Positions 1 through 64,000 of a DNA stretch of 64,000 bases are shown here, piece after piece. This DNA is from Flavobacteriales bacterium (GTDB lineage: Bacteria > Bacteroidota > Bacteroidia > Flavobacteriales > Flavobacteriaceae). Location of the stretch: NCBI GenBank assembly GCA_031408335.1, contig JANNWH010000014.1:8784-72783 (forward strand), in the 5' to 3' direction. Made by a program: the position numbers and the translations under genes. The notes under the pieces are model-generated. The model made no database searches, was not told the origin of the DNA, and was given only the letters and a program-made list of their open reading frames with translations. How positions within the stretch are numbered: position 1 is the first letter of the stretch; every line of letters begins with the position of its first letter.

Positions 1-479
1 TAATTAGTAGCATTGGTCTTGGATATGAAACTATTATATCTAATGTATTTAGATCTGCCTCGGCAGATGTATGTTCAAAATATTTCGCAAAAGATATGCA
101 TTCAGGAATGAGGGTAGAAATAGAAAATGCAATTAAAAATAAAATGGAAGAAACACTGTCTGCCCAGGGTATATATGTTCAAGCTGTTCTGATGAAAAGC
201 ATTCAATTACCTGAGGGTCTGGCAAGTTCTATCGAACAGAAACTACAAGCTGAACAAGATGCTATGAGGATGATTTTTATTTTGCAACAAGAAAAATTAA
301 ATGCTGAAAGAAAAACCATTGAAGCAACTGGATCAAGAGATGCTCAAAAAATACTTTCAGAAGGTTTAACTGATCAAATTATTAAGATTAGAAGCATTGA
401 AGCTTTTTTAGAACTATCAAAATCTACAAATAGTAAAATAATAATTACTGACGGAAAAGCACCATTCCTTCTAAATTAA
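1..479 (+). CDS. SPFH/prohibitin (band 7) family protein, 5'-truncated by window edge
   Basis: Frame open from position 3 (ISSIGLG...); C-terminal coiled-coil pattern IEQKLQAEQDAMRM...AERKTIEATG typical of prohibitin-like proteins. Confidence 0.85.
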   Translation, partial: ISSIGLGYETIISNVFRSASADVCSKYFAKDMHSGMRVEIENAIKNKMEETLSAQGIYVQAVLMKSIQLPEGLASSIEQKLQAEQDAMRMIFILQQEKLNAERKTIEATGSRDAQKILSEGLTDQIIKIRSIEAFLELSKSTNSKIIITDGKAPFLLN

Positions 480-654
480 ATTAAAAACAACAAAACAGTA
501 AAAAAATAACCTATTTTACGAATCACAATGCCCTAAAACAAAAGGATGTCTTGTCTGATTAATTGATATCATTAATTCATAAAAATACAATCATTTGAAG
601 GTAAAACAAAATATTTACTAGGACAATTGAAATACTATCCAAAAAATAAAACCA

Positions 655-969
655 ATGGTTAACATCATCATTTATTTAAAAAAACAAGAAAGCGCAAAAG
701 AATTGGTGAAATTTCTTTTAGAAGAAAAATTAATTGCATCAGCAACAATTGATGAAAATAATATTTCTTACAAGCTGGAAAATGGTGCTTTTTCAGAAGA
801 GATATTTAGCGTTATCACTGCTCAGTCAAAATCACTATTGTTTATTGATATTGTAAAGGCTGTGGAAACTAAAACAGGAGAAGATACTCTAATCAATTCA
901 ACACCAATAGTTGGTTCTAATCGTGTTTTTGATAATACCATTACATCCAAAACTATTCCTATAAATTAA
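655..969 (+). CDS. Divergent CutA-like (PII-fold) small protein
   Basis: 104 aa; AKELVKFLLEEKLIASATI resembles CutA N-terminus, but the canonical Cys and YxW motif are absent. Confidence 0.55.
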   Translation: MVNIIIYLKKQESAKELVKFLLEEKLIASATIDENNISYKLENGAFSEEIFSVITAQSKSLLFIDIVKAVETKTGEDTLINSTPIVGSNRVFDNTITSKTIPIN

Positions 970-1149
970 CATAAAAACACGAACATACAATTTATACAAG
1001 AACAGTTTATCCACAACAATACTATAGAACTTATAGACTCTGACTTAAAATAGGTTGAATCAATAATAGCATATAAGAAAATATTTATATACAACGGACA
1101 AGCCGAACACCGTTTCAAGAAGTAGGTAAAAAAAAATAAAAATAAAAAA

Positions 1150-1818
1150 ATGAACAGATTGAAAATGATTTTAGTAGTGCTTTTAACTGCAAGTATTATG
1201 TCATCTTGCAACCAAGCTAAACAGGAAGCAAAAGAACAAACAGACAAAATTGTATCACAAACTAACGAACAAGTACAAAAAGTAATTGACGATTTGGGCT
1301 TAGTGTATGTAGAAGAAGGTGCTCAAACTGTTATTACTTACGACGAGGTAAATGCAGCCCAGCAAGCTTGGTGTGACGCTTTAGTGAAAATCGGAAAATT
1401 GAAAGAAGATGGTGGCGATTACAAAACCTTTGCAAGTGACGTGCTTTCTTCTGCTTACAATTACGACAATGGTAAAGTGTTTTTCAAACCAACATTAGCA
1501 TTTGGCGACAAAACTTTTAGAAACGATAAAAAAGGCGCCTTAGCCTACTTTATAGGTGGCGACACTGATTATCCTACAGATAAAGGTTTTGCATTGACTC
1601 CTTGGGTTAAAGCACGATACGACAATGCAGGAGACAAAAATGAAGGCATTCAAATTTACGGTTCTATTGCCATTACTATGGGTAATGTTTGGGTTACTGG
1701 AAAAGATGGCAAAGAGGTAATGGTTGATAAAACTTGGGTTTTCAAAAAAGGAAAAGACGGGAAACTTAGAATTATTGTGCATAAATCAGCACTGCCATTT
1801 TCACCTCCAACTAAATAA
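1150..1818 (+). CDS. Lipoprotein with COG4337/SnoaL-like domain, putative iota-class carbonic anhydrase
   Basis: Lipobox IMSSC; motifs QQAWCDAL, FKPTL, AYF, DKGFAL, GNVW, VDKTW, LRIIVHKSALPF. Confidence 0.7.
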   Translation: MNRLKMILVVLLTASIMSSCNQAKQEAKEQTDKIVSQTNEQVQKVIDDLGLVYVEEGAQTVITYDEVNAAQQAWCDALVKIGKLKEDGGDYKTFASDVLSSAYNYDNGKVFFKPTLAFGDKTFRNDKKGALAYFIGGDTDYPTDKGFALTPWVKARYDNAGDKNEGIQIYGSIAITMGNVWVTGKDGKEVMVDKTWVFKKGKDGKLRIIVHKSALPFSPPTK

Positions 1819-1825
1819 TTAACTT

Positions 1826-1858
1826 AAAAGGGTTAGGTTTGCAACTTAACCCTTTTTT
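1826..1858 (+). terminator. Intrinsic terminator hairpin
   Basis: AAAAGGGTTAGG-tttgcaa-CTTAACCCTTTT followed by T run. Confidence 0.75.
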
Positions 1859-1869
1859 ATTAAATCGAT

Positions 1870-2649
1870 ATGAATTATAGATTTTTACTTTTCGTTATTT
1901 TGTCTTGTGTCTCTCAGATATCGTTAGCTCAAAACACAAGACTTAACCACAATAATACAATTGGTTGGTATAATTATTTCGGTACATTTAAGTTGTCAGA
2001 TAAGTTTGGCCTGCATACTGAGTACCAATGGCGAAGAGATAATGCAATTACCGATTGGCAACAAGGTCTATTAAGAGTTGGCGTAAATTACAATTTAAAT
2101 CCACGTGTGTTGTTCAGAGTGGGTTATGCTTGGATAGAAACTTTTCCGTATGGTGAATATCCATTAAATAGTTTCGGTAGGGATTTTACAGAGCATAGAA
2201 TTTTTGAAATGGTACAACTTTCGCATAAAGAAGGAATAATAGATTTTTCTCACCGTTTTATGCTAGAACAAAGATTTGTTGGAAGATACAGTTCAGCAAG
2301 TAGGAACACCGAAGATGAATTTCCTTTATTAAATCGAATTAGGTATATGGTTAGACTTCAAGTGCCATTAAAAGGTAAAGAAATTAAAGACAAAACACCC
2401 TATGTTGCTGTTTATGATGAGATATTTATTGGATTTGGAGAAAACGTTAATGCTAATATTTTTGACCAAAATCGAATAGGTTTTTTATTAGGTTATAAAT
2501 TTAATAATATGATAAGAATTGAGGGCGGTTATTTAAATCAAACGCTACAATTTGGAAGACAAATAAATGGACAAAACGTTTTTCAAAACAATTCTGGACT
2601 GATAGTCAATGCCAACTTTGCTATTGACTTAACGAAGAAAAAAAAGTAA
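1870..2649 (+). CDS. DUF2490 outer-membrane beta-barrel protein
   Basis: Signal peptide; EYQWRR, EHRIFE, HRFMLEQRF, YDEIF, FDQNR motifs. Confidence 0.85.
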   Translation: MNYRFLLFVILSCVSQISLAQNTRLNHNNTIGWYNYFGTFKLSDKFGLHTEYQWRRDNAITDWQQGLLRVGVNYNLNPRVLFRVGYAWIETFPYGEYPLNSFGRDFTEHRIFEMVQLSHKEGIIDFSHRFMLEQRFVGRYSSASRNTEDEFPLLNRIRYMVRLQVPLKGKEIKDKTPYVAVYDEIFIGFGENVNANIFDQNRIGFLLGYKFNNMIRIEGGYLNQTLQFGRQINGQNVFQNNSGLIVNANFAIDLTKKKK

Positions 2650-2734
2650 AACTCCTATGATCCCAATGGCTATAGTTCGAAGTAATTTACTAAACTAATA
2701 GATTTTAACTTTTAAGAATTTTAAATTCGAAAAA

Positions 2735-3199
2735 TCAATTTGTTTTCGATTTATATTCATTTAATAAATTCTCAGAAAAAAATAAAGAAGAGTAAGAGTC
2801 ATGTGCCTGAGGATTATTTTTTTCAAAATCGGCTAACTTATCCAAATACAATTTTAATTGCTCTCTGGTCAATAAATTTCTGTAATCTTCTTCTTGACGG
2901 ATTAACGTTTTAACATACAAAGCAGTATCTTTAGTGTCTTCAGAAACATTCATTACTTTATAAATAGCCAATAATTCTTTGTATTGATTGATAAACAACT
3001 CTTTAAAAATCGGGTTTTGTTCTTCTGTATAATTAACAATTGCATAGGTGATTTTACCTTTTGTTTGCCAAAATAATGTTTCACCTAATTCTGCTTTAGC
3101 AACAAAATTTTGCATAACAGCCACTTTTAACTTGATAGTTTTTTCTATCTGAGCAATAGACAACAAAGGAAATAATACCAATAAAATTATTTTTTTCAT
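2735..3199 (-). CDS. Hypothetical exported protein
   Basis: 154 aa ORF with MKKIILLVLFPLLSIAQ signal peptide. Confidence 0.7.
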   Translation of the reverse strand: MKKIILLVLFPLLSIAQIEKTIKLKVAVMQNFVAKAELGETLFWQTKGKITYAIVNYTEEQNPIFKELFINQYKELLAIYKVMNVSEDTKDTALYVKTLIRQEEDYRNLLTREQLKLYLDKLADFEKNNPQAHDSYSSLFFSENLLNEYKSKTN

Positions 3200-3213
3200 T
3201 CAATATAAATTAA

Positions 3214-3242
3214 AAAAGCTTCCAACAAAATTGGAAGCTTTT
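3214..3242. terminator. Terminator hairpin downstream of tRNA-His
   Basis: AAAAGCTTCCAA-caaaa-TTGGAAGCTTTT perfect 12-bp stem. Confidence 0.8.
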
Positions 3243-3252
3243 AAGTTATTTG

Positions 3253-3327
3253 GGTGGATGACCGGGTTCGAACCGGCGACTTCCGGCACCACAAACCAGC
3301 GCTCTAACCAGCTGAGCTACAACCACC
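3253..3327 (-). tRNA. tRNA-His (GUG), G-1 encoded, CCA not fully encoded
   Basis: Reverse complement GGTGGTTGTAGCTCAGCTGGTTAGAGCGCTGGTTTGTGGTGCCGGAAGTCGCCGGTTCGAACCCGGTCATCCACC folds as a cloverleaf with GTG anticodon. Confidence 0.95.
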
Positions 3328-3340
3328 ATTTTAACGATAG

Positions 3341-3348
3341 CAAATGTA
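3341..3348 (-). promoter_or_regulatory. Bacteroidota -7 promoter box for tRNA-His
   Basis: TACATTTG on minus strand matches TAnnTTTG, 13 nt upstream of the tRNA. Confidence 0.65.
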
Positions 3349-3387
3349 TTGCAAAAGTTTTATTTTACAAAGAAAAAAGATTAAAAA

Positions 3388-4107
3388 TTATATCAAATCG
3401 CTTAAGCTATTGACAGCCAAATACCTTTCAACGGTAAATCCTTCGGCATATTCTGTTCCAATAATTCTTCCTAAATCTTGAGATCTGTATTTAACACTGT
3501 CTAAGAAATTTTTTGTTGCAATTGGTGTTTCAGGTTCTTTTGTATTCGGATTATAAAACTGCGAATCGTAAGCCATTATCGAATCCATTTTAATGGAAAT
3601 AAAATCGCTAATATCAACAACAAAATCAGGTGCTACGTTTTTCCATTGGATATAATGATAGACTAACTTTGGTCGCCATGCTTCTTGATTTTTATTATCT
3701 AATTCGGTTTCTATTCGGCGTAAACCAGATAAAAAACAAGCATCCGAAACCAACTGACTTCCTTTTGGATGATCAATATGTCGATCATCAATTGCATTAC
3801 AGAGCACAATTTCTGGACGATATTTCCGTATCATTTTAATAATTTCCAATTGATGTTTTTCATCATTGATAAAAAATCCATCACGCATCCCTAAATTCTC
3901 GCGCACATGAACTCCAAGTATTTTAGCTGCTTTTTCTGCTTCGGCATCTCTAATTTCAGCCGAACCTCGAGTTCCTAATTCGCCACGAGTTAAATCAATA
4001 ATACCCACTTTTTTTCCGAGTGAAATTTCTTTGGCAATAGTTCCGCTACAACCCAATTCAACATCATCTGGATGTGCGCCAAAAGCTAAAATATCTAATT
4101 TCATCAT
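3388..4107 (-). CDS. bshB1: Bacillithiol biosynthesis deacetylase BshB1
   Basis: GAHPDDVELGCSGT, DLTRGELGTRG, DRHIDH motifs; 239 aa. Confidence 0.92.
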   Translation of the reverse strand: MMKLDILAFGAHPDDVELGCSGTIAKEISLGKKVGIIDLTRGELGTRGSAEIRDAEAEKAAKILGVHVRENLGMRDGFFINDEKHQLEIIKMIRKYRPEIVLCNAIDDRHIDHPKGSQLVSDACFLSGLRRIETELDNKNQEAWRPKLVYHYIQWKNVAPDFVVDISDFISIKMDSIMAYDSQFYNPNTKEPETPIATKNFLDSVKYRSQDLGRIIGTEYAEGFTVERYLAVNSLSDLI

Positions 4108-4123
4108 TTTAATTTTTATTAAA

Positions 4124-5185
4124 TTACAAATTTACTATTTTTCTAATTGTCATCGATTTATTAACTGTTTCAATAAATTCATTTTCCGCATTACTATCTT
4201 TTGTAATGCCACAACCAACGTAAATAGTAGCTAAATTATTTTCAAAATCCATACATCGCAAATTAACAAATAAATCAGAATTTTCTTTTTTAAAAGTAAG
4301 ACAATCAATATTCAATTCGCCTAAAAAACCAGTATAAAATTTTCTGTTGTAACCTTCATTTTTGATGATGAATTGCTTAGCAACATCTTTTGGTAAACCG
4401 CAAACAGCAGGAGTTGGATGCAATTTTGAAATCAATTTCCCTAAATCATTTTTCGAAATTAATTTGGTTTTAATATCCGTTTTTATGTGTGCAATAGTTC
4501 CAGCTTTATAGGTATAAGGTTCAGAAACGGAAATTTCATTACAAAATTCTTTCAAACTAGCCACGATAAAATCGGTTACAAATTGTTGCTCTTGTTTTTC
4601 TTTCGATTCCCATACAATTGATTCAGAAAATAATTGTGTTCCAGCTAATGAAACGGTTTTTATTTTCAAATCTTCTTTTTGCAACAATTGCTCTGGAGTT
4701 GCTCCAATCCATAATCCAATTTTAGGATGATAAAAACAATAATTAAATGCATTTGGATAATTAAACTGTAATCCTTTTAGCAACAATTCAATATCTAAAT
4801 TAGGCATTTTATGAACTTCACTTCTTGAAAGAACTACTTTTTTAAAATCACCATTTTTAATTGCTTCTACTCCTTTTTTTACTAGTGTTTTAAATGATTC
4901 TTTTTCTAAGTCTGGAATTATAAAATCAATAGAATTCGATAAATAAAAAGCATCAGTACTTACTTTATCTACATAAATATCCGATGTATCAACAGGAATA
5001 ATATACTTTTCTTCTCCATTAAAAGAAACAAAAGCAAAACCACTTTCAGAAAAATCTTCGATCAAATGCAACGAATCATCTTGTTGAAAAACACCAATAA
5101 ATTTATCAGAATTAGATTTACAATACACTACAAAAGGAAGTTTTTTAGTATATTGATTGGCAACTTTTTGGAATAAAGACATCAT
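4124..5185 (-). CDS. menF: Isochorismate synthase
   Basis: KKVVLSR, GATPEQLL, LHPTPAVCG, R.FYTGFLG, LFVNLRCM, YVGCGIT. Confidence 0.88.
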   Translation of the reverse strand: MMSLFQKVANQYTKKLPFVVYCKSNSDKFIGVFQQDDSLHLIEDFSESGFAFVSFNGEEKYIIPVDTSDIYVDKVSTDAFYLSNSIDFIIPDLEKESFKTLVKKGVEAIKNGDFKKVVLSRSEVHKMPNLDIELLLKGLQFNYPNAFNYCFYHPKIGLWIGATPEQLLQKEDLKIKTVSLAGTQLFSESIVWESKEKQEQQFVTDFIVASLKEFCNEISVSEPYTYKAGTIAHIKTDIKTKLISKNDLGKLISKLHPTPAVCGLPKDVAKQFIIKNEGYNRKFYTGFLGELNIDCLTFKKENSDLFVNLRCMDFENNLATIYVGCGITKDSNAENEFIETVNKSMTIRKIVNL

Positions 5186-5605
5186 TTATCTTCGAGGTAA
5201 AATCATGTTACTTAATTTGCAAATCGACACCAATTTTCCTTCTTCATCTACAATTTTTATTTCCCAAAGATGAATACTTCGTCCTTTGTGAATAATCCGC
5301 GCAGTTCCATAAATAATTCCTTCTCTCTTACTTCGCAAATGATTCGCCGAAATTTCAATTCCGCGAACTTCTTGTTTTTCGGGATTCACAAATAACATTG
5401 ATGCTGCACTTCCAACACTTTCAGCTAAAGCGACACTTGCTCCGCCATGTAATAATCCCATTGGTTGATGCACTCTCGAATTTACTGGCATTTTTGCCGT
5501 TAAAAAATCTTCTCCAGCGTCTATAAACTCCATTTCTAAAGTCGACATTAAGGTGTTTTTTGACATTTCATTACACATTGAAATAATAGCTTCTTTATCG
5601 AACAT
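5186..5605 (-). CDS. PaaI/hotdog thioesterase (likely DHNA-CoA thioesterase, MenI-like)
   Basis: HQPMGLLHGGASVALAESVGS; adjacent to menF. Confidence 0.88.
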   Translation of the reverse strand: MFDKEAIISMCNEMSKNTLMSTLEMEFIDAGEDFLTAKMPVNSRVHQPMGLLHGGASVALAESVGSAASMLFVNPEKQEVRGIEISANHLRSKREGIIYGTARIIHKGRSIHLWEIKIVDEEGKLVSICKLSNMILPRR

Positions 5606-5763
5606 ATTTTTTTTTGTAAAAATACCAATTTTTAGATGACCAATTATAAGAAACTACTGCATTGACAAAATATTTTTGATTTTTTTTCGTTTTTTAAACA
5701 ATTCTAAACCACAAATTTTTAGTTTTAAATTAAATAACTACTTTTACCAAAATTCAACAATTC

Positions 5764-7371
5764 ATGCGCAAACTACTTTTTATACTTTTAACTGGACTAT
5801 TGATAGTAATGTCTTCTTGTCGAAATGATTTTCAATTTGAAACAAGCATAGGCGGTTTAGAGTTTTCAAAAGATACGGTCTATTTAGATACTGTTTTTAC
5901 CAATATTGGTTCAAGTACGTATCGATTAAAAGTATACAACAGAAGTGATAAAGATATTTCTATTCCGCAAGTTAAATTAGCTAGAGGAATTGCTTCTAAA
6001 TACCGAATAATGGTAGATGGAATGACTGGCGATGTTGGAGCACAAGGCAAAATATTTAGTAATGTTGAATTATTGGCTAAAGATAGTTTGTTCATTTTTA
6101 TAGAAGTTACCGCCGATGTTGCAAGTGCCAATCCAACCGATTTTTTATATACTGATAAAATTGAATTCACCAATAGTAGTGGTTCTCCACAAGATGTAGA
6201 TTTGGTGACTTTGATACAAGATGCATATTTTATTTATCCACAAAGAACTGGTACAACAGGAAATTTTCTTTACGAAGCTATCAATTTAGGTGTTGATGTT
6301 GATGATGATAATGAAAATGTAATTGCTGTTGGAAGTAATTTAGATGAATTTGATCCAGTAAACGGAAACGAGTTCACTTGGAATAATTCAAAACCCTATG
6401 TCATTTATGGTTATGCTTTTGTTCCCGATGGAAAAACACTAACTGTAAACGCTGGTGCAAGAGTTCATTTTCATGCGAATTCTGGTTTAATTATCGGTAA
6501 GAATGCAGTTTTAAATATAAATGGAGCTGTTTCTACTACCGAGGCTTTAGAAAATGAAGTCATTTTTGAAGGTGATCGATTGGAACCAATTTATACAGAT
6601 GTTCCAGGGCAATGGGGCGCAATTATTAATTATTCGACTTCCAATTTAAATGTGATAAACCATCTTACGCTAAAAAACGCAACAGTAGGAATTCTTTGTG
6701 GAAATTTAGCAACAACGACCAATACAACTGATTTTCCTAAACTTACGATTAAAAATTCTCAGATTTATAATTGCTCCAATTTAGGAATTTTGGCTCGAAA
6801 ATCAAATGTAATTGGCGAAAATTTAGTTGTCAATTATTGCGGACAAGCTTCATTAGCATGTACTTATGGTGGAACTTATAATTTTACGCATTGTACATTC
6901 AACAATAATTTTAGTAGTTCGAGCCAAGTAGCCGTTTTATTAAATAACTATTTTGAAGATGATGTTGCAATTTATGTCCACGATCTAACGCAAGCCAATT
7001 TTAATAATTGTATTATTTATGGAAGCAATCAAATAGAAATGCTATTGGATAATGAAACCGAAGGTGGTGCTGCATTTAATTATAAATTCAATCATTGTTT
7101 AATTCGATTTAATAATATAAACAATCAGTTTACAAACAATCCGTTATACCAATTTAGTACAGATACAACTCATTATGTAAACTGTTCAATTGCAACAAAT
7201 TCCTCACTATTTAATCCAAGATTTGAAGACATCAACAATAATCAACTTTGGCTTTCTGAAGATTTGAATTTACCATTTGATGCAGCGTCAACCGCTTTAG
7301 TTCCACTTGATATTTTAAATATAAATAGAACTACATCAACCGATTTGGGTGCTTATCAATTTGTTCCTTAA
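5764..7371 (+). CDS. Lipoprotein with Ig-like N-terminus and parallel beta-helix repeats
   Basis: Lipobox VMSSC; FSKDTVYLDTVFTNIGS; Asn-rich NCIIYG/HCTFNN repeats. Confidence 0.75.
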   Translation: MRKLLFILLTGLLIVMSSCRNDFQFETSIGGLEFSKDTVYLDTVFTNIGSSTYRLKVYNRSDKDISIPQVKLARGIASKYRIMVDGMTGDVGAQGKIFSNVELLAKDSLFIFIEVTADVASANPTDFLYTDKIEFTNSSGSPQDVDLVTLIQDAYFIYPQRTGTTGNFLYEAINLGVDVDDDNENVIAVGSNLDEFDPVNGNEFTWNNSKPYVIYGYAFVPDGKTLTVNAGARVHFHANSGLIIGKNAVLNINGAVSTTEALENEVIFEGDRLEPIYTDVPGQWGAIINYSTSNLNVINHLTLKNATVGILCGNLATTTNTTDFPKLTIKNSQIYNCSNLGILARKSNVIGENLVVNYCGQASLACTYGGTYNFTHCTFNNNFSSSSQVAVLLNNYFEDDVAIYVHDLTQANFNNCIIYGSNQIEMLLDNETEGGAAFNYKFNHCLIRFNNINNQFTNNPLYQFSTDTTHYVNCSIATNSSLFNPRFEDINNNQLWLSEDLNLPFDAASTALVPLDILNINRTTSTDLGAYQFVP

Positions 7372-7483
7372 AATACCTTTTAAAATAACTACTTTTATCC
7401 GCCAAAATTAAAAACACTATAAATTTTAATAATTACATCTTTTGACTATTCTTAAAGGTTAAAAGTTTAAAAATAATTTTGGC

Positions 7484-8869
7484 ATGCCTTTACAATTAAG
7501 TTTAAAAAAAATATTTCTTTTAACGGAATATTTGTTATCAATGTTTGCATTTGCGCAAATTCCGCCAAACTATTACATCACAGCAACTGGAACTGGTTAT
7601 CCATTAAAAACCCAATTGCACAATAAAATAAAAGTGCAAACTGTTCTTAGTTATGATGCTTTGTGGGTTACTTATGCAACTTCTGACCGCGACAATCAAT
7701 ATGATTTTGACAATACTGTTATCGATATGTATTCGGAAAATCCAACAGGTTCAGATCCTGTAACTTTTATATACAGTACAAATCAATGTGGAAACTACAC
7801 TATTCAAGGTGATTGTTATAATAGAGAGCATATTATTCCGCAATCGGTATTTAATTCGGCATCACCGATGGTTTCTGATGCACATTTTGTTACTCCAACT
7901 GATGGTTTTGTAAACGGAATGCGTTCTAATAATCCCCACGGAAATGTAGCAACCGCGAGTTGGACATCTTTAAACGGAAGCAAAAGCGGAACCAGCGCTG
8001 TTCCTGATTATACAGGAACTGTTTTTGAACCTTTAAACGAATTCAAAGGCGATATTGCTCGAATGTATTTTTATTTTGCAACTCGATACGAAAATACAGT
8101 AGCAAACTATACCTTTGATATGTTTGATGATTCCAGTGATAAAGTTTTTACAACTTCTTTTTTAAACATGCTTATTAGTTGGCACAATCAAGATCCAGTA
8201 AGCACAAGAGAAATTGTAAGAAATAATGCTATTTATGCTCGACAAAATAATAGAAATCCGTTTATAGATCATCCTGAATATGTAGCTATGATTTGGAATC
8301 CAACTCCAGATATAATTGCGCCAACAAATCCAACAAATTTAGCAGCATCAAATATATCATTTGCAAGCTTAACACTAAACTGGACAGCGTCTACTGATAA
8401 TATTGGTGTAACCGCTTATGATGTGTATATGAATGGATTATTAAGAACCACAGTAACAACAACTACAGCTTTAATAACTGGTTTAAATAGTAATTCCAAC
8501 TATTCATTTTATGTTAAAGCAAAAGATCTTGCTGGAAACGTTTCTTCAAATAGTAATACAATAAGTCCTTTAACTTTACCTTTTATAGATAGTTCTCCGC
8601 CAACAATTCCATCGAGTATTACTAACTCTGCATTAACGTCGACAAGTTTTACAATAAATTGGTCAAATTCTTCCGATAATATTGGGGTTACTGGATATGA
8701 AGTTTATTTAAACGGATTATTAACTACAACTGTCTCAACCACTAGTGCTACAATTACTGGATTAACTCCAATTACAACTTATTCTATAACTTTAAAAGCA
8801 AAAGATGCTGCTGGAAATAGTTCGATTACTAGTCCAATTGTATACCTTACTACTTGCTATTGCCAATAA
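7484..8869 (+). CDS. Secreted endonuclease I-family nuclease with two FN3 domains, no T9SS CTD
   Basis: YNREHIIPQS, KGDIARMYFYFATRY, QNNRNPFIDHPE; two FN3 repeats (W.ASTDNIGVT.Y.VY); ends LTTCYCQ. Confidence 0.85.
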   Translation: MPLQLSLKKIFLLTEYLLSMFAFAQIPPNYYITATGTGYPLKTQLHNKIKVQTVLSYDALWVTYATSDRDNQYDFDNTVIDMYSENPTGSDPVTFIYSTNQCGNYTIQGDCYNREHIIPQSVFNSASPMVSDAHFVTPTDGFVNGMRSNNPHGNVATASWTSLNGSKSGTSAVPDYTGTVFEPLNEFKGDIARMYFYFATRYENTVANYTFDMFDDSSDKVFTTSFLNMLISWHNQDPVSTREIVRNNAIYARQNNRNPFIDHPEYVAMIWNPTPDIIAPTNPTNLAASNISFASLTLNWTASTDNIGVTAYDVYMNGLLRTTVTTTTALITGLNSNSNYSFYVKAKDLAGNVSSNSNTISPLTLPFIDSSPPTIPSSITNSALTSTSFTINWSNSSDNIGVTGYEVYLNGLLTTTVSTTSATITGLTPITTYSITLKAKDAAGNSSITSPIVYLTTCYCQ

Positions 8870-8890
8870 ATAGATTTATAAAAATCACCT

Positions 8891-9571
8891 TTATTTTAAT
8901 GTATTCATAAATTTTACCAATCGTATAAGGTTTTCTTCATTTTTAAAAGAAATCTTATTTTCTTTTATGAATTTTTTCAATTCTTGGGAATAATCTGGTA
9001 GTATAGAAATTATATCTTTTTCCTTTTTGCTTACAGAACTAATTTTTTTAGAAAACCCTATGTAAAATTTTTCTTCCTCTAATTTAAAATGAGCTGGCAC
9101 AGCATCACGATATCCAGAACCTGAATCATACTTAGGAACAAGTGTGATTTTTTCTTTTTTATAAAGAGAAAATTTTCCGTTTATATCATTCAGAAGTACA
9201 ACTAAAAAACCCATCTCAAATCTATTATCAATTTGATATTCAAGATATTTAAAAGATTTATTAGATAATTTTACTTCCAAACTATCTGCTTTAGAGACAT
9301 AATAGGTTTTATCTCCGTCAACAAATTCCAATTCATCTTTGTAAGCATTATATCTAATGGGAGGTGTTGGTCCTGAAATTCCAATAACTTGAGAAGCATA
9401 AAACTTACTGTCAACATAAGGAGAACCTTCAACATTTTCATATTGTTTATCAACATCTTGTGCGAAATATAAAAATCCAGTTGTATTATTATAAATGTCA
9501 AATCTTGCATTTTGTCCAAAGAAGCTGAAAGATGTAAACAGAATTAAAAAACAAACTACTTTATTTATCAT
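8891..9571 (-). CDS. Hypothetical exported protein (Flavobacterium-type EGSPY family)
   Basis: Signal peptide; VEGSPY and IRYNAYKDELEF motifs. Confidence 0.75.
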   Translation of the reverse strand: MINKVVCFLILFTSFSFFGQNARFDIYNNTTGFLYFAQDVDKQYENVEGSPYVDSKFYASQVIGISGPTPPIRYNAYKDELEFVDGDKTYYVSKADSLEVKLSNKSFKYLEYQIDNRFEMGFLVVLLNDINGKFSLYKKEKITLVPKYDSGSGYRDAVPAHFKLEEEKFYIGFSKKISSVSKKEKDIISILPDYSQELKKFIKENKISFKNEENLIRLVKFMNTLK

Positions 9572-9658
9572 ATTTTTATTTTTAGAATAGCTAATGTAGT
9601 CATATAAATTATGCTAAAAACTATTCTTAAGACATTTTTGTATTTGCGCTTTTTATTA

Positions 9659-9666
9659 TAAATTTG
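9659..9666 (+). promoter_or_regulatory. Bacteroidota -7 promoter box for purL
   Basis: TAAATTTG with TTTG at 9637-9640 upstream. Confidence 0.6.
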
Positions 9667-9689
9667 CACAACTACAAAACAACAAAACA

Positions 9690-12600
9690 ATGATTCATTT
9701 TTTCGGCAACGAAACAACTACTATTTTTGCTGTTCAAGCGCAAAGCGAATTCTCAGCAGAAAACATCACAAAACTAAATTGGTTATTTGCAAATAGCTAT
9801 AAAATAGAAAAATCCGTTCTCGCGGATTTTTTTGTTGGTCCTCGTGCTGCTATGATAACTCCTTGGAGTACCAATGCTGTTGAAATTACTCAAAACATGG
9901 GAATTCAAGGTATTATTAGAATTGAAGAATTTCAAAAAGTAGCTACTGATTTTACCGATTTTGATCCAATGCTTTTTCAAAAGTATTCCGAATTGAATCA
10001 AAATATTTTCACCATTAATATCCAACCTGAACCTATTTTAGAAATTGAAAACATTGCTGAATATAACCAACAAGAAGGTTTAGCTTTAAGTCAAGATGAA
10101 GTTAATTATTTAGAAAATCTATCTAAAAAGTTAAATAGAAAACTCACTGATTCTGAGGTTTTTGGTTTTTCTCAAGTAAATTCAGAACATTGTCGTCATA
10201 AAATTTTTAATGGCACTTTTGTTATTGATGGTGAAGAAAAAGAGCTTTCTTTATTCAAAATGATAAAGAGTACATCGGCTGAAAATCACAACGATATTGT
10301 TTCTGCTTATAAAGATAATGTAGCCTTTATTAAAGGTCCAATTGTAGAACAATTTGCTCCAAAAAGCGCGGATAAAGCCGATTTTTATTCAAAAAAACAA
10401 TTCGAATCGGTGATTTCTTTAAAAGCAGAAACCCATAATTTTCCAACAACTGTTGAACCATTTAATGGAGCTGCAACTGGTTCTGGTGGAGAAATTCGTG
10501 ATCGTTTGGCTGGTGGACAAGGTTCGTTACCATTAGCAGGAACAGCTGTTTACATGACATCGTATTCGCGTTTACACGAAAATAAATTGGGTTTTGAAGA
10601 ACGAAAATGGCTTTACCAAACACCAATAGATATTTTAATCAAAGCATCAAATGGTGCTTCTGATTTCGGAAATAAATTCGGACAACCATTAATTACAGGT
10701 TCTGTTTTAACTTTTGAACATCAAGAGCATTTCGACAAGCTCAGTATAACTCCACGAAAGCTAGGTTACGATAAAGTCATTATGCAAGCAGGCGGAATTG
10801 GTTACGGAAAAGCATCACAAGCACTAAAACACGAACCAAAAGTAGGTGATAAAATTGTAATTCTTGGTGGCGAAAATTACAGAATTGGAATGGGCGGAGC
10901 AGCAGTTTCTTCTTCCAATACTGGAGCTTTTGGTTCAGGAATCGAATTAAACGCTATTCAACGTTCCAATCCTGAAATGCAAAAACGAGCAGCCAATGCT
11001 ATTCGTGGTTTGGTTGAAAGTGATGAAAATCCGATTGTATCTATTCACGATCATGGTGCAGGCGGACATTTAAATTGTTTATCCGAATTAGTTGAAGCTA
11101 CTGGTGGATTAATCGATTTGGATGCACTTCCTGTTGGAGATCCAACGCTTTCTGCTAAAGAAATAATCGGTAACGAAAGTCAAGAACGAATGGGATTGGT
11201 GATTGGCGAGGCAGCTATTGATTTTTTGAAGCGAATTGCCCAAAGAGAACGTTCACCAATGTACCAAGTTGGTGATGTAACTGACGATCATCGTTTTACT
11301 TTTCAGAGTAAATCAACTAGTGCTAAGCCAATGGATTTTGCTTTAGAAGATATGTTTGGAAGTTCGCCAAAAGTAATAATGACCGATAACACAATTGCAA
11401 GAAATTATTCTGATTTTGACTACCAAACAGAAAAAATTCCAACTTATATTGAGCTACTATTTCAATTAGAAGCTGTTGCTTGTAAAGATTGGTTGACCAA
11501 TAAAGTGGATCGTTGTGTTGGTGGAAAAGTAGCCAAACAACAATGCGTTGGACCATTACAATTACCATTGAATAATGTTGGTGTGATGGCTCTAGATTAT
11601 AAAGGAAAAGAAGGAATTGCAACATCTATTGGTCACGCTCCAATTTCGGCTTTAATTGATCCAAAAGCTGGAAGCAGAAATGCTATTGGTGAAGCTTTAT
11701 CGAATATAGTTTTTGCTCCATTAAAAGACAATTTAAAAAGCGTTTCTTTATCAGCCAATTGGATGTGGGCGTGTAAAAATGAAGGCGAAGATGCTCGATT
11801 GTATGAAGCCGTAAAAGCATGTTCCGATTTTGCAATCGAACTCGGAATCAATATTCCAACCGGAAAAGATTCACTTTCAATGAAGCAAAAATATCCGAAT
11901 GACGAAGTGATTGCTCCTGGAACTGTAATTATTTCTGCTGCAGGAAATTGCAACGACATAACTAAAGTAATAGAACCTGTATTGCAACGTGATGGCGGTT
12001 CGATTTACTATATTAATTTATCACAAGATGATTTTAAATTAGGAGGAAGTTCCTTTGCCCAAACTCTGAATAAAATTGGTTCTGAAACACCAACGATTAA
12101 AGATGCGGCATTTTTCAAAAAAGCATTTAATGCAATTCAGAATTTAATTAAAGGCAATCAGATTGTTGCAGGACATGATATTGGAAGTGGCGGATTAATT
12201 ACTACTTTATTAGAAATGTGTTTTGCCGATGTCAATTTAGGAGCTAAAATTTCGTTTGATTCTTTTTCAGAAAAAGATTTGGTAAAAATTTTATTCTCCG
12301 AAAATATCGGAATTGTACTTCAAGCAAAAGAGGATAAAATATTTGAAGCTGAATTAAATGAAATTGAGTATTTCAAAATTGGTTCGGTTGAAAATTCCGA
12401 ATACTTGAACATTCAACATTCTAAATTCAACATTCAACATTACAGAGACGTTTGGTTCGAAACCTCTTTCCTACTCGATCAAAAACAAAGCAAGAACAAT
12501 AAAGCTAAAGAACGTTTTGAAAATTATAAAAATCAAGCGTTACAGTATACTTTTCCGACTCATTTTACAGGAAAACTTCCAATTATTGATGAGATTGCTT

Positions 12601-13370
12601 CGGCAAAACCGCCTCGCATTGACCGTCCTAAAGCAGCAATTATTCGTGAAAAAGGAAGTAACTCCGAACGTGAAATGGCAAATGCTATGTATTTAGCGGG
12701 TTTTGATGTAAAAGACGTTCACATGACCGATTTAATTTCAGGAAGAGAAACTTTAGAAGAAATTCAGTTTATTGGCGCCGTTGGTGGATTTTCAAATTCG
12801 GATGTTTTAGGTTCGGCAAAAGGTTGGGCTGGAGCTTTTTTATATAACGAAAAAGCCAAAACCGCTTTGGATAATTTCTTTAAAAGAAAAGATACACTTT
12901 CTGTGGGAATTTGCAATGGTTGTCAGTTGTTTATGGAATTAGAACTGGTCAATCCTGAGCATAAAATTCACGGAAAAATGCTTCATAACGATTCCCATAA
13001 ACACGAAAGTATTTTTACATCGGTTAAAGTACAAGAAAATAAATCGGTGATGTTATCAACATTAGCTGGTAGCACTCTTGGAGTTTGGGTTTCTCATGGA
13101 GAAGGAAAATTCAAATTACCTTATGAAGAAAGTCAATATAATATTGTAGCGAAATATGGTTATGAAGGTTATCCTGCCAATCCAAACGGTTCCGATTACA
13201 ACACAGCAATGATGTGCGACAAAACGGGAAGACATTTAGTAATGATGCCGCATATTGAAAGATCAACATTCCCATGGAATTGGGCACATTATCCAAAAGA
13301 GAGAAATGATGAAGTTTCTCCTTGGATTGAAGCGTTTGTAAATGCACGATTGTGGATGGAGAAGCAGTAA
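9690..13370 (+). CDS. purL: Phosphoribosylformylglycinamidine synthase (single-chain)
   Basis: NSEHCRHKIF, KAETHNFPT, IHDHGAGG, GICNGCQ, MMPHIER motifs; 1226 aa. Confidence 0.98.
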   Translation: MIHFFGNETTTIFAVQAQSEFSAENITKLNWLFANSYKIEKSVLADFFVGPRAAMITPWSTNAVEITQNMGIQGIIRIEEFQKVATDFTDFDPMLFQKYSELNQNIFTINIQPEPILEIENIAEYNQQEGLALSQDEVNYLENLSKKLNRKLTDSEVFGFSQVNSEHCRHKIFNGTFVIDGEEKELSLFKMIKSTSAENHNDIVSAYKDNVAFIKGPIVEQFAPKSADKADFYSKKQFESVISLKAETHNFPTTVEPFNGAATGSGGEIRDRLAGGQGSLPLAGTAVYMTSYSRLHENKLGFEERKWLYQTPIDILIKASNGASDFGNKFGQPLITGSVLTFEHQEHFDKLSITPRKLGYDKVIMQAGGIGYGKASQALKHEPKVGDKIVILGGENYRIGMGGAAVSSSNTGAFGSGIELNAIQRSNPEMQKRAANAIRGLVESDENPIVSIHDHGAGGHLNCLSELVEATGGLIDLDALPVGDPTLSAKEIIGNESQERMGLVIGEAAIDFLKRIAQRERSPMYQVGDVTDDHRFTFQSKSTSAKPMDFALEDMFGSSPKVIMTDNTIARNYSDFDYQTEKIPTYIELLFQLEAVACKDWLTNKVDRCVGGKVAKQQCVGPLQLPLNNVGVMALDYKGKEGIATSIGHAPISALIDPKAGSRNAIGEALSNIVFAPLKDNLKSVSLSANWMWACKNEGEDARLYEAVKACSDFAIELGINIPTGKDSLSMKQKYPNDEVIAPGTVIISAAGNCNDITKVIEPVLQRDGGSIYYINLSQDDFKLGGSSFAQTLNKIGSETPTIKDAAFFKKAFNAIQNLIKGNQIVAGHDIGSGGLITTLLEMCFADVNLGAKISFDSFSEKDLVKILFSENIGIVLQAKEDKIFEAELNEIEYFKIGSVENSEYLNIQHSKFNIQHYRDVWFETSFLLDQKQSKNNKAKERFENYKNQALQYTFPTHFTGKLPIIDEIASAKPPRIDRPKAAIIREKGSNSEREMANAMYLAGFDVKDVHMTDLISGRETLEEIQFIGAVGGFSNSDVLGSAKGWAGAFLYNEKAKTALDNFFKRKDTLSVGICNGCQLFMELELVNPEHKIHGKMLHNDSHKHESIFTSVKVQENKSVMLSTLAGSTLGVWVSHGEGKFKLPYEESQYNIVAKYGYEGYPANPNGSDYNTAMMCDKTGRHLVMMPHIERSTFPWNWAHYPKERNDEVSPWIEAFVNARLWMEKQ
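10731..10750 (+). repeat. REP-like repeat fragment within purL
   Basis: TTCGACAAGCTCAGTATAAC, encoding FDKLSI(T); resembles the recalled CTTCGACAAGCTCAG dispersed repeat family. Confidence 0.6.
12408..12442 (+). repeat. Five degenerate 7-bp tandem units within purL
   Basis: AACATTC AACATTC TAAATTC AACATTC AACATTA. Confidence 0.75.
12591..12623 (+). repeat. REP-like GAGATTGCTTCG...CCTCGCA.TGAC element within purL
   Basis: GAGATTGCTTCGGCAAAACCGCCTCGCATTGAC, encoding EIASAKPPRID. Confidence 0.65.
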
Positions 13371-13439
13371 TCTTAAAATTTTTCAAAAAAATGGTCAATT
13401 GTATAAAGTGGAATTAAATTAATATGAAACTTTACAATA

Positions 13440-13880
13440 ATGAATAAATCGAATCGCTTTCAGGACGAAAATTTAGTGCTTTCCCACTTTTACAATGAAG
13501 TGTTGGTAGCTTGCTCAGCTTGTTCTAAAAAAGCAATTGCAAAAGCTTATTTTGAAACTAAAAAAGCGCGTTTGTTTTGTACAAATTGTGGTTATAACAA
13601 AGAAGTTTCAACATTAGTAAACAAAAATACTTCGATAGAAATTCCTGCAAATCAGTATTTTGAAGCAGAACTTTGGTTACAATCTTCATTCAAAAATGAA
13701 ACTTTTTATGCATTTAATAATCATCATTTAGATTATTTAGAAAGCTATATCTCGGCTACTTTACGCGAACACAAAGACAGAACTCATTTTACACTTTTAG
13801 AAAAACTACCTAAATTTTACCACGAAGCAAAAAACCGAGAAGGATTATTAAAAATTATTGCCAAATTGAAAAGTAAATAA
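13440..13880 (+). CDS. Zinc-ribbon hypothetical protein
   Basis: CSAC...CTNCG; AFN..HL..LE.YI.ATLR motif. Confidence 0.75.
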   Translation: MNKSNRFQDENLVLSHFYNEVLVACSACSKKAIAKAYFETKKARLFCTNCGYNKEVSTLVNKNTSIEIPANQYFEAELWLQSSFKNETFYAFNNHHLDYLESYISATLREHKDRTHFTLLEKLPKFYHEAKNREGLLKIIAKLKSK

Positions 13881-13883
13881 GAA

Positions 13884-14468
13884 TTACTTTTCCTGCTCCA
13901 ACTCTTTTCTACTTTTATACAGATGCAAAAAATCGCCTTTGGGTTTTCCTAAATCAAACGAACTCCATTTGGTTAAAAATCGTGTCGATGTTCTGGCTTC
14001 ATCTCGATTCATATTTTCGTATTCAATTTTGTATATTGCCGAATACATTTCGGCTCTTCCCACACCATGATAGCAATGCAATAAAACTGGATAATTATCA
14101 GGATTATCCATTATCTTAAAAAATATATCTAAATTTTTTTGTGTCGGAACCTGATCGGATCCATTATTGAAATAATTAACCCCTTTAATTTTACTTATTG
14201 CCTCTTTTTCGGCAGTTAATTCGGCGGGAATTTCTGGATTATTAACATCATCACCTGTCCCAGGAAAACGCAAATCGACAATACTTTTTATATTGTATTT
14301 GGCTACGTAATCAGCAATTTCATCAGGAGGAATTACACCACTTTTGTAGACTTTATTTTCAGTTATCGTCTCAAAATTGTGATTGATGTTCATATCATAA
14401 ACATACTTGCCAACGCCAACCAATACAATTAGAAAAATTCCAATAATTATTTTCTTCTTAGTACTCAT
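13884..14468 (-). CDS. Membrane-anchored dual-specificity (Cys-based) phosphatase
   Basis: HCYHGVGR (CX5R) P-loop; SIVDLR; N-terminal hydrophobic anchor. Confidence 0.88.
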   Translation of the reverse strand: MSTKKKIIIGIFLIVLVGVGKYVYDMNINHNFETITENKVYKSGVIPPDEIADYVAKYNIKSIVDLRFPGTGDDVNNPEIPAELTAEKEAISKIKGVNYFNNGSDQVPTQKNLDIFFKIMDNPDNYPVLLHCYHGVGRAEMYSAIYKIEYENMNRDEARTSTRFLTKWSSFDLGKPKGDFLHLYKSRKELEQEK

Positions 14469-14469
14469 T

Positions 14470-16398
14470 TTATTTTGATTCAGAAGTTAGTTTTGTATCT
14501 ATAATACGTTCCATATAATCTTGTAAAAAAGCCTTGCATCGCATTTCTAAAATATTCATTTCTGAATTTCGTTTACTAATTAAATTAATTTTTAAATCTT
14601 TATCTTCCTTATTATAAAAACCAATCGCTTTTTCGCCATCAAAAACACAACAATAATTGCCACTCATCATCTGATAATGATCCGATGAATAACGCATCAC
14701 AAACGGAGGAACTTTAGACTCGCCAATTAAACTTCGTCCCCAACTTCTAAATGGTTTTTCATAACCAATCATGTCTAATAATGTTGGATAAATATCGATT
14801 TGTTGCGCCCAATTATTATCAGAACCTACATATTTATTATTTGGAGAGAAAAATAAAATTGGCACTGTATGAAAATTTTGCTCTCGACCATATTCACTGT
14901 AATAAATTAAATTATCATGATCGGCAACTAAGACAAATATAGTGTTTTTGTACCAAGACTCCTTTTTAGCTACTTTAAAAAATTGTTGTAATGCATAATC
15001 CGAATAACCAATACATTGATGAATTGGATTATCTCCTTTTGGGAATTTACCCTCGTATTTTTCAGGAATTATATAAGGTTCATGAGAAGAAACTGAAAAT
15101 AAAGTTGCCATAAATGGTTGTTTCTTTTTGGAAATAGTGGTGTTGAAATATTGAAAAAAAGGTTCGTCCCAAATTCCCCAAGAGCCATCAAAATCAGCAT
15201 CATTATTGTATTCTGTTTTACCATAATAATGATCATAACCCAATATGTTTCCGAAACCTAAAAATCCCATAGAACCATTTGGTGCTCCATGAAAAAAAGA
15301 AGTATCGTAACCTTCTTCTTTCAAAATAGAAACCAACGATTCAATTTTTTGTTTTGGATAAGGTGATGATGTAAACGCATCTTTAAAAGAGGGAATTCCA
15401 GCAATTACCGACGACATTCCGTGAATCGACTTATAACCATTAGCATAACCATTAGTAAAAATCATACTGTGTTGTGCTAGCGAATCTATAAATGGCGAAT
15501 AGCCATTATAATTTGGAATTTTCATTTCTTTATTAAACGAACTTATGTATTCTTTGGCATAACTTTCTAAAATAAAAATGACAATATTAGGCTTCGTTTT
15601 CGGATTGTTTTTATAGTGTTTAATCGGAACCAAAAGCGAATCAACAACTGCTTTATCAACTAAATTTACCTTTTTAAAAGAATTGGTATTCCAAGTCCGG
15701 ATAATAGCAAAAGGTGTATTTAAAACAAAATCAGCTTGAGATGCATCTGTAACATAGCGACTTGCATCTAACATATTAATTGGACGCGTACTTTTTCTGA
15801 AATCACCACGAATTCCTCCAATACATAGTGCTGCAATTAATAATAAACTGACAATAGAAGCAAAAAAATATTTAAAATTTGGTTTTGGTTTTTCCTGTTT
15901 TACTTTTATCTTTTGGAAGCTGTATATCCATAAAAAAGAAAATAAAAAGAACAAAAAGAAAACATGCCAATATGTTTGCAAAAAGTTGAAAAATAATGCA
16001 GTTTTATTACTTTCATCTTGAAGTGTATCTAATGATGCTCTAGTACTTCTATTAAAAGTGTATTTGTAATATATAAAGTCGATAAAATTTAATGAATATA
16101 CTAATAAGTTTAAAATAAAGTACAGGTAAAACAACACCTTTTGATAGTACTTTTTGGTAGTAATTATAATTGGTAAAATCGATAAAACAATGAATAAAGC
16201 ATTTACATACAATATACTTGTGGTATCAAATGCTAAACCATGAAAAGCAAGTGAAACAAAATCAAAAAGGGAATCAATTTTTATTAGTTTTTCATTATAA
16301 ATGTAGAACAAAATTCGAGCAATCATGTAGAATAGATAAGCCAATCCAATTCTGTAAATCAAGACTTTATATTCGTTAAATCTAGGAAATTTATTCAT
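14470..16398 (-). CDS. LTA synthase family / OpgB-like phosphotransferase (sulfatase fold)
   Basis: Five N-terminal TM segments; NIVIFILESY, SVSSHEPY, VLVADH, QQIDIYPT. Confidence 0.9.
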   Translation of the reverse strand: MNKFPRFNEYKVLIYRIGLAYLFYMIARILFYIYNEKLIKIDSLFDFVSLAFHGLAFDTTSILYVNALFIVLSILPIIITTKKYYQKVLFYLYFILNLLVYSLNFIDFIYYKYTFNRSTRASLDTLQDESNKTALFFNFLQTYWHVFFLFFLFSFLWIYSFQKIKVKQEKPKPNFKYFFASIVSLLLIAALCIGGIRGDFRKSTRPINMLDASRYVTDASQADFVLNTPFAIIRTWNTNSFKKVNLVDKAVVDSLLVPIKHYKNNPKTKPNIVIFILESYAKEYISSFNKEMKIPNYNGYSPFIDSLAQHSMIFTNGYANGYKSIHGMSSVIAGIPSFKDAFTSSPYPKQKIESLVSILKEEGYDTSFFHGAPNGSMGFLGFGNILGYDHYYGKTEYNNDADFDGSWGIWDEPFFQYFNTTISKKKQPFMATLFSVSSHEPYIIPEKYEGKFPKGDNPIHQCIGYSDYALQQFFKVAKKESWYKNTIFVLVADHDNLIYYSEYGREQNFHTVPILFFSPNNKYVGSDNNWAQQIDIYPTLLDMIGYEKPFRSWGRSLIGESKVPPFVMRYSSDHYQMMSGNYCCVFDGEKAIGFYNKEDKDLKINLISKRNSEMNILEMRCKAFLQDYMERIIDTKLTSESK

Positions 16399-16505
16399 TT
16401 AATAGTGTTCCATTTCAGTGCAAAACTACTAAATTGATTAAGTATATTCTAAAATTAATTGTTAATCTGTAAATTATTAATTAATTTGCGATAAAATTAT
16501 ATTAA

Positions 16506-18278
16506 ATGATTGCTATTACTCGTCTTTTCGATTTTCCTTATTATCAATTAGAAAAAAATAACATACCTGATTGTTTAGTAACTAAATACAATGATGTTTG
16601 GGTAAAAACATCTACGCAAGAATATATTGATAAAGCCAATGTAATTTCGAGAGCTTTATTGCGATTGGATATTAAACCAAACGATAAAATTGCAATTATT
16701 TCCTCCAATAACAGAACAGAATGGCATATTATGGATGTTGGAATTTTACAAATTGGAGCCCAAAATGTGCCAATTTACCCAACAATTTCTGAGACTGATT
16801 ACGAATATATTTTAAATCATAGTGGTGCCATTTATTGCTTTGTTTCTGATATTGAAGTATTAGATAAACTAAATGCGATCAAACATAATGTTCCAAATTT
16901 AAAAGATGTTTTTTCATTTAATGAAATTTCAGGATGCAAAAACTGGTCAGAAATTTTAAAATTAGGTGAAGATCGCACCAATCAAAATATAGTTAACGAA
17001 AGAAAAAATAATGTAAAATCATTAGATTTAGCCACTATAATTTATACATCGGGAACAACTGGAAAACCAAAAGGCGTTATGCTTTCCCACAATAATATTG
17101 TTTCTAATGTATTGGACTCAGCCGATAGAATTCCGTTTCAAGAAGCCAATAGTCGTGCTTTAAGCTTTTTACCGATTTGTCATATTTACGAGCGAATGGT
17201 AACTTATATATATCAATACATGAGTTGTTCCATTTATTTTGGAGAATCAATCGAAAAAATTAGTGACAATATTAAAGAAGTGCATCCAACAGTAATGACT
17301 GGTGTTCCACGTTTAATAGAAAAAGTGTACGAAAAAATTATTGCTAAAGGTTCTGAACTTAAAGGTATTAAAAAGAAAATATTCTTTTGGGCAATTGAAT
17401 TGGGTTTAAAATACGAACCTAACAAAGCCAACGGTTTTTGGTATGAATTGCAATTAAAAATAGCTCGCAAACTCATTTTTAGTAAGTGGAAAGCTGGTCT
17501 TGGCGGAAAATTAGATTTAATTGTAAATGGTAGTGCTGCCTTACAACCTCGATTAACTCGAATATTTGCTGCTGCAGAAATTCCGGTTATGGAAGGTTAT
17601 GGTCTATCCGAAACATCACCTGTAATATCTGTAAACGATCAACGTAATTGTGGTTTCAAAATCGGAACAGCTGGAAAAATTATAAATAACGTTGATGTTA
17701 AAATTGCTCCAGATGGCGAAATTCTTTGTAAAGGTCCAAATGTAATGATGGGTTATTTTAAAGATGAAAAACAAACCAATGAAGTAATTGTAAATGGTTA
17801 TTTTCATACTGGCGATATTGGTGAAATTGATAGTGAAGGTTTCCTAAAAATTACAGATAGAAAAAAAGAAATGTTCAAAACTTCTGGCGGAAAATATATT
17901 GCACCACAATTACTGGAAAATGCTATGAAACAATCGCGATTTATTGAGCAAATTATGGTTATTGGTGATGGACAAAAAATGCCTGCCGCATTTATTCAAC
18001 CTGGTTTTGAGTTTTTAAAAGAATGGGCAAAACTTCATAATATTTCAATTGGATCAACCAACGAAGAAATCATAGAAAACCCAAAAGTTATTGAACGTAT
18101 TCAACAAGAAATTGATACAATCAATACAAAGTTTGGCAGCTGGGAAAAAATAAAACGTTTTGAACTTACACCAGATTTATGGACTATTCCTGCTGGACAT
18201 CTTACACCAACTATGAAACTAAAACGAAAAGTAGTACTCGAAAAATATTCTGGGTTGTACGAAAGAATCTATAATTAA
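16506..18278 (+). CDS. fadD: Long-chain fatty acid--CoA ligase
   Basis: IYTSGTTGKPKG, EGYGLSET, TGDIG, DRKKEMFKTSGGKY. Confidence 0.92.
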   Translation: MIAITRLFDFPYYQLEKNNIPDCLVTKYNDVWVKTSTQEYIDKANVISRALLRLDIKPNDKIAIISSNNRTEWHIMDVGILQIGAQNVPIYPTISETDYEYILNHSGAIYCFVSDIEVLDKLNAIKHNVPNLKDVFSFNEISGCKNWSEILKLGEDRTNQNIVNERKNNVKSLDLATIIYTSGTTGKPKGVMLSHNNIVSNVLDSADRIPFQEANSRALSFLPICHIYERMVTYIYQYMSCSIYFGESIEKISDNIKEVHPTVMTGVPRLIEKVYEKIIAKGSELKGIKKKIFFWAIELGLKYEPNKANGFWYELQLKIARKLIFSKWKAGLGGKLDLIVNGSAALQPRLTRIFAAAEIPVMEGYGLSETSPVISVNDQRNCGFKIGTAGKIINNVDVKIAPDGEILCKGPNVMMGYFKDEKQTNEVIVNGYFHTGDIGEIDSEGFLKITDRKKEMFKTSGGKYIAPQLLENAMKQSRFIEQIMVIGDGQKMPAAFIQPGFEFLKEWAKLHNISIGSTNEEIIENPKVIERIQQEIDTINTKFGSWEKIKRFELTPDLWTIPAGHLTPTMKLKRKVVLEKYSGLYERIYN

Positions 18279-18412
18279 AACAATCAGACTTTAGTTTTTT
18301 TTATGTTATAAACATTTTAGAATCTTAAATAGTTGAAAAGTAACTATTTAAAAAGGTTAAACACTTGTTAATTTTTTATAATTTTATCAAATTAACCAAT
18401 AAAACTAAAATT

Positions 18413-18808
18413 ATGAATGTAAAAAACTTTATTGTAGGCGGAATTGTTGGCGGAATTGTTGACTTCCTTATGGGATGGCTAATCTGGGGAATAGCACTAA
18501 AAGACACATTTCCACCACCTGAAGGTTCAGGACCAGAAAACATGTTGTTTATTTTCTTAGGTTGTATGTCTTTTGGATTTTTAATTTCTTATGTTTTTTC
18601 GCAAGGTGAAGGAATTTCCACATACATGGCTGGAATTAAAATGGCAATTGGAATTGCTTTATTTATGAGTTTAAGTATTGGCTTCTTTAAAGATATGTAT
18701 TCCGAAACTATAGATTTTAAATTGTTGGTTATCGACATTGTTGCATCTGTAGTTATTGCCGCGGTTGTCGGAGCTGCTGTAGCGGTTGTAAATGGAAAAA
18801 TGAAGTAA
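18413..18808 (+). CDS. Small four-TM membrane protein
   Basis: ATG at 18413 preferred over TTG extension; hydrophobic helices, GGIVDFLMGWLIWG. Confidence 0.75.
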   Translation: MNVKNFIVGGIVGGIVDFLMGWLIWGIALKDTFPPPEGSGPENMLFIFLGCMSFGFLISYVFSQGEGISTYMAGIKMAIGIALFMSLSIGFFKDMYSETIDFKLLVIDIVASVVIAAVVGAAVAVVNGKMK

Positions 18809-18827
18809 ATAATATTTTTTTTAAATT

Positions 18828-18860
18828 AAAAACTCTCCAAGAAATTGGGGAGTTTTTTTT
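18828..18860 (+). terminator. Intrinsic terminator
   Basis: AAAAACTCTCCAA-gaaa-TTGGGGAGTTTTT plus T run. Confidence 0.75.
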
Positions 18861-18896
18861 GTTATTTGTTAAATTTTGAAAAAACAAATAATTTAT

Positions 18897-18927
18897 TATG
18901 CGCGCATAGTATTTTATGTTATATTTG
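18897..18927 (+). promoter_or_regulatory. marR-fad promoter with palindromic operator candidate
   Basis: Perfect palindrome TATGCGCGCATA (18897-18908) 11 nt upstream of TATATTTG (18920-18927). Confidence 0.6.
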
Positions 18928-18946
18928 TATTTCCATATTAAACTAT

Positions 18947-19378
18947 ATGAAAGATAAAACCATTGATTATATACTTCGTGCTACTTGGCAGGCAGTTGCT
19001 AGAATGTACAACGAAGAAGCTTCAAAGTTTGATGGTTCAATGGCAATCGGTTTTGCTTTGCTTAGTATTGATAAAGAAGATGGAACTCCATCAACATTTA
19101 TAAGTAACCGAATGGGAATGGAAGCAACAAGCTTAACAAGAACATTAAAAACATTAGAAGAAAAAGGATTAATATTTAGAATGAAAAATCCTGAAGATGG
19201 CCGTGGTGTTTTAATTTATCTTACCGATTTGGGTAAAGAAAAAAGAGAATTATCAAAATCAACTGTTCTTAAATTTAATGAAGTAATTAAAAAAAACATA
19301 TCAGAAGAAAAACTGAATCATTTTATGGAAGTATCTGATATTATAAATGATTTGATTGCAGAAAAAAAAATATTTTAA
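18947..19378 (+). CDS. MarR family transcriptional regulator
   Basis: ATG at 18947 (MKDKTID); TSLTRTLKTLEEKGLI...DGRGVLIYLT wHTH. Confidence 0.9.
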   Translation: MKDKTIDYILRATWQAVARMYNEEASKFDGSMAIGFALLSIDKEDGTPSTFISNRMGMEATSLTRTLKTLEEKGLIFRMKNPEDGRGVLIYLTDLGKEKRELSKSTVLKFNEVIKKNISEEKLNHFMEVSDIINDLIAEKKIF

Positions 19379-19394
19379 AAATAGATCAAATAAT

Positions 19395-21785
19395 ATGAAA
19401 CGAATAATTAAAAAAGTGGCAGTAGTAGGATCCGGAATAATGGGATCTGGTATTGCTTGTCATTTTGCTAACATCGGTTTGGAAGTATTACTACTAGACA
19501 TCGTTCCCAATGCATTAACTGAAACTGAAGAAAAGAAAGGATTGAGTCTTGAATGTAAAACAGTTCGCAATCGTATTGTAAACGAACATCTAGCAAATGC
19601 CTTAAAATCAAACCCTTCTCCTATTTACAATCAGAAGTTTGCCAACAGAATTACAACTGGTAATACTACTGATGATATGTCAAAAATAGCCAATTATGAT
19701 TGGATTATAGAAGTAGTTGTAGAAAGATTGGATATCAAAAAATTAGTATTTGAACAAATCGACAAATTCCGTAAACCTGGAACATTAATAACTTCAAACA
19801 CTTCCGGTATTCCAATTCATTTTATGAGTGAAGGACGAAGTGATGATTTTCAAGCACATTTCTGCGGTACGCATTTCTTTAATCCTGCCCGTTATTTAAA
19901 ATTGTTTGAAATTATTCCAGGTCCGAAAACTTCATCAATGGTATTGGATTTTCTATTTGATTATGGATCTAAATATTTAGGAAAAACTTCTGTAATAGCT
20001 AACGACACTCCGGCATTCATCGGAAATCGTATCGGAATTTTCGGAATCCAAAGTTTATTTCACTTGGTAAATGAAATGGGATTAACCATTGAAGAAGTGG
20101 ATAAATTAACCGGACCCGTAATTGGTCGACCTAAATCGGCTACTTTTAGAACTGTTGACGTTGTTGGTTTAGATACGTTAGTGCACGTAGCCAACGGAAT
20201 TTACGAAAACTGTCCCAACGACGAAGCACATGATTTATTCAAACTGCCCGATTTCATTAATAAAATGATGGAAAACAAATGGTTGGGGAGCAAAACCGGT
20301 CAAGGTTTCTACAAAAAAGAAGGAAAGGATATTTTATCATTAGACTTAAATACTTTAGAATATAGAGCTGCTAAAAAAGCTTCCTTCGCTACTTTAGAAT
20401 TAACAAAAACTATCGACAAACCTATTGATCGTTTTAAAGTTTTGGTAAAAGGAAAAGACAAAGCAGGTGATTTTTACAGAAAAAATTTCGCAGCTATGTT
20501 TGCCTATTGTTCTAATCGAGTTCCTGAAATTACCGACGAATTCTACAAAATCGACGATGCTATGAAAGCAGGTTTCGGTTGGGAAAATGGACCATTTGAA
20601 ATTTGGGATGCTATTGGTGTTGAAAAAGGAATCACATTAATGCAAGCCGAAGGTTATGAGCCATCTACATGGGTTACAGATATGTTAGGTTCTGGTAACT
20701 CTAGTTTTTATTCAATTAAAGAAGGTGCTACTTATTTTTATAATATCCCAACAAAATCTCAAAACAAAATTCCAGGACAAGATAGTTTTATCATCTTAAA
20801 CAATATCCGAGAAAGCAAAAAAGTATGGAGCAATAGCGGAGCTGTTATTACTGATATTGGCGATGGTATTTTGAATTTAGAATTCCAAAGTAAAATGAAT
20901 ACCATTGGTGGCGACGTTTTAACTGCTATCAATAAAGGAATTGATTTAGCCGAAACTTCTTATAATGGTTTAGTAATTGCAAATCAAGCAGCCAATTTTA
21001 CTGTTGGCGCCAATATCGGAATGATTTTTATGATGGCTGTCGAACAAGAATACGAAGAGTTAAATATGGCTATTAAGTATTTCCAAGATACTATGATGCG
21101 GGTGCGCTACTCGTCTACTCCTGTTATTGTGGCGCCACACGGAATGACATTAGGTGGCGGTTGCGAAATGACCATGCACGCAGACAGAGTGGTTGCTGCT
21201 GCCGAAAGTTATATTGGTTTGGTTGAATTTGGAGTTGGTGTAATTCCGGGTGGTGGTGGATCTAAAGAAATGGCGTTACGTGCATCTGATTTATTCCATA
21301 AAAATGATGTTGAACTGAATGTCTTGCAAGAATATTTCTTAGCTGTTGCAATGGCAAAAGTGTCTACTTCAGCTTATGAAGCATTTGATTTAGGAATTTT
21401 ACAAAAAGGAAAAGATATTGTCGTTGTAAATAAAGACCGACAAATTGCAGTTGCTAAACAAATAGCATTACAAATGTCTGAACAAGGCTATACACAACCT
21501 ATTCAACGCAAAGATGTAAAAGTATTAGGAAAACAAGCACTCGGAATGTTTTTAGTTGGAACCAATCAAATGGTGGCTGGAAAATACATCTCCGAACACG
21601 ATTTAAAAATTGCCAATAAACTAGCTTATGTTATGGCTGGTGGCGATTTATCAGAACCAACTTTAGTTAGTGAACAATATTTATTGGATATTGAAAGAGA
21701 AGCATTTTTATCCCTTTGTACTGAAAGAAAAACATTGGAAAGAATTCAGTTTATGTTAACTAAAGGAAAACCGTTAAGAAATTAA
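19395..21785 (+). CDS. fadN: 3-hydroxyacyl-CoA dehydrogenase / enoyl-CoA hydratase
   Basis: VVGSGIMGSG, SNTSGIPI, HFFNPARY; C-terminal crotonase domain TLGGGCE; start MKRIIKK. Confidence 0.93.
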   Translation: MKRIIKKVAVVGSGIMGSGIACHFANIGLEVLLLDIVPNALTETEEKKGLSLECKTVRNRIVNEHLANALKSNPSPIYNQKFANRITTGNTTDDMSKIANYDWIIEVVVERLDIKKLVFEQIDKFRKPGTLITSNTSGIPIHFMSEGRSDDFQAHFCGTHFFNPARYLKLFEIIPGPKTSSMVLDFLFDYGSKYLGKTSVIANDTPAFIGNRIGIFGIQSLFHLVNEMGLTIEEVDKLTGPVIGRPKSATFRTVDVVGLDTLVHVANGIYENCPNDEAHDLFKLPDFINKMMENKWLGSKTGQGFYKKEGKDILSLDLNTLEYRAAKKASFATLELTKTIDKPIDRFKVLVKGKDKAGDFYRKNFAAMFAYCSNRVPEITDEFYKIDDAMKAGFGWENGPFEIWDAIGVEKGITLMQAEGYEPSTWVTDMLGSGNSSFYSIKEGATYFYNIPTKSQNKIPGQDSFIILNNIRESKKVWSNSGAVITDIGDGILNLEFQSKMNTIGGDVLTAINKGIDLAETSYNGLVIANQAANFTVGANIGMIFMMAVEQEYEELNMAIKYFQDTMMRVRYSSTPVIVAPHGMTLGGGCEMTMHADRVVAAAESYIGLVEFGVGVIPGGGGSKEMALRASDLFHKNDVELNVLQEYFLAVAMAKVSTSAYEAFDLGILQKGKDIVVVNKDRQIAVAKQIALQMSEQGYTQPIQRKDVKVLGKQALGMFLVGTNQMVAGKYISEHDLKIANKLAYVMAGGDLSEPTLVSEQYLLDIEREAFLSLCTERKTLERIQFMLTKGKPLRN

Positions 21786-22413
21786 ACTTCGTAGAGGTGA
21801 CCTGTTACTAGAAAATGATTTACAATCATTTTTAAAATATGTTAAATTCAAAAAGCTCCGTAGGTGCGACCTGTTTATATGGCAAATACGTATTCACAAA
21901 TTTATATTCAAATTGTTTTTGCAGTTAAAGGAAGACAAAACCTTATTTCTAAAGAAAACCGTGAAGAGTTGCATAAATTTATTACAGGTATCGTTACCAA
22001 TAGAGAACAAAAATTACTAGCTATTTTCGCAATGCCAGATCATATCCATATTTTGGTGGGAATAAAACCAAACATTTTAATTTCAGATTTAGTAAGAGAC
22101 ATAAAAGCAGTTTCGTCAAAATTTATAAACGACAATAAATGGATAAACGGAAAATTCAATTGGCAAGAAGGTTTTGGAGTATTTTCTTATTCTAAAAGCA
22201 ATTTAGATAATGTTGTTAAATACATTCTAAACCAAGAAGAACACCATAAGAAAAAAACATTTAAAGATGAATATTTAGATTTTTTAGAAAAATTTGAAAT
22301 TGAATATAATGAAAAATATGTTTTTGAATGGATTGAATAATTAACAGGTCGCTCCTACGGAGCTTCAAAAAAAGAAATAAAATCACAACAAATAACAGTT
22401 TACCTCTACGAGG
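21786..22413. mobile_element. IS200/RAYT-like element bounded by nested inverted GTAG hairpin repeats
   Basis: AAGCTCCGTAGGTGCGACCTGTT (21853-21875) vs inverted copy 22343-22365 (22/23); outer pair 21787-21807 vs 22393-22413 (18/21). Confidence 0.8.
21879..22340 (+). CDS. tnpA: Y1 HUH transposase (IS200/IS605 TnpA or RAYT-like)
   Basis: MANTYSQ start, MPDHIHIL (HUH), WQEGFGVFS, VVKYILNQEEHH (catalytic Tyr). Confidence 0.92.
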   Translation: MANTYSQIYIQIVFAVKGRQNLISKENREELHKFITGIVTNREQKLLAIFAMPDHIHILVGIKPNILISDLVRDIKAVSSKFINDNKWINGKFNWQEGFGVFSYSKSNLDNVVKYILNQEEHHKKKTFKDEYLDFLEKFEIEYNEKYVFEWIE

Positions 22414-22454
22414 CAATATAAAAAAAATAGATTTTTATTAATACAAAATATAGT

Positions 22455-23642
22455 ATGAAAAACACAACCGCATACATAGTTGCAGGTTTCAGAACTGCCG
22501 TTGGAAAAGCACCAAAAGGAGTTTTCCGTTTCAAACGTCCTGATGAATTAGCTGCAGAAACAATCGAACATTTGATGGCTCAATTTCCAGATTTCGACAA
22601 AAAAAGAATTGATGACGTAATGGTTGGAAATGCCATGCCAGAAGCCGAACAAGGTTTAAATGTAGGTCGGTTGATTTCCCTAATGGGATTAAAAGTAACC
22701 GATGTTCCTGGTGTAACCGTTAACAGATATTGCGCTTCCGGATTAGAAACTATCGGAATGGCAACTGCTAAAATTCAAAGCGGAATGGCCGACTGTATCA
22801 TTGCAGGTGGAGCAGAAAGCATGAGTTTCATTCCAATGGGAGGTTACAAACCAACTCCAGATTACGCAGTGGCGAAAGCAGGAAACGAGGATTATTATTG
22901 GGGAATGGGGCTTACAGCAGAAGCAGTTGCCAAGCAATTCAATATCTCTCGTGAAGATCAAGATGAATTTGCTTTTAACTCTCATCAAAAAGCATTAAAA
23001 GCGCAAGCAGAAGGTAAATTCGATAAACAAATAGTTCCGATTACTGTCGAGCAAACGTTCATCAATGAAAATGGAAAGAAAGAAACCAAATCGTATACGG
23101 TAGCCAAAGATGAAGGTCCTAGAGCCGATACCAATACAATTGCTTTAGCCAAACTAAAACCTGTTTTTGCAGCTGATGGTTCTGTAACTGCAGGAAATTC
23201 TTCTCAAATGAGTGACGGTGCTGCTTTTGTTTTAATTATGGGCGAAGAATTGGTTAAAGAATTAAACATCACTCCTATTGCACGACTAGTAAATTTTGCC
23301 TCTGCTGGTGTTGAACCTAGAATTATGGGAATTGGTCCAGTGAAAGCGATTCCGAAAGCATTAAAACAAGCAGGTTTGAATTTAAATGATATTGGATTAA
23401 TTGAATTAAACGAAGCTTTTGCATCGCAAGCATTAGCAGTTACTCGTGAACTAAACTTAAATCCTGAAATTATAAATGTTAATGGTGGTGCAATTGCTTT
23501 AGGCCATCCTTTAGGTTGTACCGGAGCAAAATTATCGGTGCAATTATTTGATGAAATGAAACGCCGTGGCGATAAATATGGAATTGTTTCTATGTGTGTG
23601 GGAACAGGGCAAGGAAGTGCTGGGATTTATGAATTATTGTAA
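22455..23642 (+). CDS. fadA: Acetyl-CoA C-acyltransferase (thiolase)
   Basis: VNRYCASG, NEAFA, GHPLGCTGA, CVGTGQG. Confidence 0.95.
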   Translation: MKNTTAYIVAGFRTAVGKAPKGVFRFKRPDELAAETIEHLMAQFPDFDKKRIDDVMVGNAMPEAEQGLNVGRLISLMGLKVTDVPGVTVNRYCASGLETIGMATAKIQSGMADCIIAGGAESMSFIPMGGYKPTPDYAVAKAGNEDYYWGMGLTAEAVAKQFNISREDQDEFAFNSHQKALKAQAEGKFDKQIVPITVEQTFINENGKKETKSYTVAKDEGPRADTNTIALAKLKPVFAADGSVTAGNSSQMSDGAAFVLIMGEELVKELNITPIARLVNFASAGVEPRIMGIGPVKAIPKALKQAGLNLNDIGLIELNEAFASQALAVTRELNLNPEIINVNGGAIALGHPLGCTGAKLSVQLFDEMKRRGDKYGIVSMCVGTGQGSAGIYELL

Positions 23643-23663
23643 AAAAGAAGAAAGAAGCGAGAG

Positions 23664-23690
23664 TCAAGAATCAAGAATCAAGATTAAGAT
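23664..23690 (+). repeat. TCAAGAA heptamer array upstream of four-helix gene 1
   Basis: TCAAGAA TCAAGAA TCAAGAT TAAGAT. Confidence 0.75.
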
Positions 23691-23717
23691 GAAAAATATA
23701 AACCAAAAAAATAAAAT

Positions 23718-24082
23718 ATGCGCCACAACTTTAAAAACCTTAAAATTTGGATATTATCGAAGGAAATAGCTTCAGATATTCATCAAATAGGATTAACATT
23801 TCCAAAGAATGAGATTTATGGATTGGTAAATCAAATGAATAGATGTGCTGTTTCAATGCCATCAAATATTGCAGAGGGTTCAAATAGAAATAAAAAACAT
23901 TTTCAATATTATCTGAATGTTAGTTTAGGTTCGTCATTTGAATTACAAACACAATTGTTGATTGCAAATAAAATTCTTATTTACCAATAGAAAAAACTAT
24001 AGAAATAGAAAATAAAATAATTGAATTTCAAAAGATGACATCAGGATTTATTGTCAAGTTAGATTCAGATCTTTCTTCTTGA
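23718..24082 (+). pseudogene. Four-helix-bundle protein (23S rRNA IVP/TIGR02436-like), apparently frameshifted
   Basis: HNFKNLKIW, FPKNEIYGLVNQMNRCAVSMPSNIAEG, GSSFELQTQL; stop at 23990, but adding one A near 23968-23972 gives NKNSYLPIEKTIEIENKIIEFQKM...SS* ending 24082 (121 aa). Confidence 0.8.
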
Positions 24083-24103
24083 TTCTTGCATCTTTTATCT
24101 AAA
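24076..24103 (-). repeat. Inverted heptamer copies downstream of four-helix gene 1
   Basis: TTCTTGA TTCTTGC ATCTTTT ATCTAAA; 24076-24088 is the exact reverse complement of 23665-23677. Confidence 0.7.
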
Positions 24104-24113
24104 ACCAAAAAAA

Positions 24114-25904
24114 ATGAGCGATATTACAAGAGGAGGACAATTCCTAGTTAAAGAAACCAAATGTGAAGACATCTTTACACCAGAAGATTTCTCAGAAGAA
24201 CAATTTATGATGCGTGATTCTGTAAAAGAATTTGCGGATAAAGAATTATGGGCACACAAAGATAAATTCGAGAAAAAGGATTATGCTTACACCGAATCTA
24301 CTATGCGCAAAGCAGGAGAAATGGGGTTTTTAGGCGTAGCTGTTCCAGAAGCTTATGGCGGAATGGGAATGGGATTTGTAGATACTTGTTTAGTATGTGA
24401 TTATATTTCAGGTGCAACAGGTTCGTTTTCAACCGCTTTTGGTGCTCATACCGGAATTGGAACAATGCCAATAACACTATACGGAAACGAAGAACAAAAG
24501 CAAAAATATGTACCAAAATTAGCTTCTGGCGAATGGTTTGGTGCGTATTGCTTAACAGAACCAGGAGCAGGAAGTGATGCTAATTCAGGAAAAACAAAAG
24601 CTGTTTTATCTGAAGATGGAACGCATTATAAAATCACTGGACAAAAAATGTGGATTTCAAACGCTGGATTTTGTTCTGTATTCATCGTTTTTGCTCGTAT
24701 TGGTGATGATAAAAATATTACTGGTTTCATTATTGAAAATGATTCGAATAACGGAATTACGATGAATGAAGAAGAACATAAATTAGGCATTCGTGCTTCT
24801 TCAACGCGTCAAGTTTTCTTTGCGGATACTAAAGTTCCAGTTGAAAATATGTTGTCTGAAAGAGGAAACGGATTTAAAATTGCAATGAATTCTTTAAATG
24901 TAGGACGAATTAAATTGGCTGCTGCTTGTTTGGATGCGCAACGTAGAGTAACTTCAAATGCAGTTAATTATGCTAATGAAAGAATACAATTTGATGTTGC
25001 TATCGCTACTTTTGGTGCTATTCGTTATAAATTAGCCGAAATGGCAACCAGTTGTTATGCTGGAGAAAGTGCTACTTACAGAGCTGCAAAAGATATTGAA
25101 AACAGAATTAAAATGCGTGAAGCAGATGGAAATTCGCACCAAGAAGCAGAATTGAAAGGTGTTGAAGAATTTGCAATCGAATGTTCTATCCTAAAAGTTG
25201 CCGTTTCAGAAGATGTCCAAAATTGTGCCGATGAAGGAATTCAAATTTATGGCGGAATGGGATTTTCTGAAGATACACCAATGGAAAGTGCTTGGCGTGA
25301 TGCTCGTATTGCTAGAATTTACGAAGGTACGAACGAAATAAATCGAATGTTATCGGTTGGAATGCTAATTAAAAAAGCGTTTAAAGGTCATGTTGATTTA
25401 TTAGGACCAGCTTCTAAAGTTCAAGAAGAATTAATGGGAATTCCTTCATTCGATACGCCTGATTACTCTGAATTATTTGCTGAAGAAAAAGAACTTATCG
25501 GAAAATTAAAAAAAGCATTTTTAATGGTTGCTGGTGGTGCAGTACAAAAATACGGTCCCGAATTGGACGGACACCAACAATTACTTATGGCTGCAGCCGA
25601 TATTTTAATTGAAATTTATATGGCCGAAAGCACCTTGTTACGTACAGAAAAAATGGCTAAAAAACAAGGCGAAGATAAAGTGAAAGAACAAATAGCTATG
25701 GCTAAGTTATACTTATACAAAGCAGTAGATGTGGTTACTCAAAAAGGAAAAGAAAGTATCATCTCTTTTGCCGAAGGCGATGAACAACGTATGATGCTTA
25801 TGGGTTTACGCCGTTTTACCAAATACACCAATATGCCAAACATTGTGGCATTAAGAGAAACTATTACCACCAAGTTAGTGGCGGAAAATAGCTATTGTTT
25901 TTAG
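24114..25904 (+). CDS. Acyl-CoA dehydrogenase
   Basis: YCLTEPGAGSDA, GQKMWISN, IQIYGGMGF, RIYEGTNEI. Confidence 0.95.
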   Translation: MSDITRGGQFLVKETKCEDIFTPEDFSEEQFMMRDSVKEFADKELWAHKDKFEKKDYAYTESTMRKAGEMGFLGVAVPEAYGGMGMGFVDTCLVCDYISGATGSFSTAFGAHTGIGTMPITLYGNEEQKQKYVPKLASGEWFGAYCLTEPGAGSDANSGKTKAVLSEDGTHYKITGQKMWISNAGFCSVFIVFARIGDDKNITGFIIENDSNNGITMNEEEHKLGIRASSTRQVFFADTKVPVENMLSERGNGFKIAMNSLNVGRIKLAAACLDAQRRVTSNAVNYANERIQFDVAIATFGAIRYKLAEMATSCYAGESATYRAAKDIENRIKMREADGNSHQEAELKGVEEFAIECSILKVAVSEDVQNCADEGIQIYGGMGFSEDTPMESAWRDARIARIYEGTNEINRMLSVGMLIKKAFKGHVDLLGPASKVQEELMGIPSFDTPDYSELFAEEKELIGKLKKAFLMVAGGAVQKYGPELDGHQQLLMAAADILIEIYMAESTLLRTEKMAKKQGEDKVKEQIAMAKLYLYKAVDVVTQKGKESIISFAEGDEQRMMLMGLRRFTKYTNMPNIVALRETITTKLVAENSYCF

Positions 25905-25925
25905 TTCTAAGTTAAGTTAATAAGG

Positions 25926-25960
25926 AAGAAGCCATTTGAATTTTCAGGTGGCTTTTTTTT
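25926..25960 (+). terminator. Intrinsic terminator of fad operon
   Basis: AAGCCATTTGAA-tt-TTCAGGTGGCTT plus T run. Confidence 0.75.
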
Positions 25961-25988
25961 GTACTTTAGCATAACTAAAAACTATCTT

Positions 25989-27290
25989 ATGAACATTAAA
26001 ATCATCTTACTATTATTAATTTTTACTTCCTCACTTTTGGGACAATCCAAAAATGAAAAAAAAATACTAACTGCTGTTGATGCAAGAACTCCTGCAGCCA
26101 TTGAACTTTTGAAAAAAGTAGTAAACATAAATAGTGGAACTATGAATTTTGAAGGTATTCGCAAAGTGGGTAACGTTTTTATGGAGCAGTTAAAAACCAT
26201 TGGGTTTGAAACTCGTTGGGCTTCGGGTGATTCTTTTAATCGTGCTGGCCATTTGGTGGCAGTTCATAAAGGAACAAAAGGACCCAAATTATTACTCATT
26301 GGTCATCTTGATACTGTATTTGAAAAAGACAGTCCGTTTCAATCCTATACCATGGTAAATGACTCAATTATTCATGGTCCAGGAGTTGCTGATATGAAAG
26401 GTGGCGATGTTATAATGATAGTAGCGCTGCAAGCATTATTCGATGCCGGAGTACTTAAAAACATGAATATCGAAATTGTGATGACAGGCGATGAAGAGTT
26501 GAGTGGCGAACCACTTGCTCTTTCTAAACTCGAAATTGTAGAAGCGGCAAAAAGAGCCGATATTGCCATTTGTTATGAAGATGGTGATGGACTTGCAACA
26601 ACCGCTTTAACATCAAGACGCGGCGCTGCTGATTGGATTCTTACCGTTAAAGGAAATGCCGCACACTCTTCTCAAATTTTTACAGATAATGTTGGTGTTG
26701 GTGCTATTTATAATGCATCACGAATTCTTAATGAATTTTATATTCAGCTGAATAAGGAAGAAAATTTAACCATCAATCCGGGTGTAATTTTAGGTGGAAA
26801 TAAAATAGCGTATGATGCTTCCACTAATACTGGAACTGCTTTTGGTAAAGACAATATTGTTGCACAAGAGGTGTATGTAAAAGGTGATTTAAGAGCCGTA
26901 TCTGCAACACAATTAGAAAAAGCACAAAAAATAATGACGGATATTGCAGCAGCCAATTATCCTGGAACTTCAGCTAGTATCGATTTTGGCGATGGAGGTT
27001 ATCCTCCAATGACCTTAACTGAAGGCAATAAAAAACTATTGGGTTATTTTAATCAAGTAAGTGTTGATCTCGGTTTTGGAACACAAACGGCTACCAATCC
27101 ACGCAAAGCTGGCGCAGCCGACATTTCATTTGCAAGCACTTATGTTGAAATGGCGTTGGATGGAATAGGACTTCCTGGAGCTGATGGTCATACGATTAAA
27201 GAAACCGCCAATATTGATTATTTACCTATTGAAGCTAAACGCTCAGCCGTTCTCATTTACAGATTGCTGAATGGTAATTTAAAGCAATAA
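25989..27290 (+). CDS. Exported M20/M25/M40 metallopeptidase (glutamate carboxypeptidase-like)
   Basis: Signal peptide; GHLDTVF, DMKGG, GDEE, AAHSS, GAADISF. Confidence 0.9.
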   Translation: MNIKIILLLLIFTSSLLGQSKNEKKILTAVDARTPAAIELLKKVVNINSGTMNFEGIRKVGNVFMEQLKTIGFETRWASGDSFNRAGHLVAVHKGTKGPKLLLIGHLDTVFEKDSPFQSYTMVNDSIIHGPGVADMKGGDVIMIVALQALFDAGVLKNMNIEIVMTGDEELSGEPLALSKLEIVEAAKRADIAICYEDGDGLATTALTSRRGAADWILTVKGNAAHSSQIFTDNVGVGAIYNASRILNEFYIQLNKEENLTINPGVILGGNKIAYDASTNTGTAFGKDNIVAQEVYVKGDLRAVSATQLEKAQKIMTDIAAANYPGTSASIDFGDGGYPPMTLTEGNKKLLGYFNQVSVDLGFGTQTATNPRKAGAADISFASTYVEMALDGIGLPGADGHTIKETANIDYLPIEAKRSAVLIYRLLNGNLKQ

Positions 27291-27326
27291 AAAGATTCTT
27301 TACCCGAATAACTTAAATACTTAATT

Positions 27327-28364
27327 TTAAATTAAATCACATTCCCAATCCAATTTTTTTTTATACCACAATTGACCGTTAGAAACTGATAATGGACATT
27401 CAAAATTATTGGTGAATAAACCTCCCGTTCCTAATCCTTGTGGCATAGAATTTTGTTGCAAATACGTCCATTGGGCAATTGCATTCAATCCTATATTACT
27501 TTCTAAAGCAGAGGTAATCCACCAACCAATTTGGTGTTTTTTGGCCAATGTAATCCATTCGTTTGTGCCTCGAAATCCGCCTACCAAACTGGGTTTTAAA
27601 ATAATGTATTGTGGATTAATTTTAATCAATAATTGCTCTTTTTCTTGTAAAGAAAATACACCAATTAACTCTTCGTCTAAAGCAATTGGAATTGGAGTAA
27701 TTTTACACAACTCTGACATACTGTCAGCATGATTTTTTGCTATAGGCTGCTCTATGCTATGTAATTTATAACCAGTTAATTGATTTAATTTATATAAAGC
27801 TTCTGATTGACTAAAAGCACCGTTAGCATCGACTCTGATTTCTATAGTTTTCTCATCAAAATTCTGACGAATAAAGTGTAATAAATCGAGTTCTTTTTGA
27901 AAATCGATGGCGCCAATTTTGAGTTTGATACAACTAAAACCCTGAGCAATTTTTTCTTCAATTTGCTGCTTCATATATCCCTCCTCACCCATCCAAACCA
28001 ATCCGTTTATTAATATTGATTTTTCTCCTTTTGTAAACGAAGATGGAAACAATAAAAAAGGCATTTCGGAAGCTAAAGATTGGAACGCCATTTCGACTCC
28101 GAATTGTATGGAAGGAAATTCGATTAGTGCTTCCCAAAGCGAGTCAATTCCTAAATGAATATTAGCGCATGTCCATTGTAATTTTGCTTCGTAATCGGGA
28201 CGATCGTCACAACTTAGTCCACGTAATAAACCACACTCTCCTATTCCCTTTTTACCGTTTTCTTCGAGAATGATAAACCAGGTTTCTTTTTGCGTTAGAA
28301 TACCTCGGGAAGTTCCTGAAGGCTTTTTAAATTCGAGATTATATTTTTGATAAGTTGCCTTCAA
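27327..28364 (-). CDS. menC: o-succinylbenzoate synthase
   Basis: Likely TTG start (MKATYQKY); KLKIG, RVDANG, SIEQP, ALDEEL, ILKPSLVGG enolase-fold motifs. Confidence 0.9.
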   Translation of the reverse strand: MKATYQKYNLEFKKPSGTSRGILTQKETWFIILEENGKKGIGECGLLRGLSCDDRPDYEAKLQWTCANIHLGIDSLWEALIEFPSIQFGVEMAFQSLASEMPFLLFPSSFTKGEKSILINGLVWMGEEGYMKQQIEEKIAQGFSCIKLKIGAIDFQKELDLLHFIRQNFDEKTIEIRVDANGAFSQSEALYKLNQLTGYKLHSIEQPIAKNHADSMSELCKITPIPIALDEELIGVFSLQEKEQLLIKINPQYIILKPSLVGGFRGTNEWITLAKKHQIGWWITSALESNIGLNAIAQWTYLQQNSMPQGLGTGGLFTNNFECPLSVSNGQLWYKKKLDWECDLI

Positions 28365-28407
28365 ATGAATGGGATTTTTAGGGAAAATTTCATAGTAGCA
28401 GTAAACG

Positions 28408-28480
28408 CTAGCCCAGATCGCAGCGGTATCCTTTTGTGGAGTGCAACGCAACAAAAGATATAGCGCAGAGCTGGATTAGC
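28408..28480. repeat. Imperfect ~73-bp palindromic intergenic element
   Basis: GCTAGCCCAG...TATCCTTTTGT / ACAAAAGATA...CTGGATTAGC arms. Confidence 0.65.
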
Positions 28481-28485
28481 TTCAA

Positions 28486-29163
28486 CTACAACTTAATACT
28501 CTGACCGATATCGAGTAGCATTAAATCTTTACCAGCATCGAAGAATTTCTTTTTGGCTTCGTCGTGGTCTATTTTGATATAACCGAAAGTATCGTAATGA
28601 ATTCCGAGTACTTTGTCACAATCGACAAAATCGGCTGCTATTAGCGCGTCATCTACATCCATTGTAAAATTATTTCCGATACAAAGAATCGCCAAATCGA
28701 GTTTGGTTCTCATTGGAATAAGTTTCATATCCATTGTTAAAGCGGTATCGCCAGAAATATAGATGTTTTTGTGTTCACCTTCGATTACAAACCCAGCTGG
28801 ATTTCCGCCATAACTGCCATCGGTAAAAGAACTAGAATGAATTGCGCTAACCACTTTTACTTTTCCGAAATCGAATTGCCAACTTCCGCCGTGATTCATG
28901 GGATGGTATTGGAATCCTTTTTCTCCGAAATGAGCAGCGACTTCGTAGGTAGAAACAATAATCGCATTGGTTCGTTTTGCAATCGCTTCTACATCAAGCG
29001 TATGATCGTTGTGAGCATGAGTAAGCAGAATATAATCGGCTTTTAATGTATTGATATCGATATGAGAAGCATTAGGATTTCCTGAAATAAAAGGATCGAC
29101 TAAGATATTTTTTCCACTGACTTCTATTCCGATAGCCGAATGTCCGTAAAAGGTTATTTTCAT
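28486..29163 (-). CDS. Metallo-beta-lactamase-fold hydrolase (UPF0173)
   Basis: THAHNDH, HSSS, YISGDT, GIHYDTF. Confidence 0.9.
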   Translation of the reverse strand: MKITFYGHSAIGIEVSGKNILVDPFISGNPNASHIDINTLKADYILLTHAHNDHTLDVEAIAKRTNAIIVSTYEVAAHFGEKGFQYHPMNHGGSWQFDFGKVKVVSAIHSSSFTDGSYGGNPAGFVIEGEHKNIYISGDTALTMDMKLIPMRTKLDLAILCIGNNFTMDVDDALIAADFVDCDKVLGIHYDTFGYIKIDHDEAKKKFFDAGKDLMLLDIGQSIKL

Positions 29164-29181
29164 AGTTATTTACTATTAAAA

Positions 29182-30117
29182 TTAAAAATACTGTTCTAAA
29201 TAATACAAGATTAAATCGGATACTAGAAAAATTAAAGCTAAGGATAACAACAAGGATAAAATGAAAGTACTTATGGCTAATTTCTTTAATTCGGGATCTA
29301 ATAATCTTGGCTTTTTATTTTTATAAACAGTTATTAAGTGACTAGACAAAGGAAAGTACGCCACAACAAACAAGTATTGATCAAAATTAAAATGGTTTAA
29401 AAAAGCAAATACTAAAACTAAAATCATAGCAGAAATAACTAAGAAAAAGTGGTATTTTTTTGCCCAAGCTCCTCCCATTTTTACGACTAAAGTATTTTTA
29501 TTGGATTTGGCATCTGAAGCTTCATCACGCATATTGTTTAAATTTAAAACGCCAACACTTAAAAAACCAATTGCAGTTGCAGGAAGTAACAATAACCAAT
29601 CAAAAGTTTTTGAGAACATAAAATAGATTCCGAAAGTACTTACTAATCCGAAGAAAATAAACACAAATAAATCGCCATAACCTCTATAACCATAAGCTCC
29701 TTTTCCAACTGTGTAGCGAATAGCAGAAGCAATTGCTAAAATTCCTAAAAATAAAAACACTAAAGAGTAGTATAAATAACTGTTTTTAAAAGAAAAATAA
29801 ATAAGGCAAATAGCAAACAAAAGTGTAATTATTGCCATAATTATGATTGCTCTTTTCATGGCTTGTGGCGAAATTAAACCACTTTGAATAGCTCGTTTTG
29901 GACCAACTCGATCATTATTATCAGTTCCTTTAATTCCATCACCATAATCGTTTGCAAAATTGGACAGAATTTGAAGTCCGAGTGTAGTTAACAAAGCAAA
30001 GATTACTATTTTCCAATTAAAAATAGCTTGCGACATTGCGTAGAAACTCCCAACCAAAATTCCGGAAACAGATAATGGTAATGTTCTAAGACGTGCGGCT
30101 TGGATCCAGTGTTTCAT
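29182..30117 (-). CDS. menA: 1,4-dihydroxy-2-naphthoate polyprenyltransferase
   Basis: RLRTLPLS, NFANDYGDG..GTD, NNMRD...D...K.TL. Confidence 0.93.
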   Translation of the reverse strand: MKHWIQAARLRTLPLSVSGILVGSFYAMSQAIFNWKIVIFALLTTLGLQILSNFANDYGDGIKGTDNNDRVGPKRAIQSGLISPQAMKRAIIIMAIITLLFAICLIYFSFKNSYLYYSLVFLFLGILAIASAIRYTVGKGAYGYRGYGDLFVFIFFGLVSTFGIYFMFSKTFDWLLLLPATAIGFLSVGVLNLNNMRDEASDAKSNKNTLVVKMGGAWAKKYHFFLVISAMILVLVFAFLNHFNFDQYLFVVAYFPLSSHLITVYKNKKPRLLDPELKKLAISTFILSLLLSLALIFLVSDLILYYLEQYF

Positions 30118-30165
30118 ATTTCTTTTTTTACCGCGAAGGCACTAAGGCACAAAGCTTTTTATATT

Positions 30166-31665
30166 TTACATCCAATTGCTGTCGGACGTTTCAATTTCGT
30201 ATAACCAAAGGTTGACATAGCCTTTAATTTTGTTGTAATCTCCCAGATGAAAAGCAATATTTCCTCCAGCAGTATGTATGGTTAGCGAACCAACATTGAT
30301 AGGTTTGTGCCAAAACAATTGAGAGGTTGTAATTCCTTGAATTTTATTTATTTCAATTATATTATTTACAATATCCCAAGCGCCATTTTGTTTAATAATA
30401 AAATCATCGTTTACAAAAAGACGGTAATTTCGATATCCAAAAAATAAAATTGATCCAATAAAAATAGTATAAAGAATTGTATAATTTGAAAATTCTAAAA
30501 TTGATTTTTCAACATAATTTCCAAATACAAAAAAAGCAATTACAGGCACTACAATAAATAAAAATATGGAAAAACCAAGTTTTCGCCAATTGGGTAGTAA
30601 CATTATCCCTTTTTGTGGAATTTGACTGAATAACAATTGTAATATTTCATTACTTTCATTGGTATTACAACCTGGAATTTCAATTACTGCTTTTTTACTT
30701 TTTTTATCTTCGCCAGAAGCTTGTTTTATTTTCATTTCTAAAACATCTAATTTCTTTTGGAAATAATTTCTAGAAACAGAAACAATTTGAACTTTTTCGG
30801 GTTTTATTATTGTGCTTTTAGTATCTATTAATCCGAAAGACAATAAAAGAGATCCATTTTGTTTGGTTATTTTATAGCCGAAATAACGAATTATTATTCT
30901 TAAAATATTGAAAACAAAAATGGCAATTAAAACGGTACCAATTAGTAACGAAATGGAGTTAATCACGACATCACTAGTGAAAAAATCGCCTATTTTTTTA
31001 TCGATATTCGAATTATGAGCAACTTCTTTAAGGTTGTGATAAATGGTAAAAAAGAACGTTAAAATTAATCCGAAACTTTTAAGATAATTGGATGTTAGTC
31101 CTACTTTTATCAAGCTTAAAAAACTAATTTTCAAAAATGGATTCGTATTTATTTTTGTTTCTGATACTTTAACTTCTTCAAGAGAATTTACTGTTGACTT
31201 GCTCTCATTATTAATTAATTTTGATTTTAAAGCCAACGCCAATTCGTGAGAAATGGCTTTTATTTTTCCTTCTTTATTAGAGCTCCCAGCAGTATCAACA
31301 TCAAGTGCATACACATTAATTAGTCTTTGAATTAAAGTTTGATTTATATTAACTTGTTGAATTTTATTAAGTTGGATTGTTGTTTTTGTTTTGTTTATAA
31401 TTCCCTCATTAATAATAAACTCATCATTTTCATCATCAATAAAAAAAGTAAAATTGATGTATTTTAGATAAGCTACAATTCCGATAGTAACAGTAATTAG
31501 AACAATTCCTATAACTACATAATTCTTATTTATCTCATCTGATTTGAAAGCCCAAACTAACAAAAGCGGCCAAAAGGCTTTTATATAATGTTGCAATGTA
31601 TTGACAAACATAATAACCACTCCAATTGGAGATTGCTTTTGAGGCGAATTAAAATTGTTTTCCAT
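30166..31665 (-). CDS. YdbT-like bacterial PH-domain membrane protein
   Basis: TM pairs with repeated bPH_2 domains (KIQQVNINQTL, TAGS/TAGG). Confidence 0.85.
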   Translation of the reverse strand: MENNFNSPQKQSPIGVVIMFVNTLQHYIKAFWPLLLVWAFKSDEINKNYVVIGIVLITVTIGIVAYLKYINFTFFIDDENDEFIINEGIINKTKTTIQLNKIQQVNINQTLIQRLINVYALDVDTAGSSNKEGKIKAISHELALALKSKLINNESKSTVNSLEEVKVSETKINTNPFLKISFLSLIKVGLTSNYLKSFGLILTFFFTIYHNLKEVAHNSNIDKKIGDFFTSDVVINSISLLIGTVLIAIFVFNILRIIIRYFGYKITKQNGSLLLSFGLIDTKSTIIKPEKVQIVSVSRNYFQKKLDVLEMKIKQASGEDKKSKKAVIEIPGCNTNESNEILQLLFSQIPQKGIMLLPNWRKLGFSIFLFIVVPVIAFFVFGNYVEKSILEFSNYTILYTIFIGSILFFGYRNYRLFVNDDFIIKQNGAWDIVNNIIEINKIQGITTSQLFWHKPINVGSLTIHTAGGNIAFHLGDYNKIKGYVNLWLYEIETSDSNWM

Positions 31666-32180
31666 TACAATTGTTTTTGAATTTTTCCCATCAACAATTG
31701 CTTAATATTTTCGGCTTCTTCTTTCGGAATTCCTGGAATCTCTAAATCGCTTGAACTTCCACCCGCTGTAAATATTTCAACTGTTGCCAAACCAAAAATG
31801 CGTGAAATAAACCCTTCATGTAAAGCTACATGTTGCACTCTATTATAAGGAATTACCATTGAATTTGTTGCAATAACGCCGCTTTTATATAACACATCAT
31901 GATTTCTAAAAGCATAACCTTTTTTTATAAAACCAAGGCGTAAAAAGAATACAGTTAGAGCTAAAATCACAAAATACAAAATAATAAATAGTGATTGATT
32001 TGGTTTCATTTCTGCTTTAAAGACCAAACCAAAAACAAGTGCAATGCCAACGATAACGAATAAAATCGAGCTATTGAGCAAAGTTACTTTCCAGTAGTTT
32101 TTATGCAAAGTAGTGTATACAACATCTTCAAATTTAGGAAGTTGTTTCGTATTTATTGTTTCGTTTGTAAAGTTTTCCAT
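31665..32180 (-). CDS. YdbS-like bacterial PH-domain membrane protein
   Basis: IPYNRVQHV, FGLATVEIFTAGG; overlaps the YdbT-like start. Confidence 0.88.
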   Translation of the reverse strand: MENFTNETINTKQLPKFEDVVYTTLHKNYWKVTLLNSSILFVIVGIALVFGLVFKAEMKPNQSLFIILYFVILALTVFFLRLGFIKKGYAFRNHDVLYKSGVIATNSMVIPYNRVQHVALHEGFISRIFGLATVEIFTAGGSSSDLEIPGIPKEEAENIKQLLMGKIQKQL

Positions 32181-32194
32181 TTATTTATATTATT

Positions 32195-32211
32195 ACTGAA
32201 CACTGAACACT
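32195..32211. repeat. ACTGAAC heptamer doublet
   Basis: ACTGAAC ACTGAAC ACT, same unit as the 54819 array. Confidence 0.7.
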
Positions 32212-32214
32212 TAT

Positions 32215-33054
32215 TTACGGCAGCCACTTCTTTTCAAAATTAGGTTTTCGTTTTTCCAAAAAAGCATCTCTTCCTTCTTTGGCTTCATCTGTCATATATG
32301 CCAATCGTGTTGCTTCGCCAGCAAAAACTTGTTGACCAACCATTCCGTCATCGGTTAAATTCATAGCGAATTTCAACATCTTTATAGAAGTTGGCGATTT
32401 GGCTAAAATTTCTTGAGCCCAATCGTATGCAGTATCTTCTAATTCATTGTGAGGAATAACAGCATTTACCATTCCCATATCAAAAGCTTCTTGAGCAGAA
32501 TAATTTCTTCCTAAAAAGAAAATTTCTCTTGCTTTTTTTTGACCCACCATTTTTGCTAAATACGCCGATCCATAGCCGCCATCAAAACTAGTAACATCAG
32601 CATCTGTTTGTTTAAAAATCGCATGTTCTTTACTAGCTAAAGTTAAATCGCAAACCACATGCAAACTGTGTCCGCCGCCAACTGCCCATCCTGGAACAAC
32701 AGCAATTACTGCTTTTGGCATAAAACGAATTAATCGTTGTACTTCCAAAATATTCAAACGATGCATTCCGTCGTCGCCAACATATCCTTGGCGACCACGC
32801 GCTTTTTGATCGCCGCCGCTGCAAAAAGAAAACACGCCATCTTTAGAAGATGGACCTTCGGCAGAAAGTAAAACAACACCAATAGAAGTATCTTCTTGAG
32901 CGTCGTAAAAAGCTTGGTATAATTCGGAAGTTGTTTTTGGTCTAAAAGCGTTGCGAACATTAGGCCTGTTGAAAGCAATTCGAGCAACGCCATTGCATTT
33001 TTTATAGGTTATATCTTCAAATTTTTTGGCAGTAATCCAATCAATTGTACTCAT
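32215..33054 (-). CDS. menB: 1,4-dihydroxy-2-naphthoyl-CoA synthase
   Basis: FCSGGDQ, LNILEVQRLIR, VGGGHSLH, SFDGGYGS. Confidence 0.96.
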   Translation of the reverse strand: MSTIDWITAKKFEDITYKKCNGVARIAFNRPNVRNAFRPKTTSELYQAFYDAQEDTSIGVVLLSAEGPSSKDGVFSFCSGGDQKARGRQGYVGDDGMHRLNILEVQRLIRFMPKAVIAVVPGWAVGGGHSLHVVCDLTLASKEHAIFKQTDADVTSFDGGYGSAYLAKMVGQKKAREIFFLGRNYSAQEAFDMGMVNAVIPHNELEDTAYDWAQEILAKSPTSIKMLKFAMNLTDDGMVGQQVFAGEATRLAYMTDEAKEGRDAFLEKRKPNFEKKWLP

Positions 33055-33373
33055 TAAATTTTAATTAGTGTTAAAAAAAAGTAGCTACTAATATTATAGT
33101 GTAAAAATAAACCATTTTTTGAGTAAACGATTATAAAAAATCAAATACAAATGAACAAAATAGCCATAGTATTAACATTTACATTAAAAAGTATTTAAGT
33201 TATTACCTCTTCAGAATTTCAAATTTATTAAAAATTAGTTGTGATTTTTCAATTAGAATGTAAGATGGATAAAGTCTAAAATACAAACTTCAGTAGTAAT
33301 TTAGTGTAGTAGAAACATTTATATTAAATAAAAATGTAAATTTGTGTTGCGTATAGCAAAATAAAATTTGATA

Positions 33374-33799
33374 ATGAAGAATTTCCTTTCGTCTAAAAAT
33401 GCATTTACCATAGTTATATTATGGAGTGTTGTGCTGTTTATGGTTGCAATGTTAGGCTATAATTTCACAAAAGGCGAATTCTCAATTGCACCTTTTATCA
33501 TTCTTGCATTAGCAACTGCTATGATTATTTGGGTATTATTAGATACACGATATGTAATAAAAAACAATTTTTTATTGTATCGATCTGGACCATTTAGAGG
33601 TCGAATTGACATTTCTAAAATTCAAAAAATAAAGCGTCATTCAGGAATGTTTGTTCCAGTTTCAATGAAACCAGCTCTTGACACCAAAGGATTTATCATC
33701 ACAATAAACAATTTTGATGATGTATTTGTATCTCCAAAAAATAGTGATATTTTTCTAAAAGAAATTCAGAAAATTAATCCTAAAGTAGAAATTGTATAA
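33374..33799 (+). CDS. PH-domain membrane protein
   Basis: Two TM helices then LYRSGPFRGRIDISKI...PALD...VSPKN. Confidence 0.8.
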   Translation: MKNFLSSKNAFTIVILWSVVLFMVAMLGYNFTKGEFSIAPFIILALATAMIIWVLLDTRYVIKNNFLLYRSGPFRGRIDISKIQKIKRHSGMFVPVSMKPALDTKGFIITINNFDDVFVSPKNSDIFLKEIQKINPKVEIV

Positions 33800-33808
33800 A
33801 TCAATTTT

Positions 33809-34642
33809 TTATTCTTTTATCAAATAAATTCCGTCATCCTTAATTTCAATTTGCTTCTGACGGTAGAGATTTCCGATAGCTTTTTTGAAATTCTTTTTAC
33901 TCATTTGTAAAACAGTTTTGATATCTTCGGGATGCGAATTATCATTTAATCGTAAAAAACCACGACTTGCTCTTAATTCAGTTATAATTTTCTCTGCATT
34001 AGGTTCAATAGCTTCAAAGCCAAGTTTATTAAACGAAACATCTATTTTCCCGTCGGGACGAATATTTTTAATATACCCTTTTAATCGTTGACCGGGTTTT
34101 ACTTCTTTGTATACTTCATCTTTATAAGCTAATCCTTTGTGCTTTTCATTTATGATTACGTTAATTCCAATTTCGGTAATGTGTGAAACTATTATATCGA
34201 CTTCTTCATTGTTTTCTAAAGATATATTTTCATTATCTAAAAACTGATTGGTTTTACTAGATGCAGTTAAACGATTGGTTTTTTCATCCATATACAAATA
34301 CACCAAATAGCGTTTGCCTTGTTCCATTGGACGTGCTTGTTCTTTAAAAGGAACAAACAAATCTTTCTCTAATCCCCAATCTAAAAAAGCACCAAATTCG
34401 TTTATGTAATTGACCCGCAACCAACCAAATTCGTTTAAAACTATATAAGGTTCTAAAGTGGTTGCAACAGGACGTTCCTCGTGATCTAAATAAACAAAAA
34501 CAGCTATTTCGTCATCCAATTCAAAATGCTCAGGAACATATTTATTAGGTAATAATACATCGTCATCTCCATCCATTAAAAACAAACCAACTTGGGTATC
34601 TCTATCTATTCGTAAGGTATTAAATTGGCCTATCTTTATCAT
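33809..34642 (-). CDS. cvfB: S1-domain RNA-binding protein CvfB family
   Basis: GAFLDWGLEKDLFVP, SKKNFKKAIGNLY. Confidence 0.9.
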   Translation of the reverse strand: MIKIGQFNTLRIDRDTQVGLFLMDGDDDVLLPNKYVPEHFELDDEIAVFVYLDHEERPVATTLEPYIVLNEFGWLRVNYINEFGAFLDWGLEKDLFVPFKEQARPMEQGKRYLVYLYMDEKTNRLTASSKTNQFLDNENISLENNEEVDIIVSHITEIGINVIINEKHKGLAYKDEVYKEVKPGQRLKGYIKNIRPDGKIDVSFNKLGFEAIEPNAEKIITELRASRGFLRLNDNSHPEDIKTVLQMSKKNFKKAIGNLYRQKQIEIKDDGIYLIKE

Positions 34643-34723
34643 TTTATGGTAATTTGTGCAAAGGTACGAAATTGAATTGCGACCCGAAAAAAATAAAATT
34701 TTTATTTTTTGAACTGGCGAAGC

Positions 34724-34751
34724 AATTATGAATTACAAATTATGAATTGTT
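34724..34751. repeat. Degenerate AATTATG heptamer tract
   Basis: AATTATG AATTACA AATTATG AATTGTT. Confidence 0.5.
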
Positions 34752-34793
34752 GTTAATTGATTATATTTGAAAACTACACTAATCAATACACCA

Positions 34794-35222
34794 ATGTCAA
34801 TTCTTGATCAAAATAAAATAGAGGCTGAGGAAATTGATTATTTATATGTAAATGAATCACAACTTGTCAATTCAGGCAATGGCTTATTTACCGCAATTGA
34901 CATTTATAAAGAGGAAATAATTGCAATTTTTAAAGGAGATATTTTATCTAATAATGAATCTGATACAAGAGCAAAACAAGGAAATGACAAGTATTTTATG
35001 AATTTATTAAACGGAAGTATTTTAGATTGTATGCATACGAATTGCTTTGCAAAATACGCTAATGATGCTATTGGTTTTACAAAATCAAATTTTAAAAATA
35101 ATGCTAAAATAACATTAGACGAAAACAAAAATGTTTGTTTAATTGCGATTAAAAAAATTAAATCGGGTGAAGAAATTTTTTGTGATTACGGAAAGAAATA
35201 TTGGAAAAAACATCGATTTTAA
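34794..35222 (+). CDS. SET-domain protein (putative lysine methyltransferase)
   Basis: SGNGLFT, KYAND, IKSGEEIFCDYG..YW; alternative TTG start at 34767. Confidence 0.85.
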   Translation: MSILDQNKIEAEEIDYLYVNESQLVNSGNGLFTAIDIYKEEIIAIFKGDILSNNESDTRAKQGNDKYFMNLLNGSILDCMHTNCFAKYANDAIGFTKSNFKNNAKITLDENKNVCLIAIKKIKSGEEIFCDYGKKYWKKHRF

Positions 35223-35265
35223 ATTTAATTTTATACTTTTAACTTTTTGATTTAAAACTATTTAC

Positions 35266-36807
35266 ATGAAAAAATCAGTATTGCTTTTTGCATTATTAAC
35301 TACATTCATTATTAATTCACAATCATTTGAATGGGTAAAAACGCCTCCTATTGTATTCAATTCGTCGCCATCTTCAATAGGATATACTACAGTTTGTGAC
35401 ACTTTTGGAAACATATATGTAACCGGATTTGTAAATAATTTGTATACCAATAATGGTTCATATGGTGATATATTTTATAACAAATATGATAATTCAGGTC
35501 AATTACTGTTTTCTAAAACCATTACTGGAAAAGCCCAGGTATATGATATTCAGAGTGATTCATCTGGAAATATTTATGTTGCTGCTGCTTATTTTCAATC
35601 TATGACTATTGACAACACTACTATTTCGACAACTTCTCAAACTGTAAAACCTTTGTTACTAAAATTTAATGCTGCAGGAACACTTTTATGGCATATTGAA
35701 ATATCGAGTTTTAATACATCCATAAATTATTTTAATTCCATTGCAATCGATAACACTGATTCGCTTTATATAGGTTATTCCAATTATAATTTTTCATATG
35801 TAAAAAAATTAGACACAAATGGCAATGTGCTTTTAACTATTGAACAACAAAATGTAAGTATAATTTCGTCAGTTAGTGTTGACGATGAAGGATATATTTA
35901 TACAGCTGGTTCTTGTGCCAATTCCAATTCAAAGTTTGCGAATGTAACCGTGCCAGCCACTTTTTCATACAATTCTTATTTAGCAAAATATTCTCCAACT
36001 GGAGTTTATCAATGGGTAAAATTTGTACAAGATTTTTCTTGTTTAGAACCACAAGTAAAAGCTAAAAGTCAAAATGAAGTCTATTTTAGTTCAACTCTAA
36101 ATGGAGCTTATTCATTTGATAATATCACAGCTTCAGGTCCGATTGGTGGTTATGATTTTTTTATTGCCAAACTCAATTCTACAGGAGTTTTCCAATGGGT
36201 TCGTGAAGCTCCTGTAAATGGAAAAGCTTATGTTGGTAAAAGAAATTTTCTTAGTTTAGACAATTTTGGTAATATTTACTTTGCAGGAAGTACATCCGGA
36301 ACTATAAATTGGGGAAACAATATAACTACAGTGTCAACTATTTATCAGGATGGATTGATTCTTAAATATAATCCAAGCGGAACAATATTGATGGCAAAAA
36401 CTGCAGGAGGAGCAGATACTGATCGTTTTGATGGGGTTACGACAAATAATTTAGGTGATATATTTGTTTCTGGAATAGTTCGAGGAACTACAAATTTTGA
36501 TGCCATTCAGCATGTGGAAACGAATCCATTTAAGTTTTATCCAATTCTAGCAAAAATCAATAGCACCAATTTAGATGTTACATCATTTAATGTTGAAACT
36601 GCTAAATTATATCCAAATCCAACTTCTGATTATTTTTATATACACAATGCTAAAATGTATTCTAAAGGTCAAATTTACACAGTTTTAGGTGAAAAAATTA
36701 AAGATTTTGAAATCAACACTACTTCAGTTTCTATTAGTGAGTTATCAACTGGAACTTATTTTATAAAATTAGAAGATAATACAACTTTTAAATTAATAAA
36801 ATCTTAA
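35266..36807 (+). CDS. T9SS type A cargo protein with beta-propeller (SBBP-like) repeats
   Basis: Signal peptide; repeated D..GNIYV.G / LAKY...G..QW; CTD LYPNPTSD...ISELSTGTYFIK...FKLIK. Confidence 0.88.
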   Translation: MKKSVLLFALLTTFIINSQSFEWVKTPPIVFNSSPSSIGYTTVCDTFGNIYVTGFVNNLYTNNGSYGDIFYNKYDNSGQLLFSKTITGKAQVYDIQSDSSGNIYVAAAYFQSMTIDNTTISTTSQTVKPLLLKFNAAGTLLWHIEISSFNTSINYFNSIAIDNTDSLYIGYSNYNFSYVKKLDTNGNVLLTIEQQNVSIISSVSVDDEGYIYTAGSCANSNSKFANVTVPATFSYNSYLAKYSPTGVYQWVKFVQDFSCLEPQVKAKSQNEVYFSSTLNGAYSFDNITASGPIGGYDFFIAKLNSTGVFQWVREAPVNGKAYVGKRNFLSLDNFGNIYFAGSTSGTINWGNNITTVSTIYQDGLILKYNPSGTILMAKTAGGADTDRFDGVTTNNLGDIFVSGIVRGTTNFDAIQHVETNPFKFYPILAKINSTNLDVTSFNVETAKLYPNPTSDYFYIHNAKMYSKGQIYTVLGEKIKDFEINTTSVSISELSTGTYFIKLEDNTTFKLIKS

Positions 36808-38462
36808 ACCAACTCCTTAAAATACTGCAATAGAATTTCATCATTTTCTAGTGTTGGCGTAAAAACTTCCAATAAAAATGGTTTATCATTTTGAAGATAC
36901 ATTTCCTCTAATTTTTTAACTAATGATATTTTATTACTTGCAATATGATAGTCAAAACCATACATTTTAGCCAAATGCTCAGCCGTTAAACAATGAGATG
37001 TTTCAAAAAAGGTATTAAAAACTGGCGTTTCTGCATGTCCAGGTAAAATTCTAAAAATTCCGCCACCACCATTGTTAATTAAAATAATTTTAAAATTTTT
37101 CGGAATATAATTATTCCATAACGCATTGCTATCGTATAAAAATCCGATATCTCCAGTGATTAAAACCGTTGGTTTTTTACTTCCTAATGCTGCTCCAATT
37201 GCAGTTGATGTACTTCCGTCAATTCCGCTTGTGCCTCGATTACAAAACACTTCTACTGAACTTTCAATTAAAAACAATTGCGCATATCGAATAGCCGAAC
37301 TATTACTAACTTGCAAATGAGTGTTTTTTGGCAAAGTTTCCAAAATAATTTCAAAAGCTTTTAAATCGGAGAACGGTATTTTCTCTAAATACTCTTTATG
37401 TTTTTTTAATCTTAAAAGTTGTAATTGATGCGTTGTAGCATTGTAGTCACTTTCGATTCTTTCGGTTAAACTAAAAAATGAGTTAAAAAAAACATTTGGA
37501 GTAACTTTAAAATGTTTTGTCAAACAGCCAAAAGTATTGTACGCACGTAATGCATCAATATGCCAATGTTGTTTTGGTTGGTATTTTCTTAAAAAAGATT
37601 TAATCCTTTTAGAAACAATCATTCCGCCAAATGTTATTAAAATATCGGGTTGGAAATCTAGGAAATCATCGTGAGTAAAAGGTGTAATTATAGTATCGAT
37701 ATTGGTAATCAAATTTTCATGATGTAAATTAGAAGTTGTTTCGGTCATTACTACAACCGAATTATCATTGGCTAATCGGTCAATAATTGCTTTATCAATT
37801 GCATTTGGATAATTAGTTCCGACTAAAATCAGTTTCTTTTTTGCTGAATTCCAATCGTTAGCAAATCCTGAAATTGAATCGTCAATTGTAAACTTTTTAT
37901 TTGTTGCTGAAAGTAGTTTAGGAGCAACTAAAAGTGAATCTGTAGTTTCATACAAAGGTTCTTCAAAAGGTGCGTTAATATGAACTGGTCCACATTTTAA
38001 AATTGCTATATTGATGGCTTCATCGATTAAAAAATCGTTTTCATCTGAAGCATTTTCATCCAAATTAGCATTAAAAAGCGAATGATTTTGAAATACATTT
38101 GTCTGTCGAATGGTTTGTCCGTCACCAATATCAATTTTACTTTTTGGACGATCTGCAGAGACTACAATAAGTGGAACTTGACTATAAAATGCTTCAGCAA
38201 AAGCGGGATAATAGTTTAGTAATGCCGAGCCCGATGTACAAACAACAGCAACTGGTTTTTTTATTTGCTGTGCTATTCCCAAAGCGAAAAAAGCAGCGCA
38301 ACGTTCATCGGCGATACTATAACACGTAAAACTTGGATGAGTTGTAAATCCGATAGTTAATGGAGCATTTCTGGAACCTGGAGAAATTATTATGTGTTGA
38401 ATTCCTTTTGCACGAAAAATTTCGATAATTGTTTGTGCCAAAGGTATTTTTGGGTAAATCAT
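36804..38462 (-). CDS. menD: SEPHCHC synthase
   Basis: SPGSRNAPL, DERCAAFFALG, CTSGSA, NRGTSGIDG, GDIGFLYDSN. Confidence 0.96.
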   Translation of the reverse strand: MIYPKIPLAQTIIEIFRAKGIQHIIISPGSRNAPLTIGFTTHPSFTCYSIADERCAAFFALGIAQQIKKPVAVVCTSGSALLNYYPAFAEAFYSQVPLIVVSADRPKSKIDIGDGQTIRQTNVFQNHSLFNANLDENASDENDFLIDEAINIAILKCGPVHINAPFEEPLYETTDSLLVAPKLLSATNKKFTIDDSISGFANDWNSAKKKLILVGTNYPNAIDKAIIDRLANDNSVVVMTETTSNLHHENLITNIDTIITPFTHDDFLDFQPDILITFGGMIVSKRIKSFLRKYQPKQHWHIDALRAYNTFGCLTKHFKVTPNVFFNSFFSLTERIESDYNATTHQLQLLRLKKHKEYLEKIPFSDLKAFEIILETLPKNTHLQVSNSSAIRYAQLFLIESSVEVFCNRGTSGIDGSTSTAIGAALGSKKPTVLITGDIGFLYDSNALWNNYIPKNFKIILINNGGGGIFRILPGHAETPVFNTFFETSHCLTAEHLAKMYGFDYHIASNKISLVKKLEEMYLQNDKPFLLEVFTPTLENDEILLQYFKELV

Positions 38463-38594
38463 TCTTTAAGTATAGGAGTTTAAAAAGTTTAGAAGTTTAT
38501 TCCTAAAAAAACCAATACAAAGTTACAAAGTTGTAAAGTAATAATTCTTATTTTAAGATTTTTTTAAATGATGTAGAAATGTTATTTTTGAAAG

Positions 38595-39089
38595 ATGGAA
38601 ATTAATATCAGACCTTATAAAATTGAAGATGCTCAAGCCATTTTAGAAATCATTAATTATAATATTCTAACTTCTACGGCATTATATGATTATCAACCGA
38701 GAACATTAACCAATCAAATCGCCATTTTTGAAGATAAATTAAGTAAAGGTTTTCCTATTATTGTTGCTTTAATTGCTGATAAAGTAGTGGGTTTTGGCTA
38801 TTACAGTGAATTTCGCTTTCGCGAAGCTTATAAATTTACAGTAGAACATTCGGTTTATGTAGCTCAAGAGTTCATAGGAAATGGGATTGGAAAACTCTTG
38901 TTGAAGGGATTAATCGATTTGGCTAAAGCTCAAAAACTGCATACTATAATTGGTGTAATCGATTCAGAGAATCAAAGTAGTATAACTTTTCATGAGCAAT
39001 TCGGATTTGAAATTGTTGGAATAATTAAAGAATCTGGATTTAAATTTGACCGATGGTTGCACAGTGTGATAATGCAAAAAATGGTATAA
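38595..39089 (+). CDS. GNAT N-acetyltransferase (phosphinothricin acetyltransferase-like)
   Basis: FRFREAYKFTVEHSVYV, G.GIGKLLL, S..FHE.FGF, GFKFDRW. Confidence 0.9.
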   Translation: MEINIRPYKIEDAQAILEIINYNILTSTALYDYQPRTLTNQIAIFEDKLSKGFPIIVALIADKVVGFGYYSEFRFREAYKFTVEHSVYVAQEFIGNGIGKLLLKGLIDLAKAQKLHTIIGVIDSENQSSITFHEQFGFEIVGIIKESGFKFDRWLHSVIMQKMV

Positions 39090-39090
39090 A

Positions 39091-39122
39091 AAAAAGCGAT
39101 TTTCAAATGAAAATCGCTTTTT
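39091..39122. terminator. Bidirectional terminator
   Basis: AAAAAGCGATTTTCA-aa-TGAAAATCGCTTTTT between convergent genes. Confidence 0.8.
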
Positions 39123-39150
39123 AAATTATGAAATTAAATTTTATTTAGTT

Positions 39151-39774
39151 TTAATTAATCAAGCTAGTAATTTCTTCACTCATCGGAGTAATTTTAGATG
39201 GAAATACAGCTATTAATTCACCATTTTCATTAATTAGGTACTTTTGAAAATTCCATTCTACTGTACTATCTTCTAAACCATTTTTACCTTTTTGAGTTAA
39301 AAACTCATAGATATCACACTTATCTTTTCCGTCTACTGATACTTTTTCCATCATTGGAAAAGTAACTCCGTAATTTTTAGTGCAAAATGCTTTAATTTCC
39401 TTATTTGTACCAGGCTCTTGACCACCAAAATTGTTTGTAGGAAATCCGACAATTACAAAATTTTCTTTTATATATTTTTGATATAACTCTTCTAATTCTT
39501 TATATTGAGGAGTATAGCCACATTCTGATGCAGTATTAACAATTAGTATTTTTTTTCCTTTTAGTTTTAGAAAATCAAATTCTTTTCCGTCAATATCTTT
39601 TACTTTGTATGAATAAATAGTAGGCTTGTTCATTGTTTTTGTACTTTTTGTTTCTACAGATTTAGTATTAGAAATAGGTGAAGTTGTTTGTAATTTATTT
39701 TTATTATCCTGAGCATTGCTTTGATTACAAAATAGAACTACTACACCACAAATTAAAGAAAATAAATTTTTCAT
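39151..39774 (-). CDS. Exported glutathione peroxidase family protein
   Basis: VNTASECGYT, GFPTNNFGGQEPG, WNFQKYLI; signal peptide. Confidence 0.92.
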   Translation of the reverse strand: MKNLFSLICGVVVLFCNQSNAQDNKNKLQTTSPISNTKSVETKSTKTMNKPTIYSYKVKDIDGKEFDFLKLKGKKILIVNTASECGYTPQYKELEELYQKYIKENFVIVGFPTNNFGGQEPGTNKEIKAFCTKNYGVTFPMMEKVSVDGKDKCDIYEFLTQKGKNGLEDSTVEWNFQKYLINENGELIAVFPSKITPMSEEITSLIN

Positions 39775-39940
39775 AAATAAATTTTTAAAAATTAAAAAAC
39801 AAAAATAATTATATCTGATTAGAATCCTAAATTTTTAACAAAATAAATTAAAATAAAAGCCCAATAAAAAAGATTATTGAGCTTTTAAACAACAAACAAA
39901 ACACTCGAGGCTACGCCGAACTGAGCGAAGCTAAACCTAA

Positions 39941-42154
39941 TTAAAATCTGTACGTTACTTTTCCTTTTAAAAAGAAAGGTGTTCCAGGAGTAAAATGAAT
40001 TTCTTCAACACTTTCTGATTCGTTTTGCAATTGCGATTCGGTTGCAAATTGCGTTTCATTCCATTTGGTATTAAAAATGTTTTCTGCAGAAATTCCGAAA
40101 GTGATATTTTTATAATCATAATTTAAATTTAAATCAGAAACCATATAGCCTTTGGCTACAATCGAATTGTCTTCGTTTGCTGGACGCGATTTTAAATAAC
40201 GATAATGAAATCCGCCTGAAAAACCTTTATACTTAGTTAAATTTAATCCAGCTGTAGAAGTAAAATCGGGTGCTAACGGAATAAAATCTTGTCCTTTTGG
40301 TTCGTCTATACTTCTTCCATAAGTATAATTTAAATCGGTATCAAAAAACAAGTAATTGGTGAGTTGGTAACGCAATCCAAAATCGATTCCTAGTCTACGT
40401 GATTTTCCGCTTGGCTCTACTATTCCGGCATCGCCAACATAAACAAATTCTTGTTCTAAATCTAAAAACCACAGCGCAGTATTGACTATGAGTCGTGGAA
40501 AAGGTTTAAAAATAGTTCCCAAGTCAACACCTAATGCAGTAGGCAAAATTGATTTTCCAGATTGCTCTACAACAACACGAGTATCATTAGAATGGAAACC
40601 TAAACCTGATTTTAAAAACAACTGAAAATTAGCATTTTGCGAATAGATAAAATTTAGTTTTGGAGATAATTTTACTTTATCTTCACTTAGCGTTTTATAA
40701 TTAATAGCTAATTTGTCTTGGTAATTAAACTTAAAATAATCAAATCTTATTGCTGGATTTATTTTTAGTTTACCAAAATCAAATTCCGAATTTAAATACG
40801 AGAAAATAGTGGTTTGATCGATATCACCTAATTTCAAACTCACTAATGTTGTACTTCTATTAACTGTGTGTGAAAGTTCGGTATTGGTTGTTTCATCTGC
40901 TCGAAATCCGAATCCAAGTTGAAATAAAGCTTTAGAATTATTAATTGTAACTTTTTTATTGACTTCTGAATTCAAACCATAAATATTTCTACTTTCTTTT
41001 TGTCGGATTTGATCACCGTTAATTGGATCCTCTAAGAAAAAGGTGAAATTTGAATACAATTCGAAATCATAATTAGAATAAAACGCATTCGATTTCACAA
41101 AAGTTGTTTCATTAATTGGCTTAGTGTAGGCAATATTAAAATTAGTTCGTGAGGTTTTTCCGCCTTCAGTATCATCAACAGAGCCAAATCTGGAAATAGA
41201 ACCGTTATCGATTAATCGTTGCGGAATTTGACCAGAAGCATCCCATTTACTGGTAAAACGCGATCCAATAATTGATATCTTACTGTTGTTATTTAAAACA
41301 CTGGTGTATTTTCCGAACAGATTAATTCGTTTAAAGTTTTGAGGCGAATCAAACGGACCATCTGTTAAAACATATTCGGTTGCAAAATAGGCGTTTTGAT
41401 TTTTCTTGTTTTCTAAAAGATTAAAAATTCCAACAGTTCGTATCGTATTAAATTGACCTGCTTCGATACTTATTGCGCTTTTATCAAATTTTTCTTTAGT
41501 TTGAAAAGCCACATAACCAGCCGTCGCAAAATCGCCTTTATCAGCATAATAAGTTCCTTTACCATAGTCGATTTTTTCAATGGTTTCTGGAATCACAAAA
41601 TGCAAATCGGCGTAACCTTGTCCGTGCGCATGTGAAACCATATTTACCGGCATTCCGTCAACAGAAATCGCAATATCAGTTCCGTGATCGATATCAAAAC
41701 CACGCAGGAAAATTTGCTCTGCTTTGCCTCCACCAGCATGCTGACCGATGAATAATCCGGGTACTTTTCGCAAGATTTCTTGAGAAGAATTTACCGGATT
41801 TGTTTGCAAATCAATTTTAGATATTACATTCATTGCGTTCAATTTTGATTGAATAACGACTTCATCTAATTTATAATTATCTAATTCTAAAACTATTCTT
41901 ATTTCGTTTGAATTAACCGTGTAATTTATTTTTTTGTAACCTAAACATGAAATGATAAGGATATCATTTATTGCTGTTTTATCGATAAAAAACTGACCAA
42001 ATTCATCTGTATGAGCGTGCGATTGAGAAGCTGAATTAACAATGTATGCGTTTTCAATTGCAATTGAATTACTATCTAAAACAATACCTTTTTGAATTTG
42101 ACTGTATGAAGAAAACATAATAAACATAAGAGCTAATGATAAAATTGATTTCAT
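39941..42154 (-). CDS. TonB-dependent receptor with HAHGQG plug motif
   Basis: LRKVPG, QHAGGGKAEQIFLRGFDIDHG, VSHAHGQGYADLHF; C-terminal YRF. Confidence 0.92.
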   Translation of the reverse strand: MKSILSLALMFIMFSSYSQIQKGIVLDSNSIAIENAYIVNSASQSHAHTDEFGQFFIDKTAINDILIISCLGYKKINYTVNSNEIRIVLELDNYKLDEVVIQSKLNAMNVISKIDLQTNPVNSSQEILRKVPGLFIGQHAGGGKAEQIFLRGFDIDHGTDIAISVDGMPVNMVSHAHGQGYADLHFVIPETIEKIDYGKGTYYADKGDFATAGYVAFQTKEKFDKSAISIEAGQFNTIRTVGIFNLLENKKNQNAYFATEYVLTDGPFDSPQNFKRINLFGKYTSVLNNNSKISIIGSRFTSKWDASGQIPQRLIDNGSISRFGSVDDTEGGKTSRTNFNIAYTKPINETTFVKSNAFYSNYDFELYSNFTFFLEDPINGDQIRQKESRNIYGLNSEVNKKVTINNSKALFQLGFGFRADETTNTELSHTVNRSTTLVSLKLGDIDQTTIFSYLNSEFDFGKLKINPAIRFDYFKFNYQDKLAINYKTLSEDKVKLSPKLNFIYSQNANFQLFLKSGLGFHSNDTRVVVEQSGKSILPTALGVDLGTIFKPFPRLIVNTALWFLDLEQEFVYVGDAGIVEPSGKSRRLGIDFGLRYQLTNYLFFDTDLNYTYGRSIDEPKGQDFIPLAPDFTSTAGLNLTKYKGFSGGFHYRYLKSRPANEDNSIVAKGYMVSDLNLNYDYKNITFGISAENIFNTKWNETQFATESQLQNESESVEEIHFTPGTPFFLKGKVTYRF

Positions 42155-43449
42155 TATAATTGCACTATTTTGTTAGTGTAAATTGGACCAAGTTCATATT
42201 CACTTCCTTTTAATTCTTCTTTAATTAATGCTACTTCATCACCCTTTTTATTGGCTTTATAAATTACCGCTAGATGATAATTGAGCATTGGTTCGAATGA
42301 TTTTCCATAAACATATTGCTGTGCAATTTCAAATGCTTTTTTGGTATCACCAACATTAAAATATGCCCAAGCCAATAAATCATACGAATCTGGAGTTGGT
42401 CGTTGTGCTACTTCAATTTTAGCAATTTCTAGTGCTTTTGAAGCTGTTATTTTATCATCAGCATAAATTAAAGTATTGTATTTATTATACATCGCACCAT
42501 ATTTAGTATTCTCAAGCATTTTGAAATATTTATCTAAATTTTCTTTTTTATCTGAAGTATTATTTTCAAATTGAGCAATTTTTGATTTTAATAAATAAAA
42601 ATCGGGTGTATCATGTTTTTGAGAAATTTTATCAATAATTCGTTTTGCTTCTGCAGTATTTTTTTCGTGAGAAAATGCAATCCAAGCAATTCCTTTTAAA
42701 GCATAACTATGATTGGGTTCTAATGCTAATGTTTTTAGATAATAATTATAAGAAGCATTTATGTTTCCGTCATGACCATTTAAATCACCTAAATTAGAAT
42801 AAGTCCATTTTATCAGATCTTTATTTTCGTTTACCTCAGCAACGATTTTAGCTTTTTCCATAAAAGAAATAGCTGTTTTTAAATCGCCTTTGTGATCGCT
42901 CCATTTTGAAATTCTAATTAAATAATCAAAATCTTTAAAATCTTTAATTGCATTCAGGTTTTTTTCAGCTTCTGAATAATTCCCTAATTCCATATTGACA
43001 TCAAAAAGCAATTTCTGAGTTTCTTTCATTCCTTCACCAATAGCCAAAGCTTTATTAGCTAAAACTAGTGCTTCTTTAAATCGATGTTGCGAAATGTAAT
43101 TTCTGGCTAAAGAACGAATAGTTCCTACAATTGAATATTTATAGGTTTCATTAGATTTTATTAATAATTCTTCTGTTTTAATTAAATAATCAATGTTTCC
43201 AGTAATTTCAAAAAGCTTAGAATAGTTGGATGCTATTGGACTTAAAAAAGTAATTTGATTTGGAGTAGCATCGAATTTTTTTTGCCAAAAATCGATTTCA
43301 CTTTTAGCAAAGTCGAGTGATTTACTGTCTTTACTATCTAAATATTTATTATAATCGTTTTGATTTGTAATTTGATTTGATTTTGATTCACAACTTATTA
43401 TGCTATAAGAAGCAAAAACAAGGATCAATAGTTTTTGTAGCGTTTTCAT
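42154..43449 (-). CDS. TPR-repeat lipoprotein
   Basis: Lipobox IISC; helical TPR pattern; overlaps the TBDR start. Confidence 0.85.
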   Translation of the reverse strand: MKTLQKLLILVFASYSIISCESKSNQITNQNDYNKYLDSKDSKSLDFAKSEIDFWQKKFDATPNQITFLSPIASNYSKLFEITGNIDYLIKTEELLIKSNETYKYSIVGTIRSLARNYISQHRFKEALVLANKALAIGEGMKETQKLLFDVNMELGNYSEAEKNLNAIKDFKDFDYLIRISKWSDHKGDLKTAISFMEKAKIVAEVNENKDLIKWTYSNLGDLNGHDGNINASYNYYLKTLALEPNHSYALKGIAWIAFSHEKNTAEAKRIIDKISQKHDTPDFYLLKSKIAQFENNTSDKKENLDKYFKMLENTKYGAMYNKYNTLIYADDKITASKALEIAKIEVAQRPTPDSYDLLAWAYFNVGDTKKAFEIAQQYVYGKSFEPMLNYHLAVIYKANKKGDEVALIKEELKGSEYELGPIYTNKIVQL

Positions 43450-43479
43450 TCTGTTTGTTGTTTTGTTGTTTTGTTAAAA

Positions 43480-43509
43480 AACAGAGCGCAATAAGTACTG
43501 CGCTCTGTT
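43480..43509 (-). terminator. Hairpin after DUF4331 lipoprotein copy 2
   Basis: AACAGAGCGCA-ataagtac-TGCGCTCTGTT. Confidence 0.7.
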
Positions 43510-43519
43510 ATTATTTATA

Positions 43520-44065
43520 CTACCAAGAAGCAGCTAAATAAGGAAATGATGGTAAAAATGCTTTATCATTAGCATTTACGTTATCCGAAGTTAATGTTGG
43601 ATTCAAAGCATTCGTTGGTCCACCAAAAATTAAAATCAATTCCACATCAATTACATCATCAGCTAAGCCTCTACCTGTTAAAACTTGTGTTCCGTTATAG
43701 AAAGAAGTAGGTCCGGTTTTTGCAACACCTAGAACATCAGTTGCTAAAACACCTGTAAAAGCAGCAGCATCTAATCCGAGTAAGTTTGTAGTATAACCAG
43801 GATTCAAAGCTAATAATCTTGACTGAAAAATAGGTTGATAAGTAGCACCCTGAGCTGAAGGAATTGCTAAATTAAATGCATCTTTTGGAGCACCAGATGC
43901 AATAAAAACAGTATTAATTGCTGGACGTGCCATTTGATCTTTTAGTAAATAAGTTCCTGAAAAATCGGTTTCTGCTGCTGGAGCATCATCATCATTATCA
44001 CAACTTGTAAATGCAACAGCTGTTAAAACAGATAACACTATTACTTTAAATTTATTTGTCTTCAT
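43520..44065 (-). CDS. DUF4331-like lipoprotein (C-half motifs), copy 2
   Basis: Lipobox FTSC; DQMARPAINT, GRGLADDVID, FPYLAASW. Confidence 0.8.
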   Translation of the reverse strand: MKTNKFKVIVLSVLTAVAFTSCDNDDDAPAAETDFSGTYLLKDQMARPAINTVFIASGAPKDAFNLAIPSAQGATYQPIFQSRLLALNPGYTTNLLGLDAAAFTGVLATDVLGVAKTGPTSFYNGTQVLTGRGLADDVIDVELILIFGGPTNALNPTLTSDNVNANDKAFLPSFPYLAASW

Positions 44066-44091
44066 TTTTTTTACTTTTTAAATTTTAATTA

Positions 44092-44745
44092 TTATTGTTT
44101 TTGTTTTGTTTCTGCCCAAACATTAATGGTTGCAGATGTACCTAACATCGATTTTGGAACTTCAATTATTGTAGCTAAAACATTTGTGCCAGCAAAACTG
44201 TCGGTTCCAGGATTACTAAATCCGCCGGGTGATGTTCCTGCTAAAATTGATCTGAATTTGTTTAAATCAAAAAAGAAAGGATCGTCTCGTGGACCAGCAA
44301 AAAATTTCATTCCGTTTTGTGTTGCAATAATTGGAGCACTTCCGTAAGTAGAAATATCTACATTTCCAGAAGGAGCATTAGTTTTAACAGTACTTGAAAC
44401 GCCTGTTGTTCCTGGAGCAGTTGGTCCGAAGAAATACATTTTGTTTCCTCTTTTAATAGCTTGGATAACTAAATCTTCAACATTGTCGCCATTATTATCA
44501 ATATTAAGTTCAATCATTACATTCTCATTGAATGCAGCAGCAGCAGTAGCTCCTGGAGTTAATAAACCTTGGGTATTTATTGCAAATACCATGTTGTTAG
44601 TGTCTTGCCCTTGAAAAGCGTACACATCGGTAATGTCATTTGCATTACCTGTTACTGCTGGCGCATCTGCGTGATCGGCAGCAATAAAAATTAGACCTGA
44701 AATCGCAACTAACGATAGACCTACGAACATTTTTGTTTTTTTCAT
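44092..44745 (-). CDS. DUF4331 family protein (N-half motifs), copy 2
   Basis: ADHADAP, DITDVYAF, GPRDDPFFFD, DSFAGTNV. Confidence 0.85.
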   Translation of the reverse strand: MKKTKMFVGLSLVAISGLIFIAADHADAPAVTGNANDITDVYAFQGQDTNNMVFAINTQGLLTPGATAAAAFNENVMIELNIDNNGDNVEDLVIQAIKRGNKMYFFGPTAPGTTGVSSTVKTNAPSGNVDISTYGSAPIIATQNGMKFFAGPRDDPFFFDLNKFRSILAGTSPGGFSNPGTDSFAGTNVLATIIEVPKSMLGTSATINVWAETKQKQ

Positions 44746-44774
44746 TGTTATATGTTTTAATGAGTTAAAAAAGG

Positions 44775-44804
44775 ATATACGAGTAAAAATTGTTTTTGGT
44801 TTTA
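44775..44804 (-). promoter_or_regulatory. Candidate ECF promoter
   Basis: TAAAACC-N16-CGTATAT on minus strand. Confidence 0.65.
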
Positions 44805-44835
44805 ATAATTGAAAAAATATTATTTTAATTGAAAA

Positions 44836-44867
44836 AATCAGAGTGCAATACTTATTGCACTCTGATT
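44836..44867 (-). terminator. Hairpin after DUF4331 lipoprotein copy 1
   Basis: AATCAGAGTGCAATA-ct-TATTGCACTCTGATT. Confidence 0.75.
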
Positions 44868-44875
44868 AATTTATT

Positions 44876-45448
44876 TTACCAAGCTGACGCTAAGTAAGGA
44901 AATGAAGGCAAAAAAATTTTGTCATTTGAATTAACATTATCCGATGTTAATCCAGGATTTGAAGCACCAGTTGGTCCGCCAAAAACTAATAATAAATCAA
45001 CATTAATCACATCATCTGCCAAAGCTCTTCCTGTTAAAATATTAGTACCATCAAAGAAAGTAGTTGGAGCAACTTTACTAACATTCAAAACATCTGTTGC
45101 TAACAATCCAGTTAATTGAGAAGCTGTTTGACCCAATGCATTGGTAGTATAACCTGGATTTAAAGCTAATAATCTTGACTGAAAAACACCTTGATAAGCA
45201 GCACCCATTGCAGATGGAATAGCAAAGTTAAATGCATCTTTCGGTGCTCCAGAAGCAATAAATACTGTATTTGTAACTGGTCGTGCCATTTGATCTTGTT
45301 GTACATAGGTACCTGAAAATTTTCTTCCCGGTCTAGCTAATTGATCAGTATTAGTCTCGTCTATACTATCATTATTATCACAACTAACAAAAAGAGCTGA
45401 TAAAGAAATAAATGATAAGGCTATAATTTTAAAATTTAATGTTTTCAT
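44876..45448 (-). CDS. DUF4331-like lipoprotein (C-half motifs), copy 1
   Basis: Lipobox FVSC; DQMARPVTNT, GRALADDVIN, FPYLASAW. Confidence 0.8.
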   Translation of the reverse strand: MKTLNFKIIALSFISLSALFVSCDNNDSIDETNTDQLARPGRKFSGTYVQQDQMARPVTNTVFIASGAPKDAFNFAIPSAMGAAYQGVFQSRLLALNPGYTTNALGQTASQLTGLLATDVLNVSKVAPTTFFDGTNILTGRALADDVINVDLLLVFGGPTGASNPGLTSDNVNSNDKIFLPSFPYLASAW

Positions 45449-45471
45449 TTTATATTTTTTATTTAAATTAA

Positions 45472-46122
45472 TTATTGTTTTCTATTAGTGGTCGCCCAAA
45501 TGCTAATTGTAGAGGAATTACCTAACATTGATTTTGGCAACTCAATTATAGTTGATAACACATTTGTACCCGCAAAACTGTCTGTACCAGGATTACTAAA
45601 CACAGTTGAAGTACCTGCTAAAATTGATCTAAATTTATTCAAATCAAAAAAGAAAGGATCATCTCTTGGACCAGCAAAAAATTTCATCCCATTTTTAGTT
45701 TTGATAATTGGATCACTTCCATAAGGTGTAATTTTTACTTTTCCAGATTCTTCACGATCATCAATTTCGCTGTTTACTCCTGTAGACTCTGGTGCATAAG
45801 GACCAAAGAAATACATGTCTTTTTTGTCTCTAATAGCTTGGATAACTAAATCTTCAACATTATCACCATTCGTGTCAATGTTAATTTCTTGCATAACATT
45901 TTCGTTAAAAGCAGCAGTAGCAGTAGCTCCTGGCGATAACAATCCTTGGGTATTTACTACAAATACCATGTTGTTGGGATCTTGCCCTTGAAAAGCATAC
46001 ACATCGGTAATGTCATTTGCATTACCAGTTACAGCTGGAGCATCTGCGTGATCGGCTGCCATAAAAACCAGACCTGTAATCGCCACCAGCGACAGAACTA
46101 ATACAATCTTTGTTTTTTTCAT
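45472..46122 (-). CDS. DUF4331 family protein (N-half motifs), copy 1
   Basis: Same motifs as 44092-44745. Confidence 0.85.
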   Translation of the reverse strand: MKKTKIVLVLSLVAITGLVFMAADHADAPAVTGNANDITDVYAFQGQDPNNMVFVVNTQGLLSPGATATAAFNENVMQEINIDTNGDNVEDLVIQAIRDKKDMYFFGPYAPESTGVNSEIDDREESGKVKITPYGSDPIIKTKNGMKFFAGPRDDPFFFDLNKFRSILAGTSTVFSNPGTDSFAGTNVLSTIIELPKSMLGNSSTISIWATTNRKQ

Positions 46123-46150
46123 TTTAATTAATTTAAAGGGTTAAAAATAG

Positions 46151-46180
46151 ATTTACGAGAAAGCTTACCATTTGGATTTA
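46151..46180 (-). promoter_or_regulatory. Candidate ECF promoter
   Basis: TAAATCC-N16-CGTAAAT on minus strand. Confidence 0.65.
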
Positions 46181-46274
46181 TAAAACATAAAATAATTCGC
46201 AAACATCTGTTTTACAATATTTTATAAATTATTTTTTATAAATTAATTTTGTTTTGAAAAAAAAATTATATTTA

Positions 46275-46304
46275 TAAAACCAAAACAAAAAAACTCTCGT
46301 ATAT
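46275..46304 (+). promoter_or_regulatory. Candidate autoregulatory ECF promoter
   Basis: TAAAACC-N16-CGTATAT upstream of the sigma gene. Confidence 0.65.
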
Positions 46305-46331
46305 GTTCACAACAACAAAAAAACAAAAACA

Positions 46332-46862
46332 ATGAGTCAAGAAGAATTAATTCCGTTAATCCTTAAGAAGGATGAACGGGCGTTTACTATCCTATATGAT
46401 ATGTATTCGAAGAGTTTATTTTCGGTAATTTCAAATTTTTTAAAAGAGAGCGAAGATGCTGAAGATGTTTTACAAGAAGTATTTGTGAAAATATGGAAAA
46501 GTATTGATAGTTATAATGAAAGTAAAGGAAGGCTATATACTTGGATGCTTAATATTGCAAGGAACACTTCAATTGATAAATTGCGCTCTAAAGGATTCAA
46601 CAACAGTCAAAAAAACCTATCAGCAGATAATTTCGTACATCTATTGGACGACAGTAACAAATTAATCAATAGGATCGATACTATTGGAATTCGAGAATTT
46701 GTTGCTAAATTAAAACCAAAGTGTATTCAATTGATTGAATTATTATTCTTTCAAGGATTTACACAACAAGAAGCTTCCGACGAATTAGAAATTCCGTTGG
46801 GAACTGTAAAAACGCAAAATAGAAATTGCATCAATGATTTAAGAACCTATTTAAAAGTATAA
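46332..46862 (+). CDS. ECF RNA polymerase sigma factor (SigK-like)
   Basis: AEDVLQEVFVKIW, WMLNIARNTSIDKLR, EIPLGTVKT. Confidence 0.93.
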   Translation: MSQEELIPLILKKDERAFTILYDMYSKSLFSVISNFLKESEDAEDVLQEVFVKIWKSIDSYNESKGRLYTWMLNIARNTSIDKLRSKGFNNSQKNLSADNFVHLLDDSNKLINRIDTIGIREFVAKLKPKCIQLIELLFFQGFTQQEASDELEIPLGTVKTQNRNCINDLRTYLKV

Positions 46863-47650
46863 TGAGTACAATAGAAACAATAAATTCAGGCGATTTAGAG
46901 CTTTACGTTTATGGTGTATTAAACGAAAATGAAATGAATCAAATTGCAGAACTATCAAAATCAGATAGTGCAATAAAAAACGAAATTATATCGATTGAGA
47001 ATAGTATTTTACAATTATCCAGTAGCTTTTCTCCTACCATTTCTTCAGAAATTTATGAAAAAATTAAAACTAAATTAGGTTTAAAACCTGTTAGTATTGT
47101 TACGATGAAACCAAAATCAAATCTTTCGCAATATTTAAGTTGGGCAGCATCTTTAGCATTGTTAATTGGAATTGGTTATCAATACAACAAACAAATTACT
47201 ACCGAAAATAAAATAGTAACTATAGAAAAAGAAAAAGTAAAATTGAACGAGGCTGTTGCAACTTCTGAAGGTAAAATAAAAGAAACAAAAGCAGCTTTAG
47301 ATATTATTAGAGATACCAAAAACACCGTTATAACTCTTGGCGGACAAGCAGTTTCTCCAACATCGTATGCAAAAGTATATTGGAATAAAGAAACTCAAGT
47401 AGTTTATGTTGATGCTGCTGGATTACCAGAACCTCCAACCGGAATGGTATATCAAGTTTGGTCACTAAAATTGAGTCCGACTTTAACACCAACAAGTATT
47501 GGATTATTAGAAGATTTCAAATCGGATAACAATAGGATTTTTGCTGTAAGTACTACTGGCGATGCCGAAGCATTCGGAATTACATTAGAACCAGCTGGTG
47601 GAAGTAAAACGCCAACAATGGAACAATTATATGCATTAGGAAAAGTGTAA
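46862..47650 (+). CDS. RskA-type anti-sigma factor
   Basis: LELYVYGVL N-terminus, one TM, LPEPPTGMVYQVW, AFGITLEPAGGSKTPT. Confidence 0.9.
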   Translation: MSTIETINSGDLELYVYGVLNENEMNQIAELSKSDSAIKNEIISIENSILQLSSSFSPTISSEIYEKIKTKLGLKPVSIVTMKPKSNLSQYLSWAASLALLIGIGYQYNKQITTENKIVTIEKEKVKLNEAVATSEGKIKETKAALDIIRDTKNTVITLGGQAVSPTSYAKVYWNKETQVVYVDAAGLPEPPTGMVYQVWSLKLSPTLTPTSIGLLEDFKSDNNRIFAVSTTGDAEAFGITLEPAGGSKTPTMEQLYALGKV

Positions 47651-47707
47651 ATAAATTATATTTATTGTAAGTAAATTTTATACTTCCATTTCATAATATG
47701 CTTTTTA

Positions 47708-47744
47708 AAATCTTTGTCAAAGTAGTAAGCTTTGACAAAGATTT
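47708..47744. repeat. Perfect 15-bp inverted repeat between convergent genes
   Basis: AAATCTTTGTCAAAG-tagtaag-CTTTGACAAAGATTT. Confidence 0.8.
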
Positions 47745-47773
47745 CCTTATAATAAGCTATCCGTTATCTATTA

Positions 47774-48016
47774 TTAAGGATTCTCTTCCCATAATTTTTT
47801 TACAGCTTCCCAAACCTTCATTCGTAATTCATCCCGACGAAAAACACTATTGTTTGTTGTATATTTTTCAAGTGTTTCTTGTAATAGCTGTAGTTCTTTT
47901 GCTACAGCAGGATAATCATGACACATGATTTCTACTTTTTTTTCTTCTTCATTTGTAAGTACTCCAAGGCAATAATCTTGAAGTATCCCACTTGTGATAT
48001 AGTTTCCTATATTCAT
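47774..48016 (-). CDS. Stand-alone anti-sigma-domain-like protein (80 aa)
   Basis: YITSGILQDYCLGVLTNEE resembles the N-terminus of the 46862 anti-sigma; follows a sigma gene. Confidence 0.7.
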   Translation of the reverse strand: MNIGNYITSGILQDYCLGVLTNEEEKKVEIMCHDYPAVAKELQLLQETLEKYTTNNSVFRRDELRMKVWEAVKKLWEENP

Positions 48017-48065
48017 TTGTTTATTTTATTATTTAATAGTATGCGAATTATAAAAAAATAACTTT

Positions 48066-48686
48066 CTATTGTTGATAAAGCATTTTTAACAAACTAAGTC
48101 CTTTTCTTGCTCTAGTTTTTATTGTTCCCAATGGCAACTTTAAAATTTCAGCCGTTTGTTCTTGTGTCCAGCCATAAAAGTAAATTAAATCAATCACTTC
48201 GGAATATATTGAGTCAAGTTGTAATGCTTTGTTTTTAAAGTCAGAAAATTCTATAGAGCAACTGTTTAAAATTGTATTTCCAATAGTATCCTTACAATGA
48301 GAAAAAAAATCAATTTCTACTTGAAGCTTTTGATTCCGATAACTTGATGAACGTAAGTAATCAATGGCATGGTTTCTAGCTATATTTAACATCCAAGTAT
48401 ATATAGAACCTTTAGAATTGTCATAACTACCAATGTATTTCCATATTTTTACAAAAGTATCTTGCAATAAATCATCAGCTACTTCTGTTCGTTTAACAAG
48501 TTTTATAATCACTCCATAAAGTGCTCCACTATACATAGTATATAAAGTGTGAAAGCCTCTTTCGCTTTTAGATTGAACCAGCTTTACTAGTGAATCAAGA
48601 TCATTATTTGAGTTACAAAACTTAGTATCGCTACTTTTAAATACTGTTATAACTTGTCGTTTTGAATAAGTAGTTGTTGCTATCAT
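48066..48686 (-). CDS. Second ECF sigma factor
   Basis: ADDLLQDTFVKIW, WMLNIARNHAIDYLR, LPLGTIKTRAR. Confidence 0.9.
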   Translation of the reverse strand: MIATTTYSKRQVITVFKSSDTKFCNSNNDLDSLVKLVQSKSERGFHTLYTMYSGALYGVIIKLVKRTEVADDLLQDTFVKIWKYIGSYDNSKGSIYTWMLNIARNHAIDYLRSSSYRNQKLQVEIDFFSHCKDTIGNTILNSCSIEFSDFKNKALQLDSIYSEVIDLIYFYGWTQEQTAEILKLPLGTIKTRARKGLSLLKMLYQQ

Positions 48687-48908
48687 AGTGCTACTATTTT
48701 GCTTGTTTTAGTTACTTTGTTTTATAGAGTAAAACTAACTTTAGCTATTAGCATTGGAAATAGTGATAATCATCATTTTTCAAGAGTAATTTTATAGGAG
48801 AAAGATAAAATCCACTACATTAGCATTTTATAAAAGCATTTCCGTTTTCAAATTAAATGTGCCGTTATAAAACATTGGAAAACAAGGAAAAAACCATACT
48901 AAAAAGTT

Positions 48909-49718
48909 ATGCAGGAAAATAGTTTGAGAAAGATGCAGGATGCAGATTTCCTGTATAAAAAGATTGTTGCCATGTCATCTTCGTTTTTTATGAACGATAC
49001 TATTGGAGAGGTAGAACGATTTAGAGAAGAAGCGAATCTGCTACTTAACGGAATAAGAGGTACCGATGCGGTTATTGGGATATTTGATCACCTCAATTAC
49101 ACTCCAGTTTTAGAAGTAGGAGAAAAAGAATTTTGGGGTGAACTTCCCGAAGTACCTCAAGCTGAGAGAATGATTCAGATTATGAGCTTGCTTGAAAAAG
49201 AGTATTTGACTTTTTTTACCGATTCCGTAAAGTGGTTCACTGGAATGCTAGAGGAGATTCCTTTTGCTCAAAGAATGAACATACAAATCTTTCACTGTGG
49301 CATTAGATACACGCTTTTGGATGGCAAACCAATCTGCCTTTTTTCGAAAGGTTCTCCAATTCATTACGATGAAAATAGGAAATTTAATTACACATTTAAT
49401 TATGTTCAAAACATCAATCACCTTCTTAAAAAGAATTTTAGGGAATATTGGATACGGATCTCACATGGAGAAAACAGTGAATATATTCACACATTTCATT
49501 CCCAAGATAAACTGTATTCCAATAAAGATTTATTGTCTGTAAGGGAAAAAGAGATTTTAAGACTAATCGCTGATGATTTGGATACAAAAGAGATAGCTGA
49601 AAAATTATTTATTAGTATAAATACCGTTGGTAATCATCGTGGAAAGATGATTGACAAAATGGGAGTTAGAGATTCAACGGCATTGGTACAAATGGCAAAA
49701 ATGTCTGGAATTATATAA
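48909..49718 (+). CDS. LuxR-family regulator with uncharacterised N-terminal sensor domain
   Basis: C-terminal LSVREKEILRLIA...IAEKLFISINTVGNHR. Confidence 0.88.
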   Translation: MQENSLRKMQDADFLYKKIVAMSSSFFMNDTIGEVERFREEANLLLNGIRGTDAVIGIFDHLNYTPVLEVGEKEFWGELPEVPQAERMIQIMSLLEKEYLTFFTDSVKWFTGMLEEIPFAQRMNIQIFHCGIRYTLLDGKPICLFSKGSPIHYDENRKFNYTFNYVQNINHLLKKNFREYWIRISHGENSEYIHTFHSQDKLYSNKDLLSVREKEILRLIADDLDTKEIAEKLFISINTVGNHRGKMIDKMGVRDSTALVQMAKMSGII

Positions 49719-49809
49719 AAATAGTACTTTGTTTATACTAAAACAATAATTCTTAATAATATATATAAATGATTAAATATGACTTAATCCTTTTATTAAA
49801 TGAATAACA

Positions 49810-52800
49810 TTATTTCTTCAAAACCTTTTTGTATTTTATAAAAGCAAACGTCGCTAAAACAATAACAAATCCAAGCGAATAGAAAACAAAAGATGGAGTT
49901 ACTACTTTATCACCACTGGCATAAGAATGCAATCCTGTGAGGTAAAAATTCACACCAAAATACGTCATCATTATCGAATAAAAAGCCAAAACACTCATCA
50001 AATTAAAAACCCATTTGCCTCGCAAAGCAGGAACAAATCGTGCATGAATAACAAAAGCATAAATCATAATACTAATTAAAGCCCAAGTTTCTTTTGGATC
50101 CCAACCCCAATAACGTCCCCAACTTTCGTTTGCCCATTGTCCGCCTAAAAAGTTACCAATAGTTAACATTACTAGTCCAATGGTTAAAGCCATTTCGTTG
50201 ATATAGGTAATCTCTTGAATATGCAAATCCATTTTCACCTTATTCTTTTCATTAACAAATAGCATAAGTACTAACGAAACCAATCCTAAAATCATTCCTA
50301 ATGTAAACGGACCATAACTTGCTACAATGACAGCAACATGAATCATTAACCAATACGAATTTAAAACAGGTTGCAAATTAGCAATGGCTGGATCCATCCA
50401 ATTCCAATGCGCAATCATTAAAATCATTGAAGTTACAAACGTTCCTGAGGCGATTGTTAATTTTGATTTTCTGTCAAAAGCCAATGTAAAAAACATAGTT
50501 GCCCAAGCTACATAAATCATACTTTCATAAGCATCACTCCATGGTGCGTGACCAGAAATGTACCAACGAACTATTAATCCTAAAGTATGAATTCCGAAAA
50601 GCAAACCAATAATAATATGAAATCCGTTTACTACAAAGCGAAGTATTTTGCTTTCAAAAAAGATATTTACAATAACAATCAAAAGCATAATACAACCAAA
50701 AGTCATGTACAACCAAAATAAGTTTTTGAAAACATCGTATTTATTATACAGTATTTCTGATGAAATTTTGTCTTCACTTGGTCGGATTTTACTACCATAT
50801 CTTATTTGAAATTTCTCCAAACCTAAAACCATGGTATTTGCTAATGTATAATCTTTAGTTTTTGAAGCATTTGCTAATGATTCTAAATACAAAGGAAAAG
50901 CCGATTTAATAGTATCTAAAGCGGTTCCGGTTAGTTCGTTTAATTCTAAGTTAGAAACCCATTTATTATTTTTATCATTCGGAATTGGATAAATTTTTAG
51001 AATACTACCAAATAAAGCTGAATTCAAAAGATTCACTTTTTTATCGGTTTCTATAAAATCTTTTTGAAATTGATTCGGAATTGCCGATTTGTAGGCTTCA
51101 TCTAAATAAGGAGACAATTTATAATTTCCTTTGGCATCAAAAAAACTTTTAAAACTAACATATTTATCTTTTGGCTTTGCTCCTATTATTTTTCGAATAC
51201 TGTCGTTACCATTTTTAATGTAAATCAACGGAACTTCAATCCATGCAAAAGGAAATTGCTTAATAGATAAAAATACCTGATCAGAATTCATTCCGTTATA
51301 ACCGTCTTTTTTACTTACTTTTCGCAATAATTCAGACGAAAAAGTATTGATTGGTTTCATTCTTCCACCATCATCTTGAATTACTAATCGTCCAAATTTT
51401 TCCGCCTGAAGTTCGGGTACTTTGTATTTGGTTATAGAATCTAAATAATTAATATTAGCATTATTTGTTGGATGATTTTGAGAAAATCCATTTAAAGAAA
51501 ATAAAATAAAGAGTACAGAAAGTAGTTTTGATTTCTTAGATTTTACATTTTCTAGTTTTCTTTTCAAATCTGCAAAACGAGAATGTTTGGTAAATAAAAT
51601 TGCCATCATAGCAAAAAACAACATAAAGTAACCAATGTAGGTTATTAAAGTTCCCCAAAAATCGTGGTTGACAGAAAGTATTGTTCCTTTTTCATCTGGA
51701 TCGAATGACGCTTGAAAAAAACGATAACCTTTATGATCTAGAATATTATTCATGTAAATGTGTGAATTGAAGCTTTTAGGCTGATCAAGAACAGTGACTT
51801 TACTCTCGTAAGAAGAATAACTTTTTTCAGTTCCTGGATATTTTTTCCCAATAAAGTCATTCAGTTTAATACTAAATGGCAAATTATACACTTTACTTCC
51901 GTAGAATAGAGTAAAATCGAGTTTGCCAACTTTAACAACTTTGGGTTGACCAATACTTCCTTTAGAACCAACAAGCGTAATTTCTTTAGTTTCACCATCT
52001 GATTCAACGGATAGCGTTAAAGCATCTTCCCCTTTTTTATTTTTATAATCACCACTCGATTTAAAAGATTTCTTTCCTGTTAAAGGAACTTCCGGAAAAA
52101 CAAACTGTGCGCCACCAACACTATACAACGAACGATACATCAATTTTTGCAACGAATCTCGGACTACTTTCCCTTGAAATTTATCAGCCATTCTCATAAA
52201 TTGACCATCAAAAGGAGTGGTTATTGTATTGTTTTTAGAATCGATGTTTATTGCGCCTTTGGTTGGAATATCTAAAGCAAAAAGTAAGTTATGAATATTT
52301 TGAACTTCACCCGCTTTTAAATAATGTTCGTGTCGAGAACCTTCGCTAGATTCTACTAATTTTATATACAAATCTCCTTTATTGGATGCAACTACGGTTT
52401 CTTTTGCATCCATTACAAAATCCTTGTAGCTTATTTCAAAAGGAGTTTTATCGAATTTTTCATTGATAGAAAAGTTATTATTAGTGGCTTGAGATAATAA
52501 CAAAGATTTTTCAATTGTACGTCGTTTAATTTGACCACGGAAATCACCATCAATAAAAACGGTTAAATAATTTTTATCAGAAAAAAACTGATTTGAAGAT
52601 GCTCCTTCTCGAATTGGCATCATTCCTTCATAACTTATGTAACGTGTAATTATAGCACCTAAAATAATAAATACAAAAGAAAAATGCAACAATAAAGTAG
52701 CCCATTTTTCTTTTTTAAATAACTGATAGCGTTTCATATTTCCGAAGAAATTAATAAAGAAAAACAGATGGATCGCTTCAAACCACCATGAATTATAAAT

Positions 52801-52929
52801 AATTATTCTAGCAGTATCGGTATTATAATCGTTTTCAATAAAGGTTCCAATTGCCATTGAAGCGGCATACGTTAAAAATAACATAGCCATTAAACGAGTT
52901 GAGAAAAGAATAGATTTTAATTTTTCCAT
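49810..52929 (-). CDS. ccsA: Cytochrome c biogenesis CcsB-CcsA fusion (System II)
   Basis: SWWFE, GYRFFQAS, WANESWGRYWGWDPKETW, GLHSY; ATG at 52929, -7 box TACTTTTG at 52971-52978. Confidence 0.92.
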   Translation of the reverse strand: MEKLKSILFSTRLMAMLFLTYAASMAIGTFIENDYNTDTARIIIYNSWWFEAIHLFFFINFFGNMKRYQLFKKEKWATLLLHFSFVFIILGAIITRYISYEGMMPIREGASSNQFFSDKNYLTVFIDGDFRGQIKRRTIEKSLLLSQATNNNFSINEKFDKTPFEISYKDFVMDAKETVVASNKGDLYIKLVESSEGSRHEHYLKAGEVQNIHNLLFALDIPTKGAINIDSKNNTITTPFDGQFMRMADKFQGKVVRDSLQKLMYRSLYSVGGAQFVFPEVPLTGKKSFKSSGDYKNKKGEDALTLSVESDGETKEITLVGSKGSIGQPKVVKVGKLDFTLFYGSKVYNLPFSIKLNDFIGKKYPGTEKSYSSYESKVTVLDQPKSFNSHIYMNNILDHKGYRFFQASFDPDEKGTILSVNHDFWGTLITYIGYFMLFFAMMAILFTKHSRFADLKRKLENVKSKKSKLLSVLFILFSLNGFSQNHPTNNANINYLDSITKYKVPELQAEKFGRLVIQDDGGRMKPINTFSSELLRKVSKKDGYNGMNSDQVFLSIKQFPFAWIEVPLIYIKNGNDSIRKIIGAKPKDKYVSFKSFFDAKGNYKLSPYLDEAYKSAIPNQFQKDFIETDKKVNLLNSALFGSILKIYPIPNDKNNKWVSNLELNELTGTALDTIKSAFPLYLESLANASKTKDYTLANTMVLGLEKFQIRYGSKIRPSEDKISSEILYNKYDVFKNLFWLYMTFGCIMLLIVIVNIFFESKILRFVVNGFHIIIGLLFGIHTLGLIVRWYISGHAPWSDAYESMIYVAWATMFFTLAFDRKSKLTIASGTFVTSMILMIAHWNWMDPAIANLQPVLNSYWLMIHVAVIVASYGPFTLGMILGLVSLVLMLFVNEKNKVKMDLHIQEITYINEMALTIGLVMLTIGNFLGGQWANESWGRYWGWDPKETWALISIMIYAFVIHARFVPALRGKWVFNLMSVLAFYSIMMTYFGVNFYLTGLHSYASGDKVVTPSFVFYSLGFVIVLATFAFIKYKKVLKK

Positions 52930-53082
52930 TGAAAAATATAATAGTTTTAATTCCCGTGTCTTCGGGAGCACAAAAGTAAAATAAAATTGTTGATTTTTAG
53001 GTTTAATAGTTGTCGATTTAAGTGTTTTTTAAGAGACGTTGACTAAATATTTTTATTCAAATAAAATTAATAATTTAGCAAA

Positions 53083-53844
53083 ATGTTAGAAGTAGTGATA
53101 ATTGGTTCAGGAAATGTAGCACAACATTTGATAAAAGCTTTCAAAAAAAGTCGGAAAATCAAATTAGTTCAAGTATTTGCTCGAAATAAAGAAGCGATTT
53201 CGCATCTAATGCCAATTAGCAAAATTACTTCTGATTATGCTAATTTAAAAGAAGTTTCTTTGTACATAATAGCTGTTTCTGATAATGCTGTTGTAGAAGT
53301 TTCGTCCAAAATTCCTTATTCGAGTAAAATGGTGTTACATACTTCTGGAAGTATTGCCATTTCTGATTTGGATTCTAAAAACGTTCGAGGTTCCTTTTAT
53401 CCAGTTCAAACTTTTTCAAAAACTAAAAATATAGACTTTAGAAAAATTCCAATTTGCCTCGAAATCGAACAAGAATCACTATATAAAGTTTTGGATAGTA
53501 TTGCGTTTTCTATTTCAGATATCGTATATAAAATAACTTCCGAACAACGAAAAGCATTACACATTGCAGCCGTTTTTGTAAATAATTTTTCGAATCATTT
53601 ATACCAAATTGGAAACGATATTTGTGATGAAAATCAAGTTTCTTTTGCTATTTTAAAACCGTTAATTACTGAAACTGCTAATAAAGTGATGAAGCTTTCT
53701 CCAATTGATGCTCAAACTGGACCCGCAAAACGAAACGATTCACAAACAATCAACTTACATTTGAATTTTCTTACCAATGAAAATCAAAAAGAAATTTACA
53801 AATTACTCACTAAATCCATAATTGACAATGGCAAAAAGTTATAA
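53083..53844 (+). CDS. Rossmann-like and DUF2520 domain protein
   Basis: IIGSGNVA, LHTSGS, YPVQTFSK, LHIAAVF.NNF.NHL, QTGPAKR. Confidence 0.9.
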   Translation: MLEVVIIGSGNVAQHLIKAFKKSRKIKLVQVFARNKEAISHLMPISKITSDYANLKEVSLYIIAVSDNAVVEVSSKIPYSSKMVLHTSGSIAISDLDSKNVRGSFYPVQTFSKTKNIDFRKIPICLEIEQESLYKVLDSIAFSISDIVYKITSEQRKALHIAAVFVNNFSNHLYQIGNDICDENQVSFAILKPLITETANKVMKLSPIDAQTGPAKRNDSQTINLHLNFLTNENQKEIYKLLTKSIIDNGKKL

Positions 53845-54355
53845 AGAACTCATGAATTCCATCACTACTTTTATTTTTGATATTGATGGAGTACTTACCG
53901 ACGGAACCGTTCACGTTTCTCCAATAGGCGAAATGCTTCGTGAAATGAACATTCGCGACGGATTTGCCATGAAAGCAGCATTAGAAAGTGGCTACAAAGT
54001 TTGCATTATTTCGGGTGGAAGTAATGAAGGCGTTCGTATTCGATTAAAAAATCTTGGTATTACCGATATCCATTTAGGAACTCCCGATAAAGTAGCAACC
54101 TTTAAAGAATACATCGAATTGTATACTGTTAAAGCAGAAAATGTGTTGTATATGGGCGATGATATTCCCGATTTTCATGTCATGCAATTAGTCGGTTTAC
54201 CAACTTGTCCACAAGATGCAGTTCCTGAAATAAAAGCGATTTCAACCTATATTTCTCATAGAAATGGTGGAAAAGGTGCTGTTCGTGATGTAATTGAACA
54301 AGTTATGAAAGTACAAGGAAAATGGCATTTGTATTATAATGGAAAGTTTGATTAG
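53828..54355 (+). CDS. kdsC: KdsC-family HAD phosphatase
   Basis: FDIDGVLTDG, DGFAM, YMGDDIPD, GGKGAVRDV. Confidence 0.9.
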   Translation: MAKSYKELMNSITTFIFDIDGVLTDGTVHVSPIGEMLREMNIRDGFAMKAALESGYKVCIISGGSNEGVRIRLKNLGITDIHLGTPDKVATFKEYIELYTVKAENVLYMGDDIPDFHVMQLVGLPTCPQDAVPEIKAISTYISHRNGGKGAVRDVIEQVMKVQGKWHLYYNGKFD

Positions 54356-54359
54356 TAAT

Positions 54360-54389
54360 GTTCAGTGCTCAGTCCCGAAGCTTCGGGAC
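54360..54389. repeat. Inverted heptamer copies plus perfect 18-bp palindrome upstream of four-helix gene 2
   Basis: GTTCAGT GCTCAGT (reverse complement of ACTGAAC) then GTCCCGAAGCTTCGGGAC. Confidence 0.75.
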
Positions 54390-54422
54390 AGTTGACAGTT
54401 ACTTTAGATTTAAATAAATAAA

Positions 54423-54800
54423 ATGACATTTCAAGACTTATTAGCCTATCAAAAATCATTTGCCTTAGCAATGAAAATATATAACATATCAAAATTATTT
54501 CCAAAAGAAGAAACATATTCTTTAACTGATCAAATTAGACGTTCTTCAAGGAGTGTTTCTGCAAATATCGCAGAAGCATACAGAAAAAGAGATTATCCAA
54601 AACATTTTCACAGTAAACTAACAGATGCCGATGCAGAAAATTCAGAAACACAAGTATGGCTTGAATTCTCATACAATTGTGAATATATAACTCAAGTCAT
54701 TTTCTATGAACTAATCCAAGATTCTAATGAAGTCGGAAAACTCATAAATTATATGATACAAAATCCTCAAAAATTTGGAGTAAATTCAAATAATTCGTAA
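54423..54800 (+). CDS. Four-helix-bundle protein (23S rRNA IVP/TIGR02436-like)
   Basis: FQDLLAYQKS, FPKEETYSLTDQIRRSSRSVSANIAEA, ENSETQVWLEF, EVGKLINYMIQNP.KF. Confidence 0.92.
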   Translation: MTFQDLLAYQKSFALAMKIYNISKLFPKEETYSLTDQIRRSSRSVSANIAEAYRKRDYPKHFHSKLTDADAENSETQVWLEFSYNCEYITQVIFYELIQDSNEVGKLINYMIQNPQKFGVNSNNS

Positions 54801-54818
54801 ATTGTTTAACTAAATTAA

Positions 54819-54940
54819 ACTGAACACTGAACACTGAACACTGAACACTGAACACTGAACACTGAACACTGAACACTGAACACTGAACACTGAACACTGA
54901 ACACTGAACACTGAACACTGAACACTGAACACTGAACACT
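54819..54940. repeat. Perfect tandem repeat (ACTGAAC)x17 + ACT
   Basis: Counted directly; ends 4 nt before the ATG at 54945. Confidence 0.97.
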
Positions 54941-54944
54941 CAAT

Positions 54945-55880
54945 ATGAAATACCTAAAACTCATTCGTTACCAAAACTTACTACTACTCGCCTTAATGCA
55001 ACTTGTTTTTCGTTATGGTTTTCTAAAATACCAAGACATTTGGCTTTCACTAAGTGATTGGCAATATGCATTATTAGTTGTATCGACTGTTTTAATTGCA
55101 GCTGGTGGTTATGTAATTAATGATATTTTTGATCAAGAAACAGATATAATTAATAACCCAAAAAACACTATAATTGGAAATTCAATTTCTGAAGGAAACG
55201 CATATTATATTTATGTAGGCTTAACTATAACAGGAGTTGCTATCGGAATGTATTTGTCTAATGTAATTCAGAAACCAGGATTTGTAGTGCTTTTCATTTT
55301 AATTGCAGCATTACTTTATTTTTATGCTTCAACTTTAAAACAAACATTACTTCTTGGTAATATTTTAGTAGCTTCTTTACTTAGTTTTAGTGTTTTACTA
55401 ATTGGATTTTTCGACTTATATCCAGCAACTTATGATGGAAATGTACAAAAAATGTCGCTAGTGTTTTCCATACTAAAAGATTATGCCATTTTTGCTTTTA
55501 TGTTAAATTTTATTCGTGAAATTGTTAAAGATTTAGAAGATGTAAATGGCGATTATAATTTAAAAATGAGCACCTTGCCAATTGTGATTGGCATACATAA
55601 AACTTCAAAAGTAGTATTTGTTTTACTACTTATTTCCATTGTTATTTTAGGTTTTTATTTATATGCTAACGTTATGCAAAACAGTTTGTATTTTGCATCT
55701 GTATTTGCATTAATTTTTATACTAACACCTTTAATTTACTGTTCAATTCAAATGTGGAATGCAAAAATTAAAAAGGATTTTAATCATGTTAGTACCGTTT
55801 TAAAATTCGTAATTTTCTTCGGGATACTATCAATAATTGTAATTAATCAAAATATAATTTACAATGTTACCAAAGTATAA
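54945..55880 (+). CDS. UbiA-family prenyltransferase (DGGGP synthase-like)
   Basis: AAGGYVINDIFDQETD, REIVKDLEDVNGD; multiple TM helices. Confidence 0.9.
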   Translation: MKYLKLIRYQNLLLLALMQLVFRYGFLKYQDIWLSLSDWQYALLVVSTVLIAAGGYVINDIFDQETDIINNPKNTIIGNSISEGNAYYIYVGLTITGVAIGMYLSNVIQKPGFVVLFILIAALLYFYASTLKQTLLLGNILVASLLSFSVLLIGFFDLYPATYDGNVQKMSLVFSILKDYAIFAFMLNFIREIVKDLEDVNGDYNLKMSTLPIVIGIHKTSKVVFVLLLISIVILGFYLYANVMQNSLYFASVFALIFILTPLIYCSIQMWNAKIKKDFNHVSTVLKFVIFFGILSIIVINQNIIYNVTKV

Positions 55881-56460
55881 AATAATACTCGCATCGGGTT
55901 CACCAAGAAGGCAACAGTTTTTTAAAGATTTAGATATTTCTAAAAACTTTATGTTTGAAATTCGACTGAAAGAAATTGAAGAACTATATCCAAAAGAGTT
56001 AAAAGCAGCAGAAATAACCAATTATTTGGCACAATTAAAAGCCAAAGCATTTGATGGTGAAATAAAAGAAAATGAGTTATTAGTAACGAGCGATACTATT
56101 GTTTGGTTAAATAACAAAGCAGTAGGGAAACCCAAAAATTATGACGATGCATTTCAAATTTTAAAAGAGTTATCCAATACAACGCATCAAGTAATTACTT
56201 CGGTTTGTTTTACTACTATTGATTCATCTGAAACTATATATGATGTAACAAAAGTTACTTTTAATGAGTTATCTGAAAAAGCTATACATTACTATATAAC
56301 AAATTACCAACCTTTTGACAAAGCTGGAGCATACGGAATTCAAGATTGGATTGGGTTAGTTGGAATTTCAAAAATTGAAGGATCGTATACAAATGTTGTT
56401 GGTTTGCCTACCGAAAAAGTTTACCATTATTTAACACAACATTTTGCCAATTATAACTAA
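55864..56460 (+). CDS. maf: Maf-like nucleoside triphosphate pyrophosphatase
   Basis: LASGSPRR, TSDTIV, DKAGAYGIQ, NVVGLP. Confidence 0.93.
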   Translation: MLPKYKIILASGSPRRQQFFKDLDISKNFMFEIRLKEIEELYPKELKAAEITNYLAQLKAKAFDGEIKENELLVTSDTIVWLNNKAVGKPKNYDDAFQILKELSNTTHQVITSVCFTTIDSSETIYDVTKVTFNELSEKAIHYYITNYQPFDKAGAYGIQDWIGLVGISKIEGSYTNVVGLPTEKVYHYLTQHFANYN

Positions 56461-56488
56461 TTTTACATTCTAAATTTAAGAAAAATCA

Positions 56489-56734
56489 ATGGAGACGGAA
56501 GCCGAAATTAACGCCAAAATACTGAAATTAACAATGGTTATTCGAGATAATTATCCCGAATTATACGAATACATAAACGAAATGCCTGTTACAATTCCGG
56601 TTGACAATAATCCAGAGATTAATATAAAAAATCTGCTGAAATACTACCATTCACTTTTAACTTGGTTTAGAAATTACGTAGCAGAACATCAATTAAATTA
56701 CATCAACCAACGATCAAAATCGGGACATCTTTAA
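56489..56734 (+). CDS. Small hypothetical protein
   Basis: 81 aa ORF; YPELYEYINEMPVTIP motif. Confidence 0.7.
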   Translation: METEAEINAKILKLTMVIRDNYPELYEYINEMPVTIPVDNNPEINIKNLLKYYHSLLTWFRNYVAEHQLNYINQRSKSGHL

Positions 56735-56826
56735 TTTCAATTTTATTTTTGTTAAAGAAAATCAAAAAGCATTTTTCAACTTACATAAATTCATATATTT
56801 GGTTCCGATGTAAAATCAAATAGCAA

Positions 56827-59316
56827 ATGCAAAAAAAATACATTTCTTTCTTACCACTTTTTATGGTTTTTCAATTGGTTGCTCAACCACCTCAAAAGCC
56901 AAATGCAGTTGAAATATATAGTCAAATACAAAAGCTTAATTTTTTAGGAACTGTTCTTTATATTGCTGCACATCCCGATGATGAAAACACACGATTAATT
57001 TCTTATTTGTCCAATGAAAAGAAAGCTCGAACTGGTTATCTTTCGCTCACACGTGGCGATGGCGGACAAAATTTAGTTGGTCCAGAATTAAGAGAATTAT
57101 TAGGCGTAATAAGAACTCAAGAACTTATTGAAGCACGAAAAATTGATGGTGGCGAACAATTATTCACTCGAGCAAACGACTTTGGATATTCTAAAAATCC
57201 AAATGAAACACTAGAAATTTGGGATAAAGATCAGGTGTTAAACGACGTTATTTGGGCAATTCGAAAATTCCAACCCGATGTAATTATTAATCGATTTGAT
57301 CATCGTTCGCCAGGTACAACTCATGGTCATCACACAGCATCAGCTTTGTTAAGTGTTGATGCGTTTGATAAAGTTAATGATCCATTTTTTTTTCCAAATC
57401 AACTAAAATTGGTTTCAACGTGGCAACCAAAACGTATGTTTTTTAATACTTCGTGGTGGTTTTATGGAAGCAAAGAAAAATTTGAAAAAGCGGATAAATC
57501 CAATTTAGCCGAATTAAAAATTGGAGTTTATTATCAATCTACCGGAAAATCAAATCAAGAAATTGCTGCGTTAAGTCGAAGTAAACACCAATCACAAGGA
57601 TTCGGAAGTACCGGAACTCGCGGTGAAGAAACGGAATATTTAGAATTCTTAAAAGGCGAATCATTACAAGATAAAACCAATATTTTTGAAGGTATTGACA
57701 CCACTTGGAACCGAGTTAAAAATGGTAACCCAATTGGTGTTATTTTAGCTAATGTTCAGAAGAATTTCGATTATAATAATCCTGCTGCAAGTATTACGGA
57801 ATTAGTAAAAGCCTACGATTTAATTCAAAAATTAGATAATGAACACTGGAAAATAATAAAATCAGAAGAAATAAAGAAAGTTATTGCTTCTTGCGCTGGA
57901 CTGTTTTTAGAAGCAGTTGCAAAAACTCAAGAAGTAATAAGTGGTGCTGAACTCGATTTAAAAGTAGAAACAATTAACAGAAGCACTGTTGAAATGGAGT
58001 TAAAATCAATTTCATTACCTAACTCTTTAATTCCGTTTGAATCAAAAAAATTAGAATTTAACAAGTCTACTATTTATGAATTTGAAGTAATCATTCCTGA
58101 AAATCTTAATTACACTGAACCGTATTGGTTAAATGAAAAAGGAACTACAGGAATGTATCGTGTTGACAATCAGGAAAACATAGGAAAACCCGATATAATT
58201 CGAAATTTAACAGTTACTTTTTTAATTGCAATTAATGGTATTCCAATTCCATTTGAACGCAATATCATTTATAAATACAATGACGATGTTATTGGTGAAG
58301 TGTATCAACCACTTGATGTTGTGCCGCTTATAACTTCTAAAATTGATGAAAAAGTAACTATTTTTAATTCTGATAAACCTAAAGTAATAAATGTAAAAAT
58401 AAAAGCTGGAAGAGATTTAATTAATGGAATGATACAATTGGAAGTTCCAAATAATTGGTCCGTTTTTCCAAAAGAAATAGCTTTTTCTTTAGCAATAAAA
58501 GGAGAAGAAAAAGTAGTGAATTTTACGGTTACTCCTTCTAAAGAAGCTTCAGAAGTGACATTAAATAGTATTATTACAGTTGATAACAAATTATTTAATA
58601 AAGAAAAAATTGATATTAATTATACTCATATTTCAAAGCAAATGGTTCTAAAATCGTCTGAAACTAAAGCTATAAGACTAAATATCAAAACCAATAACGA
58701 AAAAATAGCCTACATTATGGGAGCTGGTGATGAAGTTCCAAAAAGTTTAATTCAAATGGGATATGAAGTGACAATTTTAAAACCAGAGGAAATATCAAGT
58801 GAAAAACTATTGAATTTTGATGTAGTAATGACCGGAATTAGAGCCTATAATGTGGTCAACAGTCTTGCTTTTAAACAATCTATTTTGTTAGATTTTGTAA
58901 AGAATGGAAAAACAATGATTGTACAATATAATACTACTGATGATATGGTTGCTAAAGATTTCAGTCCTTTTCCTTTAAAAATTTCACGAGATAGAGTTAC
59001 TGAAGAAAATGCAGAAGTCCGATTTTTAGCACCCGAACATCCTATACTAAACTATCCAAATAAAATTACCATAAACGATTTTAAAGGATGGAAACAAGAA
59101 CAAGGATTGTATTATCCGAATGAATGGGATAAAAATTTTACAGCCATAATTTCATCCAATGATAAAGGCGAATCACCAAAAAACGGAGCTTTACTAGTAG
59201 CAAAATATGGTAAAGGAAATTACATTTACACCGGACTTAGTTTTTTTAGAGAACTACCAGAAGGTGTTGCAGGAGCATATCGATTATTAGCAAACATAAT
59301 AGCAATAGGTAACTAA
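56827..59316 (+). CDS. Exported PIG-L/LmbE-family deacetylase with C-terminal amidotransferase-like domain
   Basis: AAHPDDEN, RGDGGQN, HGHHTAS; C-terminal YTGLSFFRELP; -7 box TATATTTG at 56794-56801. Confidence 0.9.
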   Translation: MQKKYISFLPLFMVFQLVAQPPQKPNAVEIYSQIQKLNFLGTVLYIAAHPDDENTRLISYLSNEKKARTGYLSLTRGDGGQNLVGPELRELLGVIRTQELIEARKIDGGEQLFTRANDFGYSKNPNETLEIWDKDQVLNDVIWAIRKFQPDVIINRFDHRSPGTTHGHHTASALLSVDAFDKVNDPFFFPNQLKLVSTWQPKRMFFNTSWWFYGSKEKFEKADKSNLAELKIGVYYQSTGKSNQEIAALSRSKHQSQGFGSTGTRGEETEYLEFLKGESLQDKTNIFEGIDTTWNRVKNGNPIGVILANVQKNFDYNNPAASITELVKAYDLIQKLDNEHWKIIKSEEIKKVIASCAGLFLEAVAKTQEVISGAELDLKVETINRSTVEMELKSISLPNSLIPFESKKLEFNKSTIYEFEVIIPENLNYTEPYWLNEKGTTGMYRVDNQENIGKPDIIRNLTVTFLIAINGIPIPFERNIIYKYNDDVIGEVYQPLDVVPLITSKIDEKVTIFNSDKPKVINVKIKAGRDLINGMIQLEVPNNWSVFPKEIAFSLAIKGEEKVVNFTVTPSKEASEVTLNSIITVDNKLFNKEKIDINYTHISKQMVLKSSETKAIRLNIKTNNEKIAYIMGAGDEVPKSLIQMGYEVTILKPEEISSEKLLNFDVVMTGIRAYNVVNSLAFKQSILLDFVKNGKTMIVQYNTTDDMVAKDFSPFPLKISRDRVTEENAEVRFLAPEHPILNYPNKITINDFKGWKQEQGLYYPNEWDKNFTAIISSNDKGESPKNGALLVAKYGKGNYIYTGLSFFRELPEGVAGAYRLLANIIAIGN

Positions 59317-59318
59317 TT

Positions 59319-59420
59319 ATGGAAAAAGAAAATCGTTGGAAAACAAGTTATTCATGGCTTTTGATAATTAATGTACTTTACATCATTATTTTTTTTATTC
59401 TAATGCAACTTTTTTATTAA
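59319..59420 (+). CDS. 33-aa single-TM small protein (not in ORF track)
   Basis: MEKENRWKTSYSWLLIINVLYIIIFFILMQLFY*, 2 nt after the PIG-L stop and 3 nt before the SSS start. Confidence 0.7.
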   Translation: MEKENRWKTSYSWLLIINVLYIIIFFILMQLFY

Positions 59421-59423
59421 ACC

Positions 59424-61145
59424 ATGCAACAACTCGACTGGATCATACTTTGCGCTACTCTACTTTCAATAGTAGTTTATGGCGTTTATAAAACAAAAGG
59501 CAGTAAAAATGTTGAAGAATATATTTTAGGCAACAAAGAAACCAATTGGTGGACAGTTGGACTTTCTGTAATGGCAACACAAGCTAGTGCCATTACTTTT
59601 TTATCTACTCCAGGTCAAGCGTATCATGACGGAATGGGATTTGTTCAGTTTTATTTCGGTTTGCCATTGGCTATGGTAGTAATTTGTGTGACTTTTATTC
59701 CTATTTACAACCGATTAAAAGTCTTTACCGCATACGAATATTTAGAAGAACGATTTGATTTAAAAACACGTTCACTGGCTTCCATCCTATTTTTAGTTCA
59801 ACGTGGTTTAGGTACTGGATTAACCATTTATGCTCCGTCAATAATTTTATCAACTTTATTAGGTTGGAATCTAACTTTGTTAAATGTAATTATTGGAATA
59901 TTAGTCATTATTTACACCTTTTCTGGTGGAACAAAAGCGGTAAACGTAACTCAAAAACAACAAATGTTTGTGATAATGAGTGGAATGATTATCACTTTTT
60001 TTCTAATTTTAAACATGTTACCCAACGATATGACATTTAGTAATGCGATGCATATTGCTGGAGCAAATGACAAAATGAATATCTTAGATTTTTCTTTTGA
60101 TCCAGAAAGTCGTTATACATTTTGGTCGGGAATTACTGGTGGATTTTTCTTAATGTTATCTTATTTTGGAACCGATCAATCGCAAGTTGGTCGCTATTTA
60201 TCTGGAAAATCTATTCGAGAAAGTCAAATGGGATTAATAATGAACGGTTTTCTGAAAGTTCCAATGCAATTTTTTATTTTATTAACAGGTGTAATGGTTT
60301 TTGTTTTTTTTCAATTCAATAATGTCCCACTTAATTTTAATCCTTTAAATAAAAAAATTATTGAAAAATCGGAATATGCCAATCAATACCATGTTTTGGA
60401 AAAACAACTTTTAGATCTTACCGAAGAAAAGAAAGAATACAATTTATTGTATATGGATCATTTAAATCAAAATTACGACAATCCAATTTTAAGAAATCGA
60501 TTGGTTGCCATTTCAGGAAAAGAAAAAGATTTACGGGAACAAGCAAAAGATTTAATTAGTAAAGCTGATAGTAAAGCAGAAACAAACGATAAAGATTATG
60601 TGTTTTTGTATTTCATATTGAATTATTTACCAAAAGGATTAATCGGATTGTTGTTAGCTGTAATTCTGTCAGCAGCTATGTCGTCATCAGCATCTGGATT
60701 AACAGCTTTAGCTTCAACAACCGCTATTGATATTTACAAAAGAAATCTAAAAGAAAAAAAATCGGATAAACATTACGTAGATGCAACAAAATATTTTACT
60801 TTACTTTGGGGAATTATTGCTATTGGATTTGCTTGTATTAGTGCTTTATTTGAAAACTTAATTCAACTTGTAAATATTATTGGTTCTATATTTTACGGAA
60901 CTGTTTTAGGTATTTTCCTTGTCGGTTTTTACATCAAATACGTTAAAGCAAATTCGATGTTTTTATCAGCATGTATAAGTCAATCAATCATATTTTTAAT
61001 CTTTTATTTTGCTATTTTTAGTCAACCAGCCGGACAAGAAAAATTAGGTTATTTATGGTTGAACTTTATTGGTGCAATGTTAACCGTTATTTTTTCTATT
61101 ACAATACAATTCTTCAGCAATCAAAAAAATAAAATAATCTCATAA
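59424..61145 (+). CDS. Sodium:solute symporter
   Basis: SVMATQASAITF, YFGTDQSQVGRYL, LSAAMSS; many TM helices. Confidence 0.93.
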   Translation: MQQLDWIILCATLLSIVVYGVYKTKGSKNVEEYILGNKETNWWTVGLSVMATQASAITFLSTPGQAYHDGMGFVQFYFGLPLAMVVICVTFIPIYNRLKVFTAYEYLEERFDLKTRSLASILFLVQRGLGTGLTIYAPSIILSTLLGWNLTLLNVIIGILVIIYTFSGGTKAVNVTQKQQMFVIMSGMIITFFLILNMLPNDMTFSNAMHIAGANDKMNILDFSFDPESRYTFWSGITGGFFLMLSYFGTDQSQVGRYLSGKSIRESQMGLIMNGFLKVPMQFFILLTGVMVFVFFQFNNVPLNFNPLNKKIIEKSEYANQYHVLEKQLLDLTEEKKEYNLLYMDHLNQNYDNPILRNRLVAISGKEKDLREQAKDLISKADSKAETNDKDYVFLYFILNYLPKGLIGLLLAVILSAAMSSSASGLTALASTTAIDIYKRNLKEKKSDKHYVDATKYFTLLWGIIAIGFACISALFENLIQLVNIIGSIFYGTVLGIFLVGFYIKYVKANSMFLSACISQSIIFLIFYFAIFSQPAGQEKLGYLWLNFIGAMLTVIFSITIQFFSNQKNKIIS

Positions 61146-61148
61146 AAA

Positions 61149-61181
61149 AACCACGAATTCAACTAATATGAATTCGTGGTT
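61149..61181. terminator. Bidirectional terminator
   Basis: AACCACGAATTCA-actaata-TGAATTCGTGGTT. Confidence 0.8.
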
Positions 61182-61198
61182 CTTTTAAAAAGGAAAAA

Positions 61199-62053
61199 TT
61201 ATTTTTTACTCCACTCTTTTATACTTTCATTATTCATTTTTACATAATCATCGTTCTTTTCCTTTTCGGCTCCGGCCAATGATAATTTTGCTGTTGCAAT
61301 TGCACCAACTTTATCACCCAGCTTACCTTGAATTAACGATTTTTGTCTTTGGTACCAAAACGGAATATCAGCTCCAGGTTTTACTTTTGAAATAGCTACA
61401 TTAAGATATTCTAACGCTTTATTTAAATCGCCATTAGATTGTAACAAATATTGGCCAGAAGAAAAATAATCTCCCGCAGTTGGTCCAGCTAATACTTTCT
61501 CAATACTAGCAATAGCCGTTTTTTGTGTAGGCACTTCAAATTTTACTGAAACCATCGTTTTCTCCCAAGATATATCCAATGTGGCACTATCATTATTTAA
61601 ATTATTAATTCCAATAGTAAAACTATCAACATTATTTCCCAATTGAATTGGATCGACTAGTACACTAAGAGCCACTTTATTCTCATCCCAATTTTCTGGT
61701 GCTCCCCAATTATCAGTAGTAGTATAAAAATCAACTTCCCAAACGTCGGCTTTTGGTATAGTGAAGATAGCGTATTTTCCTTTCTTCAACGATTTACCAT
61801 TTATTACAATATCATCGCTAAAAGTAATTAATGAATTAGCATTTGCTCCAGTTCTCCAAACTTTACCAAATGGAACTAAATCGCCAAATATAATTCTGCC
61901 TTTTGCACTTGGTCTTGAATAATCAACAGTTACATCTGTTAACCCAACCACTTGGTTTACAACACATTTAGGACTTGGCTGTGGGGTTTTAACTTGTGCT
62001 TCAATAGCATAATTTGCAATTAGCATTGCCAATAGATAGATAATTTTTTTCAT
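61199..62053 (-). CDS. DUF2911 domain protein
   Basis: PQPSP, DYSRPSAKGR, VWRTGAN, ISWEKT. Confidence 0.9.
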   Translation of the reverse strand: MKKIIYLLAMLIANYAIEAQVKTPQPSPKCVVNQVVGLTDVTVDYSRPSAKGRIIFGDLVPFGKVWRTGANANSLITFSDDIVINGKSLKKGKYAIFTIPKADVWEVDFYTTTDNWGAPENWDENKVALSVLVDPIQLGNNVDSFTIGINNLNNDSATLDISWEKTMVSVKFEVPTQKTAIASIEKVLAGPTAGDYFSSGQYLLQSNGDLNKALEYLNVAISKVKPGADIPFWYQRQKSLIQGKLGDKVGAIATAKLSLAGAEKEKNDDYVKMNNESIKEWSKK

Positions 62054-62197
62054 AATTTAGATTTTAATTTTGTCAAAATTACAAATTGTATTTTCTGTAT
62101 ATGTTAATTTAAACTTAAATCATGATGTTTTCTGTTTAACATATTGAATATATCGTTAAACATTTTGTAAATTTGTATCTTTAAAAATAATTATAAA

Positions 62198-62668
62198 ATG
62201 AAAATTTACCGAAAACAGACCAAACAAAATTTACCGATTTCTTTGGATAAAGCATGGGAATTACTATCGGATCCTAAAAACTTACAAAAAATAACACCTG
62301 AATACATGGGTTTTAAGATTCTTTCTGGCGCAGACAGACCAATGTTTCCTGGTCAAATTATACAATATATTGTAACACCAGTTTTCGGAATTCCAGCAAA
62401 ATGGATTACAGAGATTACGCATGTTGTTGACAAAAAATATTTTGTTGATGAACAACGTTTCGGACCCTATGCGTTTTGGCATCACAAACATTTTATTAAA
62501 GAAATTCCGGGTGGAGTTGAAATGGAAGACATTATTGATTATAAAGTGCCAATGGGAATTTTAGGTCAATTAGTTCATCCATTTATAGTAAAACCAAAAT
62601 TGAATGAGATTTTCGAATACAGAAGAAAAAAACTAATTGAAATGTTTGGCGAATTTAAACAATTATAA
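62198..62668 (+). CDS. SRPBCC family protein
   Basis: NLQKITP, FVDEQRFGPYAFWHHKH, IFEYR; -7 box TAAATTTG at 62168-62175. Confidence 0.9.
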   Translation: MKIYRKQTKQNLPISLDKAWELLSDPKNLQKITPEYMGFKILSGADRPMFPGQIIQYIVTPVFGIPAKWITEITHVVDKKYFVDEQRFGPYAFWHHKHFIKEIPGGVEMEDIIDYKVPMGILGQLVHPFIVKPKLNEIFEYRRKKLIEMFGEFKQL

Positions 62669-62670
62669 AA

Positions 62671-63366
62671 ATGAAAAACATATTAATAATAGGAGGTTCC
62701 TATGGAATTGGTTTAGCTATAGCTAAAGAATTACAAAGTGAAAATAAAGTATTTATTGCTTCAAGAACCGATGAAAACCTATCGGAATTAAATGTAACAT
62801 ACATTCCGTTTGATGCAATTACAGATAGTTTAGATCTTTTAAAATTACCAGAAGTTATAGATGGATTAGTATATTGTCCTGGCAGTATTAATTTACGACC
62901 ATTTAGAGGATTAAAAATCGAAACTTTTGAAAGCGATTTACAAATAAATTTTATTAGTTTGGTGAAAGTAATTCAGTCGGTTTTACCAAATTTAACTGCT
63001 TCACCACAATCAAGCATTGTTTTATTTAGTAGCGTTGCTGCAACAATGGGAATGCCTTTTCACACGAGTGTTGCTGCAGCCAAAGGAGCGGTTGAAGGTT
63101 TCGCAAAAGCTTTAGCTGCCGAATACGCACCAAAAATAAGAGTTAATGTAATTGCTCCATCGTTAACTGATACTCCTTTAGCAGATAAATTCTTAAATAA
63201 CGATGTGAAAAGAGAAAAATCGGCCGAAAGACATCCTTTAAAAAGATTTGGAACTTCAGAAGATATGGCTCAAATTGCTGGATTTTTATTAAGCGAGAAG
63301 AGCAGTTGGATTTCGGGACAAATAGTTCATGTTGATGGCGGAATGTCAACTTTATTAGTGACTTAA
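62671..63366 (+). CDS. SDR family oxidoreductase
   Basis: IIGGSYGIG, FSSVA, AAKGAVEG, VDGG; catalytic YxxxK Tyr appears replaced (V/A). Confidence 0.9.
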   Translation: MKNILIIGGSYGIGLAIAKELQSENKVFIASRTDENLSELNVTYIPFDAITDSLDLLKLPEVIDGLVYCPGSINLRPFRGLKIETFESDLQINFISLVKVIQSVLPNLTASPQSSIVLFSSVAATMGMPFHTSVAAAKGAVEGFAKALAAEYAPKIRVNVIAPSLTDTPLADKFLNNDVKREKSAERHPLKRFGTSEDMAQIAGFLLSEKSSWISGQIVHVDGGMSTLLVT

Positions 63367-63399
63367 AAAAATAACAATTTCAGAAGACAAACTTTATTT

Positions 63400-64000
63400 A
63401 TGAATGTATTTTGGTTTCGACGCGATTTACGATTGGATGATAATGTTGGATTATTTCATGCTTTAAATAGTGGAGAGCCTGTTTTACCTATTTTTATATT
63501 TGATGAATCTATTCTTTCTGAATTGCCAAAAGATGATGCACGAGTGACATTTATACATCAGCAATTAGAAAAAATCCAATCTCAATTGCAAAGTGTCGGT
63601 AAATCTGTAGCCATTTTTCATGGCAAACCATTTGAAATTTTTCAGAAAATAATTCTTGAGAATACAATCAATACCGTTTATACCAATCACGATTATGAAC
63701 CCTATGCTCGTAAACGTGATTTAGAATTATTTCAGTTATTGAAAGAGCACAAAATCGAATTCAAAACTAGTAAAGACCAAGTAGTTTTTGAAAAAAGTGA
63801 AGTGGTTAAAGATGACGGAAAACCTTATGTTGTGTATACTCCGTACTCCAATAAATGGAAAGAGAACTTCAAAAAGATTCGGTTAATTCATTATAATTCG
63901 GAGGATTTACTCGATAAAATAACACATCATTCCTATCCGTTTTTGAGTTTAACAGCTATTGGATTTGAAACTTCCTCAATTAAAGTTACACCTTTTGATA
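63400..64000 (+). CDS. phrB: Deoxyribodipyrimidine photolyase/cryptochrome, 3'-truncated by window edge
   Basis: MNVFWFRRDLRLDDN, NHDYEPYARKRD, YVVYTPY. Confidence 0.9.
   Translation, partial: MNVFWFRRDLRLDDNVGLFHALNSGEPVLPIFIFDESILSELPKDDARVTFIHQQLEKIQSQLQSVGKSVAIFHGKPFEIFQKIILENTINTVYTNHDYEPYARKRDLELFQLLKEHKIEFKTSKDQVVFEKSEVVKDDGKPYVVYTPYSNKWKENFKKIRLIHYNSEDLLDKITHHSYPFLSLTAIGFETSSIKVTPFD

Follow-up and report, generated by a model that had tools for sequence, protein, structure and literature searches.

The function of a cluster that joins two pairs of DUF4331 proteins, a TPR lipoprotein and a TonB-dependent receptor to a SigK/RskA-like pair was the question raised by a 64,000-nucleotide stretch of contig JANNWH010000014.1 from a Flavobacteriales bacterium, hereafter the window. 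No experiments on any DUF4331 protein were found in the literature searched. Nine genes and their domains were verified by ORF inspection, Pfam searches and translation. On the plus strand, an ECF sigma factor of 176 aa (SigK-like, 46332..46862; Sigma70_r2 and r4 domains, Pfam) precedes a membrane anti-sigma factor of 262 aa (46862..47650) with an extracytoplasmic RskA_C domain (65 bits against a Pfam cut-off of 29.4). The start of the anti-sigma gene overlaps the stop codon of the sigma gene, and residues 88–106 form the most hydrophobic 19-residue stretch of the anti-sigma protein. The original prediction placed this pair divergent from six co-oriented genes, and the ORFs match its coordinates exactly, comprising on the minus strand DUF4331 N-half A (216 aa, 45472..46122) and C-half A (190 aa, 44876..45448), N-half B (217 aa, 44092..44745) and C-half B (181 aa, 43520..44065), all assigned from Pfam and their ORFs, a TPR lipoprotein (431 aa, 42154..43449; TPR Pfam families), and a TonB-dependent receptor (737 aa, 39941..42154) with Plug and CarboxypepD_reg_2 domains (Pfam). 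An export signal was found in each of the six proteins, in agreement with that prediction: signals of the SPase I type in both N-halves and the receptor, and lipoboxes in both C-halves (Cys23 in A, Cys22 in B) and the TPR protein (Cys20).

The N-halves match the DUF4331 profile up to position 238 (best stretches 146/151–238; 90 and 86 bits versus a cut-off of 27), and the C-halves match its end (positions 368–420; 46 and 43 bits). Since the two halves cover one profile, DUF4331 is here a single domain split over two genes, with the pair present twice. N-half A represents the beta-sandwich part of the fold and C-half A the helical part, and in the model of an unsplit relative (core pLDDT >90, with the N-terminal segment modelled at low confidence) the split falls in a loop joining two adjacent strands. 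The N-halves are 77% identical to each other, and 73 of 81 orthologues score best against copy B, the ancestral one, to which the TPR and receptor genes are linked. A PDB search returned no solved structural relative of DUF4331.

Translation confirmed that the DUF4331 chains start ADHADAP, and the mature end is predicted at A23-D24-H25 in N-half A (46048-46056, minus strand) and likewise at A-D-H in N-half B, giving a putative NH2-Ala-Asp-His terminus. D24 and H25 are invariant (alignment A1), an [AS]-D-H mature end occurs in 184 of the 189 relatives that bear a signal, and in 173 of the 189 a cut immediately before [AS]DH agrees with the -1/-3 rule. The C-halves carry acidic tethers behind the lipid cysteine (C-DNNDS in A, C-DNDDD in B), for which the family consensus is C-x-[N/K]-D-D-D; clusters with a length similar to that of C-half A number more than 3000. 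The consensus resembles the surface-export signal of lipoproteins (PMC5080379). The TPR lipoprotein has no such motif behind its cysteine, where an acidic pair occurs in 1 of 51 sequences only.

An ECF-type motif, AAWCC-N15-17-CGTA, is located upstream of the sigma gene and of both DUF4331 units. It reads TAAAACC-N16-CGTATAT 27 nt 5' of the sigma ATG (46275..46304, plus strand), pointing to autoregulation, TAAATCC-N16-CGTAAAT 28 nt 5' of the ATG of N-half A (46151..46180, minus strand), and TAAAACC-N16-CGTATAT 29 nt 5' of that of N-half B (44775..44804, minus strand). These are three copies in the window, each 27–29 nt 5' of an ATG, a number obtained in none of 100 shuffles. The motif precedes the first N-half gene in 61 of 80 loci from several Bacteroidota lineages, with spacers unrelated in sequence, against a background of 15 in 1005 other upstream regions (1.5%). 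Upstream of the sigma gene it is confined to the closest relatives (loci L001-L003 and L028); most Flavobacterium relatives carry there a housekeeping-type TAnnTTTG promoter and no ECF motif. A relaxed version gave two genome matches outside this locus, one of them 32 nt 5' of an unlinked fasciclin gene, a classical SigK target. Fasciclin genes adjoin DUF4331 in nine loci, seven of which have the motif. The expectation that this sigma factor governs the cluster is thus borne out at the level of shared promoter motifs, and the sigma factor appears to control the DUF4331, TPR and receptor genes.

Unit A ends at an intrinsic terminator with a 14-bp stem and a T run (44836..44867, minus strand), and the second unit is closed by another after the receptor gene (39854..39887, minus strand). 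Within the latter unit, a terminator-like hairpin followed by a T run in the gap between C-half B and the TPR gene (43480..43509, minus strand) is a probable attenuator; a stable hairpin 3' of the C-half gene is present in 53 of 53 related loci, differing in sequence in each. The receptor start overlaps the TPR stop codon (ATGA), and the gap between these genes measures -1 to 10 nt in most loci. An exported peroxidase had also been predicted to follow on the same strand. The glutathione peroxidase (39151-39774, minus strand; ORF and Pfam) is indeed exported and co-oriented, but it lies beyond the terminator at 39887-39854, has no ECF motif and forms a transcription unit of its own.

These genes make up a conserved module and are not neighbours by chance. 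The order N-half, C-half, TPR, TonB-dependent receptor was found in 80 Bacteroidota loci, with the C-half adjacent in 71 of 78, the TPR gene present in 59 of 63 and the receptor in 49 of 63, and the sigma and anti-sigma genes lie within 10 kb in 28 of 48. Among 151 Flavobacteriaceae genera, DUF4331 and the RskA orthologue occur together in 58, DUF4331 alone in 2, RskA alone in 8 and neither in 83 (Fisher p 3e-30, with genera counted without phylogeny correction). The genes therefore co-occur elsewhere, as the original prediction required, both as an ordered block in several Bacteroidota lineages and genome-wide with the RskA orthologue. In 35 of 66 genera the gene immediately 5' of sigK-rskA is sodC, in nine more sodC lies within 8 kb, and a His-rich 120-aa protein is encoded between C-half and receptor in eight loci. 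In other lineages, the TPR gene is found in 37 of 80 loci with fused DUF4331. Metagenome loci of other phyla with unsplit DUF4331 show the operon ECF-RskA-DUF4331-TPR-NicO, in which the place of the receptor is taken by a NicO-type permease that has a mature His1 ectodomain as well as a poly-His loop.

The HAGGG...DHG...HAHGQG series reported for the receptor plug was recovered by translation in the segment HAGGGKAEQIFLRGFDIDHGTDIAISVDGMPVNMVSHAHGQGYADLH (41600..41740, minus strand). Its histidines H139, H157, H175, H177 and H185 are invariant in 54 orthologues, and alignment with other solved receptors showed no histidine at these positions. In a register with FhuA they would lie at the substrate-binding apices of the plug; the loops 140-143 and 173-181 are of low confidence in a receptor model with a pLDDT of 81, which Foldseek aligned at a TM of about 0.7 with PqqU, FoxA, FecA and FhuA. 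Residues 96-103 (LDEVVIQS, 41846..41869, minus strand) form, by translation, a TonB-box-like segment.

We tentatively propose, at slightly less than an even chance, that the module is devoted to capturing a divalent transition metal, with copper or nickel favoured, and to importing it through the outer membrane. A metal role is supported by these sequence features, and the initial hint of one is strengthened by three mutually independent findings, the conserved NH2-X-X-His end, the invariant plug histidines and the NicO permease found elsewhere in the receptor's place. An envelope or redox signal would relieve RskA and activate SigK; direct metal sensing by RskA is unlikely, since the orthologue alignment shows no conserved His, Cys or Met in its ectodomain. 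Transcription by SigK from AAWCC-N16-CGTA promoters would then cover its own operon, both DUF4331 units and the unlinked fasciclin gene. Outside the cytoplasm, the two chains of each unit may join into one DUF4331 fold, in which cleavage of the N-half by signal peptidase I would expose NH2-Ala-Asp-His as an ATCUN-type Cu(II)/Ni(II) site, while the C-half lipoprotein would anchor the pair to the outer membrane, possibly at the surface. With the domain split, one complex could combine an N-terminus that is free with another that is lipid-anchored. The hairpin 3' of the C-half gene could keep the capture protein in excess over the translationally coupled TPR lipoprotein and receptor. The receptor would bind the metal at its plug-loop histidines and import it via TonB, with the TPR lipoprotein as a putative adaptor on the periplasmic face. 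Several observations stand against this scheme. The C-half has a surface-export-like motif and the N-half a Sec signal only, a topology problem for bringing the two together in one compartment; the invariant aspartates, which are numerous and lie in IDxxGD, RDDPFFFD and DxDGD-like motifs, could alternatively be structural calcium sites; and the clues to the metal conflict, sodC, encoding a Cu,Zn enzyme, pointing to Cu/Zn and NicO to Ni/Co. Moreover, the import route is incomplete, because this genome encodes no NicO permease and no inner-membrane transporter is linked to the locus.

The proximity of sodC also suggests a defence against envelope oxidative stress, not a role in nutrition. The redox-sensitive SigK/RskA pair would respond to superoxide, peroxide or light stress by switching on the module, and DUF4331 would sequester or remove redox-active metal, or else some damaged part of the envelope, at the surface, beside periplasmic SodC and the exported peroxidase. 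The sigma cysteines C131 and C166 are kept in 84% of 44 orthologues; such a pair is a trait of ECF18/19 (PMC7826278) and senses oxidation in M. tuberculosis SigK (PMC7826278, PMC7509140), and light induced the SigK targets of M. kansasii (PMC9861118). An exported glutathione peroxidase gene likewise lies 3' of the receptor gene in 18 Flavobacterium loci, but this synteny is confined to that one genus. Furthermore, no ECF motif was found on sodC or the peroxidase gene here, nor on sodC in five sodC cassettes examined, and the TonB-dependent receptor or its NicO substitute implies transport across a membrane, not surface buffering, which makes this reading unlikely.

A further reading, less probable still, has the system take up an organic substrate or cofactor, such as a tetrapyrrole, a quinone-type cofactor or a metal chelate produced by other organisms. 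DUF4331 would here be a binding lipoprotein complex, like a hemophore or a SusD-type partner, and the histidines would bind the ligand. Among solved full-length relatives, the receptor is nearest by sequence profile to YncD and to PqqU, which transports PQQ (E 1e-13); PqqU is also its top Foldseek match, and Bacteroidota receptors often pair with surface lipoproteins, in line with the export-signal-like motif of the C-half (PMC5080379). However, identity to PqqU is only 16%, every receptor class scores about alike, no biosynthetic or catabolic genes are linked, and outside Bacteroidota the slot is filled by a NicO-type cation permease with a poly-His loop, which is at odds with an organic substrate. 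The least probable of the readings considered is a surface or adhesion structure that is stabilised by calcium and shares its regulation with fasciclin, with DUF4331 as a structural or adhesive beta-sandwich protein that the receptor and TPR protein mainly serve to anchor or assemble. The promoter motif is shared by the fasciclin gene, which accompanies the module in 28 of 30 genomes, the DxDGD-like motifs would suit calcium, and carbohydrate-binding modules are all that the beta-sandwich core resembles, and that weakly (E at least 0.05). Nevertheless, the invariant plug histidines, the X-X-His end and the NicO replacement are left unaccounted for, and no TonB-dependent receptor is known to act as an assembly factor.

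The proposed metal uptake can be compared with established systems. Partner proteins feed TonB-dependent receptors in HmuY-HmuR heme uptake (Porphyromonas) and in the metallophore pairs azurin-OprC and TseM-MnoT. As in those systems, the receptor gene is directly preceded by that of an abundant extracytoplasmic binding protein, which is lipid-anchored in the Bacteroidota outer membrane and has delivery of a metal or metal complex as its proposed role; in contrast, DUF4331 shares neither sequence nor fold with those partners (no PDB match), consists of two chains, would need a TPR partner and appears to be under SigK/RskA control instead of Fur, CueR or similar metal regulators. OprC/NosA (copper) and ZnuD (zinc) are likewise TonB-dependent receptors with a dedicated metal-type ligand cluster, and OprC is among the structural matches of the receptor (TM 0.62); sequence identity is about 14%, however, and OprC holds its Cys, Met and His ligands within the barrel and ZnuD its ligands in surface loops, whereas here they would be five plug-loop histidines. 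FecA-FecR-FecI also combines an ECF sigma factor, a membrane anti-sigma factor and a TonB-dependent receptor, but the receptor described here lacks an N-terminal signalling domain, just as the anti-sigma lacks a FecR domain, so the receptor would be a target of the sigma factor, not a sensor.

Metal capture by an N-terminal histidine has been described for DUF4198 (nickel), DUF6702 and anglerase domains fused to HupE/UreJ permeases (PMC12537917). These proteins, like DUF4331, are exported, with the processed N-terminus as the proposed metal site beside a metal permease, and the NicO fusions adjoining unsplit DUF4331 begin at the mature His1; DUF4331 differs in bearing its histidine at residue 3 (ATCUN type) instead of 1, in its unsolved fold and in having an outer-membrane receptor as partner. 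Regulation resembles that of the mycobacterial SigK-RskA regulon (ECF19) in the RskA_C ectodomain, the overlapping genes and the sigma cysteine pair, and, as there and in Yersinia mpt83-sigK-rskA, in a very small regulon that includes a fasciclin gene with a sigma-specific promoter (PMC7509140, PMC10540498). In mycobacteria the fasciclin genes mpt70 and mpt83 are under SigK/RskA control, and the minimal cassette mpt83-sigK-rskA has been reported from distant genera (PMC7509140, PMC10540498). Unlike in mycobacteria, sodC lies 5' of the pair in many Flavobacteriaceae, and the sigma factor, whose best NCBIfam match is SigK (PRK09646), reaches 104 bits where the curated cut-off is 226. The main targets here, DUF4331, the TPR lipoprotein and the TonB-dependent receptor, are not described in the mycobacterial regulon. 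The locus may tentatively be regarded as the Bacteroidota version of an envelope module under SigK/RskA control that is widespread but uncharacterised and would serve the capture and import of a divalent transition metal.

The nine open reading frames listed in the original prediction were found exactly at their proposed positions in the window, which has a GC content of approximately 30% and derives from the genus Flavobacterium. An ECF sigma factor gene (46332–46862, plus strand) overlaps, at position 46862, an anti-sigma gene encoding an RskA_C domain (46862–47650, plus strand). Divergently transcribed from this pair on the minus strand are, in order, the first DUF4331 pair, consisting of N-half A (45472–46122) and C-half A (44876–45448) and closed by a strong terminator (44867–44836), and a second pair, consisting of N-half B (44092–44745) and C-half B (43520–44065). 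A hairpin followed by a T run (43509–43480) separates C-half B from the gene of a TPR lipoprotein (42154–43449), whose stop codon is overlapped by the start of a TonB-dependent receptor gene (39941–42154). The C-half protein has its closest named relative in F. luteum (82% identity). As originally predicted, an exported peroxidase is encoded after the receptor on the same strand (39151–39774, minus strand). It is a glutathione peroxidase that has a signal peptide and an active-site Cys, but it was rejected as a member of the operon, since a terminator (39887–39854, minus strand) lies between the two genes, no promoter motif was found and the linkage holds only within Flavobacterium. A glutathione peroxidase gene follows the receptor gene as a separate transcription unit in 18 Flavobacterium loci; a thiol peroxidase that works outside the cytoplasm depends on a reductant in the periplasm, and for that of the window no candidate was identified. 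The genes flanking the locus encode a protein with beta-propeller repeats and a sorting domain for type IX secretion (35266–36807, plus strand) and a 1053-aa ResB/CcsA fusion for cytochrome c biogenesis (49810–52971, minus strand), whose gene many Flavobacterium genomes keep in synteny with the locus.

Searches against the Pfam profile DUF4331 (PF14224) gave 90.4 and 86.2 bits for the N-halves, whose best stretches extend up to profile position 238, and 46 and 43.4 bits for the C-halves, at profile positions 368–420, all four exceeding the gathering cut-off of 27 bits. Since the two kinds of halves match different parts of the profile, one domain is encoded as two genes, and this pair is present twice. 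Copies A and B are 77% identical in their N-halves and 66% in their C-halves, and no further DUF4331 was found outside the locus when the whole 2.88-Mb source genome was searched. Such duplication is rare (3 of 60 genera), and copy B is the ancestral pair: it adjoins the genes of the TPR protein and the receptor, and most orthologues score best against it. A search of 1.84 billion representative proteins recovered 1733 relatives, the nearest of which are split (215–240 aa) and the more distant unsplit (340–460 aa). The structure predicted for an unsplit relative (pLDDT 77.5, core >90) consists of a beta-sandwich followed by a helical subdomain, with the split point located in a variable loop between two adjacent strands; on this model, the N-half should contribute its last strand, and the C-half its first, to a common strand pair. 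No PDB entry matched the same model with E <0.05 (best E 0.05), so that the fold gives no functional clue, and no mention of DUF4331 or PF14224 was found in the searched literature.

The genes of the module were also expected to occur together elsewhere, and they do so as an ordered block in related loci. Within 80 related loci from named genomes, all of Bacteroidota (Flavobacterium, Winogradskyella, Gelidibacter, Chitinophagaceae, Saprospiraceae, Cytophagales and Sphingobacteriales) and all with a split DUF4331, the C-half gene lies immediately 3' of the N-half gene in 71 of the 78 loci with enough flanking sequence. Where the flanks sufficed for the other partners, the TPR gene was present in 59/63 loci, the receptor gene in 49/63 and both in 48/63, and the sigma/anti-sigma pair was located at most 10 kb away in 28/48. 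When all neighbouring genes were clustered against one another, only the six families of the module proved to be conserved past genus-level synteny; the peroxidase, a GNAT gene, a TPP enzyme and CcsBA are linked to the locus only within Flavobacterium. In a survey of one genome from each of 151 Flavobacteriaceae genera, 60 genomes carried the DUF4331 N-half and 66 an unambiguous RskA orthologue, with both present in 58, DUF4331 only in 2, RskA only in 8 and neither in 83 (Fisher p = 3e-30, not corrected for phylogeny).

The sigma factor contains Sigma-70 regions 2 and 4 (Pfam), and its best NCBIfam match is SigK (PRK09646), at 104 bits and below the curated cut-off of 226; the product of the gene immediately downstream carries an RskA_C domain (65 bits against a cut-off of 29.4). 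Two cysteines of the sigma factor, C131 and C166, are conserved, each in 84% of 44 orthologues, and a conserved cysteine pair has been described as a trait of ECF18/ECF19 and of the redox-sensitive SigK (PMC7826278). The stimulus of SigK/RskA is described as obscure in mycobacteria (PMC9861118), and comparison of orthologues revealed no conserved metal-type ligands in the RskA ectodomain.

The sequence TAAAWCC-N16-CGTAWAT occurs three times in the window, 27–29 nt 5' of the ATG codons with which the sigma gene and the two N-half genes start, and a count of three was reached in none of 100 shuffles. ECF promoters share its AAC...CGT layout. Relaxed to A[AT][AT]CC-N15-17-CGTA, the motif lies upstream of the first N-half gene in 61 of the 80 related loci, with spacers unrelated in sequence, and in 29/46 of those outside Flavobacterium; in other upstream regions of the same loci its frequency is 15/1005. 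The distribution of the motif thus supports the originally proposed shared regulation of these genes by the sigma factor. Before the sigma gene itself, the motif is found only in the window and its four closest relatives, so that the presumed autoregulation is a local feature, and most Flavobacterium relatives (loci L005–L035) carry there a TAnnTTTG housekeeping-type promoter (GTATAAGTTTGTAA). Sigma autoregulation therefore seems to have arisen recently. The window also encodes, at 47774–48686 (minus strand) and 48909–49718 (plus strand), another SigK-like sigma factor of 206 aa, whose anti-sigma is reduced to a stub of 80 aa lacking any membrane or sensor part, next to a divergent LuxR-type regulator, an arrangement also observed in the related locus L003; cross-talk of this second sigma factor with the DUF4331 promoters is possible.

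Elsewhere in the source genome (G000), the relaxed motif had two matches outside the locus. The match at contig C9:174233–174260 (L081:3233–3260, minus strand) probably arose by chance, as a reversed control pattern was commoner than the motif itself; it is located 133 nt before a 139-aa ORF without family match, upstream of MarR and nitroreductase genes. A fasciclin-domain gene at G000:C19:19732–20355 (locus L082:2233–2859) carries the motif 32 nt before its ATG codon, and this unlinked gene is, judging from its promoter, likely an additional member of the SigK regulon. This parallels the situation in tubercle bacilli, where SigK/RskA controls the fasciclin genes mpt70 and mpt83; a minimal mpt83-sigK-rskA cassette is reported in distant genera including Yersinia (PMC7509140, PMC10540498). 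A fasciclin gene is located directly 5' of the N-half gene in nine loci, seven of which carry the motif. Of 30 fasciclin orthologues from other genera, 7 have the motif upstream; the 30 genomes encode an RskA orthologue in 30/30 cases and DUF4331 in 28/30.

In the related loci, some 26 nt separate the N-half and C-half genes, the C-half gene is followed in 53 of 53 loci by a stable hairpin and T run whose sequence differs in each, and the spacing between the TPR and receptor genes is –1 to 10 nt in most of them. We infer that the DUF4331 pair would be produced in excess and that the TPR protein and the receptor would depend on read-through past the hairpin, as is usual for a binding protein and its transporter.

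Both N-half copies read ADHADAP, as the original prediction had noted, directly after the signal peptide and so fit the start [AS]-D-H-x-[DE]-x-P conserved across the family; alignment A1 shows no variation at D24 or H25. Among the 189 relatives with a recognisable signal peptide, 184 continue with ADH (157) or SDH (27), and cleavage exactly before [AS]DH satisfies the -1/-3 rule in 173/189, compared with 102/189 when the site is shifted by one residue. The mature N-half is predicted to begin with NH2-Ala-Asp-His, which has the form of an ATCUN site for Cu(II) or Ni(II). Such a site consists of a free amino terminus, His at position 3 and no Pro at position 2, and the predicted A-D-H end fits this description.

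All C-halves are lipoproteins, with the consensus C-x-[N/K]-D-D-D from the lipidated Cys onwards, and an acidic pair follows this residue in 53 of 82 C-halves (an undercount) versus 1 of 51 TPR lipoproteins. The tether of the C-half, and not that of the TPR lipoprotein, thus fits the experimentally defined signals for lipoprotein export to the surface in Bacteroidota, in which a polar or basic residue and two acidic ones come after the lipobox Cys (C-X-K-(D/E)2-X, SDDDD and SDDFE; PMC5080379). Division into two chains would allow a free, processed N-terminus to coexist with an N-terminal lipid anchor, which a single chain cannot combine, and this may be the topological reason for splitting the domain. 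A soluble, Sec-exported N-half would, however, also need a way of getting to the surface together with its C-half partner.

The receptor contains a Plug domain (58 bits against a Pfam cut-off of 23.9), and its model adopts a plug-and-barrel fold of the 22-strand type, with TM values of about 0.7 to PqqU, FecA, FoxA and FhuA. Sequence identity was 11–17% to every class compared, including PqqU, FoxA, FecA, FhuA and OprC; both sequence and fold matches being generic, specificity cannot be read from relatives. The segment LDEVVIQS (residues 96–103) resembles TonB boxes by eye. The histidines that the original prediction had remarked on in the plug are present, and H139, H157, H175, H177, H185 and H521 are invariant in 54 orthologues; the plug histidines are absent from the other receptors aligned over the same segment. 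When placed in register through the RGF motif of FhuA, the His-bearing loops would correspond to the three plug apices that touch the substrate. Two of these loops, 140–143 and 173–181, have the lowest confidence in a model that is good elsewhere. Surface signalling of the FecIR type was rejected, as the receptor has no signalling domain and no FecR was found (Pfam, NCBIfam). A SusC/SusD pair was likewise rejected, as the cluster gave no SusD family match; the alignment of the receptor with SusC homologues is confined to its N-terminal extension and the beginning of the plug.

Outside the named genomes, 80 metagenome loci with an unsplit DUF4331 were examined, in which TPR was found in 37, RskA in 15, ECF in 12 and NicO in 11, and ECF-RskA-DUF4331-TPR-NicO constitutes a recurring operon; one metagenome locus has a split DUF4331 and a receptor instead of NicO. 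The NicO protein (PF03824) shows a signal peptide followed by a mature ectodomain starting with His1 (HPLGNFTINHY) and a cytoplasmic HDHDHDH loop, a layout that, beside an unsplit DUF4331, resembles the published anglerase-permease fusions (PMC12537917). NicO permeases of about 540 aa follow DUF4331-TPR in loci L088, L099, L118, L131, L133, L142 and L143, and other metagenome loci have a 160-aa protein with a Tat signal after the DUF4331 gene instead. No NicO was found in the source genome, and no inner-membrane transporter is linked to the locus. In eight Chitinophagaceae-type loci (L042, L057, L064, L065, L067, L069, L070 and L072), a membrane protein of about 120 aa with five to six conserved His residues, a cluster AH.F..EH.AT.VH..GK.H.H, a C-terminal YPPPK/R and no Pfam match is encoded between the C-half and the receptor.

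The gene sodC, encoding a periplasmic Cu,Zn superoxide dismutase that is a lipoprotein, is single-copy in 110 of the 151 genomes. In 35 of the 66 genera with an RskA orthologue it sits co-oriented and directly 5' of sigK-rskA (examples being genomes G014, G110, G045 and G106 and loci L002, L038, L040, L047 and L054), and in nine more it lies within 5–8 kb. No description of a sodC-sigK-rskA cassette was found in the searched literature. In all five cassettes examined, sodC lacked the ECF motif. The sodC gene of the source genome was rejected as a member of the regulon, being located elsewhere with no motif nearby. Ni-SOD matched in none of the 151 genomes, in a search whose control likewise matched nowhere. 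The metal clues disagree, as the ATCUN form points to Cu/Ni, sodC to Cu/Zn and NicO to Ni/Co; copper, where the ATCUN and sodC clues overlap, is favoured only loosely.

Three rival readings were weighed against the import of a metal. An envelope oxidative-stress defence without import would suit the sodC cassettes and the cysteine pair of the sigma factor, and has to accommodate both the receptor and a sodC that carries no ECF motif; uptake of an organic ligand would have to accommodate the NicO permease that takes the place of the receptor in other lineages. The third, a calcium-stabilised surface structure, would suit the fasciclin link and would leave the invariant plug histidines unaccounted for. 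The original reading of an uncharacterised ECF-controlled envelope system is supported, and its metal flavour is strengthened by the N-terminus, the plug histidines and the replacement of the receptor by another transporter. We lean, tentatively and at somewhat less than even chances, towards a system under SigK/RskA control in which a DUF4331 complex of two chains captures a transition metal for TonB-dependent import.

A broader joint reading, of a phylum-spanning DUF4331 metal-capture class, appears doubtful as a whole. DUF4331, a fold without a solved relative, would grip Cu(II) or Ni(II) through its processed NH2-X-Asp-His end and, with its TPR partner, pass the metal to a lineage-specific transporter, namely a TonB receptor with a His-bearing plug in Bacteroidota or a His1-NicO permease elsewhere. 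This pathway would represent the long-sought physiological output of SigK/RskA and be tied to the metal supply of the periplasmic Cu,Zn superoxide dismutase, and the two-gene split of Bacteroidota would be an adaptation joining a free metal-binding N-terminus to a lipid anchor. The logic of binding protein, receptor and ECF sigma factor is familiar; for the DUF4331 family, its pairing with this regulator, its links to sodC and fasciclin and its division into two genes, no description was found in the searched literature.

DUF4331 is a large family (1733 representative clusters) without a studied member or a solved relative, and the module occurs in about 40% of the Flavobacteriaceae genera sampled. 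The locus provides this family with a testable model comprising a promoter, a regulon, partners and a candidate ligand site, and ties it to SigK/RskA, a system well known from tubercle bacilli whose natural signal is obscure and could be sought in tractable environmental bacteria. Culturable carriers of the module include Flavobacterium terrigena DSM 17934, F. petrolei and Gelidibacter algens. The split would be a clear case of a domain divided into two exported chains for a topological reason. If the metal role is true, the module would constitute a new copper or nickel route across the outer membrane and would explain how the periplasmic Cu,Zn superoxide dismutase is supplied.

Follow-up and report, generated by a model that had tools for sequence, protein, structure and literature searches.

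The window (the whole 64-kb stretch of DNA that was analysed) contains an ECF sigma factor gene, here called sigA (46332..46862, + strand), and immediately downstream of it an anti-sigma gene, rskA (46862..47650, +), whose ATG overlaps the sigA stop codon. The 176-residue SigA protein matched Sigma70_r2, r4 and ECF models in Pfam and was SigK-like: its best NCBIfam model was PRK09646 SigK (104 bits, below the curated cut-off of 226), and its best PDB match was M. tuberculosis SigK (4NQW, E-value 3e-15). It has exactly two cysteines, C131 and C166, which were invariant in 50 of 50 orthologues. RskA (262 residues) is a single-pass anti-sigma factor whose RskA_C ectodomain (PF10099) was matched with an E-value of 1e-17 and 65 bits, above the cut-off of 29.4. 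The genetically tractable species F. johnsoniae (strain CI04) has a sigA orthologue.

On the opposite strand, divergent from sigA, lie two tandem DUF4331 units, each split into an N-terminal and a C-terminal chain. Unit 1 comprises a 216-residue N-terminal chain (45472..46122, -) with a Sec signal peptide that covers positions ~1-238 of the PF14224 model, and a 190-residue C-terminal chain (44876..45448, -) with a lipoprotein signal (...FVSC) that covers positions ~368-420; it ends in an intrinsic terminator (44836..44867, -) made of a 14-bp stem and then a T run. The corresponding chains of unit 2, also matched to PF14224, have 217 residues (44092..44745, -) and 181 residues (43520..44065, -), the latter again with a lipoprotein signal, and the two N-terminal chains are 77% identical. 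We found no PDB relative for either DUF4331 chain, and a literature search on DUF4331 (PF14224) returned no papers. Further along the same strand Pfam identified genes for a TPR protein (42154-43449, -) and a TonB-dependent receptor (39941-42154, -). A hairpin between unit 2 and the TPR gene (43480..43509, -) is homologous to the unit 1 terminator and may cause only partial termination. Transcription of the TPR and receptor genes probably comes from the unit 2 promoter by read-through; no copy of the motif described below was found upstream of the TPR gene. We infer that these two genes belong to the regulon solely from conserved gene order: the arrangement DUF4331N-DUF4331C-TPR(-receptor) adjoins sigA-rskA in nine other genera, and the linkage of sigA-rskA to the cluster persists through a rearrangement from convergent to divergent orientation (10 genera).

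A sequence-only reading of this region had reported a bipartite motif, TAAAWCC-N16-CGTAWAT, in front of the sigma gene and both DUF4331 units, in three copies with 16-nt spacers of differing sequence about 28-29 nt before an ATG. An exact search of the whole window bore out each of these statements. There are exactly three matches and none elsewhere, at 46275-46304 (+), 46151-46180 (-) and 44775-44804 (-), whereas 100 dinucleotide-preserving shuffles of the window gave a mean of 0.02 matches and none of the 100 reached three. The spacers (AAAACAAAAAAACTCT, AAATGGTAAGCTTTCT and AAAAACAATTTTTACT) differ in sequence, with a length of 16 nt in all. The end of the motif is separated from the ATG by 27 nt at sigA (ATG at 46332), 28 nt at DUF4331 unit 1 (ATG at 46122) and 29 nt at unit 2 (ATG at 44745); the motif has a single orientation relative to the gene and keeps a fixed distance from its ATG. 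When one or two mismatches were allowed, matches were no more frequent than in the control, and only the full motif is therefore informative. A diverged fourth copy, overlooked in the sequence-only reading, lies within the sigA ORF at 46611-46640 (+).

Across genomes the consensus of these sites is TAAAACCAAA-N13-CGTAAATG, in which the -35 element is TAAAACCAAA (core AACC) and the -10 element is CGTA(A/T)AT(G) (core CGTA); the 13 free bases between the extended elements correspond to the 16 nt between CC and CGTA. The copy upstream of sigA (46275..46304, +) is TAAAACC-N16-CGTATAT and scores 35.6 with the weight matrix, more than any other site in the genome. Those of unit 1 (TAAATCC-N16-CGTAAAT; 46151..46180, -, divergent from sigA) and unit 2 (TAAAACC-N16-CGTATAT; 44775..44804, -, directly past the unit 1 terminator) each score 31.0; the similarity of these two DUF4331 promoters is partly due to tandem duplication. 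In F. psychrophilum, mapped starts of promoters of the SM6 (SigECF) type show AAC-N16-CGT with +1 at 12 nt after the C of CGT (PMC9723704), and by analogy with these mapped ECF promoters we predicted start sites near 46310 for sigA (giving a leader of ~22 nt), near 46145 for unit 1 and near 44769 for unit 2; that of the fasciclin gene described below would fall near C19:19766 (+).

The motif had also been put forward as a direct handle on the regulon, with a genome-wide scan among the suggested checks, and the scan justified this. In the whole 2.88-Mb genome the exact motif had five matches at a spacer of 16 and zero to one at each other spacer from 12 to 21, and the weight matrix gave four intergenic promoters scoring at least 28.7, with the next best site at 18.7. 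The fourth of these is on contig C19, where it stands 31 nt upstream of the ATG of an unlinked fasciclin gene (G000:C19:19792-20358; PF02469, E-value 3e-34). We did not accept the fifth exact match (C9:174232-174261) as a regulon member, its nearest ORF being 132 nt off and its score 17.0; neither a terminator nor a stable fold was found downstream of it. The site scoring 18.7, a near-motif before a 252-residue ORF at C9:163072 (the N-terminus of which we take to be YaaA-like), was set aside as unproven because its invariant CC is broken. With the relaxed patterns AAWCC-N16-CGTAW and AWCC-N16-CGTA a spacer of 16 was not preferred genome-wide, and weak regulon members therefore cannot be called. 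A scan with the generic sigma-70 consensus found 45 matches against 50 expected, that consensus being uninformative in Bacteroidota. The regulon delimited by the motif is very small.

The same sites recurred in other genomes. Among fasciclin orthologues of at least 67% identity, 23 of the 24 with upstream sequence had the motif 24-42 nt before the ATG, and the lone exception had a CGTT variant of the -10 element; the motif was missing from six more distant fasciclin paralogues (55-66% identity). It preceded DUF4331 in 18 of the 19 named Flavobacterium loci in which DUF4331 adjoins the sigma gene (as the divergent site), as well as the DUF4331 operon in eight of nine other Flavobacteriaceae genera examined, where that operon also adjoins a sigma/anti-sigma pair. 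In 47 of the 80 named Flavobacterium genomes it lay next to sigA. In the three window sites, the fasciclin site and 26 orthologous sites the boxes were invariant and the spacer free, as AAC(C)-N16-CGTA. Occurrence of the motif followed that of the sigma gene: all 40 exact matches in congeners fell in the 17 genomes with sigA (P ~6e-5), while the seven congener genomes lacking sigA had no exact match; the fasciclin orthologue co-occurred with a SigK-like sigma across genomes (Fisher P = 3e-7), and DUF4331 was always adjacent to sigA (P = 0.003). For a candidate small RNA and the orphan promoters no Rfam family reached threshold, and an nhmmer search found no copy of that small RNA in this genome.

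The three window copies had been described as the pattern expected of an autoregulated ECF promoter, and the two halves of this description fared differently. ECF promoters are marked by a -35 element with AAC and a -10 element with CGT, ~16-17 nt apart (PMC8103513), and the ECF18 consensus has a -35 of xGCATCC and a -10 of xxCGTATx (PMC13492112, Table 4), which our AA(A/T)CC ... CGTA(T/A)AT matches. The ECF-promoter part is supported by these hallmark boxes, by the fixed spacer and the ECF18 match, and by the conservation of the motif and its co-occurrence with the sigma gene. The arrangement expected for autoregulation was present in this strain and its nearest relatives, the motif preceding sigA at 46275-46304 here and in five of the 80 named Flavobacterium genomes, all close relatives of this species; it is not a general feature. 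The motif was not found upstream of the sigma orthologue in the other 75 named genomes, nor at any of 22 loci in 22 other genera, where the region ahead of the sodC-like gene that precedes the sigma gene lacked it too. Other species have a -7 box of housekeeping type there: in 27 of the 80 named Flavobacterium genomes the place of the motif upstream of the sigma gene was taken by an exact match to TAnnTTTG.

In the genomes compared, it is the intragenic copy, and not the upstream one, that is conserved universally at the sigma locus. This copy (AAAAACC-N16-CGTACAT; 46611..46640, +) differs from the originally described pattern at two positions, falls in the stretch of sigA encoding the linker between sigma domains 2 and 4, and occurred at 72 of the 80 named Flavobacterium loci. 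Of the 57 amino-acid columns that were conserved in 50 orthologues, only N95, F101 and V102 were single-codon columns, and all three are specified by the boxes: N95 was AAC in 50/50, F101 was TTC in 49/49 and V102 was GTA in 50/50, with L96 being CTN in 44/48. The AAC and TTC fixed at the box columns are minority codons. Furthermore, paralogous sigma genes retain A(A/T)CC-N16-CGTATAT at this position although the amino acids encoded there differ. From this codon constraint, the intragenic copy is probably a sigma-dependent promoter for rskA alone, with a predicted start (by the same analogy) near 46646, 216 nt before the rskA ATG. Its distribution suggests that it is older than the upstream copy and that the latter is a recent addition in this lineage.

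Taken as a whole, we consider that the motif is best explained as a promoter read by RNA polymerase with the SigK-like stress sigma factor SigA, a reading to which we give a probability of roughly 85%. The window also encodes a second SigK-like sigma, sigB (48066-48686, -), that might read the motif instead of or besides SigA through overlapping specificity. SigB is 43% identical to SigA, with a near-identical region 2.4 (WMLNIARN) and a similar region 4.2, and two congeners (G119 and G111) have, next to a fasciclin gene with essentially the same motif, another SigK-like sigma gene whose product is 47% identical to SigA and, in the G119 copy, 50% identical to SigB; specificity therefore seems shared in the clade, and SigB could also read these promoters. 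However, no close sigB orthologue was found in 45 sampled congeners, where the best match was 50% identical, although motif and targets are conserved there and track sigA. Moreover, sigB has no motif upstream of it, has neither the two cysteines nor the internal site, and has as its partner only an 80-residue anti-sigma fragment. We thus judge a role for SigB improbable overall; it is unlikely to be the sole reader and is plausible as a source of cross-talk, and of the two sigma factors in the window the RskA-linked SigA is favoured by the co-occurrence across genomes.

Conservation upstream of co-regulated genes would be expected of any regulator site, and the motif could in principle be bound by a conventional transcription factor (e.g., the product of the LuxR-type gene at 48909-49718) and be no promoter at all. 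In other genera an extra TTAAC-N6-TTAAC element lies just upstream of the motif, and further regulators therefore probably exist. The motif itself, however, is asymmetric, always points to the gene and stands at a fixed distance of 24-32 nt from the ATG; the two halves are canonical ECF -35 and -10 boxes at canonical spacing (PMC8103513), no other recognizable promoter lies between it and the genes, and it co-occurs with a sigma gene across genomes, all of which leaves very little room for a transcription-factor site. Even less credit is due to the view that the three copies are functionless products of local duplication plus chance in AT-rich intergenic DNA. The DUF4331 units are indeed tandem paralogues (77% identity) with homologous terminator hairpins, and their upstream regions are therefore homologous. 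Between the two DUF4331 promoter copies, however, the spacers have diverged and conservation is confined to the boxes. The sites upstream of sigA and of the fasciclin gene owe nothing to that duplication, and conservation over ~100 genomes and 10 genera is beyond chance or local duplication. We regard this last explanation as effectively refuted by the comparative data.

The system is of a known kind, with the SigK-RskA logic, here in Bacteroidota. As in the M. tuberculosis SigK-RskA system (ECF18/ECF19 clade), a SigK-like sigma gene is followed directly by an RskA_C anti-sigma gene, the very small regulon has an exported fasciclin protein among its members (there mpt70/mpt83 with the sigK locus), and in this strain the sigma gene is preceded by a promoter of its own. 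The classic targets of SigK are the fasciclin proteins MPT70 and MPT83, and even Gram-negative bacteria are reported to have an mpt83-sigK-rskA cassette in which the SigK site is conserved (PMC7509140; PMC4105308). The promoters share with ECF18 a -35 element ending in (A/T)CC and a CGTAT-like -10 element (PMC13492112). In M. tuberculosis SigK a pair of conserved domain-4 cysteines (C133 and C183) forms a redox switch (PMC7826278); the two conserved cysteines of SigA, also in domain 4, lie 8 residues after C133 and 7 before C183 in a phmmer alignment and are not aligned with them. In contrast to the mycobacterial system, the boxes here are of a low-GC Bacteroidota form (TAAAACC / CGTAAAT), and fasciclin is encoded at an unlinked locus; the chief linked targets are genes for split DUF4331 chains, a TPR protein and a TonB-dependent receptor (none reported for mycobacteria in the cited literature). 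Most relatives of this genome lack the upstream autoregulatory promoter, and a promoter-like site lies within the sigA ORF.

That internal site has a counterpart in E. coli, where rseA P3 is a sigma-E-dependent promoter inside rpoE with its start 228 nt before rseA, and where the rpoE promoter is autoregulated (PMC8595263). In both systems the motif is internal to the sigma ORF (here with a predicted start ~216 nt before the anti-sigma ATG), synthesis of the anti-sigma factor would be uncoupled from that of the sigma factor, and in this strain an upstream sigma-dependent promoter coexists with the internal one. The two differ in ECF group and in anti-sigma family, which here is RskA and not RseA; the function of the internal site is deduced here only from synonymous-site conservation, and in most Flavobacteriaceae it is the sole sigma-type site at the locus. 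The nearest comparison within the genus is with F. psychrophilum SM6, which has the same AAC-N16-CGT geometry, distinct from the housekeeping TAnnTTTG -7 box (PMC9723704). The SM6 -35 element, however, is (G/A)(T/C)AAC without CC, and the targets include type IX secretion system genes; the supplementary material consulted classes the F. psychrophilum ECF sigma factors as ECF21, ECF22 and ECF03 and lists no fasciclin gene. The SM6 regulon is therefore distinct from that of sigA.

As a mechanism, we propose that SigA is normally held by the membrane anti-sigma factor RskA, and that a signal from outside the cytoplasm, possibly redox, would release it. Released SigA would fire the four intergenic promoters, namely those of sigA, the two DUF4331 units and the unlinked fasciclin gene, with transcription from the unit 2 promoter probably continuing into the TPR and TonB-receptor genes; the predicted products of the regulon would all be exported proteins. 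The upstream copy at sigA would provide positive feedback, and the site at 46611-46640 would most likely start an RskA-only transcript and so provide negative feedback like E. coli rseA P3. A broader proposal, which we hold tentatively and at slightly less than even odds, is that in SigK-like sigma genes of Flavobacteriaceae the linker stretch doubles as a deeply conserved, sigma-read rskA promoter and is the ancestral feedback element, that upstream autoregulation is recent, and that the sigma factor co-ordinates fasciclin with the split-DUF4331/TPR/TonB-receptor module, and in other genera with a small RNA. On this proposal positive autoregulation would have arisen by replacement of a housekeeping promoter, and the DUF4331/TPR/TonB-receptor module would be uptake-like.

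SigK/RskA systems are widespread and, to our knowledge, their activating signal has never been established since the mycobacterial description. The locus described here carries the SigK logic into Bacteroidota, with a tiny regulon, a fasciclin target, an RskA anti-sigma factor and a promoter that is clean and easily mutated, and the genus as a whole conserves both sigma factor and promoter. In at least 10 genera the uncharacterised DUF4331 family is tied to the sigma factor, along with TPR and TonB-dependent receptor proteins, and this tie gives a direct way to induce and study the DUF4331, TPR and receptor proteins. The intragenic site is a textbook-quality example of a putative regulatory element that constrains synonymous codons, and it suggests that feedback of the rseA P3 type is commoner among ECF systems than has been appreciated. 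For annotation, the case shows that a simple weight matrix suffices to read ECF regulons from Flavobacteriaceae sequences. If the broader proposal of an ancestral rskA promoter is true, it would provide the first genetic handle on the function of DUF4331 and on the signal of SigK-type systems.

An exact pattern search of the window found TAAAWCC-N16-CGTAWAT at 46275-46304 (+), 46151-46180 (-) and 44775-44804 (-) and nowhere else, against a chance expectation of 0.02 matches from dinucleotide-preserving shuffles, which confirmed the claim of the sequence-only reading that one bipartite motif precedes the sigma gene and both DUF4331 units. Direct reading bore out the identical 16-nt spacer with unrelated spacer sequences, and the suggested distance of about 28-29 nt proved to be 27, 28 and 29 nt from motif end to the ATGs at 46332, 46122 and 44745, respectively. 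The genome-wide scan that had been proposed as a check returned five exact copies with a 16-nt spacer in 2.88 Mb of 31% G+C DNA, and 0-1 copies for any other spacer of 12-21 nt. Across the whole genome, shortened versions of the motif favored no spacer, and versions with one mismatch were not more frequent than a reversed control.

Genes at the locus were mapped by Pfam, NCBIfam and PDB searches. For the ECF sigma gene, here sigA (46332-46862 (+)), M. tuberculosis SigK gave both the top-scoring family model and the closest solved structure (4NQW, E 3e-15), although the family score was under the curated SigK cut-off; the ATG of the RskA_C anti-sigma gene rskA (46862-47650 (+)) overlaps the sigA stop codon. 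On the minus strand are DUF4331 unit 1, with a 216-aa N-terminal chain bearing a Sec signal (45472-46122) and a 190-aa lipoprotein C-terminal chain (44876-45448), unit 2, with chains of 217 aa (44092-44745) and 181 aa (43520-44065), a TPR protein (42154-43449) and a TonB-dependent receptor (39941-42154). A strong terminator (44867-44836 (-)) lies between unit 1 and the unit 2 promoter, a hairpin homologous to it (43509-43480 (-)) lies 3' of unit 2, and a further terminator follows the receptor gene. Purely by gene order, the TPR and receptor genes are candidate regulon members. Directly 3' of the receptor terminator on the same strand is a glutathione peroxidase gene (39151-39774 (-), PF00255, E 2e-40), which has no motif upstream and may be an oxidative-stress-related neighbor. 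Our literature search found no publication on DUF4331, and the PDB search no solved relative of its chains. The split into an N-chain with a Sec signal and a C-chain with a lipoprotein signal (43520-46122 here) recurred in all ten genera examined (L154-L162), so it is ancestral and not a sign of pseudogenes. Two tandem units were seen in this genome only among 46 sampled from the genus, the duplication having taken in promoter and terminator hairpin.

The motif did serve as a handle on the regulon, as had been anticipated. When a weight matrix built from 26 orthologous sites was scanned over the whole genome, four sites scored 28.7-35.6, those of sigA, both DUF4331 units and a fasciclin gene unlinked to the window, and the runner-up scored 18.7, pointing to a compact, mycobacteria-like regulon. 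The fasciclin site, one of two exact copies outside the window (contig C19, 19731-19760), is 31 nt 5' of the ATG of an exported 188-aa protein (PF02469, E 3e-34). The other exact copy (contig C9, 174232-174261 (-)) was rejected as a regulon member, scoring 17.0 and lying 132 nt from any ORF with no obvious RNA structure behind it. A 252-aa ORF with a seemingly YaaA-like N-terminus is preceded, at a distance of 45 nt, by a near-copy on C9 (163072-163101 (+)) in which TCG replaces TCC; both C9 sites score far under the four strong ones.

Across 24 congeneric genomes we counted 40 exact copies versus 15 for the reversed control, and all 40 were in the 17 genomes that carry sigA, with none in the seven that lack it (P about 6e-5). 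Copies 24-32 nt 5' of an ATG preceded fasciclin orthologues in nine genomes, DUF4331 N-chain orthologues in three, the sigma orthologue in one, and a few other exported proteins. A fasciclin orthologue search of 46 genomes gave 24 with at least 67% identity and upstream sequence present, and A(A/T)CC-N16-CGTAAAT stood 24-42 nt before the ATG in 23 of these; the sole exception has a CGTT-variant -10 box, in a genome whose sigma orthologue contains two stop codons. Six fasciclin paralogues (55-66% identity) had nothing motif-like upstream. The extended consensus, TAAAACCAAA-N13-CGTAAATG-N4-TATA, includes bases conserved beyond the selection pattern (T before AAA, AAA after CC, and AT(G) after CGTA). 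No genome without a SigK-like sigma had a fasciclin orthologue (Fisher P = 3e-7), and DUF4331, present in 11 of 46 genomes, adjoined sigA each time (P = 0.003). In an independent set of 80 named Flavobacterium genomes, including F. johnsoniae, a divergent motif lay beside sigA in 47, and DUF4331 was divergent to sigA in 19, with the motif in 18 of those. In nine other genera a DUF4331N-DUF4331C-TPR(-receptor) cluster adjoins sigA-rskA in convergent orientation, and AAACC-N16/17-CGTA(A/G)(A/G)T is still found 5' of the N-chain gene in eight, indicating that linkage and motif both outlived a rearrangement.

Several further features accompany the motif in relatives. TTAAC-N6-TTAAC, which was not seen in the window, is conserved 0-15 nt 5' of the DUF4331 -35 box in seven of the nine genera (L154, L156, L157, L159-L162) and may be a second-regulator site. 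Exact copies in congeners (L044, L065, L069, L057) also lie 26-68 nt ahead of genes for a DUF4394 lipoprotein, a double-fasciclin lipoprotein and, in two species, a conserved 142-144-aa membrane protein that matches no Pfam family, which indicates that the regulon differs between species. In five other genera a copy lies just 3' of the DUF4331/TPR cluster, convergent with rskA, and is followed by no ORF, only about 115 nt with two hairpins, an unpaired conserved UUCAGAGUUUUUUUGUUAGUUG and a GC-rich terminator (L016:2869-3009(-), L029:2875-3014(-), L032:2967-3107(-), L023:2845-2977(-), L024:274-407(+)). Compensatory changes occur in 12 of 26 predicted pairs. We regard the element as a candidate small RNA dependent on the sigma; it matched no Rfam family, and this genome was found to contain no copy. 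Six Flavobacterium loci without DUF4331 (L077, L080, L085, L087, L094, L099) keep the divergent motif beside sigA with no ORF of at least 60 aa starting within 500 nt downstream, and three (L077, L080, L085) have a hairpin, GCTATTAT...ATAATAGC, directly after the -10 box; orphan promoter, small RNA and small peptide are all candidate readings of these sites. Directly 5' of sigA-rskA, 11 other genera have a ~190-230-aa lipoprotein gene (L014, L019, L021, L022, L026, L027, L030, L031, L033, L035, L036), one confirmed as a Cu/Zn superoxide dismutase (PF00080, E 1e-37) with a C-terminal motif common to the others, and two genera have a YceI-like gene in its place; no motif precedes the genes of either type. 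The superoxide dismutase neighbor and two invariant sigA cysteines hint at a possible oxidative-stress link.

The genome encodes a second SigK-like sigma, sigB (48066-48686 (-); 206 aa, 43% identical to sigA), and cross-talk by it at the motif promoters is plausible, as in two congeners without sigA a different SigK-like sigma, which shares 47% identity with sigA, adjoins a fasciclin gene that has nearly the same motif, so the specificity seems common to the clade. However, sigB had no close orthologue in 45 sampled congeners (best match 50% identity), where motif and targets persist and their distribution follows sigA, which argues that sigA is sufficient and the probable reader. In the two congeners (L163, G119:C1:354830-356705; L164, G111:C22:138538-140451) the sigma and an RskA-like partner are divergent from the fasciclin gene across a gap of about 0.8-0.9 kb, an arrangement close to the classical mpt83-sigK-rskA cassette. 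Both loci share the promoter motif, and G119 has an internal one as well. sigB has neither conserved cysteine and is followed by an 80-aa ORF (region 47774-48686 (-)) with an anti-sigma-domain-like N-terminus, no Pfam match, and no membrane or sensor parts. The pair is reminiscent of Nocardia, where SigK likewise has no such cysteines and its partner is an RskA truncated to 81 aa (PMC7509140).

ECF promoters are defined by -35 AAC and -10 CGT; co-transcription of an ECF sigma with its anti-sigma is common, and autoregulation is frequent (PMC8103513). In F. psychrophilum, ECF-type promoters with mapped starts have the form AAC-N16-CGT, with +1 placed 12 nt past the C of CGT in two examples, and the box of the housekeeping sigma is TAnnTTTG (PMC9723704). 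Applying this geometry predicts start sites near 46310, 46145, 44769 and C19:19766, with leaders of 22-26 nt. The putative autoregulatory copy 5' of sigA is lineage-specific: five of the 80 named genomes have it, and none of 22 other genera examined does; it is confined to the closest relatives (sigma identity 85-93%; L071, L072, L055, L165-L167) and two further species. In 27 of the 80 (background 6%), an exact housekeeping -7 box, TAnnTTTG, preceded the sigA ATG by 15-33 nt, most commonly by 20-22 nt, and never together with the ECF motif. From this distribution, a positive-feedback promoter seems to have recently taken the housekeeping promoter's place.

A fourth copy with two mismatches, AAAAACC-N16-CGTACAT (46611-46640), lies inside sigA, in the stretch coding for residues 93-103, which link sigma domains 2 and 4. 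We aligned 50 orthologues from the genus and family (45-100% amino acid identity) and tabulated codons at 57 conserved columns with synonymous choices. Only three columns used a single codon, N95 (AAC, 50/50), F101 (TTC, 49/49) and V102 (GTA, 50/50), and these are the bases of AAC-C and C-GTA; elsewhere Asn was AAT in 74-76% at two columns and equally AAT and AAC at a third, conserved Phe was TTT in 78-86%, and conserved Val was GTA in 40%. L96 was CTN in 44/48, whereas other conserved Leu columns were mixed, with TTA or TTG common. Codons between the boxes varied freely, and the probability of finding all three of the most constrained columns within N95/L96/F101/V102 is about 1e-4. In paralogous SigK-like sigmas from other genera and congener G119, A(A/T)CC-N16-CGTATAT occupies the equivalent position although the residues encoded there differ (EIQ...NVY versus KNL...FVH), which shows selective constraint at the level of DNA; sigB is without the site. 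Since no in-frame Met follows it in sigA, a putative transcript from near 46646 would encode RskA alone, with a 216-nt leader. We infer a negative-feedback promoter, in which a sigma-dependent start would yield an RskA-only transcript. E. coli offers a direct precedent in rseA P3, which depends on sigma-E, sits within the rpoE coding sequence and directs an rseABC transcript from a start 228 nt before rseA (PMC8595263).

These comparisons support the interpretation given by the sequence-only reading, corrected for the lineage restriction of autoregulation and for the copy inside sigA; the motif most likely marks the promoters and the regulon of an ECF system of SigK/RskA type, of a kind already known. 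ECF18, ECF19 and ECF214 make up the clade whose anti-sigmas are RskA-like (PMC7826278), and the present AA(A/T)CC / CGTA(T/A)AT reads as an AT-rich rendering of the predicted ECF18 consensus, xGCATCC / xxCGTATx (PMC13492112, Table 4). The defining targets of mycobacterial SigK are the fasciclin proteins MPT70 and MPT83, and even Gram-negative bacteria are reported to have a conserved mpt83-sigK-rskA cassette whose SigK site is likewise conserved (PMC7509140; PMC4105308); the likeness lies in a compact regulon that includes a fasciclin target. What stands out in the present system is the link between DUF4331 and the sigma, the putative intragenic feedback site, and the apparent lineage-specific gain of positive autoregulation.
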